A stretch of 64,000 nt of DNA, from assembly GCA_963826525.1 (NCBI GenBank), contig CAWGXH010000004.1, forward strand, positions 1,568,001-1,632,000, read 5' to 3'. Shown here piece after piece: positions 1 to 64,000 of this stretch. Both the position numbers and the translations under genes were made by a program. The stretch is from an uncultured Methanomicrobiaceae archaeon (GTDB lineage Archaea > Halobacteriota > Methanomicrobia > Methanomicrobiales > Methanoculleaceae). The notes under the pieces were generated by a model that ran no database searches, was not told the origin of the DNA, and saw only the letters and a list, made by a program, of their open reading frames with translations. Numbering within the stretch: the first letter of the stretch is position 1; every line of letters begins with the position of its first letter.

Positions 1-139
1 AGAACTTCCCGTTCGTGATGGAGAAGAATGCGGTGACGGCGAGTCCTACGCCGGTGAGGAGGAGACCCACGAGGATCAGGATCGTGACCTCGCCGATGAT
101 GGCCATCAGCGAAGTCCATGTGCCGGAATCAACGATCAT
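1..139 (-). CDS. Membrane-anchored protein, probably DUF116 family (N-terminal part only, runs off the window)
   Basis: Manual translation from ATG at 139: MIVDSGTWTSLMAIIGEVTILILVGLLLTGVGLAVTAFFSITNGKF. Hydrophobic N-terminus, directly downstream of mtnA in the same orientation. The family call is from recalled context only. Confidence 0.5.
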   Translation of the reverse strand, partial: MIVDSGTWTSLMAIIGEVTILILVGLLLTGVGLAVTAFFSITNGKF

Positions 140-145
140 ATGTCA

Positions 146-1190
146 CTATCCCCTCGCTTTCAGAGAGGCGAACGATTCGGCGTAGGGTGGCCGGAGCACC
201 CCAGCCTCGGTGACGATGGCAGTGACGAGATCGAGGGGCGTGGCGTCGAATGCGTAGTTCAATACCTTAACGTTCGCAGGGGCGAGCTGCCGCTCTCCGC
301 AGTATGCGAGTTCGTCACGGCTTCGTTCTTCTATTATTATATCTTTTGCCTTGTGGGCGAGATCGAAGGTGGAGAGCGGTGCCGCCACGTAGAAGGGAAT
401 GCCGTGGTGGCGGGCGGAGACGGCATGCATATAGGTGCCGATCTTGTTGAAGACCGCATCGCGGGTGATCCGGTCTGCCCCGACGATGACGAGGTCGATG
501 GCTCCCGTCTGCATCAGGTATGCCGCGGACGAATCGGTGATCAACGTGACGTCGAGCCCCTCGTGCGCGAGCTCCCAGCAGGTCAGGCGGGAACCCTGGT
601 TGAGCGGCCTTGTTTCGCAGGCGATCACCCGCACCGACTTTCCTGCGGCGACGGCCGACCGGATCACGCCGAGCGCGGTTCCCCACGCCCGGCAAGCGAG
701 GGCACCTGCATTGCAGTGCGTGAGCACCGTCGCTCCGTCGGGGATCAGAATCCGCTCCGAACCCGCCGAGTGTTCTGCAGGTCGCCTCGTCTTCGTCGGC
801 GACGGCCAGCGCCTCGGCAATGGCCCGGCTTCGCGCCTCCCCGACGGAAGTGGCCTTTCGGATCTCTGCAAGCACCCTGTCGATCCCCCAGGCGAGGTTC
901 ACCGCCGTCGGCCGGGTGTTCCGAAGTATCTCGGCAGCGTGCGCGACCTCGCTCCTGAACCGGTCGGGATCGGTCTCACTGCTGGTTGCCGCCGCGAGAG
1001 CGACACCCATGGCACCGGCGACGCCGAGTGCCGGCGCCCCCCTGATCGCAAGCCGCCGGATTGCATCGGCGAGCCGGTCGACGGTGGTGCACCGGACGAC
1101 CTCGTAGCGGCCGGGAAGCGCCGTCTGATCGATAAAGAGGATGCTGTTTGTCTCCCGATCCCATGCAACCGTGTATTCCGTCCCGGTCAT
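146..1190 (-). CDS. mtnA: S-methyl-5-thioribose-1-phosphate isomerase (eIF-2B family); one apparent +1 frameshift at ~750
   Basis: N-half in ORF 315..1406 ([15 protein letters not shown]). C-half in ORF 146..871 ([37 protein letters not shown]). Removing one base at cagaatcc joins them. Confidence 0.9.
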
Positions 1191-1194
1191 CGTT

Positions 1195-2469
1195 TCAGTC
1201 CGCCCTGAGCGCGTCGAGGTATGCCCGCATCGCCGCCGCTCCGCCCATTGCCACTGAGTCGGGAATATCGCGGGGCGCCGCAGCAGCTCCTGCGATGTAG
1301 ATGCCCGGCCTGATGGTCCTGACGGGAGCGGTCTTCTCGTCTTCAGCGGCAAAAAATCCGGTCTTCGCCCTGGGTATGCCGAGTTTTCCCGCGATCTCGT
1401 CTGCACCGGCCGCAGGCTCGAGGCCGACCGAGAGCACGACGAGATCGGGAGAGAACTGCTCGACCTCGCCGGTCTCGGTATTCTCGGCCTGGAGGAGCAT
1501 GCTGCTGCTGCCCACGATCACTTCGCCCGGGAATCCGCGGATAAACCGGACACCCATCTGCTGTGCACGGTTGTAATACTCCTCGTATCCCTTTCCGTAT
1601 GCGCGGATATCGTTGTAGAATATCCGGACGTCAATTGCCGGGTACTTCTCTTTAACGAGCATCGCGTTCTTCATGGCGTACATGCAGCAGACCCCGGAGC
1701 AGTATGGGCGATCGACTGAGGTGTCGCGGGATCCCACGCACTGCACGAACGCAATGCTTCCGGGCGCCGTCCCGTCGGAGAGCCGTTTGAGTTTGCCTCC
1801 CGTGGGGCCGCTCGCGTTGATCATCCGCTCGAACTCAAGGCTCGTGATGACATCCGGGCCTGAGAGGTAACGCAGCTGCTCCTTCCTCCGGGCGTTGAAG
1901 GTCGCGTATCCGGTCGCCAGCACAATCGAGGCGACGCCGATCTTAATCGTCCGTTCAGTGTCCTCACGGAGCACCGCCTCTCGCCCGCAGATGTCGTAGC
2001 AGAGTCCGCACTCGATGCAGTGCTCGTTGTCCTTGATGACGATGTCGGGGACGGCCTGCGGGTGGGGCTTATAGATAGCTTTCCGGACGCCGATCCCTGC
2101 ATCGAACCGATTGTAGACCTCCACAGGGCAGATCCGGACGCAGTCCCCACAGCCGTTGCACTCCGCCTCGTCGACATAGCGGGGGTGCTTCCGGATCGTG
2201 ACCGTGAAGTTCCCGACCTCTCCCTCGACCGAATCCACCTCGGTACAGGTATGGATGGTGATATTCGGGTGGCGTGCAACGTCCACCATCTTCGGGGAGA
2301 GGATGCACATTGAGCAGTCGTTCGTCGGAAAGGTTTTGTCGAGCTGAGCCATGTGGCCGCCGATCGTCGGCTCGCGCTCGATCAGGTGAACGTGGATATC
2401 ATGATCCGCAAGGTCAAGAGCCGCCTGGATACCCGCGACACCCGCTCCGATAACCGCTACCTCAGCCAT
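1195..2469 (-). CDS. hdrA: Short heterodisulfide reductase subunit A-like flavoprotein (FAD + Fe-S)
   Basis: GAGVAG FAD motif, IGGHMAQLDKTFPTNDCSMCI, ferredoxin motifs CNGCGDCVRICP and CIECGLCYDIC, QCVGSRD, CSGVCC. Confidence 0.88.
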   Translation of the reverse strand: MAEVAVIGAGVAGIQAALDLADHDIHVHLIEREPTIGGHMAQLDKTFPTNDCSMCILSPKMVDVARHPNITIHTCTEVDSVEGEVGNFTVTIRKHPRYVDEAECNGCGDCVRICPVEVYNRFDAGIGVRKAIYKPHPQAVPDIVIKDNEHCIECGLCYDICGREAVLREDTERTIKIGVASIVLATGYATFNARRKEQLRYLSGPDVITSLEFERMINASGPTGGKLKRLSDGTAPGSIAFVQCVGSRDTSVDRPYCSGVCCMYAMKNAMLVKEKYPAIDVRIFYNDIRAYGKGYEEYYNRAQQMGVRFIRGFPGEVIVGSSSMLLQAENTETGEVEQFSPDLVVLSVGLEPAAGADEIAGKLGIPRAKTGFFAAEDEKTAPVRTIRPGIYIAGAAAAPRDIPDSVAMGGAAAMRAYLDALRAD

Positions 2470-2954
2470 GCCGGTACCTCCCTGCAAGTTCGACGTACCG
2501 ACCGTGCATTCGCGATGATACTTTGCCGCTGCTCTTCGCTTGTCTCCTTCACCACTTTGCCGGGGACGCCGAGGACGAGGGAGCCCGCCGGGATCTCCTT
2601 CCCCTCGGTGATGACCGCCCCGGCGCCGATGACGGAGCCTTCGCCGACGATTGCACCGTTCAGTACGATCGCCCCCATCCCGACGAGGACGCGATCCCGG
2701 ATCGTGCAGCCGTGCAGGATGGCGCCGTGGCCTACCGAGACCTGCGAGCCGATGGTGACCGGGTATCCGGTCGTCGTGTGGACGACGGCGTTGTCCTGGA
2801 TGTTCGACTCCTTCCCGATGGCGATACGGTCCTTGTCGGCACGAACGACGGCGCCGAACCAGACATTCGCGTCGTCGCCGATGGTGACATCTCCGATGAC
2901 CGTTGCATTCTCGGCGATGAAGACCCGGGAACCTGCAACAATGCCGCTCTCCAT
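2462..2954 (-). CDS. Gamma-class carbonic anhydrase family (hexapeptide repeat) protein; apparent frameshift near the C-terminus (~2498)
   Basis: IGDVTIGDDANVWFGAVVRAD, NIQDNAVVH, VGHGAILHGC. Removing one base restores the typical C-terminal NARSYVELAGRYRHG*. Confidence 0.88.
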
Positions 2955-3113
2955 AGTACGTCTACTATTTGATGCGGTCATACAAAATGCTCTCCATTCC
3001 GGAGGGTGGAACGCCGCATGCAATTGCTCTCCGGTGCCCGCCGCCCGGCGCGGATGACGAGCCTATGGCGGATCACTACCCATAAGGCTTACCGGACACA
3101 ACCTCTCTGCACA

Positions 3114-3572
3114 ATGAGAGTGATGGTCGGAGGAACGTTCGATCCCCTGCACGCCGGGCACCAGAAGTTGCTCACCCGTTCATTCCAGGCTGCAGGGCAG
3201 GACGGTTATGTGACGATCGGTATAACGACCGACGAGTTCGCGGGGAGCAAGACCCATCCCGTCCGGCCGTTCGAGGAGCGGAGACGTGACGTCGAGGAGT
3301 TTATACGGCAGAGCGGCTTTCCCGCCGGCTGGATGATCGAGCCGCTCTCCGACCGGTATGGCTCTGCGCTCGAGGCGGACTTCGACGCCCTGGTCGTCTC
3401 TGAAGAGACGTTCCCCGTCGCTGTTGAGATAAACGTTCTTCGCAAAAATCACGGGCGAAAAAAGGTGGACATTCACGAGATCAGCTGCGTGCTCGCTGAA
3501 GACGGAAGAAGGATCTCGAGCACGCGCATCTACCGGGGCGAGATCGACCGCCGCGGCCAGCTCGTCAGATGA
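3114..3572 (+). CDS. coaD: Phosphopantetheine adenylyltransferase (archaeal type)
   Basis: VGGTFDPLHAGH (HIGH motif), VVSEET, ISSTRI. Confidence 0.9.
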   Translation: MRVMVGGTFDPLHAGHQKLLTRSFQAAGQDGYVTIGITTDEFAGSKTHPVRPFEERRRDVEEFIRQSGFPAGWMIEPLSDRYGSALEADFDALVVSEETFPVAVEINVLRKNHGRKKVDIHEISCVLAEDGRRISSTRIYRGEIDRRGQLVR

Positions 3573-4036
3573 TGTGGCCTGCGATATCGGTCTTGATCCA
3601 CCAGTCGCAGTAGAGGCAGTGCAGACCTTTTTCGAGCACCTCAAAGGTGCTCTCCACCGGCTCGTTCGTGTTGGTGATGCAGCCCGGGTTCGGGCAGCGG
3701 ACGACGCCCCGGAGGATCTTCGGGATCTCGACCCCTTTCTTCTCGACGACAAGGTACCTCCCGGATGATATTGATCTTCGCCTGCGGCGCGATCAGGGCG
3801 ATCCGGTCGACCTCTTCGGTGCGAAGCTCGCGGTTCTCGATCTTGACGATGTCTTTCTTCTCCATCCGGTGGCTTGCAACATTGGTGGCGACGCTCAGCG
3901 ACTCGGTCGTCGATCCCGTGATCCCGAGGATCTTCAGCACGTTGAGTGCTTCTCCCGCAGTGATATGATCGATCACGGTGCCGCTCCGGATGGGACTGAT
4001 GAGCAGGCCTTTCACGGGACTCGCTTCGTCGTTCAT
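3565..4036 (-). CDS. pyrI: Aspartate carbamoyltransferase regulatory chain; apparent +1 frameshift at ~3758
   Basis: GTVIDHI and KKDIVKIE. After the frameshift it reads [12 protein letters not shown]...[10 protein letters not shown]...HCLYCD (Zn ligands) to TGA at 3565. Confidence 0.92.
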
Positions 4037-4932
4037 TTCATCACCTCATGGAGGAGTGCCATTCTGACCGGCACCCCGTTTCGTGACTGTTCGAAGTAGC
4101 GTGCGTACGGGAGGCTGTCCACCCCTGAGTCGATCTCACCCGCCCGCGGCAGCGGATGCAGCACTATCAGGTGTTCCTGCACATTGGCCAGGAGTTCGGG
4201 AGTGATCCGGTAACTCGATGCCACGTTATAGTACGATGCCGAATCGGGGAAGCGCTCCCGCTGGATGCGGGTGACGTAGAGGACGTCGAGATCTTCGACG
4301 ATCTCGCTCACGTCTTCGTGCTGGATGACCTCCATCCCCCGCTCGCGCAGTTCGTGGAGAATATTCGCCGGAAGCTCGAGTCCTGCCGGCGCGATGGTGT
4401 GTATGGTCACCCCGTAGAGGGAGAGGGCATAGGCGAGCGAGTGCGCCGTCCTGCCGTAGCGCAGGTCGCCGAGCATCCCGACGTTGATCCCGTCGATCGG
4501 CATCGACTGGCGTATCGTGTAGAGATCGAGGAGGGTCTGGGACGGGTGCTGGCCGGCACCGTCTCCGGCGTTAATGACCGGAACGGTCGCAAACTCGCTT
4601 GCGAGCCTGGCCGCCCCTTCTTTCGGGTGCCGGAGCACGATGGCATCGACGTAGCCGCTCACCACCCGAATGGTGTCGGCAAGCGTCTCCCCCTTCACGA
4701 TGGAACTTGCCTCGACACTGTCGACGCTGATCGACTTGCCGCCGAGCCGTGCCATGGCCGTCTCGAACGACATCCTGGTACGCGTGCTGGGCTCGAAGAA
4801 GAGGAGGGCGAGCAGTTTCTCTTCGAGAGCGTGGCGGTCGTACGTGCGGGTATCGAACGCACCTGCTCTCTCAAGCAGGTAGTCGATATCTCTCCGTGTA
4901 TAATCTCTGATCGAGATGATATGGTTCGTCAT
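4033..4932 (-). CDS. pyrB: Aspartate carbamoyltransferase catalytic subunit
   Basis: [37 protein letters not shown]. Confidence 0.97.
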
Positions 4933-5117
4933 GCCTTATCTTCCGGGGAGTCGTGGGCAGCAGGTGAGAGGATCGGCGTTTTCTTTCGTTCTCTCTCACG
5001 GAATATGTCCTCTATAACGTATCGTCCTCCCCCATAATAGAGTGATGGCACCGTTGCCGTCCCCCGATCGCAACCTTTGTCAGATACGGAAACAATCTAA
5101 CTGAACGGAGATACGAA

Positions 5118-5321
5118 ATGCCGGAGATCGAAGGCGAGTACGCACCCGAAACCTGCTGCCACTGCGATGGGCTCGGGTGCCTCTACTGCGATAAAAAGGG
5201 CGTTGTCATGGTGCTGCAACCGTCACGGAAGTGCGAACACTGCGGGGGGGACTGTTGCATCTACTGCGGCTACACCGGGTGGCATCATCCCCTGCGCGAG
5301 GAAAAAGGGAAACGTTGCTGA
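5118..5321 (+). CDS. Small Cys-rich putative zinc-finger protein (67 aa)
   Basis: CCHCDGLGCLYC and CEHCGGDCCIYCGYTG motifs; GGAG upstream of the ATG; fills the intergenic gap. Confidence 0.7.
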   Translation: MPEIEGEYAPETCCHCDGLGCLYCDKKGVVMVLQPSRKCEHCGGDCCIYCGYTGWHHPLREEKGKRC

Positions 5322-5323
5322 AA

Positions 5324-6049
5324 CTATTTTCGGGCGATCGTGATGTACCCGCTGTGGCCGACCCTGGTGGACGGCCGCGTTCCCCGCCCTGAACGGACGA
5401 GCTCGCGCTCCATACACTCGTAGGCGTGCACGTCCCGGAAGAGGGGCTGCGCCGCATCGAGGACGGTGAACGTATGTTCGAGGAACGGCGTGTAACTCGC
5501 GAGGTAACCGCCCGGTTTGAGAAGGGCGTGCGCGTGCTCGACGTGCGCCGCAGAGAGCCCCATATCGAGATGGACGACGTCGTACAGGCCGTCGGCCTCA
5601 AGCACGTCGCAGGTGCGCACCTCGACGTTTTCAAGACCGGCGTTGTTGATGTTCTTTCTCGCAAGCGCTGCAAACTCCGGCCGCACCTCGCAGGTGACCA
5701 CCCGGCGGGCGATGTTTCCGAAGTATATGGCTGCAATGCCGCTCCCCGTTCCCGCATCAAGCACCTCGTCCCGGCGGTTCATCCCGGTATAGGCGATCAC
5801 CATGCCGATATCCTTCGGGAGCATCGGTGCACCGCTCCTGCGGGCATGGGTGAAAAAATCCGTCGGGCGGGGGCGGAGAATGGTAAACGCCACATCTTTA
5901 TGCGTTCTTATGATGTCGCCGGGTGACGCACCGACGAGCGTCCCGAGATCGAGTGTCCCGAGGTCCGTGCCGAGCTCTCCAGGCCCGGCCTGCACATAAT
6001 ATTCCCGCTTCTCCCCGACAAGGAGAAGGCGTTCGCCTTCCTCGATCAT
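5324..6049 (-). CDS. trmI: tRNA (adenine-N1)-methyltransferase, TrmI/GCD14 family
   Basis: RSGAPMLPKDIG, VLDAGTGSG, YTPFLE, RVGHSGYIT. Confidence 0.85.
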   Translation of the reverse strand: MIEEGERLLLVGEKREYYVQAGPGELGTDLGTLDLGTLVGASPGDIIRTHKDVAFTILRPRPTDFFTHARRSGAPMLPKDIGMVIAYTGMNRRDEVLDAGTGSGIAAIYFGNIARRVVTCEVRPEFAALARKNINNAGLENVEVRTCDVLEADGLYDVVHLDMGLSAAHVEHAHALLKPGGYLASYTPFLEHTFTVLDAAQPLFRDVHAYECMERELVRSGRGTRPSTRVGHSGYITIARK

Positions 6050-6384
6050 TGCTGTGCAAGCTTCAGAATGGCTTCGGCGATATCGCCCCTGGTCTCGGTG
6101 AGTGCAGCCCGTGCAGCCTCCTCACCGACGCCCGTCTGGGATGCGACGAGGGCTACGTCTTCGGCAGGGATATCCGGCGCTGCTTCTTCGAACCGTGCGT
6201 CGCCGGTGAGCTGGTAGGTGGTCACGCCCTGCATCTTCGTCGCCACCACTTCGGCGTTATCGAAGACGTAGTTGCCGCTTGGAGTGTAGATGACGACCTT
6301 CTCGACGTCTTCTATCTGCTCCATCTCCATGCCCATCTGCTTCATCATCTGCTTCATTTTCTTTGGGTTTATGTTTGGAAACAT
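6046..6384 (-). CDS. nac: Nascent polypeptide-associated complex protein
   Basis: NPKKMKQMMKQMGM N-terminus; C-terminal UBA-like EDVALVASQTGV...GDIAEAIL. Confidence 0.93.
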   Translation of the reverse strand: MFPNINPKKMKQMMKQMGMEMEQIEDVEKVVIYTPSGNYVFDNAEVVATKMQGVTTYQLTGDARFEEAAPDIPAEDVALVASQTGVGEEAARAALTETRGDIAEAILKLAQQ

Positions 6385-6863
6385 TCCGAATCCCTTCCCT
6401 GCCGTACTTTTACCGCTACACCGTAATTAAATGCCAGCATCTCCGCCCCGCCGAGCAGGGCGACACCGGTGGCAACGAGCGTATCGCCGTCTCCGACGAC
6501 GAGCACTTCGTCCCCCGCCCGGATGCCGGGATCTGCCCCGACAATGTGCTTTGCCATCGCGTTCTTTCCTGCCGCGACAAAAGGCGTTACATCCTCCCTG
6601 ATCGCCACGCGGTAGGCAGGTGCCCGGCACGCGGAGACGAGGCGCGATGCACCGACATACCCGAGGGTCAATCTGCCGTCCTGTGCACGGACGGTGGCAA
6701 GGCGGATTCTGCCCAGGAGTATCTGGCGGATCCTTCCCGTCGTGGAGAGCTGAAACTCACACTCGTCGGGAAAGACGGCTGCACCTGCACCGTTGCCGAA
6801 CTGAAAATCAGCAATGGTGCGAACTCTGCGAAGCAGACTGTTCTTCGAGTACTCGGTTGACAC
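6369..6863 (-). CDS. PUA-domain RNA-binding protein (like the C-terminal domain of archaeosine TGT)
   Basis: RVRTIADFQFG...GKNAMAKHIVGADPGIRAGDEVLVV...GVAVKVRQG. GTG start at 6863 is assumed. Confidence 0.8.
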   Translation of the reverse strand: MSTEYSKNSLLRRVRTIADFQFGNGAGAAVFPDECEFQLSTTGRIRQILLGRIRLATVRAQDGRLTLGYVGASRLVSACRAPAYRVAIREDVTPFVAAGKNAMAKHIVGADPGIRAGDEVLVVGDGDTLVATGVALLGGAEMLAFNYGVAVKVRQGRDSECFQT

Positions 6864-8205
6864 GATTGATAAACTCCTGTTCCTTCTCTTTTGGTATATA
6901 CGCACCCGCCGCGATCCGGTGCCCTCCTCCGGCACCGCCGACCTCTTCCGACGCCCGCACCATCGCATCCTGGAGGTCGACGCCCCGGGAAAGCGCCCAC
7001 TCGTTCGTCCTCGCAGATACCTTGGTCATCTCCGGGTCGTCGATCATGACGCTCATGATCAGGATCGGCTTATGCCAGTCGAGCTTCGAGAGTGCCATGC
7101 CGGCTCCGATCCCGACGATCGTATCGGGGAACCGGTCGCCGGTATGGACGTACTGGAGGTGCGAGAGCTCGGTAACACCTGTATCAAGGATGTACTGGAG
7201 GAGCTCTCGTATGATCGCACGGTGGTTAGTGAGCATTCTCTCCGCGTCCTGGTAGGCGGTGCCGCGGTCTCCCCGGCAGACGCTGCTGCCGATACGGGGC
7301 TGTGTCCAGCGCCCGCAGGCGTTTAAGAGGGTGGCATACTCGGAGGCGTTCCGTAGCGGCGTCCGCTCCGGTTCGTCGGGGAAGAGGTAGATCTCTCCGA
7401 GGAGGCGTCCGGTCTCTTTCCCGTGGGCGACGAGCTGCTGGGTCAGCGCACTGATGATCGTCTTCTTGTCCTCAAAGGAGAGTTCCTCCCAGACAAGCCA
7501 GCGCCCTTCGTCCGCCTTTAAGGTCACGTTCAGTTTCTGCAGAAAGCGGAGGGCGGCGTTGGTGTTGCCGCTGATCCCGGCGATGTAGGGATCGTCGCTG
7601 TAGCCGAGACAGACGTGGACGGGTCTCGTTGAGGTGCCGTAACAGTTGAGGTCGTGTCTCCGGATAACGACGTTGCCGAACATCGCCCCGTCGAGCGCGA
7701 TCTCGCGTGCGGGTCCGACGAGGCCGCAGCCCTCCCTGGCCATCATATCTCCGACATTCCCCACCACGGCGAGCTTGGCAAGGTCGCTGTTGCCGCTGTC
7801 GAGCTCCTTTGCCATCAGGTATGCAACGCCTGCGGCGCTCATCTTCTGATGCCCGTGATCCAGACAGTTGACCTGCGTGTACCCGGTATCGCAGGGCTGG
7901 CTGACGTGGTGGTCGACGATCAGCACCTCGTCAGCCGTAAGGCCGTGCGCTTCGAGGAGGTTCTGCTGGCCTGCTCCGAGATCGGTGAAGACCTTGAGCG
8001 ACGCATCCTTCGGTACGTGCCGCATCGCCATCGGTTCGAGCTGGCGGACGAAGACGGATTTGACGGGGATCCCCTCCCGCGAGATCGCCTGTGCAAGGAT
8101 CGATTCGGTACTGATACCGTCGGCATCGATATGGGAGACTATCGTCACCTCATCCGCATCGCGTATGGTCTTCACGCCTCTCCTGATATCGTCGCCGAAC
8201 TCCAT
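6808..8205 (-). CDS. DHH/DHHA1 family phosphoesterase (RecJ/GAN-like nuclease)
   Basis: SHIDADG, DLG, IVDHH, GGGHRIAAGA. Start set at MEFGDD after GGAG. Confidence 0.9.
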   Translation of the reverse strand: MEFGDDIRRGVKTIRDADEVTIVSHIDADGISTESILAQAISREGIPVKSVFVRQLEPMAMRHVPKDASLKVFTDLGAGQQNLLEAHGLTADEVLIVDHHVSQPCDTGYTQVNCLDHGHQKMSAAGVAYLMAKELDSGNSDLAKLAVVGNVGDMMAREGCGLVGPAREIALDGAMFGNVVIRRHDLNCYGTSTRPVHVCLGYSDDPYIAGISGNTNAALRFLQKLNVTLKADEGRWLVWEELSFEDKKTIISALTQQLVAHGKETGRLLGEIYLFPDEPERTPLRNASEYATLLNACGRWTQPRIGSSVCRGDRGTAYQDAERMLTNHRAIIRELLQYILDTGVTELSHLQYVHTGDRFPDTIVGIGAGMALSKLDWHKPILIMSVMIDDPEMTKVSARTNEWALSRGVDLQDAMVRASEEVGGAGGGHRIAAGAYIPKEKEQEFINRVNRVLEEQSASQSSHHC

Positions 8206-8348
8206 CTCCTTAGAGTATGGGTTCTGTCTGCCAATAAATTCTGGTATCGCCATAACGGCAAACGCGAGACCGGGCATTTCGGATTCATAAGATTTCTATG
8301 GCATGCAGTCCATAGCACTCTCTATAGCTGCCGGAGTGTGGTCGAATC

Positions 8349-9752
8349 GTGAAATCTGATGAACTGCGTGAGTTTTGTGAGGATGGCGTGGTCGGTGCGG
8401 CCAGGATGCGGGCGATAGAGGAGAATGCCATGGCGCTCGGCCTCTCCTCTCCCAGGATGATGGAGAGCGCAGGAAAAGCGCTTGCCGGAGCCGTGCTTGC
8501 ATACGATCCGGATCGCGTTCTGATCCTCTGTGGGAAAGGGAAGAACGGCGGTGACGGGATGGTCGCCGCCCGGTACCTTCAGTCGGCCGCCGAAGTGCAT
8601 GCCATCTACCTGGAATCCGGGAGGATGGCGCCAGAAACCGCCGCCGAACTCCTGCTGCTCCGACATACCGGTGTTACCCTGCACCCTATCCGGTGCACGC
8701 CGGACGTGCTGGCACTCCACCACCTCTTCGAGAGAGCGGATATCATCGTCGATGCGCTCCTCGGCACCGGCGCCGGGGGCACGCTTCGCGAACCGCTCGG
8801 TGCCTGCGTCGAACTCGCAAACGGGAGCGGCAGTCCGATCGTTGCCGCAGATCTTCCCACGCCCGGTATCCGGGCGGCGCGAATCCTCTCCTTCCACCGC
8901 CCGAAACAGGACGGAGCGGAGATTGTGGATATCGGCATTCCGCTCGAGGCGGAGTGCTATGCCGGACCCGGCGATCTGGCGCTTCTCCCGACCCGGTCAT
9001 CGTCGGCCCACAAGGGTGCCGGGGGGGAGGTGCTGGTGGTGGGCGGAGGGCCCTACCAGGGGGCGCCGTACCTCGCCGCTCTTGCCGCTCTCCGGGGCGG
9101 TGCGGATATCGTTCGGATCGCCTCTCCCGCCTTCATCCCGATGCCCGATCTCATCTACGAGCGGCTCGAAGGGACGCATATCACGGAAGACCATATTGAA
9201 ACCATCCTCCGGCTCGTCGATCGCGCCGATGTGGTCGTCTGCGGGATGGGTCTTGGGACAGAGAGTCACGTCGTCGTCCGAGCGATCGCTGAAAACGCTG
9301 CACGGGCAGTCTTTGATGCGGATGCTCTCAGGCACCCGCTGCCGGTGGCGGACGAGACGATCTACACGCCGCATGCCGGGGAGTTTTCACGGATGACGGG
9401 GGATAACCTCCCCGAAGACCTCGCCGCCCGTGCCCGCACGGTGCGATCCGCAGCCGGAGAGGGAACCGTCCTCCTCAAAGGGCCTGTCGACATCATATCC
9501 GACGGCACCCGGGTGCGGTTCAATCGTACCGGAACGTCGGCGATGACCGTCGGAGGGACGGGCGACGTCCTCGCAGGCCTGACGGGAGCGCTCTTCTGCA
9601 CGCTTCCGGCATTTGAGGCTGCTTCTCTTGCGGCATACGTCAACGGGCGCGCCGGGATGGCGGCTGCCGAATGTCGGGGCAATGGGATGCTGGCGACCGA
9701 TCTTGTTGAATATATCCCGGGCGAATTATTCGGAAGGAAGATCCATGGTTGA
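8349..9752 (+). CDS. nnr: Bifunctional NAD(P)H-hydrate epimerase/dehydratase (NnrE-NnrD)
   Basis: [44 protein letters not shown]. Confidence 0.92.
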
Positions 9753-10212
9753 GTTTACGCATATCAGGGGCGACCGCGTTCATATGGTCGATATCACCGG
9801 AAAGGCGGACGTAACGAGGGAAGCCATCGCGAAGGGCAAAATCTACCTTCGGCCGGAGACGCTTGCGGCTATCCGTGAAGGGAAGACGCTGAAAGGGAAT
9901 GTCCTTGCGACGGCACGGGTGGCCGCAACTCTTGCGGTGAAGGAGACCTCGCGGCTCATTCCCATGTGCCACCCGATCTCCCTCGGGAGCATCACCGTCG
10001 ATTTTGAGGAGGGGGACGGGTACATCGAGGCGATGGCCGGGGTAAAATCGTATGGGAAGACCGGCGTCGAGATGGAAGCGCTTACCGGGGTCTCCGTCGC
10101 CCTTCTGACCATCTGGGATATGGTCAAGTCTGCCGAGAAGGACGAAGACGGGCAGTATCCGGTCACGAGGATCGAAGAGATCCGCGTGGTTGAGAAGAGA
10201 AAGGGGAAGTAG
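9745..10212 (+). CDS. moaC: Cyclic pyranopterin monophosphate synthase
   Basis: [31 protein letters not shown]. Confidence 0.95.
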
Positions 10213-10280
10213 GGCGGATCTTCCTTCGCGGTTCCGCCGGATACGAGCCTTTATATCGTCTCCTGTCGACCTGTTAGGAA

Positions 10281-10341
10281 CCACGGGACTCGTCCCGGGA
10301 AAGGAATGTGGCGGAAACGCTGAACCTGAGGTGAAGAACTA
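10281..10341 (+). promoter_or_regulatory. Structured 5' leader of rpl15e (candidate eL15 ribosomal-protein leader)
   Basis: TATA-like tttatatc at ~10250. Hairpins cggga-ctcg-tcccg (10284-10297) and gcg-gaaa-cgc (GNRA loop, 10311-10320) lie before the RBS gaggtga. Confidence 0.5.
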
Positions 10342-10932
10342 ATGGCAAAATCAATGTATGCCTACGTACGTGAGGCATGGAAGCGCCCCGACGAATCCGA
10401 AGTCGGCGGTCTCCTCTGGGAGCGGATGCAGGTATGGCGGCGCGAAGGAAGCATCGTACGTGTTGAGCATCCTACCCGTATTGACCGGGCACGGACGCTC
10501 GGGTACAAGGCAAAGCAGGGAATCGTCGTTGCACGCGTTAAGATCCGCCGCGGAGGCCGGAGGAAGTCCCGGTACGTCCGTGGACGCAGAACCGCCCGCA
10601 TGGGTATGCGCCGGATCACACCCGGCAAGAGCCTGCAGCGGATGGCGGAAGAGCGTGCATCCCGCAAGTTCCCGAATATGGAGGTCTTGAACTCCTACTG
10701 GGTCGGTCAGGACGGACGCCAGAAGTGGTATGAGGTTATCCTCGTCGACGGCAGCCATCCCTCGATCCGGAGCGACAAGACGCTTTGCTGGATTGCAAAC
10801 CCCGTTCACCGTGGCCGTGCGGAGCGTGGAAAGACCTCCGCCGGTATGAAAGGACGCGGCATGAGCACACGGGGCAGGGGCACGGAGAAGACGCGCCCGA
10901 GCATCCGCTCCAATGCAAACCGCGGTAAATAA
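10342..10932 (+). CDS. rpl15e: 50S ribosomal protein L15e
   Basis: [34 protein letters not shown]. Confidence 0.98.
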
Positions 10933-10958
10933 TCACCCTTTTTTTACGAACAGATCTG

Positions 10959-11600
10959 ATGAACGCCACTGACGCAAGTGTATGTTCCTATCCTGCCGGA
11001 GATTCTTCGATCCGGCGCATGGCGATCGAAGCGGCGGAACTCGGGTTTGACAGCATCGTCTCCATTGAGGGGAATCACGCCGACTCGGATGCCCTTTCAG
11101 TCCTGCGGGGCAGCATCATCAGTGCGTCGTCCGTCAAAGAGGTACTCCGGCAGACGAAGCGGGCGGGCGAAACGGCCGATCTGGTCTTCGTCAACGCGGG
11201 GGATCTCGCCTTCAACCGGGCGGTCGTCACCATCAGAGAGATCCAGGTGCTCCGGAACATCTACAAAACACCTAAGAACTCCTTTGATCACGTAACGGCA
11301 CGGTCCGCAGCGGAAAAGGGTGTGGCGGTCGATATCAACCTCTACCCGATCGTTCATTACCGGGGAGTCGGGAGGCAGAAGGTGCTCCACCGGTATGCCG
11401 ACCTGCTCATGCTTCACCGCCGCTACGGCTTTCTGCTGACCCTCTCGAGCAACGCGCGATCAATCCTCGATCAGCGGTCCGTCCGGGAGATGCACGAGCT
11501 CTCTGCCCTCTTCGGCATGACCGCAGAGGAGGTACGCGCCGCCCTCGGAACCGTCTCCCGGCTCCTCGAACCGGAACGTCCGGTGAAGGTGATCAAATGA
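10959..11600 (+). CDS. rnp3: RNase P protein component 3 (Rpp30)
   Basis: FDHVTARSAAEKGVAVDI, LSSNARS; conserved position after rpl15e. Confidence 0.85.
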   Translation: MNATDASVCSYPAGDSSIRRMAIEAAELGFDSIVSIEGNHADSDALSVLRGSIISASSVKEVLRQTKRAGETADLVFVNAGDLAFNRAVVTIREIQVLRNIYKTPKNSFDHVTARSAAEKGVAVDINLYPIVHYRGVGRQKVLHRYADLLMLHRRYGFLLTLSSNARSILDQRSVREMHELSALFGMTAEEVRAALGTVSRLLEPERPVKVIK

Positions 11601-12079
11601 GACCGCGGCCACCGGTGATGCGGCAGAAGCGGCGATACATTCTTGTCCGGCTCACCCCCTTCGGGGTCTGCCGGGACCAGAAACAGATCTACCTGTCGGT
11701 GATTGATGCGGCAACCGCACTCCTCGGCGACGTGGTGACCGGGCTTTCGCAGCCTGCGGTCGTCTACTGCGATGATCAGTTCGTCATCGTCCGATGTCGC
11801 CGGGGTTCGGAGCACGAGATCACGACCGCACTCGCCACGGTTACCTCTGTCGGGGATCGACCCGCTGTTATGAGAACGGTTGCCGTCTCCGGCACCGTCC
11901 ATGCACTGAAGCGGCAGATCCGGGTTATCTGTCCGGTATCGGAGACGGGGGAGTGCATGATCGGGGAAAAATATTTTACCGTATACCGCTATCCCCGTCA
12001 AAAGGTTGATTTGGTTGAAAAAAGTATTAAAGACCAGAAGTTATTGTTTTTCACCGAAACGGATTTGGAGGAGAGATAA
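11597..12079 (+). CDS. rnp2: RNase P protein component 2 (Pop5/Rpp14)
   Basis: PPVMRQKRRYI and VSGTVHALK; operon position. Confidence 0.85.
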   Translation: MRPRPPVMRQKRRYILVRLTPFGVCRDQKQIYLSVIDAATALLGDVVTGLSQPAVVYCDDQFVIVRCRRGSEHEITTALATVTSVGDRPAVMRTVAVSGTVHALKRQIRVICPVSETGECMIGEKYFTVYRYPRQKVDLVEKSIKDQKLLFFTETDLEER

Positions 12080-12801
12080 TGCAGCCACAATATCAAATGG
12101 GATATGACCGGGCGATCACCGTATTCAGCCCGGACGGACGGCTTTACCAGGTCGAGTATGCACGGGAAGCGGTCAAACGCGGCACCACCGCCGTCGGTAT
12201 CAAGTGCAGTAACGGTGTCGTGCTGATCGTCGATAAGAGGGTGAGTTCCCGCCTCCTCGAGCCGGTTTCCATCGAGAAGATCTTCAAGATCGACGCACAC
12301 ATCGGAGTGGCATCCTCGGGCCTCGTCGGGGATGCACGGTCGCTCGTGGACAGGGCACGGGTGGAAGCTCAGATTAACCGGGTCTCCTTTGACGAGCCGA
12401 TGGACGTCGAGGTTCTCGCAAAGAAACTCTGCGATCACATGCAGGTCTACACACAGTTCGGGGGCGCCCGTCCCTACGGTACCGCCCTCCTCATCGCCGG
12501 CATCAGCGAAAACGAAGCGCGCCTCTTTGAGACCGATCCGAGCGGTACGCTGCTTGAATACAAGGCGACGGGGATTGGAACCGGCAGGCCTGCGGTCATG
12601 AAGGTCTTTGAGGACGAGTACCGGGAAGACCTGACCACTGAAGATGCGGTTCAGCTCGGGCTCAAGGCACTCCATGCCGCGACCGAGGGGAAGTTCGACG
12701 TGAACACGGTCGAGATCGGCATCGTTTCCCTGGAGGAGAAATCCTTCCGGAAGCTCGAGCGGGATGAAGTAAAAATATTCGTCGACAAGTACGAGCAGTG
12801 A
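12079..12801 (+). CDS. psmA: Proteasome subunit alpha
   Basis: GYDRAITVFSPDGRLYQVEYAREAVKRG, RPYG, TDPSG; C-terminal HbYX-like YEQ. Confidence 0.98.
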   Translation: MQPQYQMGYDRAITVFSPDGRLYQVEYAREAVKRGTTAVGIKCSNGVVLIVDKRVSSRLLEPVSIEKIFKIDAHIGVASSGLVGDARSLVDRARVEAQINRVSFDEPMDVEVLAKKLCDHMQVYTQFGGARPYGTALLIAGISENEARLFETDPSGTLLEYKATGIGTGRPAVMKVFEDEYREDLTTEDAVQLGLKALHAATEGKFDVNTVEIGIVSLEEKSFRKLERDEVKIFVDKYEQ

Positions 12802-12811
12802 GTCGTCCTGC

Positions 12812-13510
12812 ATGATCCCCCTCGATAAGGCAGTTGTGGCACGCCTTGAAAGCCACGGAGAGCGATTCGAGGTTCTCGTTGACCCTGATATGGCGGTGCC
12901 GGTCAGGCATGGCGAAGCAGTCGACCTTGAAGACGTAGTCGCCGCTGACTACGTCTTCTCGAACGCCGCCCATGCGGAGAAGGCTTCCGAAGAGGCGCTT
13001 TTGAAAGTATTCGCCACAACGGAGTTCGAACCGATCGCCCGCCGGATTATCCAGAAGGGCGAGATTCACCTCACCGCCGAACAGCGCCGTCAGATGATCG
13101 CCGACAAGCGCCGCCAGGTCATCACGTTCATCGCACGAAATGCGATAAATCCTCAGAATAACCTCCCTCATCCCCCGCAGCGGATCGAACTTGCGATGGA
13201 GCAGGTCAAGATCAACATCGACCCGTTCAAGCACCTCGACGAGCTCGTCAAGGAGGCAGTAAAGGCTCTCCGGCCGATACTGCCTATCCGGTTCGAGGAA
13301 GTCCGCATCGCAGTGAGGTTTCCCCCGGACTATGCGGCACGGGCTTTCGGAGAGATTCAGCCGGCCGCCACGATCGAGCAGAACGAATGGCAGAAGGACG
13401 GGTCGTGGATCTGTGTCGTCAGAATTCCCGCCGGGATCCAGGAAGAGTTCTTCAGTCTGGTAAACCGCGTGTCGAAGGGTGATGCCGAGGTCAAACTTCT
13501 GGATCGCTGA
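12812..13510 (+). CDS. Ribosome maturation factor SBDS/Sdo1
   Basis: ARLESHGERFEVLV, GEIHLTAEQRR, PHPPQRIE, LPIRFE. Confidence 0.95.
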   Translation: MIPLDKAVVARLESHGERFEVLVDPDMAVPVRHGEAVDLEDVVAADYVFSNAAHAEKASEEALLKVFATTEFEPIARRIIQKGEIHLTAEQRRQMIADKRRQVITFIARNAINPQNNLPHPPQRIELAMEQVKINIDPFKHLDELVKEAVKALRPILPIRFEEVRIAVRFPPDYAARAFGEIQPAATIEQNEWQKDGSWICVVRIPAGIQEEFFSLVNRVSKGDAEVKLLDR

Positions 13511-13572
13511 ACCGTGATTAACTATATTAATCGAAAACGCAAATATAAAAGGACATATCAGAGGTGTGCGGA

Positions 13573-13863
13573 ATGGCAAAAGGCAAACAGAGAGCAAAAG
13601 GAAGGGTTGTCGGAAGTTCCGGTCGTTTCGGACCGCGGTATGGGAGATTTACCAGAAAGAGAGTTAACGAGATCGAGAAGGTCTCGCGTGCCCTTCACAG
13701 CTGTCCGCGCTGTGATCAGATTGCTGTGCGCCGGCAGGGAACCGGCATCTGGGAATGCCGCAAGTGCGGGTTCAAGTTCGCTGGTGGCACCTATGTGCCG
13801 GAGACCCCGACGATGCGTGTCGCTACCCGGAGCATTGAACGCTCAATGCAGAAGGAGGCATAA
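13573..13863 (+). CDS. rpl37ae: 50S ribosomal protein L37ae
   Basis: [12 protein letters not shown]...[14 protein letters not shown]. Confidence 0.97.
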
Positions 13864-13868
13864 TCAGT

Positions 13869-14000
13869 TTGGCAGCCTATAAATGCGCACGGTGCAAGCA
13901 GAAGGTGGATATTGATATTAATATCCGTTGTCCCTACTGTGGACACCGTATCCTCTTTAAAGAGCGTGGAGCCGGAATTAAAGACTTAAAGGCCAGATGA
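13869..14000 (+). CDS. rpoP: DNA-directed RNA polymerase subunit P (43 aa, TTG start; below the ORF-track cutoff)
   Basis: Manual translation (L/M)[42 protein letters not shown]. Confidence 0.93.
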
Positions 14001-14401
14001 CGGTCGTCACCACTTCACGCAAACCGCTCCCCGAGGTGCGGTCGTTAGCGCGCGATATGGCTTTTGCCCTCGGGGGAAGGTATTTTACCCGCGGCAAGAT
14101 GGGGATGAGCGAGCTCCTCGCAGAGGATCAGACGGCGCTCGTCCTCTCCAAACAGGGCCGCATCTTTCTTTTACAGGTATATAGCGACGATACGCCTGTT
14201 GCCAGCGTCTCCGTGAGCGGTTTCTCCGTCGAACACCGCGAGGGGGAGATCCGGCGGGGCCTGTACGTGGCCGACCGCCCGGTCTTCGATGACCTGAAGG
14301 ATCATCTCGCGGTCTCTCACGCAGAAGACCTCCGGGAGCATACGATGGAGTTCGACGGGACACAGCGAAAACACTATGTCCTCACGCTGACAGAGCCATG
14401 A
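13997..14401 (+). CDS. Brix-domain-like ribosomal biogenesis protein
   Basis: TTSRKP...RSLARD...RGKM N-terminal Brix/IMP4-like motif; conserved position after rpoP. Confidence 0.7.
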
Positions 14402-14646
14402 CCTCTTCGGCGACCTTCAGGTTTTCCGGCGAGAGCGCAGGACTTCTCTATCGTTCGATATGTCAGGGGCAGGGGGAGGTCGCCGGTCGTTCGACTGCCC
14501 GGGTCTGGATTCAAGATGATACGACGCTCATGCTCCTGATTACCGCCGCGGATACAGCCGCGCTCCGAGCCGCCCTGAACAGCTGGCTTCGGCTCATCAA
14601 CGTTGCGGACGAGGTTCTCGATCTCGTGCAGGCGACGCGCCCCTGA
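14398..14646 (+). CDS. pcc1: KEOPS complex subunit Pcc1
   Basis: ITAADTAALRAALNSWLRLINVA signature. Confidence 0.88.
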   Translation: MTSSATFRFSGESAGLLYRSICQGQGEVAGRSTARVWIQDDTTLMLLITAADTAALRAALNSWLRLINVADEVLDLVQATRP

Positions 14647-14734
14647 GCCGCAACCGGATCGCTCACTTTTTTGCTCTCCCCGTTCTATGTCTGCACTACG
14701 TTCCGGGCGAACGGTCTTCTCCCGTGGTGACGGC

Positions 14735-15508
14735 ATGGATGGTACACTTCGCGCACTGATTCTGGCACTCGGTATCGCTCTCGTACTTGCCGGGGGGTTC
14801 ATCGGCTTCTTCGGGTACGTTGGAGTTATGTACGATCGAACGCTTACGAGCACGTACACGTATGGGGTCGCCGTCGAGACCGATGCTCCGCTCTCGAACG
14901 TGACGCTGTTTCTCCCTCTGCCCGACAACGGTGGGCGTTCGCCGGTTGTCGCGGATGTCGGCGCGGGTGACATCTACGGACTCCCGATGAGCTGGCAGAC
15001 CGGGGTGTACGGCACCGGAAAAGCGACGCTCCTGAAGATTACGGCCGGACGGATAGAGGCGGCATACCGTCCTGCTCCCGTACCTGCAGATCAGGGGGAG
15101 AACCTGACGCCTGCAGCCGGACGTTTGCCTGTCCCTGTCCCTATCGAGCTCATCATCGAGGCGGAGGCAGAGAGACTGATCGATACCCGCTTTCCCGTCG
15201 GGAACAGCACGGTGCTTCTGCCGAAGTTCAACCTGACGGAGGTTCGCTGCGATCTTCCGCATGACCTGCAGGATCCGCCTGCCTGTTACGACTACGAAAC
15301 GTCGTTCTTTGCCGACTACGAGGCGGCACCCGACACCACGGTAACTATCTCCGTCAGCCTGACCGGGTCGAATACGTGGTTTATCTTCGGCTGGTCCGGC
15401 AATGAGTTCCGCGACCGGGCCGTGCTCACGCTCACGGGAGAGAGCCACGGATGGCAATCTGCGGACGGGTCGATGACGGCCGGCATCGGGCTTTATGAGA
15501 TTCTGTAG
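14735..15508 (+). CDS. Hypothetical membrane-anchored/exported protein
   Basis: N-terminal TM helix (LILALGIALVLAGGFIGFFGYVG) followed by a beta-rich domain (LSNVTLFLPLP). Confidence 0.75.
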   Translation: MDGTLRALILALGIALVLAGGFIGFFGYVGVMYDRTLTSTYTYGVAVETDAPLSNVTLFLPLPDNGGRSPVVADVGAGDIYGLPMSWQTGVYGTGKATLLKITAGRIEAAYRPAPVPADQGENLTPAAGRLPVPVPIELIIEAEAERLIDTRFPVGNSTVLLPKFNLTEVRCDLPHDLQDPPACYDYETSFFADYEAAPDTTVTISVSLTGSNTWFIFGWSGNEFRDRAVLTLTGESHGWQSADGSMTAGIGLYEIL

Positions 15509-15659
15509 CCGGAGAGGGGCATACAAGCCTCATCTTTTAATGTATGAAGATTCTTATCATGTAGGCAAAGGATGGAGTGCGCATCCCGCGGGAGACCTTG
15601 AGCCGTCCCCATCGCACGTATGAAAAATACTATTGTATGTTAAGAGGAGATCGGTGAAC

Positions 15660-16019
15660 ATGGATAATATTCCGCCAAAAGTCCAGAATCAGCTTGCCAT
15701 GTTGCAGCAGATGCAGCAGCAGCTGCAGACGATCGTGTCGCAGAAGGCGCAGTACGAGATGACGGCACGGGAGGCCAGAAGAGCGGTCGAAGACCTCGGT
15801 GACGTGCCTGAGGATGCGAACATCTACATGAGCGTCGGCAACGTCATGATGCAGCAGAGCAGGGATAAGGTCATATCGACGTTAAATGAGAAACTCGAGA
15901 CACTCGACCTGCGTATCAAATCCCTCGAGAAGCAGGAGAAGGCGCTTCAGAGCCGGTTTGAACAGCTCTCCACTCAGATAAAGGGTGCGCTTGAAGGAAA
16001 GCCTCCAGGCGCCAGTTAG
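15660..16019 (+). CDS. pfdB: Prefoldin subunit beta
   Basis: IPPKVQNQLAMLQQ, IYMSVGNVM hairpin, coiled coil. Confidence 0.93.
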   Translation: MDNIPPKVQNQLAMLQQMQQQLQTIVSQKAQYEMTAREARRAVEDLGDVPEDANIYMSVGNVMMQQSRDKVISTLNEKLETLDLRIKSLEKQEKALQSRFEQLSTQIKGALEGKPPGAS

Positions 16020-16090
16020 AAGTCGCTTCCTTTTTTTAAGTCCCCCGGAGACCGGGGTGGGCAGGGATGCCGGTTATCGCTGGGTGTCCG

Positions 16091-17619
16091 TCACTCTTCA
16101 GCCCTCGATACCCGGCAGACGAGGTTGATGGCGTTGACCATCGCCTCGACGGATGCGAGAACGATGTCGTCGCTGGAGCCGCTAGCCTCAAAGACTCTGC
16201 CCCGTGCATCTTCGACGGCGATAGTGACATGACCGAGGGCATCCGTCCCGCCTGATATCGCATCGATATGGAACTCCTTGAGGTGGATGGGGGCGGGAAT
16301 TATGCCGAGGATCGCTTTGACCGCGGCGTCGACGGGGCCGTTTCCGATGCTCGAGAAGCTGTGCTCTTCTCCGTTGACGGTTGCCCGTATACTCGCGGTC
16401 GGGATGAGGTGATTCCCGGTCATGATGGCGATCTCCTGCAGGTCGATGACCTTCGCATCGGCCCGGATCTTCATGACGCTCTCGGCGATCTCGTAGAGGT
16501 CGGCGTCGGTGACCCGTTTACCCTTACTTGCGATGATCTTCACCCTGTGTACGATCTCGTCGAGCTGGGCATCTTCCGGTTCGAGGTGCACCTCGGTGAG
16601 CATCTGCCGCACGGCGTGGCGGCCTGCGTGTTTGCCGAGTTTCAGCCTCCGCCGGTGGCCGACCATCTCGGGTGTCATGATCCCGGGTTCGAAGGTATCG
16701 GAGCGGGTGATGACGCCGTGCGAGTGGATCCCGCTCTCGTGGGCGAATGCGTTCTCCCCAACGATCGGCTGGATGGGCGGTATCTGGATGCCGGCGTAGC
16801 GTGAGACCAGTCGGGAGGTCTCGACAAGGCTTGTGGTGGCGATGCCGGTATTGATGCCGTAGATGGATTCGAGGGTCATCACCGTCTGCGCGAGATCCGC
16901 GTTTCCTGCCCGCTCACCGATGCCGTTGACCGTCACCTGCACCTGAGAGGCACCACCCTCCACCGCGGCGATGGTGTTCGCCACCGCGAGACCGAAGTCG
17001 TTGTGGCAGTGGACGTCGATGGGACAGCGGATCTCCCCTGCGATCCGGGTCACAGCTCCCTCATCGCTGTCGGCGTGATGACGCCGACCGTGTCGGGGAC
17101 GTTGATGACGGTTGCACCGCCCTCGACGGCCGCGTGGTAGACTTCGATTAAGTAGTCCCAGTCCGTCCTCGTTGCATCCATCGCCGAGAACATGCACTGG
17201 CCGAGGTGCTCGCGGACGTAGCCGACGATCGAGCGGGTGATCTCGAGCACCTCCTCGCGGCTCTTCCGGATAGTATGCTCCCGCTGGATGTCGGATGTCG
17301 GGATGAAGACATGGACCATGTCCACATCGCAGTCGAGGCAGACGTCTACATCGGCCTGGATGGATCGCGCCAGTCCGCAGACGTTCGCGGAGAGCGGCAG
17401 CTCGCGGATGGCTTTGACGATCTCTCTCTCGGCTCCGGAGGAAGCCGGGAATCCTGCTTCGATGACATGGACTCCTATGTCGGAGATCTGCTGTGCAATA
17501 CCGAGCTTCTGCTCCCGTGTGAACGAGATGCCCGGGGTCTGTTCACCATCCCTGAGGGTGGTGTCGAAAACAGTAATGTCCTTGTTCGCCTGGCTAGCGA
17601 CGAAGAAGACAGTACGCAT
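16091..17619 (-). CDS. leuA: 2-isopropylmalate synthase (LeuA/CimA family); one apparent -1 frameshift at ~17053
   Basis: FDTTLRDGEQTPG, PDTVG, HCHNDFG, GIGERAGN, HESGIH, and a C-terminal regulatory domain with GNGPVDA. LeuA versus CimA is not firmly resolved. Confidence 0.8.
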
Positions 17620-17656
17620 CAGCGTACGCGTCTGCGTCGGCGTTCATGCGTTTCAT
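17594..17656 (-). CDS. Putative leaderless leader peptide MKRMNADADAYADAYCLLRR overlapping the leuA start
   Basis: 20-codon uORF starting ~22 nt downstream of a TTATATAT box (17685-17678, minus strand). Tandem CTT CTT Leu codons sit just past the leuA ATG. Confidence 0.4.
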   Translation of the reverse strand: MKRMNADADAYADAYCLLRR

Positions 17657-17769
17657 TCATAACCATTGGGGGCCCATATATATAATGGCGATGGCGGTTC
17701 CGGGGCAGATTGCGGGAGTAGAATCGACATATTTAATAACAACGCCTTCATACATTAGTAGCGCAGTGC

Positions 17770-17876
17770 CCCGCCTTAACTCAGACTGGTAGAGTGCGCG
17801 GCTGTAGTATAGAATCGCCGTTTCGGCGAACTGCGCGGCTACCGCGATGTCCCCGGTTCGAATCCGGGAGGCGGGA
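17770..17876 (+). tRNA. tRNA-Tyr(GTA) with a 33-nt intron at 37/38 (17808-17840)
   Basis: Acceptor CCCGCCT/AGGCGGG, anticodon stem CGCGG/CCGCG, loop CT-GTA-G, T arm CCCGG-TTCGAAT-CCGGG. Confidence 0.95.
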
Positions 17877-17890
17877 TCTCAATCATTGGT

Positions 17891-17963
17891 GCCCAGGTAG
17901 TGTAGTGGCCTATCATGACGGCCTGTCACGCCGTCGACACGGATTCGAATTCCGTCCTGGGCG
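17891..17963 (+). tRNA. tRNA-Asp(GTC)
   Basis: Acceptor GCCCAGG/CCTGGGC, anticodon arm ACGGC-CTGTCAC-GCCGT, T arm ACGGA-TTCGAAT-TCCGT. Confidence 0.96.
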
Positions 17964-18243
17964 TTTCCCATTTTCACTGCATTTCAAGTATCGTTCTTAA
18001 GAAGTAGAGCCGCTGCCATGACCGTCATGGCATTCGCCTGACCTGACAGCACATGCTGGCAGGTTTCTTTTGCGTTCCGGTGCCCGTACAGCCGAGTGAT
18101 GTCTCCGGGACTCGCTCGGATTCCTGAGATGAGGCCTGCATCTCTCTCCCTCGTTGTGAGCACTCTATTTATCCCGGGGGGTTTTGCGAAACCTCCCTCG
18201 CCGTGCGAAGGTATAAATATGGGGGTGTAGTGTATGGACTCCT

Positions 18244-18378
18244 ATGCGCGGTCTGGTACACTTGCACCCTGGGGATGCACTCCTGAACAGTATGGGGTAT
18301 ATCATCATCGCCCTTGCAATCGTTGCTTTTGGGAGTCTGGCCTTATTTATGGTCATATCGCTGTCTGAACTGATGTGA
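18244..18378 (+). CDS. Small single-TM membrane peptide (44 aa)
   Basis: MRGLVHLHPGDALLNSMGYIIIALAIVAFGSLALFMVISLSELM*, about 30 nt after a TATA-like tataaata at 18212. Confidence 0.45.
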   Translation: MRGLVHLHPGDALLNSMGYIIIALAIVAFGSLALFMVISLSELM

Positions 18379-18662
18379 GATCCTCTTCCGGGTGTTTCCG
18401 GAGGATTTAACTACTTTTGACTTTCGCCGCTCGTGGTGCTGCATGCCCGGGCGGGTGATCGTTCTTTTCCTGCCGGTGCTCCCGTTAGCAGCTCCAGGGT
18501 CTGTATCGGTCAATGGTATTTCTTCATCCGGTACATCCGGGTACACCCGGCCGACTCGGCCTGCGTGGGCGGCCATCCGGAGCACGAATGCGGGAGGTTC
18601 ATTACCTATTGCCGGTACAGTATGAAGAAACAGTACCAGAAGTACAAAGGATGTGATGCTGT

Positions 18663-19316
18663 ATGGAGAGAGGCACTGAGCCACACCGCTCGGACAGGGA
18701 TTTTACGGTCGAGAAGGAAGGAGTACAGGCGCTGCGGGAGGCCATGACGGAAGACGGGGATGCGGGCATACGCAGGATGGCATCGATATTCCTGGGGAGT
18801 CTCTCCTGCCCCGAAGCGGTGGATTCTCTGCTTGCCGGCCTTTGCGATCCGGAGAAGGACGTGCGGGCTCAGGCAATGCGGTCACTGGTTGCGATCGGCT
18901 CCCCGTCCGTGAAACCGCTCTCTCCGGCACTCCGGGACGAGGACTGGAGAGTGCGGTATCGGGCTGCAGAAGCGCTCGGGCTGATCGCGGATCCTGCGGG
19001 ATTCGATCCGCTTGTTGCCGCTCTCTCCGATGAAAAGGATCATGTCAGGTACATGGCGGCGAAGGGTCTTGGAAAACTTCGTGATCTGCGTGCCGTTCCC
19101 TTCCTGATCGCCCTGCAGAGCGACGAGAACGAGTATGTGCGGCGGAGTGTCGCCGTATCGCTCGGCGCCATCGGCGGTGAGCAGGCAGCCCGGGCACTCG
19201 ACGGCGCCCTCGATACGGAGACCTGCGAGGGCGTGCGGGACGCGATTGCGGCCGCCCTCCGGGAAGTACGCTTCCGGATCCGTATAGTGTTGCATCTCTC
19301 TAACAGAAACGGGTGA
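18663..19316 (+). CDS. HEAT (PBS lyase-type) repeat protein
   Basis: Repeated D-x3-VR-x2-AA-x-ALG units (DEDWRVRYRAAEALG, DEKDHVRYMAAKGLG). Start uncertain. Confidence 0.85.
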   Translation: MERGTEPHRSDRDFTVEKEGVQALREAMTEDGDAGIRRMASIFLGSLSCPEAVDSLLAGLCDPEKDVRAQAMRSLVAIGSPSVKPLSPALRDEDWRVRYRAAEALGLIADPAGFDPLVAALSDEKDHVRYMAAKGLGKLRDLRAVPFLIALQSDENEYVRRSVAVSLGAIGGEQAARALDGALDTETCEGVRDAIAAALREVRFRIRIVLHLSNRNG

Positions 19317-20031
19317 CGATGGCGGTGATGTTATCGCTGCTCGCTCCCGCCTTCGCCGCTGCAACAAGCCTCCTGCACGCTTCGCCCGGGTCAACGGAAA
19401 GAAGCGTCTCCCATATCCGCTCTTCCGGGACGTAATCGTGCAGCCCGTCGGTACTGAGCAGGAGTGTGGCGTTTCGGAGGTCTTTTTCGTAGGTATCGAC
19501 CGAAACAGTCCCGGCAAGGCCGAGGGCTTGTGTCAGGATGTTCTTCTTTGGGTGGCGGGCTGCCTCTCCGGCGCCGATCACCCCTGCATCCACCAGTTCC
19601 TGCACGTAACTATGATCCTTCGTGTGCCAGATCGCGTCCCTGGTGACGATATATGCTCTGCTGTCACCGACCGTGGCGATCCGACAGATCCCTTTCTCAT
19701 CGACGAGCGCGGCGGTCAGCGTTGTCCCCGCATTCAGCCCGTTCTCCAGGTTGTACCGATAAATCGCGGCATTCGCCCGCCGAAACCCGATCGTCAGCAG
19801 GGTGCCGGGGTCGGGGTGCGGCAGGGACTCCAAAAGGGTCTCGGTGAGAATGCGGATCGCCATCGTGCTCGCCACATCGCCCGCCGCATGGCCGCCGAGC
19901 CCGTCTGCAACGGCAAAGATCCGGTATCGCCCGACCTCGCCGGTAAAGAGTGCATCCTCGTTTCTCGCTCTTTTTCCTTGGTCGCTGACAGACGCGACGG
20001 CTCCTCCGGACAGCGGCATCACCCGTATCAT
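19300..20031 (-). CDS. PP2C-family Ser/Thr protein phosphatase
   Basis: RARNED, VADGLGGH, GTT, VGDSRAY, TKDHS, STDGL, DNIT. Confidence 0.93.
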   Translation of the reverse strand: MIRVMPLSGGAVASVSDQGKRARNEDALFTGEVGRYRIFAVADGLGGHAAGDVASTMAIRILTETLLESLPHPDPGTLLTIGFRRANAAIYRYNLENGLNAGTTLTAALVDEKGICRIATVGDSRAYIVTRDAIWHTKDHSYVQELVDAGVIGAGEAARHPKKNILTQALGLAGTVSVDTYEKDLRNATLLLSTDGLHDYVPEERIWETLLSVDPGEACRRLVAAAKAGASSDNITAIVTRFC

Positions 20032-20178
20032 GGCTATCTATCACACTCCCTCATGGGAGTATCGGTTTTGCGGTCGGTTATCGTGCAGGTGATCCTATCC
20101 GGCAGCACGTATGGGGCGTTGAAACCGGTCTCTCTCTGTTTGAAGTACGACTCCATCCGTGTTCGTCGGAGGGGCTTT

Positions 20179-20925
20179 TCAGATCAGCAGAAGAAGTGCG
20201 GTATACAGAAAAGCACCCAGGACGAATGGCGTTATCCGGCTCTTTCGTTCTTCGGGGAGTTCCTCCTTGAGCACGTTGAGGATAACGCCGCCGGCGAGGA
20301 ACGAGGCGAGGACGGCGACTCCGAGTGCCGAGACCTCGGTCAGGTAGCCGAGAACCCATCCCCCCACCAATGAACCGGTGAGCACCCACCGCCCGATCTC
20401 GTCGTAGTCACGCCGGTGATCCTTTCGCAGTCCGTAGTCGGTGACGAAGAAATGCAGTGCCATCGCCACGGCAAAGAACACGAGGCTGAGTGCACCCGGC
20501 TTTTCCCGGTGGAGCAGGAGATAGCCGATGAGCATATTGTAGATGCCGAAGGAGGTGATGTGCAGCCAGAAGACGTTCCGGCTGGTCGTCGTCCGGTCGG
20601 GGCCGGCAGCAACTGTCTGCTCCTGGGAGTTCCTGACCATGCGCTCAAGCCCGTAAAAGACAACGAGACCGAGAAGAGCGATGATGTATATGTGGTTCTC
20701 GATGGAGACGAGCACTCCGGAGCGGATAGACGCAAGGACGACCTCCTGACCGGCACCGAGCTCGGGGAGCAGGCGGACGAAGATGTATGCCACAGAGACC
20801 CCGCCTGCCAGTGACAGCCATCGACTTCTGGGGATGACATCCAGAAACCGCAGTTTTCCGGCTATCAGGTGCACAAAGACCAGGACGGCCACGGCGATCA
20901 GGGTCAGCGTGACGATGGATACCAT
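20179..20925 (-). CDS. Multi-pass membrane protein (ZIP-like metal transporter fold suspected)
   Basis: About 8 TM segments; SLAGGVSVAYIF...LLPEL, AMALHF, LKEELP motifs. Confidence 0.7.
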   Translation of the reverse strand: MVSIVTLTLIAVAVLVFVHLIAGKLRFLDVIPRSRWLSLAGGVSVAYIFVRLLPELGAGQEVVLASIRSGVLVSIENHIYIIALLGLVVFYGLERMVRNSQEQTVAAGPDRTTTSRNVFWLHITSFGIYNMLIGYLLLHREKPGALSLVFFAVAMALHFFVTDYGLRKDHRRDYDEIGRWVLTGSLVGGWVLGYLTEVSALGVAVLASFLAGGVILNVLKEELPEERKSRITPFVLGAFLYTALLLLI

Positions 20926-21274
20926 CGGGGCTGATGAGGTGCCTTGAGTATATTAGGTGTCTCTCCGTGTGTATCCTGCTTGAGCGGAGTACCCTGCTGG
21001 ACGTTTCGCAGTCCGGCGTTACCACCGATCGAAAGGGTCTTCAATCCCTGCCTGCCCCTCCTCTGCGTAATCGCTCCTGGTTTCTCGCGGTGCTTGTTCC
21101 GTGGTCTATAATCTGATGTGATGCTTCATTGCCACCCGTCGCCCGGTCGGTACTTTTCGGTAGCCGCTTCTCCCCCCTCTCTGCCGGGCGGGGCGGAATG
21201 CATAGGTACGATTGCCCGGTAAGACTGCACGTCTCCTTCTGTCGTTTCCAGAGGAGTCTGGGGGATATTCCAAA

Positions 21275-22729
21275 ATGGCCGATGAAAGGATATACTCATT
21301 TCCAGCGGTTAGGAGGTGGCTCGGCAACCCGTTTGCCCTTGCGGCTCTCCGTTTCATGACCGTGAAGGATGATTGCGGAGACCGCCTCACTAATGCAATC
21401 AACTACTACCTGGACCCGTCGGAGACCCACTGCTGGAGGTGCAACCTTGCCGGGTGCATGGTCGGGCTTACCCTCCGCCGGAGCGGTAAACTCTTCGGCG
21501 TCAGCGAAGACGATATTCGTTCCGGACTCTCGGAGACGGTCTTTCAACGGGGGTTGAAGAACGTCCTTGAGGGGATCGGGCGCTACGGCGTCACCATGCC
21601 GCAGATCGTCAACGCTCCCTTTATGGTGGTCTGGGACTTCACCCACCGGTGCAACCTCCGGTGCACCCACTGCTACCAGGATGCCCAGAAGGCGCTTCCG
21701 CACGAACTTGATACGGATGAAGCGAAACGTCTCGTGGAGGATCTCGCCGCTGCCGGCGTGGTGATCATCGCATTCTCAGGAGGTGAGCCCCTGATGCGCA
21801 AGGACTTCTTCGAGGTTGCCGCTCATGCCCGCGAAAACGGGATCTACGTGGCGCTCGCCACCAACGGCACGCTCATCACCCCGGAGACGGCCAAAAAGAT
21901 CCGGGATACCGGGATCGACTACGTGGAGATCTCCGTGGACGGCAAGGATGCAGCGAGCCACGACTCCATGCGGGGCATGCCCGGTGCGTTTGCTAAGGCC
22001 GTGGAAGGCATCCGAAACTGCGTTGCCGAGGATCTCTACACCTGTATAGCGACAACGGTTACGCAGGCGAACTACGACCAGGTACCCGCGATATACGATC
22101 TCGCCTCAGACCTCGGGGTGAAGCGGCTGATGTGCTTCAACTTCATCCCGACCGGGCGTGGCGTGGAACTCGTGGATCTGGATATCACCCCCGGGCAGAG
22201 GAGAGACCTGATCCGGTTCCTTATCGGCAAAAACCAGAACGGTGCACAGACGGAAGCGCTCACCACGGCGCCGCAGATCGCAGCAGTGGCTCTCGAGGAT
22301 CAGGAGGGTTCGGGAGTTCCCGTCGGGCACTTCTACGCCGGGGAAGAGATGGAAGGCAGGACACGGCTGCTCGCAGAGTTCATCGGGGGGTGCGGGGCGG
22401 GACGGCTGTACTGCAGTATCGAGCCCGAAGGCGACGTGCAGCCCTGCGTCTTCATGCCGATTCCGGTAGGAAACGTTCGCGAAACGCCGTTCATCGAGAT
22501 CTGGCACACGAGTGATGTCCTCCGGAAGCTGCGGGATCGGAGCGAGCTCTCCGGGGCATGCGGCGATTGCGGGAGTAAGTATATCTGCGGGGGCTGCAGG
22601 GCACGGGCGTGGGCGTACTTCGGGGATCTCAACGCACCCGATCCGGGATGCGTGAAGAACCTCGACTCCTGGGAGTCGCTCCGGAACGGGAAGGATCCGG
22701 CTCCCGAACCCTCCTCGGATGCCCGGTAG
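21275..22729 (+). CDS. Radical SAM/SPASM protein with N-terminal Cys-containing extension
   Basis: CNLRCTHC, SGGEP, SPASM GCGAG...GDVQPC...CGDC...CGGCRARA...DPGC; about 110-aa N-terminal extension with CWRC. Confidence 0.9.
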   Translation: MADERIYSFPAVRRWLGNPFALAALRFMTVKDDCGDRLTNAINYYLDPSETHCWRCNLAGCMVGLTLRRSGKLFGVSEDDIRSGLSETVFQRGLKNVLEGIGRYGVTMPQIVNAPFMVVWDFTHRCNLRCTHCYQDAQKALPHELDTDEAKRLVEDLAAAGVVIIAFSGGEPLMRKDFFEVAAHARENGIYVALATNGTLITPETAKKIRDTGIDYVEISVDGKDAASHDSMRGMPGAFAKAVEGIRNCVAEDLYTCIATTVTQANYDQVPAIYDLASDLGVKRLMCFNFIPTGRGVELVDLDITPGQRRDLIRFLIGKNQNGAQTEALTTAPQIAAVALEDQEGSGVPVGHFYAGEEMEGRTRLLAEFIGGCGAGRLYCSIEPEGDVQPCVFMPIPVGNVRETPFIEIWHTSDVLRKLRDRSELSGACGDCGSKYICGGCRARAWAYFGDLNAPDPGCVKNLDSWESLRNGKDPAPEPSSDAR

Positions 22730-23028
22730 TCGCCGCCGGTTGAAATGAGCGGTGTGGGGAAGCGATCTCCACCGGCAGACCGCTCCCTTCCCCCTCAGGC
22801 GATCTTCCGCTCAGGTGCCCGGGCTAAGGAGGTGACTGATCGGGAATGCGCCCCGCCCGCTCTTCAAGACGGCTACTTCCGGTGGGGCGTACGCAGCCGG
22901 CCTCTTCTCTCCCCTCCATGATCGTCATCCCGATGCAGTTCCTCCGGAGAAACCGACCTGCCATTGAAATGGCGAGTCGGATCTTCCGGAAATGGATAAG
23001 TACTCGTGTCGTGAAGGAACGACTCTCT

Positions 23029-23373
23029 ATGCCTAATGCTGACAGGGATATGAAGATCGCGCGGATCCTCATCATCATATCCATCATATTCGGGATCTTC
23101 GTCGCGGTGACGGTACTGTACATCGGCATTGCGGGATTTTACGGAAGAATCGCTCTTCCTGGCCTGTTTCCTGCAGGCGCGATCGCGATTGGCGTGGTCA
23201 AGATCATCGGGATCGGTATCGGGCTGCTGGCACTCCAGACGCTCAGGGGAGGATCAGTGAGGCGGGCGGGGGCGTATGCCCTCGTTGCATCGTTCCTCCC
23301 GCCGCTGGATCTGATCATGCTCCTTGCAGCGCTGTTCCTCCTGCCGTTACGCCGAGGGAGCGAACCGGCGTAA
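23029..23373 (+). CDS. Small membrane protein (3-4 TM)
   Basis: Hydrophobic ORF located between the radical SAM genes. Confidence 0.6.
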   Translation: MPNADRDMKIARILIIISIIFGIFVAVTVLYIGIAGFYGRIALPGLFPAGAIAIGVVKIIGIGIGLLALQTLRGGSVRRAGAYALVASFLPPLDLIMLLAALFLLPLRRGSEPA

Positions 23374-23513
23374 CTGGTTGAAGGCTTTCCGGAGGCGATC
23401 CGGATTAGACTTTTATAGAATGGCATCGGTTTGTAGCACAATGCCCATGGATCGACGCTGTCAGGACGGTTCTATCATCAGCGACGATAACGTGTATCCG
23501 GAGATCTGATCGC

Positions 23514-24606
23514 ATGGGTGATGCCGTGAACGGCGGAGAGCCGCCCCGGATCATCTCCTGGAACGTGACGTTCCGGTGCCCGCTACGCTGTGCCCACTGC
23601 TATCTCGATGCAGGCGAACGGGAAGACCCTGCCGAGCTCGATACCGCAGAGGGGATGGCGCTCATCGATCGGATCAGCGAGATCGGGAGGCCGATTCTGG
23701 TGCTCAGCGGAGGCGAGCCGCTTATGCGGCCGGATATCTTCGACCTCGCCGGACACGCAACGGAATGCGGCCTGCGGGTTGCCATGGGGACGAGCGGGGT
23801 TTCCATCACCGGCGACGTGGCGGAACAGATGCGGGACGCCGGCATTCGAAAGGTGGCGATCAGCATCGATTCCGCGGACCCTGACGTTCACGATACCTTC
23901 AGGGGCGTGAAGGGTGCCTTCTCCCGGGCTATCGACGCCGTCCGTGCGGTTACGGATCAGGGGATTCCCGTGCAGATCCATATGGCCGTCAGAACGCCGG
24001 ATCCCGACGAGATTGACAGCATCGTCCGGCTCGGTTCAGAGCTCGGCATCCGGGATTACCAGTTCTTCTTTCTCGTTCCCACCGGGCGGGGAAGCGAGCT
24101 TGACGACATTGCGCCGATGGAGTGACGAAGCGGTGATCGGGCGGATCCTTGAGCACGCCCGCGAGCCGGGGCTCTCGGTGCGGCCGACCTGTGCACCGCA
24201 GTTCGTGCGGGTGGCAGACCGGATGGGGATTGACCCGGCATCTGGGGTCAGGGGCTGCATCGCCGGCATCAGTTACTGCCGGATCACGCCGACGGGGGAC
24301 GTAACGCCCTGCCCGTACCTCCCTCTTCCGGTCGGGAACGTCCGGTATCGCACGTTCGGGGAGATCTGGTCGGGCTCGCCGGTGCTGGCCGCTCTCCGCA
24401 GCCCGGATAACCTGAAAGGGAAGTGCGGCCGGTGCGGCTACCGCAGCATCTGTGGCGGGTGCCGCGCCCGGGCGTTCGGCGTCCGGCGGGAGGCAGGAGA
24501 TGTATGCGGCAGTCCGGCACGAACCGGCATGCCGGACGGGGATTACCTGGCGGAAGACCCCTGGTGTCCGTATGAACCGGCTTTTGGAGAGATGCAGGAT
24601 GAGTGA
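23514..24606 (+). CDS. ahbD: Radical SAM/SPASM heme b synthase-like protein (AhbD/NirJ2); apparent +1 frameshift at ~24124
   Basis: PRIISWNVT-CPLRCAHC, FFLVPTGRG, then RPTCAPQF, GCIAGISYC, PCPYL, CGGCRARA, EDPWC; immediately upstream of ahbAB. Confidence 0.75.
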
Positions 24607-25096
24607 TGTGACACTTGACAGACAGGATCGAGAACTTCTCGAGGTACTGCAGGACGATCTCCCCCTGGTATCCCGGCCGTGGCGGGAGATAGGGGAACGG
24701 CTCGGCATGCCGGAACATGACATCCTCGAACGGGTGCAGAGGCTCACTCGGATAGGGATCATCCGGAATATCTCCCCGATCCTCGAATCAAAACGGATTG
24801 GCCTCGCGGCCTCCACCCTCGTCGGTATGCGGGTGCCGGAGGAGCGTATCGATGAGGTTGCGGCGATCGTCAACCGCAACACAGCCGTATCGCATAACTA
24901 CGTCAGGGACCACGAGTACAACGTCTGGTTCACCCTCGCATCTCCCGATGATGCGACGCTCTCCTGTACGGTGGATGCAATCGTCCGGCAGACCGGCCTT
25001 CCTCCGGCGGACGTGTTGAATCTGCTTTCGGTCAGACGGTTCAAGATCGGCGTCCGATTCCGGTTCTCTCCGAACGGTGACGGAGGTGAGGCGTGA
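24599..25096 (+). CDS. ahbA: Siroheme decarboxylase subunit alpha (AsnC/Lrp-like)
   Basis: LQDDLPLVSRP, STLVGM, VSHNYVRDHEYNVWFTL. Confidence 0.88.
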   Translation: MSDVTLDRQDRELLEVLQDDLPLVSRPWREIGERLGMPEHDILERVQRLTRIGIIRNISPILESKRIGLAASTLVGMRVPEERIDEVAAIVNRNTAVSHNYVRDHEYNVWFTLASPDDATLSCTVDAIVRQTGLPPADVLNLLSVRRFKIGVRFRFSPNGDGGEA

Positions 25097-25581
25097 TACC
25101 CCTCGACCGTGCACTCCTTCTCCGGCTTGAGCAGGGGGTCCCGCTGGTGGAAGAACCCTTTGCCGCCATCGCCGGGGATCTTGGGGTTTCGGAAGACGAG
25201 GTGCTCAAGCGGCTCCGTGCACTCGCCGAGGAGGGGACCATCCGACGGTTTGCAGCGCGGATCAATCACCGGAACGCCGGCATCACTGCCAACGCGATGG
25301 TCGGATGGTGTGTGCCCCCCGGCCGGGTAGACCGGTTCGCAGAGGTCGTGATCCGGTTCCCGGAGGTGACGCACTGCTACGAGCGGGCCATCGTTCCCGG
25401 CCGGTGGGAGTACAACCTCTTCACCGTCCTCCACGGTCGGCACCGGGAGACCGTCGATCGCTGCATCGCCCGGATCGCCGAGGCGACCGGTATTGATGAT
25501 TACGTCGTCCTGGTCAGCACCCGGGAACTGAAACGAGCCCCGACAGGCAGGCTCCCACACCTGAAGGAGGGCAGCGCATGA
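25093..25581 (+). CDS. ahbB: Siroheme decarboxylase subunit beta
   Basis: PLVEEPF, HRNAG.ANAM, VTHCYER...WEYNLFTVLHG, STRELK. Confidence 0.88.
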   Translation: MIPLDRALLLRLEQGVPLVEEPFAAIAGDLGVSEDEVLKRLRALAEEGTIRRFAARINHRNAGITANAMVGWCVPPGRVDRFAEVVIRFPEVTHCYERAIVPGRWEYNLFTVLHGRHRETVDRCIARIAEATGIDDYVVLVSTRELKRAPTGRLPHLKEGSA

Positions 25582-26769
25582 TCCGGTTTACCCAGGCTCG
25601 TCTACGGGGATGCACCCGTGAGCGGCTCCGCCCGCAGACATGCAGAGACCGACAGGAGTCAACTCGCATTTACAGAGGTCTATCGGCCGGTGGTCTTCTG
25701 GAACATCACGAACCGGTGCAACCTCGCCTGCACCCACTGCTATATCAGGGGAGGGCCTGATCAGCGGCGCAGCGACGAGCTGACAACGGATGAGTCGATT
25801 GCTCTCATCGATGATCTCGCAGCGATGGGCGTTCCACTGCTCCTCTTCACCGGCGGTGAACCGCTGCTCCGGGAAGATTTCTGGGATCTGGCAGCATATG
25901 CCCGGAAACGCGGGCTCCATGCGGTCGTGAGCACCAATGGCACACTCATCACCCCCGCCGTCGCCCGCAGGCTTCAGGATGTTGGGATCGAGTATGCCGG
26001 TATCTCGCTCGACGGTGCGACAGCAGCCACGCACGATGGGTTCCGCGGGGTGCCGGGCAGTTTTGCCCGGTCTGTCCGGGCACTCGAAAACTGTACCGAG
26101 GCCGGCCTGAAGTGCGGCGTCCGGTTCACCGTCACGAAGAAGAACCAGCACGAGCTCGGCGACCTTATTGCCCTCGCAAAAACCCTGGGAGTCAACCGGT
26201 TCTGCGTCTACTGGCTTGTGCCGAGCGGGCGGGGGAACGAGATCCATACCGATCACCAGCTTCTGCCGGATGAGGCGCGGGCGATCGTCGACCTGATCTA
26301 CCGGGAGACGCTCCTGACCGACCCGTCGGCCATGGAATTTCTGACGGTCGACGCGCCCCAGGATGGGGCTTATCTACTCGAGAGGCTCCAGGCGGACAAC
26401 CATCCGGCAGAGGAACGGGCAGCGTTGCTCCTTGCCCGGATGGGCGGCTGCAGTGCGGGGAAGCGGGTGGCCAACATCGATCCCTCGGGGAATGTCTACC
26501 CCTGTCAGTTCGCACAGTTGGAGCCGTTTCTCATTGGAAACGTGCGGGAAAAGAGGTTCTCCGACCTCTGGAACGATCCGGAGAACCAGGTATTGTCGGC
26601 GTTCAGGGACGCTCCCCTCCGGATGGACGGGCGGTGCAGCTCCTGTGCAGAGCACGAGATCTGCGGCGGCGGGTGCCTGATCAGGGCATACGCATCAGAC
26701 CGTGACATCCGTGCAGGAGATCCGTTCTGTTCGAAGGTGTCCTCCGGGGCATTTCCCGGCCGGAGGTAG
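25578..26769 (+). CDS. ahbC: Radical SAM Fe-coproporphyrin III synthase-like protein (AhbC/NirJ1); apparent +1 frameshift at ~25595
   Basis: N-terminus MIRFTQ(L), RPVVFWNITNRCNLACTHCY, YAGISLDG, RFTVT, YWLVPSGRG, LTVD, PCQF. Confidence 0.82.
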
Positions 26770-27234
26770 ATCTACGTACCGGTGCCTGCTACAGGAGAAC
26801 GACCATGAACAATGCTTTTTCCGTCCCGTGGGGTCGGGCTTCGAAGAATCTGCCTGCCGGGGGCGTGCCGCAACCCGGCCTCTCCCGGTAGGGGCACTCC
26901 TGTTCCCTGACACTGGGGTGCCGGGGGTCTGTCTGATTGGATCAGCATCAAGTCGTGTACCTGCTGTGTATGGGACGAATCCTACAATTTGTGACCCTTT
27001 TTGAATATATCTCAGAGTGGTGGGAGTTTCGAGTTGCGCTCCCGTGATTGACCGGTGCTTTTGGTGGCATTGGTATCTCCTTGTCCGATTCTGCTTGAAG
27101 TGCCGTGTTCGAGAGTTCTCAAAGGTTCTCGAAAGGTAGTTATACCCTCCCTCCATGAACGACCTGCTCCGTACCGAAAACCGGGTTCTACGGCCGGGGA
27201 CTGATTGCACGCACGGTTCGGGAGGCGGTTTCCC

Positions 27235-28516
27235 ATGGATATAGTGTTCGTGCTGAATCTGGCCCTTGTCGTGGTCAGTGGCTTTGTCATTATCACCGGA
27301 CTGGTCTCCCGACGGCTCAGGAGCTGGGATATTCCCGAACCTCTGCTGGCATTTCTCATCGGTGTTCTGCTGGGACCTGCCGTCTTCGGGCTCTTCCAGC
27401 TGCCCTCCGGGGTCAATCTGCCGCTGGTACTGGAGGAGGCCTCGCGGTTGACGCTCGGTATCGGGTTGATGGGCGTCGCTTTCCGGATCCCGCGAGGTTT
27501 CTTCACCCGCGAACGCAGATCGCTTGCTGCGCTCCTCGGGCCAGGGATGGTGATCATGTGGTTTATCACCACCGTTCTGGTATATGCTCTCCTCCGTTTT
27601 CCCCTTCCTGTGTGTCTGCTCATAGGGGCGATCCTCACGCCCACCGATCCACTGATAGCCTCCAGCATCGTGACGGGACATGTGGCGAAGGCCAATCTGC
27701 CCGAACGTCTCCGAAACCTGATCTCCTCGGAATCCGGCGCGAACGACGGTCTTGCGTTCCCTTTCGTTGTCTTCGCGATCCTCCTCGTGCAGGAGGTTGC
27801 CCGGCCCGCGCTGCTGGACTCCGTCATCTACGTCGTGGTCTGGCAGGTCGGCATGGCCGTACTCGCCAGCGCCCTCATCGGGTACGGAGCGGGGGCATTT
27901 CTTCGGTGGGCCGAGGCGCGGAAAACGATCGAAAAGCGCTCGTTTCTGGCATATGCGATTGCCCTTGCCTTTGCAACTCTGGGTGCGCTGAAGGTGATGC
28001 AGGTCGATAGTATCTTAGGGGTCTTCATCACCGGTGTCGTCTTCAGTTCGGTCGTCGAGGAAGAGTCTGTGGAATCCGGGGCTATCCAGAAAGAGGACAT
28101 TCTCGAAGCAGTCAACTATTTCCTGACCGTTCCCGTATTCATTCTCTTTGGCATCATTGTTCCCTGGCATGAATGGTTCTCCTTTGGATGGGCGGCTGTC
28201 ATCCTTTTCATCGCCATTCTCCTCTTCAGACGAATACCGATGCTCCTCTCCCTTCGCTCTCTCCTATGGGAAGAGAAGAGGGGCGTCAATGCACTCTTCA
28301 TGGGCTGGTTTGGGCCAATGGGGGTATCCACCCTATTTTATGCCGGTTTCGCCGTCGGGAAAAACCGGCCTTGCGACGATATGGACCATCGTCAGTCTTG
28401 TCATCGCTGTCTCTATCGTGGTGCACGGTCTGACGGCAACACCGTTCACGCTCCTGTACAGCCGTTACGCCAGACGGAGTCCTGGAGAGGCAGATTCCTC
28501 CTCTCCAACGGAGTAA
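27235..28516 (+). CDS. Cation:proton antiporter (CPA1/NhaP-like); frameshift in an A5 run at ~28362
   Basis: GAILTPTDP, ESGANDGLAFPF, LFRRIP, GWFGPMG; C-terminal helix SIVVHGLT in the shifted frame. Confidence 0.88.
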
Positions 28517-28666
28517 AACCTGCAGCCTTGTTCCCGGAGCAGGGACCGGGACAACTCATCGTGCTGCAGGGCGAGTTTTTTATCTTTCATCAGAGCCTCC
28601 GTTGACGAATATGGGTCTCTGTCTGACACCGGAACGCGCTCCGGAACAGGTGTTTCCCTGAAATGA

Positions 28667-29593
28667 GTGTGGTTTAATTACCATGAGGACCCTGGAGCGA
28701 TGGACTTGATACTGCGTTTCTTACAGGGTATCGCCTTTGCACTGACGATTCCTGCATCGCTTGCGATCATGACGATAGCAACCGGACAGGCAACACGGGG
28801 GGGATCGATGGGCACGTTCAATAGTGCGCGATTCCTTGGGTTTACCATAGGGCCCTTGATTGGTGGATACATTTATACGGCTTTTCGGCCGGATGTTGCA
28901 TTCTACGTGGGAACCGGCTTCATAGTCCTGGCGATCATTCTCGTACAGTCCTGGGTGCATGATGAGCGCAGAGGAGGTATAGCAGCAGGAAGCGGGAATA
29001 AGAAGTCCCGCTCCCGTATCTTTGACCGTTCGCTTCTCTCAGCGGGCATTTTCGGGTTGGCATTCGCTGTTTTTCTGATGGCCGGGTCATTCTCCATGCT
29101 TGTGACGCTGGAACCTCAGTTCAACGCCAGGCTCCAGGAGACTGCATTTGCATTCTCTATAGCGTTCGCAGCGCTCACTGCGACCCAGGTGGTGCTCCAG
29201 ATACCGCTGGGAAGACTATCGGACCGGTGGGGGCGGAAACCGTTCATTATCGGGGGATTGCTGCTCCTGGCCCCATCCACCGCCCTCCTTGGGCTGATCT
29301 TCACGACCTACCAGCTCATCGGCGTGCGCCTGATGCAGGGAGTCGCCACTGCGGCAATTGCTGCACCGGCTTTTGCTCTGGCAGGTGATCTGTCTGGAGC
29401 AGGGTCGGAGGGGCGTAGTTTGAGCATCGTTACGACCGGGTTCGGTCTTGGGATTGCGCTGGGTCCGCTCATCGCTGGTTTTCTTGCCCTCTATGCCTTC
29501 GAATTGCCGTTCCTTATCGGCGGCATTCTTGCGCTTATCGGAGCCTGGGTGGTCTTCCACTATGTGCCGGAAACGGTCGAGAGACAGTCGTGA
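28667..29593 (+). pseudogene. MFS transporter lacking its first ~3 TM helices (5'-truncated)
   Basis: Begins near the TM4 motif LRFLQGIA; second-half motif GRLSDRWGRK present; only 308 aa; no upstream in-frame N-terminus recognised. Confidence 0.65.
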
Positions 29594-29842
29594 ATGCGGC
29601 AAAGGGAGGGTATTGATACGATTGCCCCGGGGCATTTCGCGCTGGAGCGGTATCATTCGGCAAGACGAACCCGGCCTGGCAGGATTGCGGTGATGTGTGG
29701 TGGGAGCGCCAGCCAGGTCATCCCCTTCCGGAAAATCGATTTCTCCCGTGGAGAATTCTGCACAGAGGTCATAGGTGCCCTTACCGCGGCGGCCATTCCA
29801 GGCGATAATACTATTATGCGGGGGGCGCATGGATGGACGGAT

Positions 29843-31234
29843 ATGCGACCGCAGGACAACGTCCCTTCGAGCCTGCTGGCCTTTTCGGTACTTGCTGGAT
29901 GCATCGGCATACTGGCAGGTCTTTTCGCTGTCATCTTCAGGCTGCTGATTGCGCTCTTCCATAACATCCTCTTCACCGGCAAGGCATCGATCGCCTATAG
30001 CGAAACCGTATACACCGCTGTGAGCCCCTGGGGGCCGCTCGTGGTCTTTGTGCCGGTTGTCGGTGCAGTGGGAGTGGCCTTCATCGCAAAGCACTTCTCA
30101 CCCCAGGTATTGCGAAGCGGTATTCCCGATGTCCTGAACGTGGTCTACTACGAGGATGGCATGCTGGCGAGAGGGCTTGCGATCTTCAGGACTCTCGCAT
30201 CTGCTCTTTCCATCGGGAGCGGAGCGCCGGTCGGGCGGGAAGGGTCGATCTTTCAGGTGGGAGCGGCCATCGCCTCAACAGCAGGGGGGTTGTTCTCTCT
30301 CTCCCGGGAAAGGACGCGGGTACTCATGGCGGCAGGCGGAGCCGGCGGGGTGGCCGCAACCTTCAATACTCCGGTGGGGGGATCCTCTTCAGCATAGAAC
30401 TCGTGCTTCAACGGGCAGGTCTTCGTGATGTTATCCCGCTGGTGGTCGCTTCGGGCGCGGCCACGTACATCGGCCGGTACTTCTTCGGATCCGCGCCCAT
30501 ATTTATCCTGACGGGTGCAACGGCACCGGGTGTCGTCGAAGCGCCGCCCGTTCTGCTCCTTTATGCCCTTCTCGGAGGAGCGCTCGGCATCGTTTCGGGG
30601 CTGTTTATCAGAGCTGACGTACGGCACGGAGGATCTCCTGGAGCGTCACTTCGGTGAGAATCTCTACCTCCGCCATGGGCTCGGGATGTTCGCGGTCGGC
30701 ATCCTGATCTATCTGACGATGGTGCTCTCCGGTCGGTATTACATAGAGGGAGGTGGATACTATCCAGTTCAGGAGATCCTCTCCGGGTCACTCTCTGCAC
30801 TATCCGTCCTTCTGGTTCTCTTCCTCTTAAAATTCATCAGTACATCGGTTGCACTTGGTTCCGGTGCATCGGGGGGTGTCTTCTTTCCGGCACTGTTCCT
30901 GGGAGCAGCGTTTGGTGGTGTCTACGGTTATCTCCTTGCAGGGATCTTCCCGGACCTGCACCTGAATCCGCAGACGTTTGTGATCTCCGGAATGGCGGGT
31001 GTCTTCGGATCGACGACCGGAGCGGTATTTGCGGCCATCGTCATGATCTTCGAGATGACGCTCAACTTTAACGCCCTGGTCCCCTCCACAATCGTCGTGC
31101 TGCTGAGTTACGGTGTTCGAAGGCTCATCGTGCGGGACAGCATCTATACCCTCGCCCTCACCCGGGGAGGGCGGCCGGTGCCCGAAGCGCTCGACGTGGA
31201 GGGTTATGGAAATCAGAATTGGGGTTCGAAGTAG
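29843..31234 (+). CDS. CLC chloride channel/transporter; two apparent frameshifts (~30380, ~30612)
   Basis: SGIP, GREG, AAGGAGGVAATFNTPV, GASGGVFFP, IFEMT, SIYT; no CBS domains. Confidence 0.85.
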
Positions 31235-31321
31235 CCTTCCCTACATGGCCTCAGGTCAGGAGCAACGCTACGGATGGATTCCAGCGCAATAATTATATAG
31301 GGTGCGTGTATTGGGTCTCCC

Positions 31322-31906
31322 ATGAGACCAATAGGAGTTCTTCTCATGGCACTTCTTGTGGTGAGTGCATGCGTTCTCATCGCAGGATGCACATCGCCCA
31401 GCGGGAACGCCACCCCGGCAACGACTCCGCCAACCACGACGGTGACGGGTACACCGACATCTGCCCCTACCACGGCGGCAGCAAACGCGACCGCGACGGC
31501 CACAACCGCAGCGAATACGACTGCGACCGCCACGTCTTCGGGCGGTGGGACGTACACCGTGATGACCAGTTCTAGCAGCCAGCTGGGGACATACCTGGTC
31601 GACGGGAAGGGAGTGACCCTGTACAATTTCACGACCGATTCCAAGGATCAAAGTTCCTGTAGTGGAGCATGCGTGAATGTGTGGCCGGTCTTCTACGCCT
31701 CGTCGATATCCGTTCCGTCCGATCTGAACGCGTCCGACTTCAGCTCGTTTACCAGGAGTGACGGGTCGATGCAGACTGCATATAAGGGAATGCCCCTGTA
31801 CTACTATGCCGCGGATACATCGGCAGGTCAGACCACGGGACAGGGACTGAATCAGTTCGGTGGCCTTTGGTACGTCGTTCCGCCAGATTCACCCGGGTAT
31901 TCGTAA
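31322..31906 (+). CDS. Lipoprotein with Thr-rich linker and secreted Y-x4-D repeats (Lipoprotein_15/COG4315)
   Basis: Lipobox LIAGC, LVDGKGVTLYNFTTD, SCSGACVNVWP, YKGMPLYYYAAD, GQG...WYVV. Confidence 0.85.
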   Translation: MRPIGVLLMALLVVSACVLIAGCTSPSGNATPATTPPTTTVTGTPTSAPTTAAANATATATTAANTTATATSSGGGTYTVMTSSSSQLGTYLVDGKGVTLYNFTTDSKDQSSCSGACVNVWPVFYASSISVPSDLNASDFSSFTRSDGSMQTAYKGMPLYYYAADTSAGQTTGQGLNQFGGLWYVVPPDSPGYS

Positions 31907-32990
31907 CTCGAATTTTCTTTTTTTAATCATCCCGGGCAGCAACCCACTCTACACCTGAGATATTCAGGGTACGAGAACATACTCCGGCGTTTTTGAGACC
32001 AGTCCCAGGTAGGGCAATTAACGGCCCCATTACTTCGCTCAGTGCCCCCTCTGCAACGTTCTGTTCGACGACGCTCATTGACACCTGGATAACTTCCTGG
32101 ATTGTAAGCCGAAGTGATCGAATCGGAAGAGATGCACATCGATAGTTCGCGGTCCCTGGTTCACCGGAGAACAGCATGCCCAGAGCAGAGCGATCGGGCA
32201 TTCTTCAGGAGGGGTGAGATGATGGCATAGAGATACCGGATTACCGGGTTTTTCATGCGTATCTGCAGATAACTCGGTTTCGCATCCGGTATGCTAGTTT
32301 CTATTGAAAACCGGGACTGGCAGATCCGATGCACCGATGCGGGTTCCATCGATGATTGTCGACGACATGCCCGGGTTTTCAACGTCATGCCCTTCTCGTT
32401 TTCCCTTCAGGTATTTCAGGGCAACTGCGATGGTCCGGACAAGCACCGGTTTGCCTTTCATCCGATATTCGGCATGCCGGTGAACGTCCCCGGAGGTGGT
32501 GCATCTGTTCCCCGGCCGTGGAGACCCCCGTATTCGGCTCGTGGATCGTGCCGCGGGGGAGCAAGGCAGGTCATGGTTTCATCTGCGATTGCCCGTCCGG
32601 TGGATTTTCGAGACGATATCACGAATAAGACCACCAAGCCGTTGTAGCAGGTGAACGGGCAATCCATTGCCCGGTTAATCTAAATACCATCTTCTCGGAG
32701 TATCGAAAGATTAGCCGGGCGGTACCACTTCTATCAGGTTTTGAGCATCACTATGTCCTAATATTATCAATTAGTTCAGATAAATTAGAACTCTCCTCCG
32801 TTGGGATGAAGGCCGATAAAAATAACTCCTTTTCCAGGCGAAAACTATATGTGTGCAATGCTTATATGGGGGGCGTGAGTCTTGTAGAGCTGCATTCATT
32901 CACAACGATTTCGCCTCACGGAACCTGCTGGATCACCAGTACTGCCACGGCAAAGACGCCGCTCTTCTCTACAAGGCGGGAGTTGATCGA

Positions 32991-34856
32991 ATGCCTCTGC
33001 AACGCAACGTAGTGCTGATCCTTCTTCTGGCAGCTCTCCTCATCCCCCTTGCGGCATCCGCACAGGTGACGGGAACGGGCACGCCGACGAATGCAAGTGA
33101 TTGGCCGATGGTAAATTATGATCAGGTCATGAGCCGGAACAGCCAGCAGACCGAGATAAATGCCTCGAACGTCAACCAGCTGGTGATAAAGTGGGTTTTC
33201 AACACCGGTTCGCAGCCCGTGGAGAACACGCCGCTGATCATTAACAACACGACGTATATCCAGAACAATGCCATGAAGGTGTTTGCGGTTGACCTCGCCA
33301 CGGGACTGCCGCGGTGGGTATATGATCCGCACGTGGCCACGACCGCAGGAGAGGTCCCGCGGGCATCCTCATCGCACGGCATGACCTACAGCGACGGCGT
33401 ACTCTACGTCCCGACCGGCCCGCACCAGACGGTGGTCGCACTCAATGCAGCCAACGGATCCCCCATCTGGGAGTCGCCCGTCCTCGCGAACGAGACAGCC
33501 TTCCGGGTCTCGTCTCCCCCGCTGATCTGGAACAACTACGTGATCGTCGGATCCGCCCTCGGTGACAACCCGCCGTTTACGGTCCCGGCGCACGGTTCGG
33601 TAACAGCACTGAACATAGCGAGCGGCTCCATTGTCTGGCAGAACAGCACTGCCGTAGGGCCCTGGATTGAGGGAGCGAACGCGACCCAGCACGGCGGCGC
33701 GACCACCTGGAGCGGCGGCGCCATCGACGACGCGAACGGGATCGCCTATCTGCCCTGTGGAAACCCGGCACCCGACTTCTCCGCAGAGTCGCGAGTAGGC
33801 CCGACGCCCTACGCCAACCACATGATCGCCGTCGACCTTGAGAGCGGCGTCATTACCTGGGCAACGCCATTCATTGCCGAAGGCTCCGTGCTCCCGAACG
33901 TCACGCTGCCGGATACGCACGACTGGGACACCGCCTGGGGCAGCAACCTCGTGACGGCAGGCGGCACGCAGATGGTCATCGGCCACGACAAGCGCGGTGA
34001 CGTCATGGCGATGGATGCCCAGACCGGTTCGCCGATCTGGTGGACGAACGTCGCACACACCTACCGCGTCGAGGCACAGGCCGCGGAGAACGGCAGCGGC
34101 GAGGTCTGGCCTGGTCCGGGTCACGGCGTTGAGTCCTACTCGGCAGTCGACAACAGCACCGTCTATCTCGCTGCGAGCAGCATGGGGATGAACTACTTCC
34201 TCGGCCACGTCGACCCGGTCTTCGACTCCATCGAGAACGGCGTCGGCAACGGGTCGATAACCGCACTCGATCTCACCACCGGACAGGTGAAGTGGAAGGT
34301 GCCGACCGACTTCCCGACCTGGACGTCGCCCCTGGTGACGAACGGCCTGGTCTTCGCGGGGCAGATCACTGCGACCGGAAAACCGTACTCGTACGGACCG
34401 TTCGGGTATTCGACCGACACGCCCCTGATGCCCTCCGGAGTGCTGATGGCACTCGATGCAGGGAACGGATCGACGCTCTGGCAGGCGGACGTCGGTGCTC
34501 CGATCGGTATCGGCGGACCCTCGATCGGCCAGGGAATGCTCATCGTCCCGACCGGCGGCATCCAGACCCCGAATAAGGGCGGCTACGTCGTCGCATTCGG
34601 ATTGCCGTCAGGCAACGTCACACCCACGAGCACGGCGCTGATAGCCGTCAACAACGTCACTAATATCAGCGGTGTTGCGAACGACATCGGCATGTCGTGG
34701 ACTAACACGTCCAATGTTTCCGGCGCGAATCAGACGATGACAAATACATCGGCATCGAGCACAACCACGACAACGACGAACATGTCCAATGTTTCCGGCA
34801 CGAATCAGACGATGACAAATACGTCGCCATCGAACACAACCACGACAACGATGTAA
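32991..34856 (+). CDS. Secreted PQQ-binding-like beta-propeller protein (quinoprotein dehydrogenase family)
   Basis: Signal peptide; DWPMVN...SR, ENTPLI, repeated A-x-D-x2-TG-x3-W blades, GGATTWSGGAID, GNPAPD, DTHDWD; S/T/N-rich tail. Confidence 0.88.
   Translation: MPLQRNVVLILLLAALLIPLAASAQVTGTGTPTNASDWPMVNYDQVMSRNSQQTEINASNVNQLVIKWVFNTGSQPVENTPLIINNTTYIQNNAMKVFAVDLATGLPRWVYDPHVATTAGEVPRASSSHGMTYSDGVLYVPTGPHQTVVALNAANGSPIWESPVLANETAFRVSSPPLIWNNYVIVGSALGDNPPFTVPAHGSVTALNIASGSIVWQNSTAVGPWIEGANATQHGGATTWSGGAIDDANGIAYLPCGNPAPDFSAESRVGPTPYANHMIAVDLESGVITWATPFIAEGSVLPNVTLPDTHDWDTAWGSNLVTAGGTQMVIGHDKRGDVMAMDAQTGSPIWWTNVAHTYRVEAQAAENGSGEVWPGPGHGVESYSAVDNSTVYLAASSMGMNYFLGHVDPVFDSIENGVGNGSITALDLTTGQVKWKVPTDFPTWTSPLVTNGLVFAGQITATGKPYSYGPFGYSTDTPLMPSGVLMALDAGNGSTLWQADVGAPIGIGGPSIGQGMLIVPTGGIQTPNKGGYVVAFGLPSGNVTPTSTALIAVNNVTNISGVANDIGMSWTNTSNVSGANQTMTNTSASSTTTTTTNMSNVSGTNQTMTNTSPSNTTTTTM
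34701..34850 (+). repeat. Tandem 75-bp repeat (2 x 25 aa) in the tail of the PQQ-propeller gene
   Basis: 34701-34775 and 34776-34850 both contain tccaatgtttccggc-cgaatcagacgatgacaaatac...cacaaccacgacaacg. Confidence 0.9.
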
Positions 34857-35534
34857 CTCCGGGGGGTTAGAGTGAGACATTGATCCGACAGCACGGAAAA
34901 CCGCATAGAACATGCGCAAGGTGACGGTGCACTTCGACGGCACGGGCAACGGTAGATCACGACGTTACGTGGTCTACCAGACACTCCATGCCCTGATCGT
35001 CACCCCCTGCAACTATGATCGACATCTTCACCGCACCAGGCCAAGGTCGGACACCGACCCCTTCCGGTGCCTGTTGTCAACACCAGAGCAGATGAACGAA
35101 CAGATGCGTACCTTGATCTCGGGTTGACGGAAGCGGTGGGACAAATCGACCTCCCTTTTTTTATCTACCGATCAGGTTTCTATGGCTCCGCCTCAGCGTC
35201 GTCTGAGCGGTTGCGTGTTCCCGGGCGGGAAAGCGTATCCGCTTCCAAAGGGCAGGTACAATTGGCCGGAGAGGTGTCCATCTCCCCGCTAATGAGGCTC
35301 CCGCCGGGGCATTTCACCGACCGGAACCATTACATCATCCAAAGATGGTCAAATCCGCTAAAACCTATAGAAGTTGCTGCTCTCGTGCACCATATGCAAC
35401 AAGATTACGGAGGTTTGCCGGCTCCACGATGCTTGATGAAGCCCCGACACCGCGGTTGAGCGGAACTATTCGCAAGGCGAGAGGTCACGAACGACGGGAA
35501 AGCATATATGGCACGAACATTATTATTCGCCTCG

Positions 35535-36771
35535 ATGTATGTAAAAGTCGGAATGTTGGTTCTCCTCTTCGTTATCGGGGCAGCATCCCTGGGGGCGGGA
35601 TGCGTTGGACCACCCGGAAATATCACAACTCCGACGCCGACACCCACGACGCCGGTCACAACGACGCAACCCACAGCGGCACCGGCAGAGACCACTCAGG
35701 CCGCAGGGTCCACCACGAGCATGACTCCGGGAGTGATCGCCGGAACCGGCACGCCCGGCATAACTATCCTATTCCCGCAGCCATATTCTGCGGTCACCTC
35801 GACCGATGTTGAGGTCGGTGTGTTGGTCGATAACTTCAGTCTTGGGGAATCGGGGTCCGCGGGGCATATCATCTATTACCTGGATGCGCAGGCCGTAACC
35901 GCTCGGAACGTATCCGCGAACATGACTTTGACCTCATCGAACGGCACCTTTGCAGTCTCGACCAATACCACCTATACCTGGAAGAATCTCTCACCCGGTA
36001 ACCATGGTTTTGCGGTGGAACTGGTGGATCAGAATAACAAACCGCTCGAACCGCCGGTAATGGCTGTGTCCGAACCGGTGGTTGTAGGACCGAACGCCAC
36101 TGCTCCACCGACGCCCACAGGTCCTATACTCACGTTGGGAACCATCACGCCGCTCCCGCCTGTTACATCACAAGCGACGAACACAACGGCGACATCGGCC
36201 GCGACCACAGCGGCAACGAATGCTACCACGGGAACGACAGCCACGACAGCAACCCCATCCGCGGCGGTAGCAAATGTAACCACGACGGCCACCCCGACAG
36301 CGACCACAACTGCGACGAATGTAACCACAACAGCCACAACCGCAATGAATACCACGGCGGCGACGGCAACACCCACGGCAAACGCGACCCCGACGGGGAC
36401 GTCTTCATCCACGTCGTATACCGTGAAGACCAGCCTCGACCAGTCAGCTGGGGACATTCCTGGTCGATGGGAAGGGAATGACCCTGTACAACTTCACGGC
36501 CGACTCCAGGGATAAGAGTTCCTGCACCGGAGGATGCGTGAATGCGTGGCCGGTCTTCTATGCCTCGTCGATATCTGTCCCGTCCGATCTGAAAGCGTCC
36601 GACTTCACCTCGTTTACCCGGAGTGACGGGTCGAAGCAGACCGCATACAAGGGAATGCCCCTGTACTATTATATCGGGGATTCATCGGCGGGTCAGACCA
36701 CAGGACAGGGACTGAATCAGTTCGGCGGCCTCTGGTACGTCGTCCCCCCGGATTCCCCCGGGTATTCATAA
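35535..36771 (+). CDS. Lipoprotein: Ig-like domain + long Thr-rich linker + Lipoprotein_15 repeats; apparent +1 frameshift at ~36434
   Basis: Lipobox LGAGC; domain with GHIIYYLD and LSPGNHGFAVELV; C-terminal domain near-identical to that of 31322..31906. Confidence 0.82.
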
Positions 36772-37179
36772 CCTCATTTTTTGCCGCTCCCGGCACACCT
36801 TCGCGGACCCGGTATCCCGTGCGCAGACCCTCCCGGGCATTGCGGCTGTTCGTGAACCCATTCCCGGCGGAACCGCGTCGTTGAAGCAGATGGCCGCAGA
36901 TCCCGGGCTTTTCAGAACAACGCTCCTTTCGACCTGAGCGCGATATTCCATGAACAATAAGAACCGGGCGAGTTATAATAATTGAGGCCTGCCCCTCTTT
37001 TGAGCACCCGGCAGCAAAATGAGTTTGGTTTTGCATGCGAAAAGTATATCTTCCCTATGTCGGTAAGGAGTGGCCGAGTCCTGCAGGGGTGCACCATCCA
37101 CTGTGACAATCTCTCGCCGTATCCCCAACGCCGCCGCGACACAGCCGCCGTTCTTCTCTGCAGGGTGGGAGTTGAGAGA

Positions 37180-37909
37180 ATGGTTTTGCAACGCAGAGTC
37201 GTGCCCATCCTGATACTGGCAGTTCTCTTCATTCCTCTCGCGGTATCCGCGCAGACGATGGGAATGAACACATCGACGAATGCAAGCGAGTGGACGATGG
37301 TGAATTACGACCAGGTCATGAGCCGGTCAGGGTATTGAAGCCTACACCGCCGTCGACAACGACACGCTCTATGCCGACGTGAGCAACGGGGCGTTCCGGT
37401 TCTACACCAACGACACGGTCTACCCGGTCTACAATGCGATGCCTGGCGGCATCGGCAATGGGTCGGTGATGGCGGTCGATCTCGCGACCGGACAGTTGAA
37501 GCGGAAGTATGATACGCTGTTCCCGACCTGGACGTCTCCCCTGGTGACGAACGGCGTGGTCTTTGCCGGGCACATCACCGCGACCGGCTGGCCGTATAAG
37601 CCCAGCGCATACGGCGGACCGGAGAAGGGTACGCCCCTTACGCCGTCCGGTATCCTTCTTGCGCTGGATAAAGACACCGGCGAACTCCTGTGGCAGGTGA
37701 ACGTCGGCGCCCAGGTGGGAATCGGCGGCCCCTCCATCGGACAGGGCATGCTCATCGTTCCGACCGGCGGCATCCAGACGCCGAACACGGGCGGATACAT
37801 CGTCGCCTTCGGGCTCCCCGAAACGGGCATGCCCAACGTCACGCAGGAATCAGAGCAGATCCGTGCTCAGCTGACGCCTTCCCCGACATCCGGGTCGGGC
37901 GGAGGGTAA
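37180..37909 (+). pseudogene. Second PQQ-type beta-propeller paralogue with a ~1 kb internal deletion
   Basis: Signal peptide and EWTMVNYDQVMSR are joined out of frame at 37323-37326 (ccgg) to GQGIEAYTAVDN...FPTWTSPLVTNG...GGYIVAFGLP. Both parts match 32991..34856. Confidence 0.85.
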
Positions 37910-37970
37910 CCCGGCACGACGTCGACCCGACCCGGGTGGGAGGCCTTCCTGTCTCCCGCCTCTCCTTTCT

Positions 37971-39266
37971 TCACCGGGCATGGCGCCGCTTTTCGGGCCG
38001 TGTAGCGCGATAGGCCCACTCGATCGCGATCGCAAGGCCGAGCATTCCGGCAAGCACCCCTATCTTGGTGGGATCGTTCCGGAGGACGTACCAGATGATG
38101 GCGGCAAACGCCCCGATACACCCGATGCACCCCAGCATCGGTATATATCGGTTGCTCTCCGTCTGCTCCGCCAGCCGGAGGTTCGCCAGGTTCACGGCAG
38201 CGAAGATCAGGAGAAATCCGGTGCTGCCCATGGCAGAGATGCTGGAGAGGTCGAGGAGGTTGGCGACGAGCAGGGTTGCTCCGGTGGTGATGAGCAGCCC
38301 TTCAAGCGGCCGGTTCCAGATCTTCCTCTCAAGGAACGCCGGCAGTTCGCCGTCTTTTGCGATGATGTAACTGATCCGGGAGGCGCCATAGAAGGTCGCA
38401 TTGATTGCCGACGTCGTCGAGAGCATGGCGGCGGCCGCGATGAGGGCGAAACCTGCCTGGCCCATGAAGGGTCTCGCCGCTTCGGCGAGCGCATAGTCGC
38501 GGGCGGCGACGATCTGGTCGACCGGGAGCGTCCCCACCGCCACGATCGCTATTGCGATGTACAGCGCGATGACGAATACGACTGCCGTAAAATACGCTCT
38601 CGGAAGATTCTTGCGGGGATCTCTGACGTCTTCCGCGGTGTTTGCAATCAGCTCGAACCCTTCGTAGGCCACGAAGATGATCATCCCGCCGGCGATCAGG
38701 CTGGTGAACGGCGACCAGGCTGCCGGCTCGAGGTACGCAGTATCGATCCCGCGGATGCCGAGGGCGATGAAGAGGAGCAGGATGGCAAGCTTCAGCCCGA
38801 CAATCAGATCCTCCGCCTGGCCGATGATCTTTGCACCGAGGGCATTGAGGGCGGCGATGGCAAGCACGCTCGCTGAGATGAGAATGTGCTGCCAGACCGG
38901 ACGAACAGCCTCCGGAAAGAAGGTGGAGCCGTAACTCCCGAAGGCGTAGGCGTAGAGCGAGAGCATGACGACGTAGCTGATCCAGAGCAGCATGTTGAGG
39001 CTCCCGGTGAAAAGGCCGGTGCCGAACGCCTTATTCAGGAATGTAATGGTTCCGCCCTGGCTCGGGAAGGCCACGGAGAGGCGTGCATAAGAGTAGGTGG
39101 TGATCAGGGCGACGGCACCGGCAATGGCGAAGGCAATCGGGGTGCCGCCTTCCGCGAGGGCCACTGCGAGGCCGAGAACGGCGAATATCCCGCCGCCGAC
39201 CATGCCGCCGATCCCGATCGCGATAGCCTCCAGAAGGCCGATACCCTTCTTTTCGTCGGTCTTCAT
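37971..39266 (-). CDS. APC family amino acid permease
   Basis: GIGGMVGGGIF, YARLS...GG, FVAYEGFE, AEDVRDPRKNLPRA. Confidence 0.92.
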   Translation of the reverse strand: MKTDEKKGIGLLEAIAIGIGGMVGGGIFAVLGLAVALAEGGTPIAFAIAGAVALITTYSYARLSVAFPSQGGTITFLNKAFGTGLFTGSLNMLLWISYVVMLSLYAYAFGSYGSTFFPEAVRPVWQHILISASVLAIAALNALGAKIIGQAEDLIVGLKLAILLLFIALGIRGIDTAYLEPAAWSPFTSLIAGGMIIFVAYEGFELIANTAEDVRDPRKNLPRAYFTAVVFVIALYIAIAIVAVGTLPVDQIVAARDYALAEAARPFMGQAGFALIAAAAMLSTTSAINATFYGASRISYIIAKDGELPAFLERKIWNRPLEGLLITTGATLLVANLLDLSSISAMGSTGFLLIFAAVNLANLRLAEQTESNRYIPMLGCIGCIGAFAAIIWYVLRNDPTKIGVLAGMLGLAIAIEWAYRATRPEKRRHAR

Positions 39267-39418
39267 GCCAGGTCCTCCCGAGCGGTGCGGTGGAAACCCC
39301 CTCCCCGGGTATTTCTGCCCGTCCGTATGCGCCGAAGGTTTTAATATCCTCCGAATCGTTCAGTGGCACGTTTCAATCCCGGTTCCACGCAGCATCAAGT
39401 ATTACACGGATGTGACTC

Positions 39419-40625
39419 ATGTACCAGCAGATTCTTATCGCGGTGGACGGTTCGGCATGCTCCGACCTTGCACAGGATGCTGCGGTCGCCCTTGCGGCTG
39501 CAGGAGAGGGGAGCCGCCTGCTGGGCTGCCATGTCTACGCCGCCCGGATGCACCGCACCCGGTTCGAGGATATGGAACCCGGCCTTCCCGGAGCGTATCA
39601 AGAGGAGGAGCGGCTCGGCTACCTCCGGAATACACACGATGACCTCATCTCCGAGGGTATGACGCTCATCTCCGACGCCTATCTCGCTCCTCTTGCCCGG
39701 GCGGCTGATAACCAGGGGATTGCATGCGAGTGCGTTGCACCGGAGGGGCGAAACTACGTCGAACTCCTCCGGCTGATCCGCGAGCGGCAGCCCGGCCTCA
39801 TTGTCCTCGGGGCGACCGGTCACGGTGCGGAGCCTGGCTCAGAGCTCGGCAGCCTCACGGAACGGACGCTCATTGCCGGACGGGGAGGCGACACCCTGAT
39901 CGTGCGGAGGCCCTGGACCTTCAGGAACCGGCCTGTTGTCGTCGGCGTCGACGGGAGCCAGAACAGCTATGCCGCTCTCGTCCGGGCGATCGAGATCGCC
40001 GCCGCCTTCGAAACGACGGTGAAGGCGGTTGCGGTGTACGATCCCTTCTTCCATAGCGGGGTCTTCGGCACCATTGCCGGCGCGCTGCCTGCCGAGGCGC
40101 AGAAACGGTTTAACTTCGCCGCCCAGGAGCAGGCTTCACGACGAGATCATCGACCAGGGGCTCGAGCGTCTCTACCGGACGAACCTGGAACGGGGAGCCC
40201 GTTTTGCCAGTTCGCGAGGCTTTACGGTGGAGACGGAGGTGCTCGCCGGCAAAGTCTCCACGAAGCTCCTCCACTACGCCGCCGCCGTCGGGGCGGGACT
40301 CGTGGTAGTCGGCCGCTTCGGGCTCCACCGGGAGAGCGAGGCACTTATCGGCTCGAACGCCCATACACTCGCCCGCACCGGCACGACGAACGTGCTCGTC
40401 GTAGAGCCGCCGAAGGTGCCGATTACGCTGCCGGAAGCACCCGTCGAACAGGCACCCGCGCTCACCTGGACGCCGGAAGCGGAGGCGATCCTCCGGCGGA
40501 TACCCCCGTTTGCACAAGGGATGGCAAAGACCGCCATCGAGGAGTACGCACGTGGCGAGGGTCTCGCTGAGGTCACGGAGTCGGCCGTCAGGGACGTCTC
40601 CCGGCGGTTCGGGATGGGGGGATGA
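39419..40625 (+). CDS. Tandem universal stress protein with C-terminal PCP_red-like domain; apparent +1 frameshift at ~40132
   Basis: Two USP domains (ILIAVDGS; VVVGVDGS; GxxG...GS); C-terminal WTPEAEAILRRIPPFAQGMAKTAIEEYA. Confidence 0.85.
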
Positions 40626-40629
40626 GCCG

Positions 40630-40827
40630 ATGATCCCCGATGCCCAGGTGGTCGTCTTCATCAAGGTCAAACGGTTCGCTCCCGACTTCCACCGGCATAT
40701 CCTGAAAGGGAAGGTCATGGGTCAGGTCGTCCGGCCGGGAGAGAAGATCCTCGTCTACGAAGTCGCCGAGACGGTTCCCCCCGGCACGGTCAGGATCACC
40801 CAGACAAGCCATATTGAGTTCCGATGA
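40630..40827 (+). CDS. Small protein resembling CDC48/VAT N-terminal subdomain 2 (65 aa)
   Basis: LKGKVMGQVVRPGEKILVYEVAETVPPGTVRITQTSHIEF; coupled to the USP and ABC genes. Confidence 0.7.
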   Translation: MIPDAQVVVFIKVKRFAPDFHRHILKGKVMGQVVRPGEKILVYEVAETVPPGTVRITQTSHIEFR

Positions 40828-41792
40828 GTGCCGAAGAGACTGTATCGATCCGGAGCGTGGAGAAGCGCTACGGAAGCATCCGTGCGCTCGACGGAGTCAC
40901 ACTCACCGTCGCGAAAGGGGAGATTGTCGCGCTCCTCGGGTCGAACGGCTCGGGAAAGTCCACGCTGCTGAAGATCGTGGCGGGGCTCGTCCCGCAGGAC
41001 CGGGGCGGCGTCGCTCTCTTCGGCCGGGAGACGGGGGCGGACCAGGGGGTGCGGCGGGAGATCGGAATGCTCTTTGACCACTCTGCCCACTGGGACGCGC
41101 TCACCGGGTTTGAGAATGCCTGGTACTTTGCCCGCTCATACGGCCTGAAACCGGACGATGCCTGCGGACGGCTCGAACGCCTCTTCTCCAGCATGGCGCT
41201 CGCCGACCGGCGGGACGATCCGGTCTTTACTTACTCCTACGGGATGCGGCGCAAGCTCGCCCTCATCGAAGCGCTGGTGCACGAGCCTGCCCTTCTCCTG
41301 CTCGACGAACCGTCGATCGGCCTCGACTACCAGGCGAGGGTCGCCCTCACCACCCGGCTGCGCGAGGAGGCGGAGCGGGGGGCGACGGTCATCTTCTCGA
41401 CGAACGACGTCCATGAGGCGGCAGGCGTCGCCGACCGGGTCGCCCTCTTCGACCGGGGACGGCTGCTTATCGAGGGAGAACCGTCCGTGCTCGTCGGTTC
41501 GCTGAAGGGCAGGATGACGATTGACCTGGCACTGGCAACGCCGGTGCATATGCAACCGCTGCTCGCGATGGCCGGCGTCGAGGGAGCCCGGGCGGATGAA
41601 CGGGACGGCGTGTTCGTGCTCACGATCATCGCCTCACCGGACGGGTCTTCCTCCGGAGCGTCTGCTCTTCTCGGCCGGGTCGTACAGGAGGTGGCACGGC
41701 AGGGCGGTGCTATCCTGAGCGTTGCTATGCGGGCACCTGGGCTAGAAGACGTATTTCTCGCGTTCATGGGGAAGCCATCCGATGCTCCCTGA
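40824..41792 (+). CDS. ABC transporter ATP-binding protein (exporter type)
   Basis: Walker A GSNGSGKS, signature YSYGM, Walker B LLLLDEP; H-loop His replaced (STND). Confidence 0.92.
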   Translation: MSAEETVSIRSVEKRYGSIRALDGVTLTVAKGEIVALLGSNGSGKSTLLKIVAGLVPQDRGGVALFGRETGADQGVRREIGMLFDHSAHWDALTGFENAWYFARSYGLKPDDACGRLERLFSSMALADRRDDPVFTYSYGMRRKLALIEALVHEPALLLLDEPSIGLDYQARVALTTRLREEAERGATVIFSTNDVHEAAGVADRVALFDRGRLLIEGEPSVLVGSLKGRMTIDLALATPVHMQPLLAMAGVEGARADERDGVFVLTIIASPDGSSSGASALLGRVVQEVARQGGAILSVAMRAPGLEDVFLAFMGKPSDAP

Positions 41793-42476
41793 TACGTTCT
41801 GGAAGAAGGAGATCGCCGAGGATCTCCGAAACCGGCGGGCGCTCCTGCTGAAGTTCGCCCTCCCGCTGGTGCTCCTCTCCCCCTCATGCTCGCAGATGTG
41901 CCAGTCTCGATGCGGGCGGCCGGCCTTGCTGGTGCGGTGATCTTCATCGGCGTCTTCGGCTCGTCGGTCGGGCTGATCCGGATCCGCGAAAGCAGGATGC
42001 TGGAACGCCTGGCGATGCTGCCAGCTCCCCCGCACCGGTTTATCGGGGAGTATATCTTTGCAAACGCCCTCCTCGACGGGGTGCAGCTCCTCGTCCCGGT
42101 GGGGATCTTCCTGGTGGTTAGCCACGCTCTCGCCGGGAGCGCTCTGTGCATCCTCATCTGCTTTGCTGCAGCCGTGGTCGCGGCGAACGCGCTTGGCCTG
42201 CTGGTAGCGATTGCCGCGGGCTCCTCCGGCGAAGGCCACCTCTATGCGATTGTAACGGTCATGGCGGTCTTCATCGTCTCCGGATTCGTCACCCCGGCCG
42301 GGATGGCCTTCCTCGCCGGGATCGGCAGTGCCCTGCCGTTCGGGTACCTCTACGGGGCGATGCTGGGTGCCGGCACTGCTCCTGATCCGCTCACGGTGAT
42401 ACTTGCCCCGCTGACGGCTCTTATCCTCTGCGGGATTGCTCTCGCCGTCTCCCCGCGCCTGTTCCGCGATCTATAA
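41782..42476 (+). CDS. ABC-2 type permease; frameshift in a C-run at ~41880
   Basis: MLPDTFWKKEIAEDLRNRR...KFALPLVLLSP joins ORF 41886..42476 (RESRMLERLAMLP, about 6 TM). Confidence 0.82.
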
Positions 42477-42522
42477 GGCGGGATGATCTGTTCACCCGGA
42501 TCTCGAAGGGCAACCCCTGGAG

Positions 42523-43458
42523 TTATCGGATGAACCCCCGGTGCAGCCCGTTCTCCTCTGCACAGCGGATTGCATACCGGTATTCCTCGCCGGTGACCGG
42601 ACGCTGCAGCGCCCTTTGCATCGGGCTCCTTCCCCCTTCTGCTACCCGTCCCGCCGGACGGTATTGCGCCATGATGTTGACGTATGAATCCCGCGAAACT
42701 TCTTCGGCGATGAACCGCATCACCATCTCGCTGTTTGCCAGGTTGTCGGGGAGCACCAGGTGACGGATAATCATCCCCCGCACGGCAAGCCCGTCTTCGT
42801 CGACAACGAGGTTGCCGACCTGTCGGTGCATCTCCCTCAAAGCCGCCTGCATATATCCGGTGTAGCCCGGGGCGTGCGAGAGGTCCAGCGCCACATCGTC
42901 CCGGCCGTACTTTGCGTCGGGCATGTAGATGTCGATGATGCCGTCTAAAAGCCGCAGAGTGTCCGCCTCGTCGTAGCCGCCGCTGTTGTATACGAGGGGA
43001 ACTGTCAGGCCGAGTGAGGCCGCCACATCGACTGCAGCGATGATCTCCGGGACGACATGCGACGGGGAGACGAAGTTGATGTTGTGGCAGCCCCGCTGCT
43101 GCAGGTGCATCATCGCCCCGGCAAGGTCGCTCGCAGAGATCTCGTATCCTGCCCGGCACTGGCTGATCTCGTAGTTCTGGCAGAACTCGCACCGCATGTT
43201 GCAGCCTGCGAAGAAGATCGTCCCTGAGCCGCCTCTCCCGACAAGTGGCGGCTCTTCACCGAAATGAGGGCCGTAACTTGCGACCATCGGCCAATGGCCG
43301 GTATGGCAGAAACCGAGATCGCCGTCGATTCGGTTTACGTGACAGTGCTGGGGGCATACAGTGCAGTCGCGGAGGATCTCGCAGGCTTTCCGGGCACGCT
43401 CCGTAAGTTCGCCGCTCTCGTGCAGGGAGAGATAGCCGGGTAGAATGTTCCTTTCCAT
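42523..43458 (-). CDS. Radical SAM protein, PflX family
   Basis: CTVCPQHCHVNR, HFGEEPPL, SGTIFF-CNMRCEFCQN, HNINFVSP, DIYMPD, RHLVLP. Confidence 0.9.
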   Translation of the reverse strand: MERNILPGYLSLHESGELTERARKACEILRDCTVCPQHCHVNRIDGDLGFCHTGHWPMVASYGPHFGEEPPLVGRGGSGTIFFAGCNMRCEFCQNYEISQCRAGYEISASDLAGAMMHLQQRGCHNINFVSPSHVVPEIIAAVDVAASLGLTVPLVYNSGGYDEADTLRLLDGIIDIYMPDAKYGRDDVALDLSHAPGYTGYMQAALREMHRQVGNLVVDEDGLAVRGMIIRHLVLPDNLANSEMVMRFIAEEVSRDSYVNIMAQYRPAGRVAEGGRSPMQRALQRPVTGEEYRYAIRCAEENGLHRGFIR

Positions 43459-43692
43459 GGCCTGGGCCTTCGCGTAGGGAACGGCAGGAGATGAAGGTTT
43501 GCTTCACCTCTCTGCATCCCTTCCCGCACCGCCGTATTCGGGTATCATCGATGATGGAGATCAGATCGGCGTTCATCGATGCAGGCATCGCGTTCCCGGC
43601 TGAAACCAGGCCGCGCCGTCAAGATCGGGGTGTAAAAAAAGGTCGGGTGGCCCTTCCGGGAGGCGGGGTCTCCCGTCTGACAGCTCGGGCGT

Positions 43693-44106
43693 TCACGAGG
43701 TCGCGGGGATATCCCTGCTCTTCTGGCAGACTGCGTCGATGACACCGTTCTGCACATTGTAAAAACTATGGGAGGCGTCGATCTCACAGTCGAGTTCGAT
43801 CACTGTCTCTTCGTCGCCTCCCGTGCAGAGTGTCACCGAGTCGCTCTGGAACGTCACGTAAGGGGCGCTCAAAGCGCGTGCATCCACCTCGGCGGTGATG
43901 TAGATGCAGTCCTCGCCTTCGATCACTTCGACGTCGGTCTCATCTCTATCTGCGTCGTCGAGATCGAAGGGCGCCGGCATTCCGCCGGGGCCGGCGATGA
44001 TGGTGAACCCTATCATTCGCGGATCCCCTGTGGGGAGATCGTTCAGGAGCCGCTCCATCAGTCGTGCAATATTGCGGAACATTTCGTCATATGGATTATT
44101 TGCCAT
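43693..44106 (-). CDS. Small heat-shock (Hsp20-like) protein
   Basis: YDEMFRNIARLME...GFTII...DVEVIEGEDCIYITAE...NGVID; follows the heat-shock regulator. Confidence 0.6.
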   Translation of the reverse strand: MANNPYDEMFRNIARLMERLLNDLPTGDPRMIGFTIIAGPGGMPAPFDLDDADRDETDVEVIEGEDCIYITAEVDARALSAPYVTFQSDSVTLCTGGDEETVIELDCEIDASHSFYNVQNGVIDAVCQKSRDIPATS

Positions 44107-44720
44107 GTGCACCACGTACCATGTACTCTGTGTCGGTTCGCTCAACAAGCCCCTTCTCGATGAGGCTCCGTAGTATTCTGGATAGCTCATCCGTGGACAG
44201 GTCGCTCAGTTCCTCAAGTTCCTCCAGGGTAAGGTTATAGTGAGAAAGCGCAAGGATGATATCGAGTTCTTTTTCACTTGCGAGGATCTCGCTCCCGGTT
44301 CTCATAATCTCATTGACCTTTGCCCCGATGTCCCGCTCAAGACCTTCGAGACTGCTGAGAAGATCATCGCGCGCCTGTATCAGCCGCCTGAAGAGGAGGA
44401 GGGATCCGATGAACTTTGCCGTCTGATCCTCATCTGATCGGGATAGCGTCACCCCGTCCTGCTTCTGCAGGTCTATGATGACATTGATGTTATGTGAGAG
44501 ATAGTAATACTTTCGTCTGCGTTCGTCCTGACAGGAGATGAGCAGCTGCTCCCGTTCCATCATCTGCAGGTGCTCAATTACCGCTTTCGGACTGAGTACC
44601 GAGCCTCTCGGATATCTCAGTCACAAAACACGGTTTCTGACGCAATAGTTCTATTATTCGTCTTCGATTCCGGTTTCCCAGGATATCCAGGAGACGGGAA
44701 ACCTCGCTGCTATCGAGCAT
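44096..44720 (-). CDS. ArsR-family winged-helix regulator (HSR1/Phr-like, COG1777); apparent +1 frameshift at ~44598
   Basis: Manual translation [40 protein letters not shown], then (shifted) [17 protein letters not shown]...RRKYYY. Confidence 0.85.
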
Positions 44721-44721
44721 C

Positions 44722-44736
44722 TTTACCTAATGTTAG
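44722..44736. promoter_or_regulatory. Putative autoregulatory operator TTTAC-N5-GTTAG of the heat-shock regulator
   Basis: Imperfect palindrome between a TATA box (tttatat on the minus strand, ~44745-44751) and the regulator ATG; resembles the CTAAC-N5-GTTAG site of Archaeoglobus HSR1. Confidence 0.6.
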
Positions 44737-44757
44737 TGGTGAAAATATAAAAAGAGA

Positions 44758-46224
44758 TCATTCAAAGAGGCGGTAGTTCGGTGCCTCATCGGTGATCATG
44801 ATATTGTGCGGGTGGCTCTCCCCGTAGCCTGCGGCGGTGATCCGGATGAACCTGCCGTTCCGCTTCAGATCCGGCACCGTCGCCGATCCGGTGTATCCCA
44901 TCGCGGACTTCAGCCCCCCGACCAGCTGGTAGATGACGTCGGAGACCCGCCCAACGTACGGCGTGACGCCCTCGACGCCTTCGGGGACAAACTTCGTCCG
45001 GCCGATATCCTTCTTCTGGAAGTACCGGTCGCTCGACTCGCCGCTGCTCATCACACCGAGGGAGCCCATGCCCCGGTACTGTTTGTACCGGCGTCCCTTG
45101 ATCGTGGTCACGCGCCCCGGCGCTTCGTCGGTGCCGGCAAAGAGACTCCCTGCCATGATGCTGTCGGCGCCTGCTGCGATCGCCTTTGCGATATCGCCGC
45201 TGAACCTGATGCCGCCGTCGGCTATCACCGGCACGTCCGCCGGGTGCGCGATCTCGGCGACGTTTGCTATCGCCGTGACCTGGGGAACACCGACACCGGC
45301 AACGATGCGGGTGGTGCAGATTGAACCCGGTCCGATACCGACCTTCAGGCCGTCGACCGTATCTGCGAGTGTTTCTGCGGCCTTCCGTGTTGCAATATTG
45401 CCTGCCACGACATCGGTCGAGACGCTCCCTTTGATGTTCTTGACCGCTTCGACGACCTTCATGTTGTGGCCGTGTGCACAGTCGACGACGAGGGCGTCGA
45501 CACCGCTCTCGGCGAGCAGCATGGCGCGGTTAAAGTCATGGGGTCCGACCGCTGCCGCGACCCGGAGCCTGCCGTTCGCGTCGCGGTTCGCGCGGGGGAA
45601 CTGGCGTTTCTCGAGGACGTCCCGCATGGTGATGATCCCGAGCAGGTTCCCGTCATCGTTGACGATCGGGAGGCGCTCGACCTTGTTCGCGTACATTATC
45701 TCGAGTGCCGAGTCCATCGTGATCTCCTCGGTCGCCGTGATCGGCTTCTTCGTCATGAAATCCGTAACCTTCGCAGCAGCGCTCCGCGGTAGAATTGCCC
45801 TGATATCGCGGCGGCTCACGATACCGATGATCCGCCCGTCCTCCATCACCGGGACACCGCCGATCCCGTACTGCCGCATCAGCAGCTCGACGTCGGCGAC
45901 CGTTGCGGTCGACCCGACCGTGAGCACCTCGCGCTCGATCAGATCTTCTGCCTGCTTGACGATCCTGACCTCTTCGACCTCCCGCTCCGGAGGCATATTC
46001 CGGTGGATGACCCCGATACCCCCCTCGCGTGCCATGGTGATCGCCATTCGCGCTTCGGTCACCGTATCCATTGCCGCACTTACGAGCGGGATGTTGAGAG
46101 GGATGTTCCGTGAGAATCTGGAGCGGACATCCGCCTCGTCTGGCTCGGTATACGACGCTGCAGGTTCGAGGAGCACATCGTCGAACGTAAATGTTGTTTC
46201 AAGCTTCATCTTTTCAAGGTACAT
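44758..46224 (-). CDS. guaB: IMP dehydrogenase with CBS pair
   Basis: TFDDVLL, SAAMDTVT, GIGPGSICTTR, ADGGI, YRGMGS, PEGVEG. Confidence 0.98.
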   Translation of the reverse strand: MYLEKMKLETTFTFDDVLLEPAASYTEPDEADVRSRFSRNIPLNIPLVSAAMDTVTEARMAITMAREGGIGVIHRNMPPEREVEEVRIVKQAEDLIEREVLTVGSTATVADVELLMRQYGIGGVPVMEDGRIIGIVSRRDIRAILPRSAAAKVTDFMTKKPITATEEITMDSALEIMYANKVERLPIVNDDGNLLGIITMRDVLEKRQFPRANRDANGRLRVAAAVGPHDFNRAMLLAESGVDALVVDCAHGHNMKVVEAVKNIKGSVSTDVVAGNIATRKAAETLADTVDGLKVGIGPGSICTTRIVAGVGVPQVTAIANVAEIAHPADVPVIADGGIRFSGDIAKAIAAGADSIMAGSLFAGTDEAPGRVTTIKGRRYKQYRGMGSLGVMSSGESSDRYFQKKDIGRTKFVPEGVEGVTPYVGRVSDVIYQLVGGLKSAMGYTGSATVPDLKRNGRFIRITAAGYGESHPHNIMITDEAPNYRLFE

Positions 46225-46227
46225 AAT

Positions 46228-46917
46228 TCACCCGATCATCTTCATCGCCTTATCGACGAGATCCGCCCTGATGGAATCGGAGCGGTCTCCACCGCAGACC
46301 ATTCCCCGGACACCGATGATATCCGGGTCTATGCGGTTTAAGGCATCGATATCTTCAAACTTCAGCGAACCGGCAAGAGCCGTCTTCAGTCCGAGGTCAC
46401 GGTTCTGCAGGGTAAATCGGGAGAGAGCCTCTTCGTCCATGAACGAAAAGGTGCTCTTTCCATCCTTGATACCGGTATCGACCATGGCGATATCCGCGCC
46501 GGCGTCCGCTACGAGCGAACTGATCGCGAACGGGGAGATGGTTCCCATGCGCTCGTAATCCGAGTACGCAGCAATAACAACGTACTTTTCGGGAAAATCA
46601 CCTTTCACTGCCGTGGTCACCGCATCGATGACCTCACGGGCACGTTCGAGTCCGTCAAACATCAGGCCAACTTTGATAAAATCAGCACCCGCACACGCGG
46701 CTCCATAGGCCGAGAGAGCCGCGGTCCCTGGTTTGTACTCATTGTCCCCGATCGCAGCACTGACAGGCTTATTCTCCGCTATCCGCTTGATCTCCCTGAT
46801 AACCCAGGGGAAGTTTGCACCCAGCGATCCTTCTGACGGCTTCTTAACGTCAATGATATCAGCGGAAAGGGAACTCTGTGCCTCCTCAATACTGCTAGGA
46901 CTGACGAGTAATTGCAT
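46228..46917 (-). CDS. mfnB: (5-formylfuran-3-yl)methyl phosphate synthase (methanofuran biosynthesis)
   Basis: LLVSP, DIIDVKKPSEGSLGANF, SAAIGD, DTGIKDG, ALAGSL, GVRGMVC. Confidence 0.92.
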   Translation of the reverse strand: MQLLVSPSSIEEAQSSLSADIIDVKKPSEGSLGANFPWVIREIKRIAENKPVSAAIGDNEYKPGTAALSAYGAACAGADFIKVGLMFDGLERAREVIDAVTTAVKGDFPEKYVVIAAYSDYERMGTISPFAISSLVADAGADIAMVDTGIKDGKSTFSFMDEEALSRFTLQNRDLGLKTALAGSLKFEDIDALNRIDPDIIGVRGMVCGGDRSDSIRADLVDKAMKMIG

Positions 46918-46961
46918 ATAAATTAATGATCCTGCATCCTAATAGTGATTACGTTGAGGAC

Positions 46962-47642
46962 ATGGAACTGATTCTCGCAGTTGATCTCGCAGGCGGTCTG
47001 GTCGTACACGGAAGAAAAGGGGAGCGGGAGAGCTACCGCCCGCTGACCTGGGGGCTTGCCCCTTCGGCAGAGCCGGTGGCGTACCTATCGCATCTCCGGC
47101 CGCGATTCCTCTATATCGCGGATCTTGACCGTATTCGGGGCGGACGGCCGCATGACGATCTGGTACGACAGTCTGCATCGCTCGTGGAACGCTGTTACCT
47201 CGACCGGGGGTGTCGGTCGCCTGCGGAATGCACCGAGCCCGATGGCGTGACGCCGGTCGTCGGCACGGAGACGGCCGCCCGCACCGTCGAAGGTCTGGCC
47301 GCATATCCAGGGGGGTTCCTGAGCGCGGACATCCGGGGCGGCCGTGTCATCCCGTGGGGCATCGAGCCTGCCGCTCTTCTCGAGCAGGTGAGTGCGATGC
47401 CGTTTGAGGGCTGTATCATCCTCAATATCGGTGCGGTCGGGACCGAGGAAGGTCTTTCGGAAGCGTGCCTGGAAGAGATGCGATCCCGCTATCCCGGCCG
47501 TCTCTTCTACGGGGGCGGTGTATCGGGGCCTGACGATATCTATCTGCTCGCGGATCTCGGATTCGACGGTGCCATCGTCGCCACTGCCGTCCACCGTGGA
47601 TCGATCCCGCTTGCCTGGATCCGGAGGGGGCATCCGTGCTGA
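46962..47642 (+). CDS. HisA/HisF-related TIM barrel protein (C1-cofactor-linked family)
   Basis: LAVDLAGGLVVHG...YRPL, LYIADLDRI, VGT, YGGGV, VATAVH. Confidence 0.82.
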   Translation: MELILAVDLAGGLVVHGRKGERESYRPLTWGLAPSAEPVAYLSHLRPRFLYIADLDRIRGGRPHDDLVRQSASLVERCYLDRGCRSPAECTEPDGVTPVVGTETAARTVEGLAAYPGGFLSADIRGGRVIPWGIEPAALLEQVSAMPFEGCIILNIGAVGTEEGLSEACLEEMRSRYPGRLFYGGGVSGPDDIYLLADLGFDGAIVATAVHRGSIPLAWIRRGHPC

Positions 47643-48253
47643 TCACCCTCGAGGGAATCGACGGCAGTGGAAAGAGCACTCTCCATGCCGCGCTCCGGGA
47701 GTCGCTTGCCGACCTCGATCCGATCTTCACCCGTGAGCCGGGCGCCACCTGGATCGGCGATGCTGTCCGGCGTGCGGTAGCGGAGCGGATGGATCCGATC
47801 GCCGAGGCGCTGCTCTTCGTTGCCGACCATGCGGCGCACCTCGATACCATCGTGAGACCTGCGCTCGCGGAGGGGCGCCTTGTCGTCTCGGACCGCTACT
47901 CCGACAGCCGGTTCGCCTACCAGCCGGTCGTCCTTGCGGATGCTCTTCCGGATCCGCTCTGCTGGCTCCGACAGATTCACGAAGGATGGTCGATCCGCCC
48001 CGACCGGACATTCCTCTTCGTGCTTCCGGTAGAAGCAGCACTAAACAGGGTCGGGACGAAAAAGATGCGCGAGTACTTCGAAGATGCGCGAATCCTGGAA
48101 GAGGTGCAGAAAAACTATCTGGACCTTGCCGCTGCCGATCCGTCGCGGTTTGTTCTGGTGGATGCTTTGGTCGAAAAAGAAGAGATCTGTCGGTTTGTAA
48201 GTGATGAGATCAGGCAGTGTGCCCGATCGTCACGATCACGTCCCCGACAGTGA
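47636..48253 (+). CDS. tmk: Thymidylate kinase
   Basis: [27 protein letters not shown]. Confidence 0.95.
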
Positions 48254-50801
48254 GGACTTCCACATCTTCCCCTGCTACCCGGTAAGTCACCTTCGGGGTG
48301 AAGGCATTCTGGGGCACGGGTATCTCCTCTCCGTTGACGAGAATGGTCGCCGGAGGATTGACGAGCTGCTCCGGCGACAGTGTCCGCACCGCATCCATGA
48401 ACGCTTTTGCCTGTTTTCGGAGTGCCGGGCCGATGACCGCCATATTGAACTCGACATCGCTGATGACCTCTTCGAGGTTCGGCGTCTCGGTGCTCCAGTG
48501 CAAGTCGGCGTTCAATGCCCGTCCTGCATCTCCGGCGTCCTCGATCGGCTCTGCAGTATAGATCGTCACATGCCCGAGCGGCGCATTCAGTGCCATGCCT
48601 GCATCGTGCTTGTACCGCCGGAGTTCCGCCACCATCCCCACAACGAGGTCGCCCTCTCTTCGGGCTGCATCGTCAAAGTACGCAACCTCCGGCCATGAAG
48701 TGCCGTGCACGCTCGTTCCGGCAAGATGGGAGTAGCACTCCTCCGCAAAGTGCGGGATTATGGGAGCGAGCATGCGGCAGACAGCGTCCATCGTTGTTCT
48801 GAGTGCGGATACGGCGCTTGCTCTGCCGAGATCATCTGCATAGAGACGTCCTTTGACGAGCTCGATATAATCGTCGGCGACGGTGTTCCAGGCGAACTCG
48901 CGAACTGCCCGGAGCGCCCGGTCGAACTGGTAACCGTCCATCGCCGCAGTAACCTCGGCAACGGTCTCCGAGAGGCGAACGAGCAGCCAGCGGTCGGCGA
49001 GCTCGGTGACCGGTGCCGCCTCTCCCTCCTCTCCGCCGATATGTCCGAGGACGAACCGGAAGATGTTCCAGAGTTTTGTCTGGAAACGAGACGCGGCGAC
49101 GACGTCGTTCCAGTTGAACATGATATCGGATCCGGTCGCCGCACCGCCGGCCCCCCACTGTCGGAGAGCGTCGGCGCCGTACTGGCTCACAATCTCCTCC
49201 GGGGGGATGATGTTGTTCCTGCTCTTGCTCATCTTGAACCCGTCCTCGCCGAGCACCATGCCGTTGACAAGGATCTCGTCCCAGGGGTAACTGCCGACGA
49301 GGGCCTTTGCGCGAAGGATCGTATAGAACGCCCATGTCCTGATGATATCGTGACCCTGGGGGCGGATCTGGGCAGGGAAGAGGGCAGGAGCGCCGCTTCC
49401 GTCCCACCCGGTGATGTTCAGCACCGAGATCGAGGAGTCCATCCAGGTATCGAGGACATCCTCTTCGCCTTCAAACTCCGCACCCCCGCACTGCGGGCAG
49501 GGCTCTTTCGGTCTGTCGACAGTAGGATCTATCGGCAGGCTCTCTTCGGACGGGAGGATCATCTCGCCGCAGGAGCGGCAGAACCAGACCGGGATAGGGG
49601 TTGCGAAGATCCGCTGCCGGGAGATGCACCAGTCCCACTCCATCTGCTCTGCCCAGTTCTCCATCCTCGTGAACATATGTTCGGGCGTCCAGCGAATCTT
49701 CCGTGCAGCCTCGAGGATCTCGTCCTGGTGGATCTTCACGAACCACTGCCGCTCGGAGAGGATCTCTATCGGTGTCTTGCACCGCCAGCAGGTGCCCACA
49801 CGCTGCTCGAGTTCTTCCTGCCGGATCAGAATCCCCGACTCCTTCATGTCGGCAAGGATCCGCTCTCGGCACTCGGCGGCGTTTAAGCCCGCATATGCTC
49901 CGGCGGTATCGGTCATGATCCCCTGGCGGTCGATGGCCTTCCGAAGGTCGAGGTTGTGCTGTTTCCACCAGTGTACGTCCGTCTTGTCGCCGAAGGTGCA
50001 GATCATCACCGCACCGCTCCCGAACCCGGGGTCGACGGCGACGTCTTCGATGACCGGGACGGCATGCCCGAAGAAGGGCACGTTCAGTCTCCTGCCCTTC
50101 AGTCCGCCGTACCGCTTATCGTCGGGGTGAACCGCTACCGCCACGCATGCGGCGAGCAGTTCCGGGCGGGTGGTTGCGATCTCGACACCGTCAAAGTCGA
50201 AGTAGTTGAGTTTCGTCCTGCGCGGCTCGTATGAAACCTCCGCAAAGGCGATCGCCGTCTCACAGCGCGTGCAGAAGTTCACCGGATGCTCGCTCTGGTA
50301 GATATCGCCAGCCTTGATCATCTGGAGAAATGAACGCTGCGTTTTGCCGAAGTACTCCGGCATCATGGTGATATATTCGTGGCTCCAGTCGATGGAGAAG
50401 CCGAGCCGGCGCATGGTGGTGCGCATCTTTGCGATGTTGCCGAGCGTCAGGTCACGGCACATGGTGCGGAACTCTTCCCGGGGAACGTCGTTTTTGGTGA
50501 TGCCGTGCGTCTCCTCCACCTTCACCTCGGTCGGCAGGCCGTGGCAGTCCCATCCCTGGGGGAACATGACGTTGAACCCCTGCATCCGCTTGTAGCGGGC
50601 GATAAAGTCGATATAACACCAGTTGAGCGCGTTTCCGATGTGGAAGTTGCCGGTGGGGTACGGGGGTGGCGTATCGATGATGAAGCGCGGTTTTGAAGAG
50701 TCGGGATTGAAATAATTCTCCTCGTCCCGCCAGGTACTCTGCCAGCGGGTCTCCACCTCACCACATTCATACTGTTTGGGTATTTGATCTGACGGCGACA
50801 T
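48210..50801 (-). CDS. valS: Valine--tRNA ligase
   Basis: [42 protein letters not shown]. Confidence 0.97.
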
Positions 50802-50988
50802 ATTCAGCTCTTCTATTTCTCTCTCTGCAACGAAATATAGTGATCGAAGCTCGGCCTTTCGGGAGCGGTCGTCTCTCAGAGTTCGGTGCAAAAACAGGCG
50901 TTATCAATGCACGTTTTCCCGGTGAAGCCGCGGCGTGGAAGGTCACGAAGGCTAAAGGCTTTTTCGTACAAGCACCAAACGTACATGA

Positions 50989-52184
50989 ATGACAAAGTTG
51001 CTGGGGCTCATGCTGGCATCGATACTCACGTTCGCATGTATTGCGCTCGCCCCGCTGCTCCAGCCAAACTGGCTGCTCTCCGTGCTTATCATCCCCTTCT
51101 CGCTCGTCCTCTTCCTGATCCATGACACGAAATACGCCTCGATCTCGCTCATTGCTCTTGCGGTTCTCTACGGACTCGGGTGGCTGTCTCTCTTCGTTTT
51201 TGCAAGTACTCTTGCGATCGTCGTCTTCGGCGAGCTGGCGTTCCGGGCAGGCGGCGAGGGTAAACGGTCGTACCTCTATCATATCGTGGCGGCGACGGCG
51301 GCATCGCTGCCGGTCATGGTCTACCTCGACCATCTCACGCCGCTTATCGTTCTGATGGGCGTCGTTGTCGCGGCGCTCCTCGATCCGCCCTCCGGGAACG
51401 CGACGACGCGCTGATGATCGAGGCGCTCGGCGTCGCGATGACGATGTCGCTCTTCAAGGAGATCGGCTTTCAGGTCGATATTACGTTCCTTCTCGTTGCG
51501 GCTATCATCGCGTTCGGTTTCGGCTACTCGTCCTACCGCCTCCGCGTCGCGGATATCAGCGGTCTCTTCTCCGGTGCCCTGATCGGTATCATCCTGATCG
51601 TCTTCGCCGACGTCCGCTGGTTCCTGATCATGCTCACGTTCTTCATTATCGGAGCAGCGGCAACGCGCTACAAATACGACTACAAGGCATCGATAGGGGT
51701 AGCCGAATCCCACGGCGGCGTTCGCGGATACTTCAATGTCTTCGCGAACGGTCTTGTGGCAACAGGTGCCGCCGTACTCTACGGTGTCACCGGCGATCCT
51801 GTATTCATCGCGCTGTTTCTTGGAAGTGTTGCATCGGCAGCGGCCGATACGGCTGCAAGCGAGATCGGCATGACCGGCAGCGTACCCTACCTGATCACAA
51901 CGTTAAAGTCGGTTCCTCGGGGGACGAACGGAGGAGTAACCATCAGGGGAGAGGTCGTCGCAGTCGCGGCTGCCGCAGTCGTTGCAGCGGCTGCATACGC
52001 CATGGGAGTCGCCGATATCCCGCTGATGATCGTCACGGTTATTGCCGGCTTTGTCGGGACGAACGTCGACAGTCTTGTCGGCGCCACGCTTGAGAACCGG
52101 GGAACGTTCGGGAACTCGGGGACAAATCTCACCGCCACGTTCTCCGGCGGTGTCGCTGCGATGGGACTGTTTCTTCTCTTCTGA
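50989..52184 (+). CDS. TIGR00297/DUF92 membrane protein; apparent -1 frameshift at ~51382
   Basis: C-part GGVRGYFNVFANG, ADTAASEIG, GTNGGVT, DSLVGATLE; N-part is the hydrophobic ORF 50989..51414. Confidence 0.85.
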
Positions 52185-52203
52185 TTCGCAGTAAAAAAAG
52201 ATT

Positions 52204-53037
52204 TTAATATTTATACCAGCGCCCTTTCTCGTCGTACTCGCCCTGCTCTATGGTCACGACTCCTGCCGCACGCCGGCGGAAGAGGCACGCTTTGTAAGCA
52301 TAGAGGATGCTCGTCGCAAGAGTGATCACCAGGGCATAGACGAATGCCGTGATCCAGATGCCTTCTGTCCCGAGCATGGAGAGGATATCCTGCGGCATCA
52401 GCGTCTGAAGATCGGTGGTGTTCATCTGCGTCAGCGGTTCGATCTGTGGAGCGAGGAGTATCGTCCAGATGAACAGGCCGAGGAACCCGAGGATAAGCAG
52501 GATCCCTATGTTGATAACATAGAAGAGGATCACGCTGCCCGACGAACCAAGGACGAACTCGATGCTCCTCCGGATTGAGTCGAGCACCTTCCGGTCTTCA
52601 AAGACGGCTGCCGTGTCGTAAAAGAACGTGAAGAAGACGAACGGCACGAAGATTCCGAACATCATGAAGGCGGCGAGCTCGCTCTCTGCGCCAAGACCAA
52701 TGAGGGTGATGGGAACCGCCAGCAGCAGCGCGGTGAAGAGTGCCGCAAAGAAGACGACCAGCGCCGGAAGCAGTATCCGGAAGTAATAGGTCTTTGCTGC
52801 GGTGAAAAAGGACGCGGGGGTGTAATCTCCCGTCTTGATGGCGCCGTACACTCCTCCTGCCAGAAACGGAAGGGTGACGACCTGGAATAGTGCCAGGGGC
52901 TCTGCATAGAAACTGCCACCGTAGACTGGAAGGATGACGTCGAGAACTGCGAACGCTCCCATCACGAGGCCGATAGACCAGAGGATCGGCTGCCGGCGCA
53001 GAAGCCCGGCAGCCTCGGTGAATGACTCGAGAACCAT
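52204..53037 (-). CDS. Conserved multi-pass membrane protein
   Basis: About 6 TM segments; FFYDTAAVFEDRKVLDSIRRS; C-terminal GEYDEKGRWYKY. Confidence 0.75.
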   Translation of the reverse strand: MVLESFTEAAGLLRRQPILWSIGLVMGAFAVLDVILPVYGGSFYAEPLALFQVVTLPFLAGGVYGAIKTGDYTPASFFTAAKTYYFRILLPALVVFFAALFTALLLAVPITLIGLGAESELAAFMMFGIFVPFVFFTFFYDTAAVFEDRKVLDSIRRSIEFVLGSSGSVILFYVINIGILLILGFLGLFIWTILLAPQIEPLTQMNTTDLQTLMPQDILSMLGTEGIWITAFVYALVITLATSILYAYKACLFRRRAAGVVTIEQGEYDEKGRWYKY

Positions 53038-53043
53038 GGTGAA

Positions 53044-53634
53044 TCAGCGATCTCTCGGCATGGCGACGATCTCGCGAACCTGCAGGTCGAAGAACGCGGC
53101 GGTGTGTGCAGGACGGATGACGCAGACGGTGTCGGCTCCGCTCATGGTACCTCCGACGGCGATGACCTCCTCGTCGATCCGTACCTTACCCTGATCGGCC
53201 GCGATGAGCACGCACTCGACGGCGACCTTCAGCCCGACGGCGATCGTGCGCCGGAGTGCCTCTGCGATCGCTTCGGTCCGGGAGCTGCCGCCGAGCTTCG
53301 GGGAGCGCGAGATCGCCCGCTCGAGACCCGATAGTGGGTGGGTGCCGGTGACGATGGTCGCGCCGCTCGTCAGGAGATCTTCTGCCGCACCGGACGAGAA
53401 CTCCCACTCACCCGGCTTTGAGAAGCCGACGACGTGAGTGACGACGATAAGTTCGAGATCGGTGCCCTCCATCGCTTTTTGAAAGACCTGCGCCGTCCCT
53501 CCCGAGGAGCTGGCGACGACAACCCTCGACAGGCCGAGTTCCAGGGCTCGCTCTACGGCAAATCGGGCTGCATCTCCGGTGTTATGAGTGCCCGGGGTGT
53601 CGAAATAGTGAATATTCTTCGTTGTAAAGCCCAT
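53044..53634 (-). CDS. Pyruvate-kinase C-terminal-like alpha/beta protein (COG1751)
   Basis: YFDTPG..NT, VVASSSGGTA, VTHVVGF, GLKVAVECVLIAAD, GGTMSGADT. Confidence 0.8.
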   Translation of the reverse strand: MGFTTKNIHYFDTPGTHNTGDAARFAVERALELGLSRVVVASSSGGTAQVFQKAMEGTDLELIVVTHVVGFSKPGEWEFSSGAAEDLLTSGATIVTGTHPLSGLERAISRSPKLGGSSRTEAIAEALRRTIAVGLKVAVECVLIAADQGKVRIDEEVIAVGGTMSGADTVCVIRPAHTAAFFDLQVREIVAMPRDR

Positions 53635-53990
53635 GCTATCAAATTTGTCCGCACTACTACTATAATCTCCCTGTTTTCATGAATGGTAGGCCGCCCGGCG
53701 GTTTCGGTTCCGCCGCTCCGGGGGCGGGGGCGAGCGTATCCCCGCGGTTTTGAGTCCCAACCGCTTTCTCATCGTTCTTCTCTTGCGTCGGTCGTACCGC
53801 CGGTGGAAAGCACGGTGAAAAGACAGAGGTGAACTACCCCGCGCCTATTGCCCGGGGCTTCCCGCTCCGCCACCCCGAACACCCCCGCAAGATAAATGGG
53901 GTATTACCGAACACTATATACGATACGCGGCACTGCGGGACAAATTCTCTATCGCTCTCGCCCGCAGGTGTGGCCGCGGGGAGTCTTTTG

Positions 53991-55160
53991 ATGATTACAC
54001 TGGCAATTGCGGGAAAACCGAACTGCGGAAAATCGACGTTCTTCAAGGCAGCGACACTGGCACAGGTAGAGATTGCCAACTATCCGTTCACGACCATCGA
54101 TGCGAATCACGGGGTCGCCTATGTGCGGACATCCTGCCCCTGCCGCGAACTTGAGATCGCGTGCCCCCACTGCAGGGATGGCGTCAGGTTTATTCCGATC
54201 GGCCTCATCGACGTTGCCGGCCTCGTGCCCGAGGCTCACAAAGGGCGGGGGCTCGGCAACCAGTTCCTCGATAATCTAAGGCAGGCGGATGCCATTCTCC
54301 ATGTCGTGGATGCCAGCGGAAGTACTGACGCGGAAGGGAATCCGGTGGATATCGGCTCTCACAACCCGGAAGGGGACATCAAATTTCTCCGTTATGAGAT
54401 GACGATGTGGGTCTACGGCATCCTCGGAAAGCACTGGCCGAAGCTGCAGCGGCAGGCACAGCAGCGCGACTTTTCGCTGCTGCTTGCTATCGTGGATATC
54501 TTCGCCGGGCTTGGGGTGACCCTCGAAGATGTGAAGGCGGCGGAAGCTGCCGTCGATACGGATCTGCGGCAGGCGAGTGAGGACGCGCTGATCGCGTTCT
54601 GCGAGCACCTTGTCAGTCACAGTAAACCGATGGAGATCGTCGCGAACAAGGCCGATCTGGCACCGCCGGAGTTCCTTGAAAACCTGAAGAATTACAGCGT
54701 GATCTTCTCAAGCGCTGCCGGAGAACTTGCGCTTCGCATGGCTGCCGAGGGGAAGTTTCTGCAGTATCTCCCCGGGGATACCGAATTTACGATAAACCCC
54801 GATGCGCCGTTCACACCGGCGCAGCGGGTGGGGCTTCAAAAGATTGCCGATTTCATGAAACAGTTCGGAGGCACCGGGATTCAGCAGGCGCTCAATACGG
54901 CGGTATTCGATCTCCTTGACATGATCGTCGTCTACCCGGTCGAAGACGAACACAAGTTCACCGACGGGCAGGGGCGGGTGCTCCCGGATGCGTTCCTGAT
55001 GAAGCGTGGTTCGACGCCCCACGACCTTGCGTATCAGGTGCACACCGATATCGGCGAAGGGTTCCTCTATGCCATCGATGCGCGGAAGAACATGCGGATA
55101 AAAGAGAACCACGAGCTGCAGCACGGCGATATCATCAAGATCGTCAGTATCCGGAAATGA
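53991..55160 (+). CDS. ychF: Obg-family ATPase/GTPase YchF (archaeal type, with TGS domain)
   Basis: GKPNCGKST, NYPFTTI, DVAGLV, GLGNQFL, ANKAD, C-terminal TGS (VHTDIG, GDIIKI). Confidence 0.93.
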   Translation: MITLAIAGKPNCGKSTFFKAATLAQVEIANYPFTTIDANHGVAYVRTSCPCRELEIACPHCRDGVRFIPIGLIDVAGLVPEAHKGRGLGNQFLDNLRQADAILHVVDASGSTDAEGNPVDIGSHNPEGDIKFLRYEMTMWVYGILGKHWPKLQRQAQQRDFSLLLAIVDIFAGLGVTLEDVKAAEAAVDTDLRQASEDALIAFCEHLVSHSKPMEIVANKADLAPPEFLENLKNYSVIFSSAAGELALRMAAEGKFLQYLPGDTEFTINPDAPFTPAQRVGLQKIADFMKQFGGTGIQQALNTAVFDLLDMIVVYPVEDEHKFTDGQGRVLPDAFLMKRGSTPHDLAYQVHTDIGEGFLYAIDARKNMRIKENHELQHGDIIKIVSIRK

Positions 55161-55234
55161 GGCCGTTCACTGTCCGACATATTCGACGTGGATCAGCAGG
55201 TATATATGGTGGACGGGGATAATAATCGATTAAT

Positions 55235-55555
55235 ATGAGCGGCGAGGTCTTCCAGGCACAGGTGGTCCGGAACTTCTTCGAGACGATTACCGGGCAGGAT
55301 AGAAACCTCTCCCGGATATATATGTGCGTTATCAGCCTCGCTAAACTCAGGATGGAGTCTCCCGAGCAGATGACGTTCCTGCTTGACCAGATGAGAAAGA
55401 GCAAACAGAAGCGGGAACTCTCCATCGATATCCTTGACTATGTCTGCGATGCGGCACGAGACCTCGACCTTACGACCGTCCAGACTGCGTTCGGTGTCAG
55501 GGAGATCAGTGCGCTTGCCGACGAATTCTCTTCCGTCAGCCTTGATTCGTTCTGA
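55235..55555 (+). CDS. Conserved hypothetical protein
   Basis: 106-aa ORF with own TATA-like tatatat at ~55201 and T-rich terminator. Confidence 0.7.
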   Translation: MSGEVFQAQVVRNFFETITGQDRNLSRIYMCVISLAKLRMESPEQMTFLLDQMRKSKQKRELSIDILDYVCDAARDLDLTTVQTAFGVREISALADEFSSVSLDSF

Positions 55556-55649
55556 TATTCCGGGCTTATTCTTTTCTTTTGCGCCGGCATCCGCTCTTTA
55601 ATCGTTTCCTGAAAAAATGTTGGAGCAGGAGTCCCCCTGCCGGAGGGAG

Positions 55650-56489
55650 TTACCGGGGCAAGTGCTCTTTGTAGGCTTCCAGTATCTGGGTGACGAATCG
55701 CTGATGCTCCTCGAGCGCCTGCTCATCCTCCGGAGAGGTCTCTATGCTCACGGCATAGAGGAGGACCAGGGCGTTATCAAGGTCGAGAGCTGCCTTATCC
55801 TGCACGTCCTCCGGCCGAAGCCTGACGGCAAGCGCCTCCGTATCTGATTCGGCAAAGGTATACTGCGGCGCCGGAGTCACCCGTGATTCGGCCAGGTCTT
55901 CCGCACGTTCACGCACAATCATCAGTGCCGCCTCAAGGGGTCCCGGCATCGCGCGGCTCTCGCGAAGCCGTACAAGCGCCTCATCGCACTTCGCGACCGC
56001 GTTTTTGTAGAGGCCGAACTTGAATGTCAGAAGCGCTGATGCCAAACGGTGTCCGGTCTCCTCATCGATGCTCTTCGTGATCGGTTCGATACGCGCAATA
56101 TACTCATTCAAGAACTGCTTCATCGTCTTCTCCTGATATATCGGTTTACTAAATCTTTTCTCAACCCGGAGTGCAAGGACGCTGATACTCGCGGCATAGA
56201 GTATCTGCATGACCGGACCGTTTGAAAAGTCGTTCGGGATAAGGAATATGAGCACCGCGTAGAGCGGGGCGAACAGCGAGACGATATCCCTCTTCGGTTT
56301 TAAGTACGCTACATAGCCGAGTATGAACGATGCGATCACACATCCGGCAACTCCGATGAGTGTCGCAGAGGGCACCTGGAGATACGTGAGCAGAATGCCG
56401 ATCAGGACTCCGCCGATGGAGACGGCGGGGACTGCAAGCCAGGCGTGCGGCCCGGGTGGCGAGTGCGGTTGAGTATTCTCTGTGATCAT
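55650..56489 (-). CDS. Hypothetical membrane protein (4 TM + helical C-domain)
   Basis: Hydrophobic N-half; uninterrupted ORF in the operon. Confidence 0.7.
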   Translation of the reverse strand: MITENTQPHSPPGPHAWLAVPAVSIGGVLIGILLTYLQVPSATLIGVAGCVIASFILGYVAYLKPKRDIVSLFAPLYAVLIFLIPNDFSNGPVMQILYAASISVLALRVEKRFSKPIYQEKTMKQFLNEYIARIEPITKSIDEETGHRLASALLTFKFGLYKNAVAKCDEALVRLRESRAMPGPLEAALMIVRERAEDLAESRVTPAPQYTFAESDTEALAVRLRPEDVQDKAALDLDNALVLLYAVSIETSPEDEQALEEHQRFVTQILEAYKEHLPR

Positions 56490-56545
56490 CGACCCTTCCC
56501 ATATACCCTATGAAGCGGAAAGCGTAAACAAGGTTCCCTTTCTGT

Positions 56546-57847
56546 TCAGTCGGGTATCGGCAGGAGCTCGCTCGCCCGGATGGCCACGCTTCGCTCTGCA
56601 ATGGTCGCCATCTTGCTTTCAAGCTCCCCGAGGAGTGTTTCCGCGGATGCGTACAGCCTGGCAAGATGCTGCTTCTGAGCGGCAACATCGTCTCTTCTCT
56701 CTGCTACCTGATGCCGCAGGTGTTCAAGGTCTCCTGAGACCTTCTGCTCTTCGGCGTAGCCGGAAAGCGCGCTCCGCTCTGCTTCGGCAGTCCTGATGTC
56801 GGCGGTGAGGTTTCGATGCTCCGTAATCGCGCGCACCAGTTCCGTTCGGAGGATGCCGGCATCCGAGAAGAGGTGCTGCTCCTCCCGGTTTTTCAGTGGC
56901 ACCTCACCCCGGCCGATCAGATCCATCACGGTAGGCATTACTCTCGTGAGCAGCTCTATGATCGTGTCGGGCTGCTCCGGGGGGACGGCGGAGAATGCGT
57001 CTTCTGCCCGGCGCAGTTCTTCTGCCGTGTCGTGGTCAAGGTGCTTCTCCTGAACCTTCTCCGCTTTTCGGAATACGTGCAGGGCATGTGTCCTGATGAC
57101 GGCATATTCTCTCGCGATTTCTTCCTCTCGCTCCCCTACCGCGCGAATTCGGGCATCCAGTTCCCCGGCCGCGGCGTGGTGAGGGCCCCTTTCAAGCTCC
57201 CGGAGCGCCTCTTCCAGCTGCCGGATGCGGGGAGTCTCCCTCGTGTTCTCGCTGATCTCGGCGATCGACTCTTCGTGAACCGAGGCATACTCGCCTCGTA
57301 TCCGCATGAGCCGCTCATAGATCTCACGGGTTTCGTCAACCCCGGTGTGTCGTGCGCGATAATCGGCGATCGCCTGCGTCATGAGGTTGATCTCGGTGCC
57401 GAGCTCTTTGACGCCGGCACGGAAGTCGCGCATCTCTTCGGGATACGCTGCAGTGATGTACTTCCCCTGCCCTTTGAGGGCTCGCAGGCAGCCCTTCAGG
57501 ATTCCTGCTGCCGTCGCGTAGAATGCCTCGGTATCGTCGGCAGGTTGTTTTTCCAGGAGCTGGTCGATGGATTTCACAAACTCCGGGAGTGCCGACCGGG
57601 AGATTGCTTTGAGGCGCGGGTGGGGGACGGGGGTCTCACCTGCCTCCCTGAGCGTATCGATCGCCGTCCTGATGTTCGAGAGGGCTGCCTCGATCCGCTG
57701 CCGGTTCGGAACGGTCGAATCGGTAAATTCCTCTACGAGTGTCGCTTTCCGTGCATCGAGCCACGACGGAACGTCGTCGAGCCGTATCTCAATGACTTTC
57801 GGTGCCGCTTCTTCCCGTTTGAAGAGATCGCGTAGTGTCCTGAACAT
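56546..57847 (-). CDS. Hypothetical long coiled-coil protein
   Basis: 433-aa charged helical ORF; starts MFRTLRDLF. Confidence 0.7.
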   Translation of the reverse strand: MFRTLRDLFKREEAAPKVIEIRLDDVPSWLDARKATLVEEFTDSTVPNRQRIEAALSNIRTAIDTLREAGETPVPHPRLKAISRSALPEFVKSIDQLLEKQPADDTEAFYATAAGILKGCLRALKGQGKYITAAYPEEMRDFRAGVKELGTEINLMTQAIADYRARHTGVDETREIYERLMRIRGEYASVHEESIAEISENTRETPRIRQLEEALRELERGPHHAAAGELDARIRAVGEREEEIAREYAVIRTHALHVFRKAEKVQEKHLDHDTAEELRRAEDAFSAVPPEQPDTIIELLTRVMPTVMDLIGRGEVPLKNREEQHLFSDAGILRTELVRAITEHRNLTADIRTAEAERSALSGYAEEQKVSGDLEHLRHQVAERRDDVAAQKQHLARLYASAETLLGELESKMATIAERSVAIRASELLPIPD

Positions 57848-57923
57848 ACAATCCTCAGTGGACTTTCTGCGTCCCGGTATCGCCGTAAGTTGCTCTCATT
57901 GTCTTTACCTTTTGTGCATACTC

Positions 57924-59206
<1,283 letters not shown>

Positions 59207-59254
59207 GAGTCAGTAACAAAAATAGGGGTTCGGGTATAATAATTACTTCATCGT

Positions 59255-59572
59255 ATGTCGTATCTCGTTTATGTTGCCGGATTCGGTGTTGCAGCAGTTT
59301 TTTTTCTGTGGCTGCGCGATCTCCGGATCTATTCCCGCACGGGGCTCGCAGGGTACCGTACCGCGGCCTATCAGGGTGTTGCTTTCTCCGCCCTCGGGTT
59401 GCTCGGTTTCTTTGTGACCTTGTACGGTACGGAGATCCTCGGTCTCGGTCTTGTCCTCGCCGCTCTCTTCCTGCAGGGACGCGTCTCCCGGGAGCGCGTA
59501 TGGCGCAATGAAAGCACGATTCAGCGATTCCTCGGAGAGACGGAGCGCAGAAAAGATAAGGGTTCGAAATAG
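59255..59572 (+). CDS. Small membrane protein
   Basis: 3 TM segments; WLRDLRIYSRTGLAGYR. Confidence 0.7.
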   Translation: MSYLVYVAGFGVAAVFFLWLRDLRIYSRTGLAGYRTAAYQGVAFSALGLLGFFVTLYGTEILGLGLVLAALFLQGRVSRERVWRNESTIQRFLGETERRKDKGSK

Positions 59573-59596
59573 AGAGATTATTCAGGAGTTTAAGGA

Positions 59597-60829
59597 ATGC
59601 TTCAGAAACCACGGGGTACACGGGATTTTTTACCCGAAGAGATGGAACGCCGCAGACTGATTGAGGGGCGGATGCGCCGCACGGCGCGGACTTGGGGATA
59701 CCGTGAGGTCTGCACGCCGACCTTCGAGCATCTCGAGCTCTTCACGATGAAATCGGGCGAGGGCATCATCCAGGAGATGTACGTCTTCGAGGACAAAGGC
59801 GGCCGGGAGCTGACGCTCCGGCCCGAGATCACGGCCGCAGTGCTGCGGATGTACGTGAACGAAGCAAAGGTGCTTCCAAAACCCCTTCGCTGGTGTTACT
59901 TTGCCGACTGTTTCCGCTACGAGCGCCCCCAGAAGGGGCGGTATCGCCAGTTCTGGCAGTTTGGGGTGGAACTGATCGGTGCCGATACGGCGGTCGCCGA
60001 CACCGAGGTGATCATGCTCGCCGATGCCGTCCTCCGTGCAGCTGGCGTCGGGTTCGACCTCCATGTCGGCCACCTTGCACCGATGAAGCACCTCGTCAAA
60101 GATCTCCCCGCGGAGGAGCAGCGGGAGATCATGGCGTTCCTCGACAAACACGATATTGCCGGGCTTGAGCAGCGGCTTACCGCCAGGGGATACTCCGATC
60201 TCCTCGAGTCGCTCGTCGCGCTGACGTCGTGCAGAACTCCGGCGGAGGTCTTTGCCATCACCGGCGACCTCCCCGAGCGGGCGCGGATCGAGGAGACCTT
60301 TGCCATCCTCGACGCTCGGCATATTGCCTACACGCCCGATTTCGGGATTGCGCGGGGTCTTGACTACTATACCGGCATGGTTTTTGAGGCCTTCGCGCCG
60401 AATCTCGGCGCCGAGAACCAGATCCTCGGCGGAGGCACCTATCGTCTTGCCCACCTCTTCGGCGGCGACGATGCGGCCTCCTGCGGCTTTGCCATCGGAT
60501 TCGATCGCGTCATGGTCTCGCTCGGCGAGTTTCCGGTGGAGCACGAGCCGATCGTCGGCGTGGTCTGCACCCCCGAGGCACGCATCCGGGCGCTCGAGGT
60601 TGCCGCCGCCTTCCGGGATGCCGGTATCAGAACTGAGGTCGACCTGATGCAGCGGGGGCTTGGCGCCCAGCTCTCTCATGCGGCGAAGGTTGCTGACTAT
60701 GCCGTGGTTCTCGGGAAGCGTGAAACCGAGTCGGGCACCGTCACACTCAAGAATCTCCACTCCGGGGAGCAGCAGGAGATGTCTCTTGCGGATGCCGTCT
60801 CCGAGGTGAATCGGCTTGGTCATCGCTGA
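59597..60829 (+). CDS. hisS: Histidine--tRNA ligase
   Basis: [45 protein letters not shown]. Confidence 0.97.
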
Positions 60830-62618
60830 AGATCTTGCAAAACAACAGCGGAGCATCAGCGTTGCGGAGTTCTTCGAGAAGAATAAGCACCTTCTCGGGT
60901 TCGACTCGCCGACGCGCGGTATCATCACCACCGTCAAGGAAGCGGTCGACAATGCGCTCGATGCCTGCGAGGAGGCGGAAGTCCTCCCCGATATCTTCGT
61001 CGCCATCAGGAAGACCGGCGGCGATGTCTACCGGATAACGGTCGAGGATAACGGCCCGGGCATCGTCCCGAAGAACGTCCCGTACGTCTTTGGCAAGCTC
61101 CTCTACGGTTCCCGGTTCCACCAGATCAGGCAGAGCCGGGGGCAGCAGGGTATCGGGATAAGCGCGGCGGTGCTCTACGCCCAGCTCACGACCGGTGTTC
61201 CGGCACTCGTCATCTCCCGGACGGGAGCGGACGCGCGAGCGCACCGGTTCGAGCTGATGATAAAGACCGAGACGAACGAGCCGGACATCCTCGTCGACGA
61301 GGAGATCGACTGGGACCGGACGCACGGCACCCGCATCGAGATCGAGTTTAAGAGCACACTCGCCGCGAAGAAAAAACTCCTCGAGTACCTCCGCTATACC
61401 GCCGTCGTCAACCCGCACGCGCGCATCACCGCCGATATCGACGGCGAGGTCACCGTCTTTGAGCGGGTGAGCAGCGAGGTTCCGCCCTGTCCGAAGGCGA
61501 TCCTCCCGCACCCCCACGGGATCGAGTTCGGTGCGCTCAAGCGGATTGCGGCAACGAGCAGCGATACCCTCGATGAGTTTCTGGTGAACTGTTTCTCCCG
61601 TGTCGGAAAGAAGACCGCAGACGAGATTATCGATCTTGCGCAGATTAAACCGAGGCGGAAGGCCAAAACACTCGACTCCGACGAACTCAAGCGGCTCCTC
61701 GAGGCGATGCAGCAGGTGAAGGTTCCGGCTCCGCCCGCCCAGCAGTGTCTCTCCCCGATCGGTGAAGACCTGATCCGCAAAGGGCTCGAGAAAGAGGTCC
61801 AGCTCGACTTCATCAAGGCGCGCACCCGCCCGAGCACGGTCTTCTCCGGACACTCGTTCATTATCGAGGCGGCGATCGGCTACGGCGGCAAGATCCCGCC
61901 CGAGGGCTCGGCCCAGATCCTCCGGTTCGCGAACCGCGTCCCCCTGCTCTACCAGCAGGGTGCCTGCGCGATCACGAACTGCATCTCGCAGGTGAACTGG
62001 AAGTCCTACGGGCTCTCACAACAGGGTCTTCCCGTCGGTCCGGCGCTCATCATGGTGCATGTGGCCTCGACGAACGTCCCCTTTACGAGTGAGAGCAAGG
62101 ATGCGATTGCGTCGATCCCCGAGATCGAGCGTGAGATCGTCCTCGTGCTTCAGGAACTCGGGCGCGAGCTGAAGGCATACATCAACCGGCGTGACCGGAA
62201 TAAACAGCAGGACGACCGCGCCCGTGCTATCTGCTCGATCATCCCGGAGATCGCCCGAAAGGTGAGCGAGATCGTGGAGCTGCCGCCCGTCGACACCTCC
62301 CCGATCGAGGGGAAGATCATGCGTAAACTCGTCGCCAAAAAGCGAACGTGCGATGGGTCGGTCAGTATCGATGTGTACAACTATACGGCGCGCGAGCTCG
62401 TCTTCACCCTCTACAACCTCTCCCGGGACGATGCGCGCGACGCCGTTCCGAAACCCGACTTCGTCGATGAATTCGATGGCGAGTACAACAAGGTCTGGAA
62501 GTGCCGCCTCGAACCCGGGACGGTCTGGCAGGTGACCTACTCCGGCACCGGTGAAGGAAGCATCGATCTCCGCGGTGTGGAAGACAACGTCAAAGTGATG
62601 GTGGATCTTGATATCTAG
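60816..62618 (+). CDS. top6B: DNA topoisomerase VI subunit B
   Basis: [48 protein letters not shown]. Confidence 0.97.
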
Positions 62619-63702
62619 GAAAGAGATGGACGCTCGTGCACGAGAGCAACTGATGCATATCGCCCGCGCCTGGTACGACCAGATGAAGGGCGGTCTCGTG
62701 CCGTACATCCGGCTGCCGACGCGGACGAAGCAGAATATCGAATACAACGACGAAAGCGAGGTCTGGACGTACAGGCGAGAAGGAGAGCACGCGCTCGGCA
62801 AACTCCGAAAAGAGTGCCATCCACCTCCTGAAGATGGCATACGTCATCGGATTTCTGAAGCAGCAGCTCGCCGAAGGCCGCTCGTCGACCTTGAGAGAAC
62901 TCTATTACATCTCCGAAGGCTGGAAGCGGGCGAAGTTCGGTGCGCAGGACGAGAGCAACCGCCTCATCGAAGACCTCGAGATCCTCACCGACCTGCAGCG
63001 GGAGGCCTTCCACCTCCGCCCTGAGGAGGACGGAGCGGCGATCTTCGGGCCCTTGCAGAATCCGTGAGTCTACTCAGCGGGGTGTCCGCGAGATCCACTG
63101 CCAGGAGAATGTCGGCGAGGCCGGTTACCCTATCCCGAATAACGTGGATACGCTCGACTTCATCGAGCACGATGCGAAGTTCGTTGTCGCTATTGAGACG
63201 GGTGGTATGTATGCCCGTCTTATGGAGAACGGGTTCGACGAGGAGTACGGTGCTATTCTGGTGAACCTCAAGGGGCAGCCTGCCCGGTCGACCCGGCGGG
63301 TGCTCCGACGGCTCAACGAGACGATGGACTTGCCGGTCGTGGTCTTCACCGACGGCGACCCGTGGTCGTACCGGATCTTTGCGAGCGTCGCCTATGGTTC
63401 AATCAAGAGCGCGCATATGTCCGAGCTCCTGGCCACGCCGCAGGCGCAGTTCATCGGCGTGCAGCCAAGCGATATCTCGGATTACAACCTTCCCTCCGAC
63501 AAGCTCACCGAGCAGGACGTGGCCGCACTGAAATCGGAGTCTGACCGATCCCCGGTTTGCGACCGACTACTGGCGCGAGCAGATCAACCTGCAGCTCGAG
63601 ATGAAGCTGAAGTCGGAACAGCAGGCATTCGCAAGCCGCGGCCTTGACTTCGTGACGAAGGAGTATCTGCCAAACCGCCTATCAGAGATGGGTATCATCT
63701 AA
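62608..63702 (+). CDS. top6A: DNA topoisomerase VI subunit A; three apparent +1 frameshifts (~62773, ~63059, ~63540)
   Basis: STLRELYY (catalytic Tyr), QDESN, IETGG, TDGDPW; corrected C-terminus [17 protein letters not shown]...MGII* ending at 63702. Confidence 0.93.
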
Positions 63703-63709
63703 CTTTTTT

Positions 63710-64000
63710 TCATGGCGCGCGAGTCTCGGCGAGAGCGATGACCGGGACACCGTCGAGGTCGTCGAAGAGCATCGGGTAGAGGCGCAGGATCCAGGGACTC
63801 TCGGTGAGCCTCCCGTACGAGAGATCGACATCCTCCATGACGAAGATCGGCGGTGAGTCGCAGAGGAAGTGGCGGTGTGCTGCTGCCGCCTCGGTGCCGT
63901 ATGCGGTCGAGGCGATCGAGACGGTGTCGATCCCAAAAAGGCGGAGGTATGGGCACTCCTGCCGGAGATAGCTCCGGGAGATCGGGGTGAACCCAGGGGT
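63710..64000 (-). CDS. Cyclase/kynurenine-formamidase-like protein, C-terminal part (partial; apparent frameshift at ~63972)
   Basis: Manual translation PWVHPDLP/YLRQECPYLRLFGIDTVSI...AHRHFL...MEDVDL...DGVPVIALAE. Confidence 0.7.
   Translation of the reverse strand, partial: TPGFTPISRSYLRQECPYLRLFGIDTVSIASTAYGTEAAAAHRHFLCDSPPIFVMEDVDLSYGRLTESPWILRLYPMLFDDLDGVPVIALAETRAP

Follow-up and report, generated by a model that had tools for sequence, protein, structure and literature searches.

A stretch of 64,000 nucleotides from the genome of an uncultured Methanomicrobiaceae archaeon (hereafter, the window) carries, twice on the forward strand, a lipoprotein gene followed by a gene for a secreted propeller of the PQQ type. 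The arrangement raises the question of whether it represents a duplicated surface redox or sensing system, as proposed in an earlier note made from the sequence alone, in which a quinoprotein-like enzyme with scavenged cofactor worked with a disulfide-containing lipoprotein partner. The observation itself was confirmed in part, and its interpretation gained partial support. The reading preferred here, to which we give an even chance, is that, of the two copies in the window of a COG4315/Lipoprotein_15 lipoprotein gene followed by a secreted eight-bladed PQQ-family propeller gene, one is intact and the other decayed, and that the propeller would serve an O2-scavenging chain at the cell surface using scavenged PQQ. 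If this is true, a strict anaerobe gains an O2-scavenging chain at its surface.

The first copy consists of lipoprotein A1 (194 aa; 31322..31906, forward strand) and propeller B1 (621 aa; 32991..34856, forward strand). A1 contains a lipobox (LIAGC, as read by eye in the translation), a T/A/P-rich linker with sequons and two CxxxC-bearing Lipoprotein_15 repeats, both of which were matched by PF03640 in the profile search (102 bits; cut-off, 24.4); an AF2 model of the domain has a pLDDT of 96.6. Like A2 of the second copy, A1 thus has two PF03640 domains, and homologs of both are named after COG4315 ("predicted lipoprotein with Yx(FWY)xxD motif"). Unlike members of the SCO0930 family (NF040526), A1 and A2 score under the family cut-off (95 bits for A1 vs 275). 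B1 has a signal peptide, a propeller at approximately residues 36–545 and an S/T/N-rich tail, which includes a 75-nt tandem repeat at 34700–34849. The two genes are separated by 1084 nt containing a decayed transposase gene fragment (32118..32475, reverse strand) that, along 364 nt, is 72.5% identical in nucleotides to an ORF of the same genome (C4:121051–121728) for a transposase-like protein of 226 aa. The peptide similarity is also visible in translation, and a Pfam search of the fragment gave no match.

The spacer of the second copy (408 nt) is free of such a fragment. Lipoprotein A2 (35508..36771, forward strand; lipobox LGAGC) comprises a DUF4399-like domain and two Lipoprotein_15 repeats, with long T/A/P linkers. 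In this assembly it is read as two ORFs (35508–36515 and 36478–36771), owing to a single additional C near 36434–36435 that A1 and two contig C3 paralogs do not have. This 1-nt frameshift may be an assembly error, in which case A2 would be intact; since many genes are split in the assembly, single-base features are unreliable. The C-terminal ORF matches PF03640 with both repeats (89.5 bits; cut-off, 24.4). The N-terminal domain (approximately 35745–36107), which A1 does not have, was connected by BLASTP to a lipoprotein on contig C3 (4e-14) and to the PF14347 protein of locus L020 (5e-9), and falls under the cut-off of PF14347 itself (17.8 vs 28 bits). Propeller B2 is represented by two pieces on the forward strand. 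The first (37180..37338) encodes the signal peptide and about 27 further residues before a stop, and is 71% identical to B1 residues 3–50. The second (37333..37909), which lies in another frame and reads GIEAYTAVDNDTLY... from 37333, corresponds approximately to blades 6–8 and shares 62–67% identity with the B1 C-terminus and 64% with the propellers of loci L018 and L019. The 981 nt (about 327 codons) that make up B1 33138–34118 are missing, with the junction at 37325/37326 against 33137/34119 of B1.

Comparison of the two copies at the DNA level revealed 84.4% identity over 416 nt (31493–31907/36360–36772), 78.4% over 194 nt (32944–33137/37133–37326) and 70.8% over 490 nt (34119–34600/37325–37812), a homology that far exceeds chance. 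The second of these blocks includes a conserved leader before the propeller start (32944..32990, forward strand), and 31 of the 37 nucleotides ending at the propeller ATGs (32991 and 37180) are identical, exactly as noted earlier. The lipoboxes of A1 and A2, the signal peptides of B1 and B2, the S/T-rich linkers with sequons and the CxxxC motifs were likewise found by eye in the translations. The Lipoprotein_15 domains, described as near-identical, share 86% of their residues, and the picture of two working copies was not supported: the second copy is a relic, and B2 is a dead remnant rather than a short full-length gene.

The lipoprotein had been cast as the working partner of the propeller, and a survey of other genomes gave this proposal weak support. 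In the present genome, the lipoprotein gene adjoins the propeller gene on its upstream side at three loci, two of the propellers being on different branches of the tree. Co-occurrence beyond this genome, whose absence would have told against the earlier proposal, was observed: the pair is adjacent in one metagenome contig (L054, where the lipoprotein gene is upstream of a distant-clade propeller gene) and in one other genome (G263, about 1 kb apart and convergent), and lies on the same contig 9.2 kb apart in G122 and 13.4 kb apart in G321. In G122, the protein most similar to A1 (78% identity) is encoded 3.2 kb from a DUF4399 gene and a distant propeller gene. PF03640 was detected in 8 of 13 propeller-bearing genomes vs 67 of 387 without a propeller (Fisher p = 6e-4, which overstates the case because the genomes are related); within family f2 alone, the counts were 7 of 8 vs 68 of 224 (p = 0.001).

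Against these data stands the possibility, which we hold tentatively and as a minority view, that the adjacency is incidental and that the Lipoprotein_15 genes of this genome form a young mobile paralog family, which landed in a variable surface-protein island; the lipoprotein would act with another partner, such as the type-III P-type ATPases that serve cation homeostasis, or alone. Lipoprotein_15 is absent from all 13 loci of B1 orthologs, and among 55 genomes of the same family PF03640 is confined to this one, where it occurs at five loci (0 of the other 54). Synonymous divergence is lower between the lipoprotein domains (dS 0.17–0.61) than between the neighbouring propellers (0.70–1.02). 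A1 together with 160 nt upstream is 88–90% identical to a Lipoprotein_15 gene of contig C3 (C3:485k) that adjoins an H+-efflux P-type ATPase gene and has no propeller gene found nearby; the region duplicated along with the gene (31161..31321, forward strand; 84–88% nucleotide identity to the region before the C3:485k gene) lies just before A1, and the transposase remnant separates A1 from B1. P-type ATPase genes adjoin Lipoprotein_15 at three of the five loci of this genome and at 3 of 20 further loci of other genomes, chosen to spread over genera, one of which has a distant propeller and none a B1-family propeller. Of the 35 metagenome loci with at least 2.7 kb of flank, 34 have no propeller; 67 of the 75 Lipoprotein_15 genomes are also without one, and 5 of the 13 propeller-bearing genomes in the class sample lack PF03640. 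The association is real but loose, with the lipoprotein standing beside P-type ATPases as often. Within the preferred reading of a surface chain, it would be a non-obligatory accessory of the surface island, and our weak guess is an extracytoplasmic helper in cation or cofactor handling, or a tether. The proposed disulfide redox role of the CxxxC motif was not supported. The literature searched gave no published function for COG4315/PF03640, and structure and fold searches found no solved fold relative of Lipoprotein_15.

The enzymatic part of the proposal fared better. B1 matches PF01011 with 140 bits (cut-off, 26.7) and the BamB family PF13360 with 82 bits. A profile of 13 orthologs matched 28 PDB sequences at E-values of 1e-10 or lower, 26 of which are PQQ dehydrogenases (1kb0; E-value, 1.4e-31) and two BamB. 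In the Foldseek search with the AF2 model of B1 (pLDDT 85.2), the top 27 among the matches listed (ranks 1–30) are PQQ alcohol, methanol and sorbose dehydrogenases (4e-30 to 1e-22), whereas BamB ranks after them in the same list (7e-20 and weaker). Residue conservation was counted over 107 B1-family sequences. W240, H129, N258 (with the +18 spacing seen in the MDH-like chain 5xm3) and D192, which occupies the metal-binding Glu position, are invariant, and H310, D311, W312, D313 and K334 (at the Lys/Arg position) are each kept in at least 90% of the sequences. The PQQ-stacking, metal-binding and catalytic-base roles of these positions are presumed from the MDH/ADH literature. B1 thus shares the predicted eight-bladed PF01011 fold, the stacking Trp, the GN Asn at +18, the Asp of the HDWD motif and the Lys/Arg at the DKRG position with type I/II PQQ alcohol and methanol dehydrogenases (PedH, 6zcv; qhADH, 1kb0/1kv9; MxaF, 1w6s; XoxF, 4mae). 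Unlike them, it has Pro-Arg instead of the vicinal Cys-Cys and Asp instead of the metal-binding Glu, and scores far under TIGR03075 (153 vs 480 bits). Based on profile, fold and conserved cofactor, metal and catalytic positions, B1 is assigned to the PQQ dehydrogenase family and is likely a redox enzyme.

It is unlikely that B1 is instead a non-catalytic protein without PQQ, be it an empty quinoprotein or a BamB-like scaffold for surface binding or assembly. Such a protein would fit the scores under the NCBIfam cut-offs for PQQ dehydrogenases, the score to the acido-empty-quinoprotein group A model (TIGR04528, 126 bits; cut-off, 650), the lost Cys-Cys pair and the PF13360 match. The BamB-like scaffold was rejected, since the B1 model finds PQQ dehydrogenases ahead of BamB among the matches listed and the active-site positions Trp, Asn, Asp and Lys show conservation across the 107 relatives; the cupredoxin fusions and oxidase neighbours described below, moreover, make no sense for an inert scaffold.

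The question of the cofactor bears on both readings. No pqqC gene (TIGR02111) scored over the cut-off in this genome and eight others that bear family members (0 of 4 and 0 of 5 genomes), in a search in which control genomes were negative too, so that its power is unproven. Scavenging of the cofactor, as suggested before, is the natural reading of this result, although an empty site fits it as well. The membrane glucose dehydrogenase of Escherichia coli is an apo-enzyme that needs exogenous PQQ. It has no Cys-Cys ring, carries His and Lys in place of the disulfide and Arg of MDH, and reduces ubiquinone through an N-terminal membrane domain. B1 resembles it in having a candidate PQQ site in a host without pqq genes found, and in the missing Cys-Cys ring; unlike it, B1 is predicted to be secreted by a signal peptide, and its TIGR03074 score is 108 bits vs 833. 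PQQ would be taken up from outside, presumably in a manner comparable to the E. coli apo-enzyme.

The possible role of B1 in a surface chain is suggested by its relatives in Methanomicrobiales, Methanothrix and Nitrososphaeraceae, which are often fused to cupredoxin and encoded beside genes for cytochrome-bd-like or haem-copper oxidases. A cupredoxin domain is fused to the propeller or encoded directly behind it at 7 of the 13 ortholog loci: fusions were identified by Pfam in L018, L021 and L024 and by alignment to the Pfam-supported domain of L021 in L025, L026 and L027, and the gene follows directly in L019. An adjacent cupredoxin gene is also present in L024 and L030, cupredoxin adjoins the propeller in L114 and L115, and all six of the closest full-length clusters (P0088–P0093, 60–67% identity) have cupredoxin domains. 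The DUF4399 domain is fused to Lipoprotein_15 (A2, the C3 lipoprotein and P0047) or to cupredoxin (L115). In methanogens, the neighbours are cytochrome-bd-like, with CydA-like genes adjoining the propeller gene in L018, L019 (two) and L020, and in Nitrososphaeraceae they are haem-copper oxidase genes, with COX2 and COX1 directly downstream in L025 and L026. This copper and O2-reductase wiring is a hint that a chain at the cell surface may scavenge oxygen. Genes for cupredoxins or oxidases were not found in the window, nor was any cupredoxin remnant behind B1 or B2, so that the chain is deduced from relatives and from another contig. That contig contains the C3 locus, a second locus of this genome with a fuller gene set than the window. 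There, genes for a cupredoxin, a lipoprotein with DUF4399 and Lipoprotein_15 and a propeller are followed by two CydA-like genes and then by one for a protein with fasciclin and cupredoxin domains.

According to this scheme, the propeller would use a PQQ/Ca-type site to oxidise a substrate outside the cell, and would pass electrons to a blue copper protein and further to a membrane O2 reductase. B1 would have lost the cupredoxin domain that is fused to its nearest relatives, and free-standing cupredoxin lipoproteins from genes at other places would serve it instead. Electron transfer from quinoproteins to type-1 copper occurs between methylamine dehydrogenase and amicyanin and between ADH IIB and azurin of Pseudomonas putida HK5, in both cases as separate proteins of aerobic bacteria. 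Unlike in those systems, cupredoxin is fused in the archaeal orthologs counted above and absent from B1; unlike in PQQ alcohol and methanol dehydrogenases, the partner domain of the relatives is cupredoxin and not cytochrome c, the hosts are archaea without pqqC over the cut-off, and B1 itself has no redox partner domain. According to a preprint (bioRxiv 10.1101/2021.01.16.426971), the cytochrome bd superfamily includes an OR-N type without a quinol site and CydAA' pairs, and alternative electron donors are common in OR-N operons. The tandem CydA-like genes beside the propellers of L019 and the C3 locus resemble such systems in being paired, with weak Pfam scores (41–67 bits) and a position outside the window.

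A surface PQQ-type propeller of a methanogen, SqpA (Mthe_0878) of Methanothrix thermoacetophila, is highly expressed and named together with copper-binding surface proteins in the available text of PMC10470525, which describes no lipoprotein partner or oxidase context for it; the electron-uptake role proposed there, called speculative by its authors, is repeated in PMC12072023. That B1, which resembles SqpA by description and has close Methanothrix relatives at 52–63% identity, likewise serves the uptake of electrons during direct interspecies electron transfer is unlikely, since the conserved neighbours are O2 reductases and not Fpo or Hdr, genes of the same family immediately precede those for haem-copper oxidases in the aerobic Nitrososphaeraceae, and the published role, as given in that text, is based on expression data alone.

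The suggestion that the system is relevant to oxidative stress gains support from the cupredoxin fusions and oxidase neighbours of the relatives, and from an Ahb-like alternative haem-synthesis cluster (21587..26754, forward strand) located 4.5 kb upstream of the first copy. It contains three radical-SAM/SPASM genes, with best NCBIfam matches to AhbD and AhbC, both under the cut-off (298 vs 500 and 332 vs 650 bits), and two genes for NirD/L-like siroheme decarboxylases (24617–25554; PF22451, 64.8 and 60.7 bits). On the basis of these matches, the radical-SAM/SPASM genes were rejected as candidates for PqqE, in agreement with the earlier statement that the window has no pqq genes. The same Ahb-like cluster is found near a propeller and Lipoprotein_15 in loci L113 and L115.

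The window holds a Lipoprotein_15 (PF03640/COG4315) lipoprotein gene followed by a PQQ-type propeller gene, an arrangement that the earlier note had described as a duplicated module. The lipoprotein of copy 1 (A1, 31322–31906, + strand, 194 aa) has two PF03640 repeats, which scored 102 bits in the profile search against a cut-off of 24.4, together with a lipobox and a linker that is rich in T/A/P and contains N-x-T sequons. Its propeller (B1, ATG at 32991, end at 34856, + strand, 621 aa) has a signal peptide, the propeller itself and an S/T/N-rich tail. This C-terminal tail is encoded by a 75-nt tandem repeat (34700–34849; two copies, 92% identity), and stands where the nearest relatives of B1 have a linker and a cupredoxin. 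The lipoprotein gene of copy 2 (A2, 35508–36515 and 36478–36771, + strand) lies in two frames, the second of which encodes the two PF03640 repeats (89.5 bits), and the propeller of that copy (B2, 37180–37338 plus a C-terminal part to 37909, + strand) is in two pieces. Both A1 and A2 show the tandem PF03640 repeats behind a lipobox expected of Lipoprotein_15, with the lipoboxes identified by eye in the translations; the equivalog cut-off of the SCO0930 family (NF040526) was not reached (94.9 bits vs 275).

Comparison of the two copies by BLASTN revealed that the duplication is real. Three blocks were found, with 84.4% identity over 416 nt (3′ half of the lipoprotein gene), 78.4% over 194 nt (a 47-nt leader and the 5′ end of the propeller gene) and 70.8% over 490 nt (3′ end of the propeller gene), and the previously reported 31 of 37 identical nucleotides before the two propeller ATGs proved to be an exact count. 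The idea of two working modules did not stand: positions 33138–34118 of B1 (981 nt), between the second and third block, have no counterpart in B2, the N-terminal piece of which meets a stop at 37338; from about 37333 onward, the remainder is read in a different frame. Even allowing for assembly errors, B2 is a gene remnant, and the duplicated module is one live pair and a relic. The copies also differ in that a DUF4399-like domain is present in A2 and not in A1, and in that the lipoprotein–propeller spacer is 1084 nt in copy 1 vs 408 nt in copy 2. The longer spacer contains a decayed transposase fragment (32118–32475, − strand), which resembles a 226-aa transposase-like ORF elsewhere on the contig; the latter adjoins an ORF with a translation that, judged by eye, suggests a group II intron reverse transcriptase (both within G000:C4:120128–121728). 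The nearest match to A1 and the 160 nt preceding it (88–90% nucleotide identity) is not A2 but a third Lipoprotein_15 paralog at 485 kb of contig C3.

One extra C accounts for the frameshift in A2, which reads AGCCTC where A1 and two C3 paralogs read AGCTC. A real pseudogene and an indel error look alike in this case, because many neighboring genes are also split. In the window, genes for LeuA (16094–17619), NhaP (27205–28605), ClC (29594–31234) and Usp-PCP_red (39419–40625) are divided into two or three frames, and the same was observed for several genes on C3 and, among other loci of this genome, at L031 (17473–19900) and L033 (6344–7105 and 12350–14501); the split set includes a P-type ATPase, a Lipoprotein_15 gene and a propeller as well. 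These genes represent either assembly indel errors or widespread pseudogenes, a choice which bears on every single-base call in the genome. A search of public reads found small shares of the sampled words (0.13, 0.07 and 0.00), with no RNA run among those listed, and contigs from three runs gave exact pieces of 151–203 nt, none of which spans the A2 frameshift (~36434) or the B2 junction (~37326).

The PF01011 model matches B1 with 140.1 bits (cut-off 26.7), and reaches 158–184 bits in thirteen whole-length relatives, 167 bits in L115, a locus where the N-terminus is missing, and 32–44 bits in the cut loci L028 and L029. The score of B1 to the NCBIfam model TIGR03075 is 153.3 bits, with a cut-off of 480; B1 falls far below the NCBIfam subfamily cut-offs, and is therefore a member of a divergent clade of the family, not a curated one. 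A profile built from 13 sequences reaches the quinohaemoprotein alcohol dehydrogenase 1kb0 at 1.4 × 10−31. The AF2 model of B1 (pLDDT, 85.2; >90 for 442 of 621 residues) is an 8-bladed propeller nearest to solved quinoproteins, as PedH, XoxF, qhADH, MDH and type II ADHs come first among the Foldseek matches listed, the top matches having E-values from 4 × 10−30 to 1 × 10−22 and TM-scores of 0.57–0.72.

The pocket positions of B1 align to the GGGTxW, GN, WD and (K/R)NG motifs of 1kb0, 1kv9 and 5xm3, which we take to hold the PQQ-stacking Trp, the metal-binding Asn, the catalytic Asp and the Lys/Arg at O5, respectively. W240 and N258 are invariant in 107 sequences, with the same spacing of 18 residues that is seen in 5xm3, an MDH-like chain; the HDWD motif, which includes D311 and D313, and K334 (at the Lys/Arg position) are kept in at least 90% of them. 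D192 is also invariant and is part of GSALGD, where GxxGAE with the metal-binding Glu (Glu177 of MDH) would stand; this tentative equivalence was drawn by eye because HMMER places a gap at that position. The vicinal Cys-Cys of 1kb0, which lies over PQQ in MDH/ADH types, is replaced by Pro-Arg in B1; such a pair is not universal in PQQ dehydrogenases, being absent from glucose dehydrogenase. The alternative that B1 is a purely structural, BamB-like propeller is unlikely, since PF13360 scores 82 bits vs 140 for PF01011, BamB ranks below all PQQ dehydrogenases by both profile and fold among the matches listed, and the pocket residues are conserved. The PF01011 score, the fold matches and the pocket uphold the quinoprotein-like enzyme proposed in the earlier note, as a predicted activity, and B1 probably works as a redox enzyme outside the cytoplasm, from an archaeal clade on which little has been published.

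With regard to the cofactor, pqqC (TIGR02111) was over the cut-off in none of four genomes (that of the window and three relatives) and in none of the five genomes that hold the loci L020, L021, L023, L025 and L026, while the pqqB and pqqE models gave generic sub-threshold matches only. The absence of pqqC from the genomes searched is likely rather than proven, because the genome of the window is 87.6% complete and the search gave no match in control genomes either. The radical-SAM genes upstream of A1 were considered as PqqE and rejected: TIGR02109 gives 110–151 bits with a cut-off of 381, and the AhbC and AhbD models score higher.

These genes are part of a cluster (21212–26766) located 4.5 kb upstream of A1, which is tentatively assigned to Ahb-like alternative haem synthesis. 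It contains three radical-SAM/SPASM genes with best matches to AhbD and AhbC, both below cut-off, and two NirD/L-like siroheme decarboxylase genes (24617–25554); since no NCBIfam score attains its equivalog cut-off, the assignment stays tentative. The same cluster also occurs in L113 and L115, from two genomes outside this family, at 3–13 kb from the propeller and Lipoprotein_15. Table 2 of a published survey (PMC8351635) records AhbABCD in 0 of 32 Methanomicrobiales.

The B1 family is large, with at least 472 clusters at E ≤ 1 × 10−30 among 8000 candidates scored. For comparison of gene context, 13 loci from species-representative genomes of Methanomicrobiales, Methanoculleus, Methanothrix/Methanotrichaceae and Nitrososphaeraceae were used. 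A cupredoxin is fused to the propeller or encoded directly behind it in 7 of the 13 (four by Pfam, and three by alignment to the Pfam-supported domain of L021, with the pattern H...C..H....M), and is present in all six full-length clusters nearest to B1. In L018, L019 and L020, the propeller has CydA-like (cytochrome-bd-like subunit) genes as neighbors, two of them in L019, and in the Nitrososphaeraceae loci L025 and L026 the propeller lies directly upstream of COX2 and COX1 (haem-copper oxidase) and DUF1404 genes, L027 ending before that point. Such a family context points to electron transfer from the propeller to blue copper and an O2 reductase. Cytochrome bd forms lacking the quinol site are described in one study (10.1101/2021.01.16.426971) as commonly located in operons with alternative electron donors. 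In the literature searched, no paper joining the terms PQQ-dependent, methanogen and cupredoxin was found. In L025, L026 and L027, the ammonia-oxidizer loci of the set, the propeller carries an N-terminal cupredoxin-like domain. Genes for Usp+PCP_red, an ABC ATPase and an ABC-2 permease adjoin the propeller both in the window (39419–42473) and in L020 (1369–4455), where a CydA-like gene follows the set.

In a quick IQ-TREE phylogeny, from which the B2 fragment was left out, B1 is sister to cupredoxin-fused Methanomicrobiaceae proteins (SH-aLRT, 99), and the propeller paralog on C3 branches one node deeper (SH-aLRT, 95); both are on long branches (0.49 and 0.57 vs a median of 0.15). Based on this position, the cupredoxin was probably lost from B1, and no remnant of it was detected downstream of B1 or B2 in the window (tblastn, E ≤ 1). 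The C3 paralog belongs to a second surface redox locus (L031, G000:C3:448000–467900), fuller than that of the window, which begins with an H+-efflux P-type ATPase, followed by a cupredoxin and a propeller-like gene broken by two TGA codons inside the match. Next come a lipoprotein of the DUF4399+Lipoprotein_15 type and the propeller, which shares 54% identity with B1, and then two CydA-like genes and a fasciclin-cupredoxin protein; DUF1214 also occurs at the locus.

In this genome, a Lipoprotein_15 gene is situated directly upstream of each of three propeller genes; B1 and the C3 paralog belong to different tree branches. The dS between the lipoprotein domains is 0.17–0.61 (~110 codons) vs 0.70–1.02 for the adjacent propellers, therefore the lipoprotein genes spread or were homogenized after the propeller paralogs arose. 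The co-occurrence implied by the pairing of the earlier note holds in part. The same gene order was found on a metagenome contig (L054), the propeller of which is from a distant clade (63% identity to L020, 52% to B1); in the genome G263 the two genes converge with roughly 1 kb between them, and the distance is 9.2 kb in G122 and 13.4 kb in G321. Of 400 other genomes sampled at class level, 13 carry the propeller, 75 carry PF03640 and 8 carry both, vs 2.4 expected (Fisher p = 6 × 10−4), and in one family (f2) PF03640 is found in 7 of 8 propeller-bearing genomes vs a baseline of 68/224 (p = 0.001); both p values overstate the case because related genomes are not independent. On the other hand, Lipoprotein_15 is absent from all 13 ortholog loci (tblastn with the A1 domain; nine with at least 3 kb upstream), the genome of the window is the only one of 55 in its family with PF03640, and two Nitrososphaeraceae genomes with a propeller have none, while two Methanotrichaceae genomes have PF03640 but not close to the propeller. 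Likewise, the propeller is missing in 67 of the 75 PF03640 genomes. The A1 domain retrieved 79 metagenome loci, and of the 35 with at least 2.7 kb of flank only L054 contains a propeller; L039, related at 78%, has none in the 4.7 kb that follow. In a further 20 Lipoprotein_15 loci, chosen from the listed rows to spread over genera, no propeller of the B1 family is present; a DUF4399 gene plus a distant propeller occurs in one, DUF4399 in two, a P-type ATPase in three and an FMN-reductase/rubredoxin-like gene in two. Bacteria-like metagenome loci have mixed neighbors (ECF sigma factor in five, cupredoxin in three, Rieske in two). Prediction of a complex between the A1 domain and residues 30–545 of B1 scored 0.00 in two runs, which speaks neither for nor against binding. 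The lipoprotein is an accessory, loosely but non-randomly associated with the propeller.

The Lipoprotein_15 domain was modeled with a pLDDT of 96.6. No fold relative was found by Foldseek against the PDB at E ≤ 0.001, where the top match had E 0.8; in a VIA-align comparison with 48,161 chains, Z did not exceed 2.7, and phmmer against the PDB gave no match below E 0.2. The literature searched yielded no function for COG4315/PF03640/Lipoprotein_15 or for DUF4399/PF14347. The N-terminal domain of A2 has 17.8 bits to PF14347 (cut-off, 28), and BLASTP connects it to a protein of L020 (5 × 10−9), which itself passes PF14347 with 35.9 bits, and to the DUF4399 domain of L115 (3 × 10−8). DUF4399 is fused to Lipoprotein_15 in the C3 lipoprotein and in protein cluster P0047, as is the DUF4399-like domain in A2 (35745–36107), and to a cupredoxin in L115 (5720–6412) and in a paralog at 1.50 Mb of contig C4 (G000:C4:1501938–1502603). 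This looks like a domain swap, cupredoxin vs Lipoprotein_15, within one architecture.

It is still debated by what means methanogens and other strict anaerobes withstand oxygen in soils and wetlands, and the "surface quinoproteins" of methanogens have until now been considered only as potential contacts for electron uptake. The cupredoxin fusions, neighboring O2 reductases, haem genes and aerobic ammonia-oxidizer relatives instead point to an outward, O2-consuming chain, dependent on a cofactor that the cell apparently cannot make; such a chain would offer the first functional handle on two widespread domains, COG4315 and DUF4399. In a rather improbable reading, an extracytoplasmic O2-reducing chain not described before is common to archaea of three orders, with Lipoprotein_15 as a swappable surface module. 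Electrons would pass from a PQQ-type propeller with scavenged cofactor to a blue-copper domain and then to an oxidase, either quinol-independent cytochrome-bd-like or haem-copper, and the methanogen version would obtain haem from the Ahb-like cluster. Lipoprotein_15, with or without DUF4399, would occupy the architectural place of the cupredoxin behind DUF4399 and would be a new partner of the quinoprotein, one that handles cations, a cofactor or copper.

The neighboring P-type ATPases were also considered as Ca2+ exporters for the quinoprotein, and this was rejected as they are of the H+-efflux type IIIA (1043 bits) and MgtA (952 bits) kinds. In this genome, three of the five Lipoprotein_15 loci have a type-III P-type ATPase (H+-efflux or MgtA) as a neighbor, as do 3 of 20 loci from other Methanomicrobia; loci with both genes include L032 (4122–7488), L033 (6344–12328), L121, L129 and L135.
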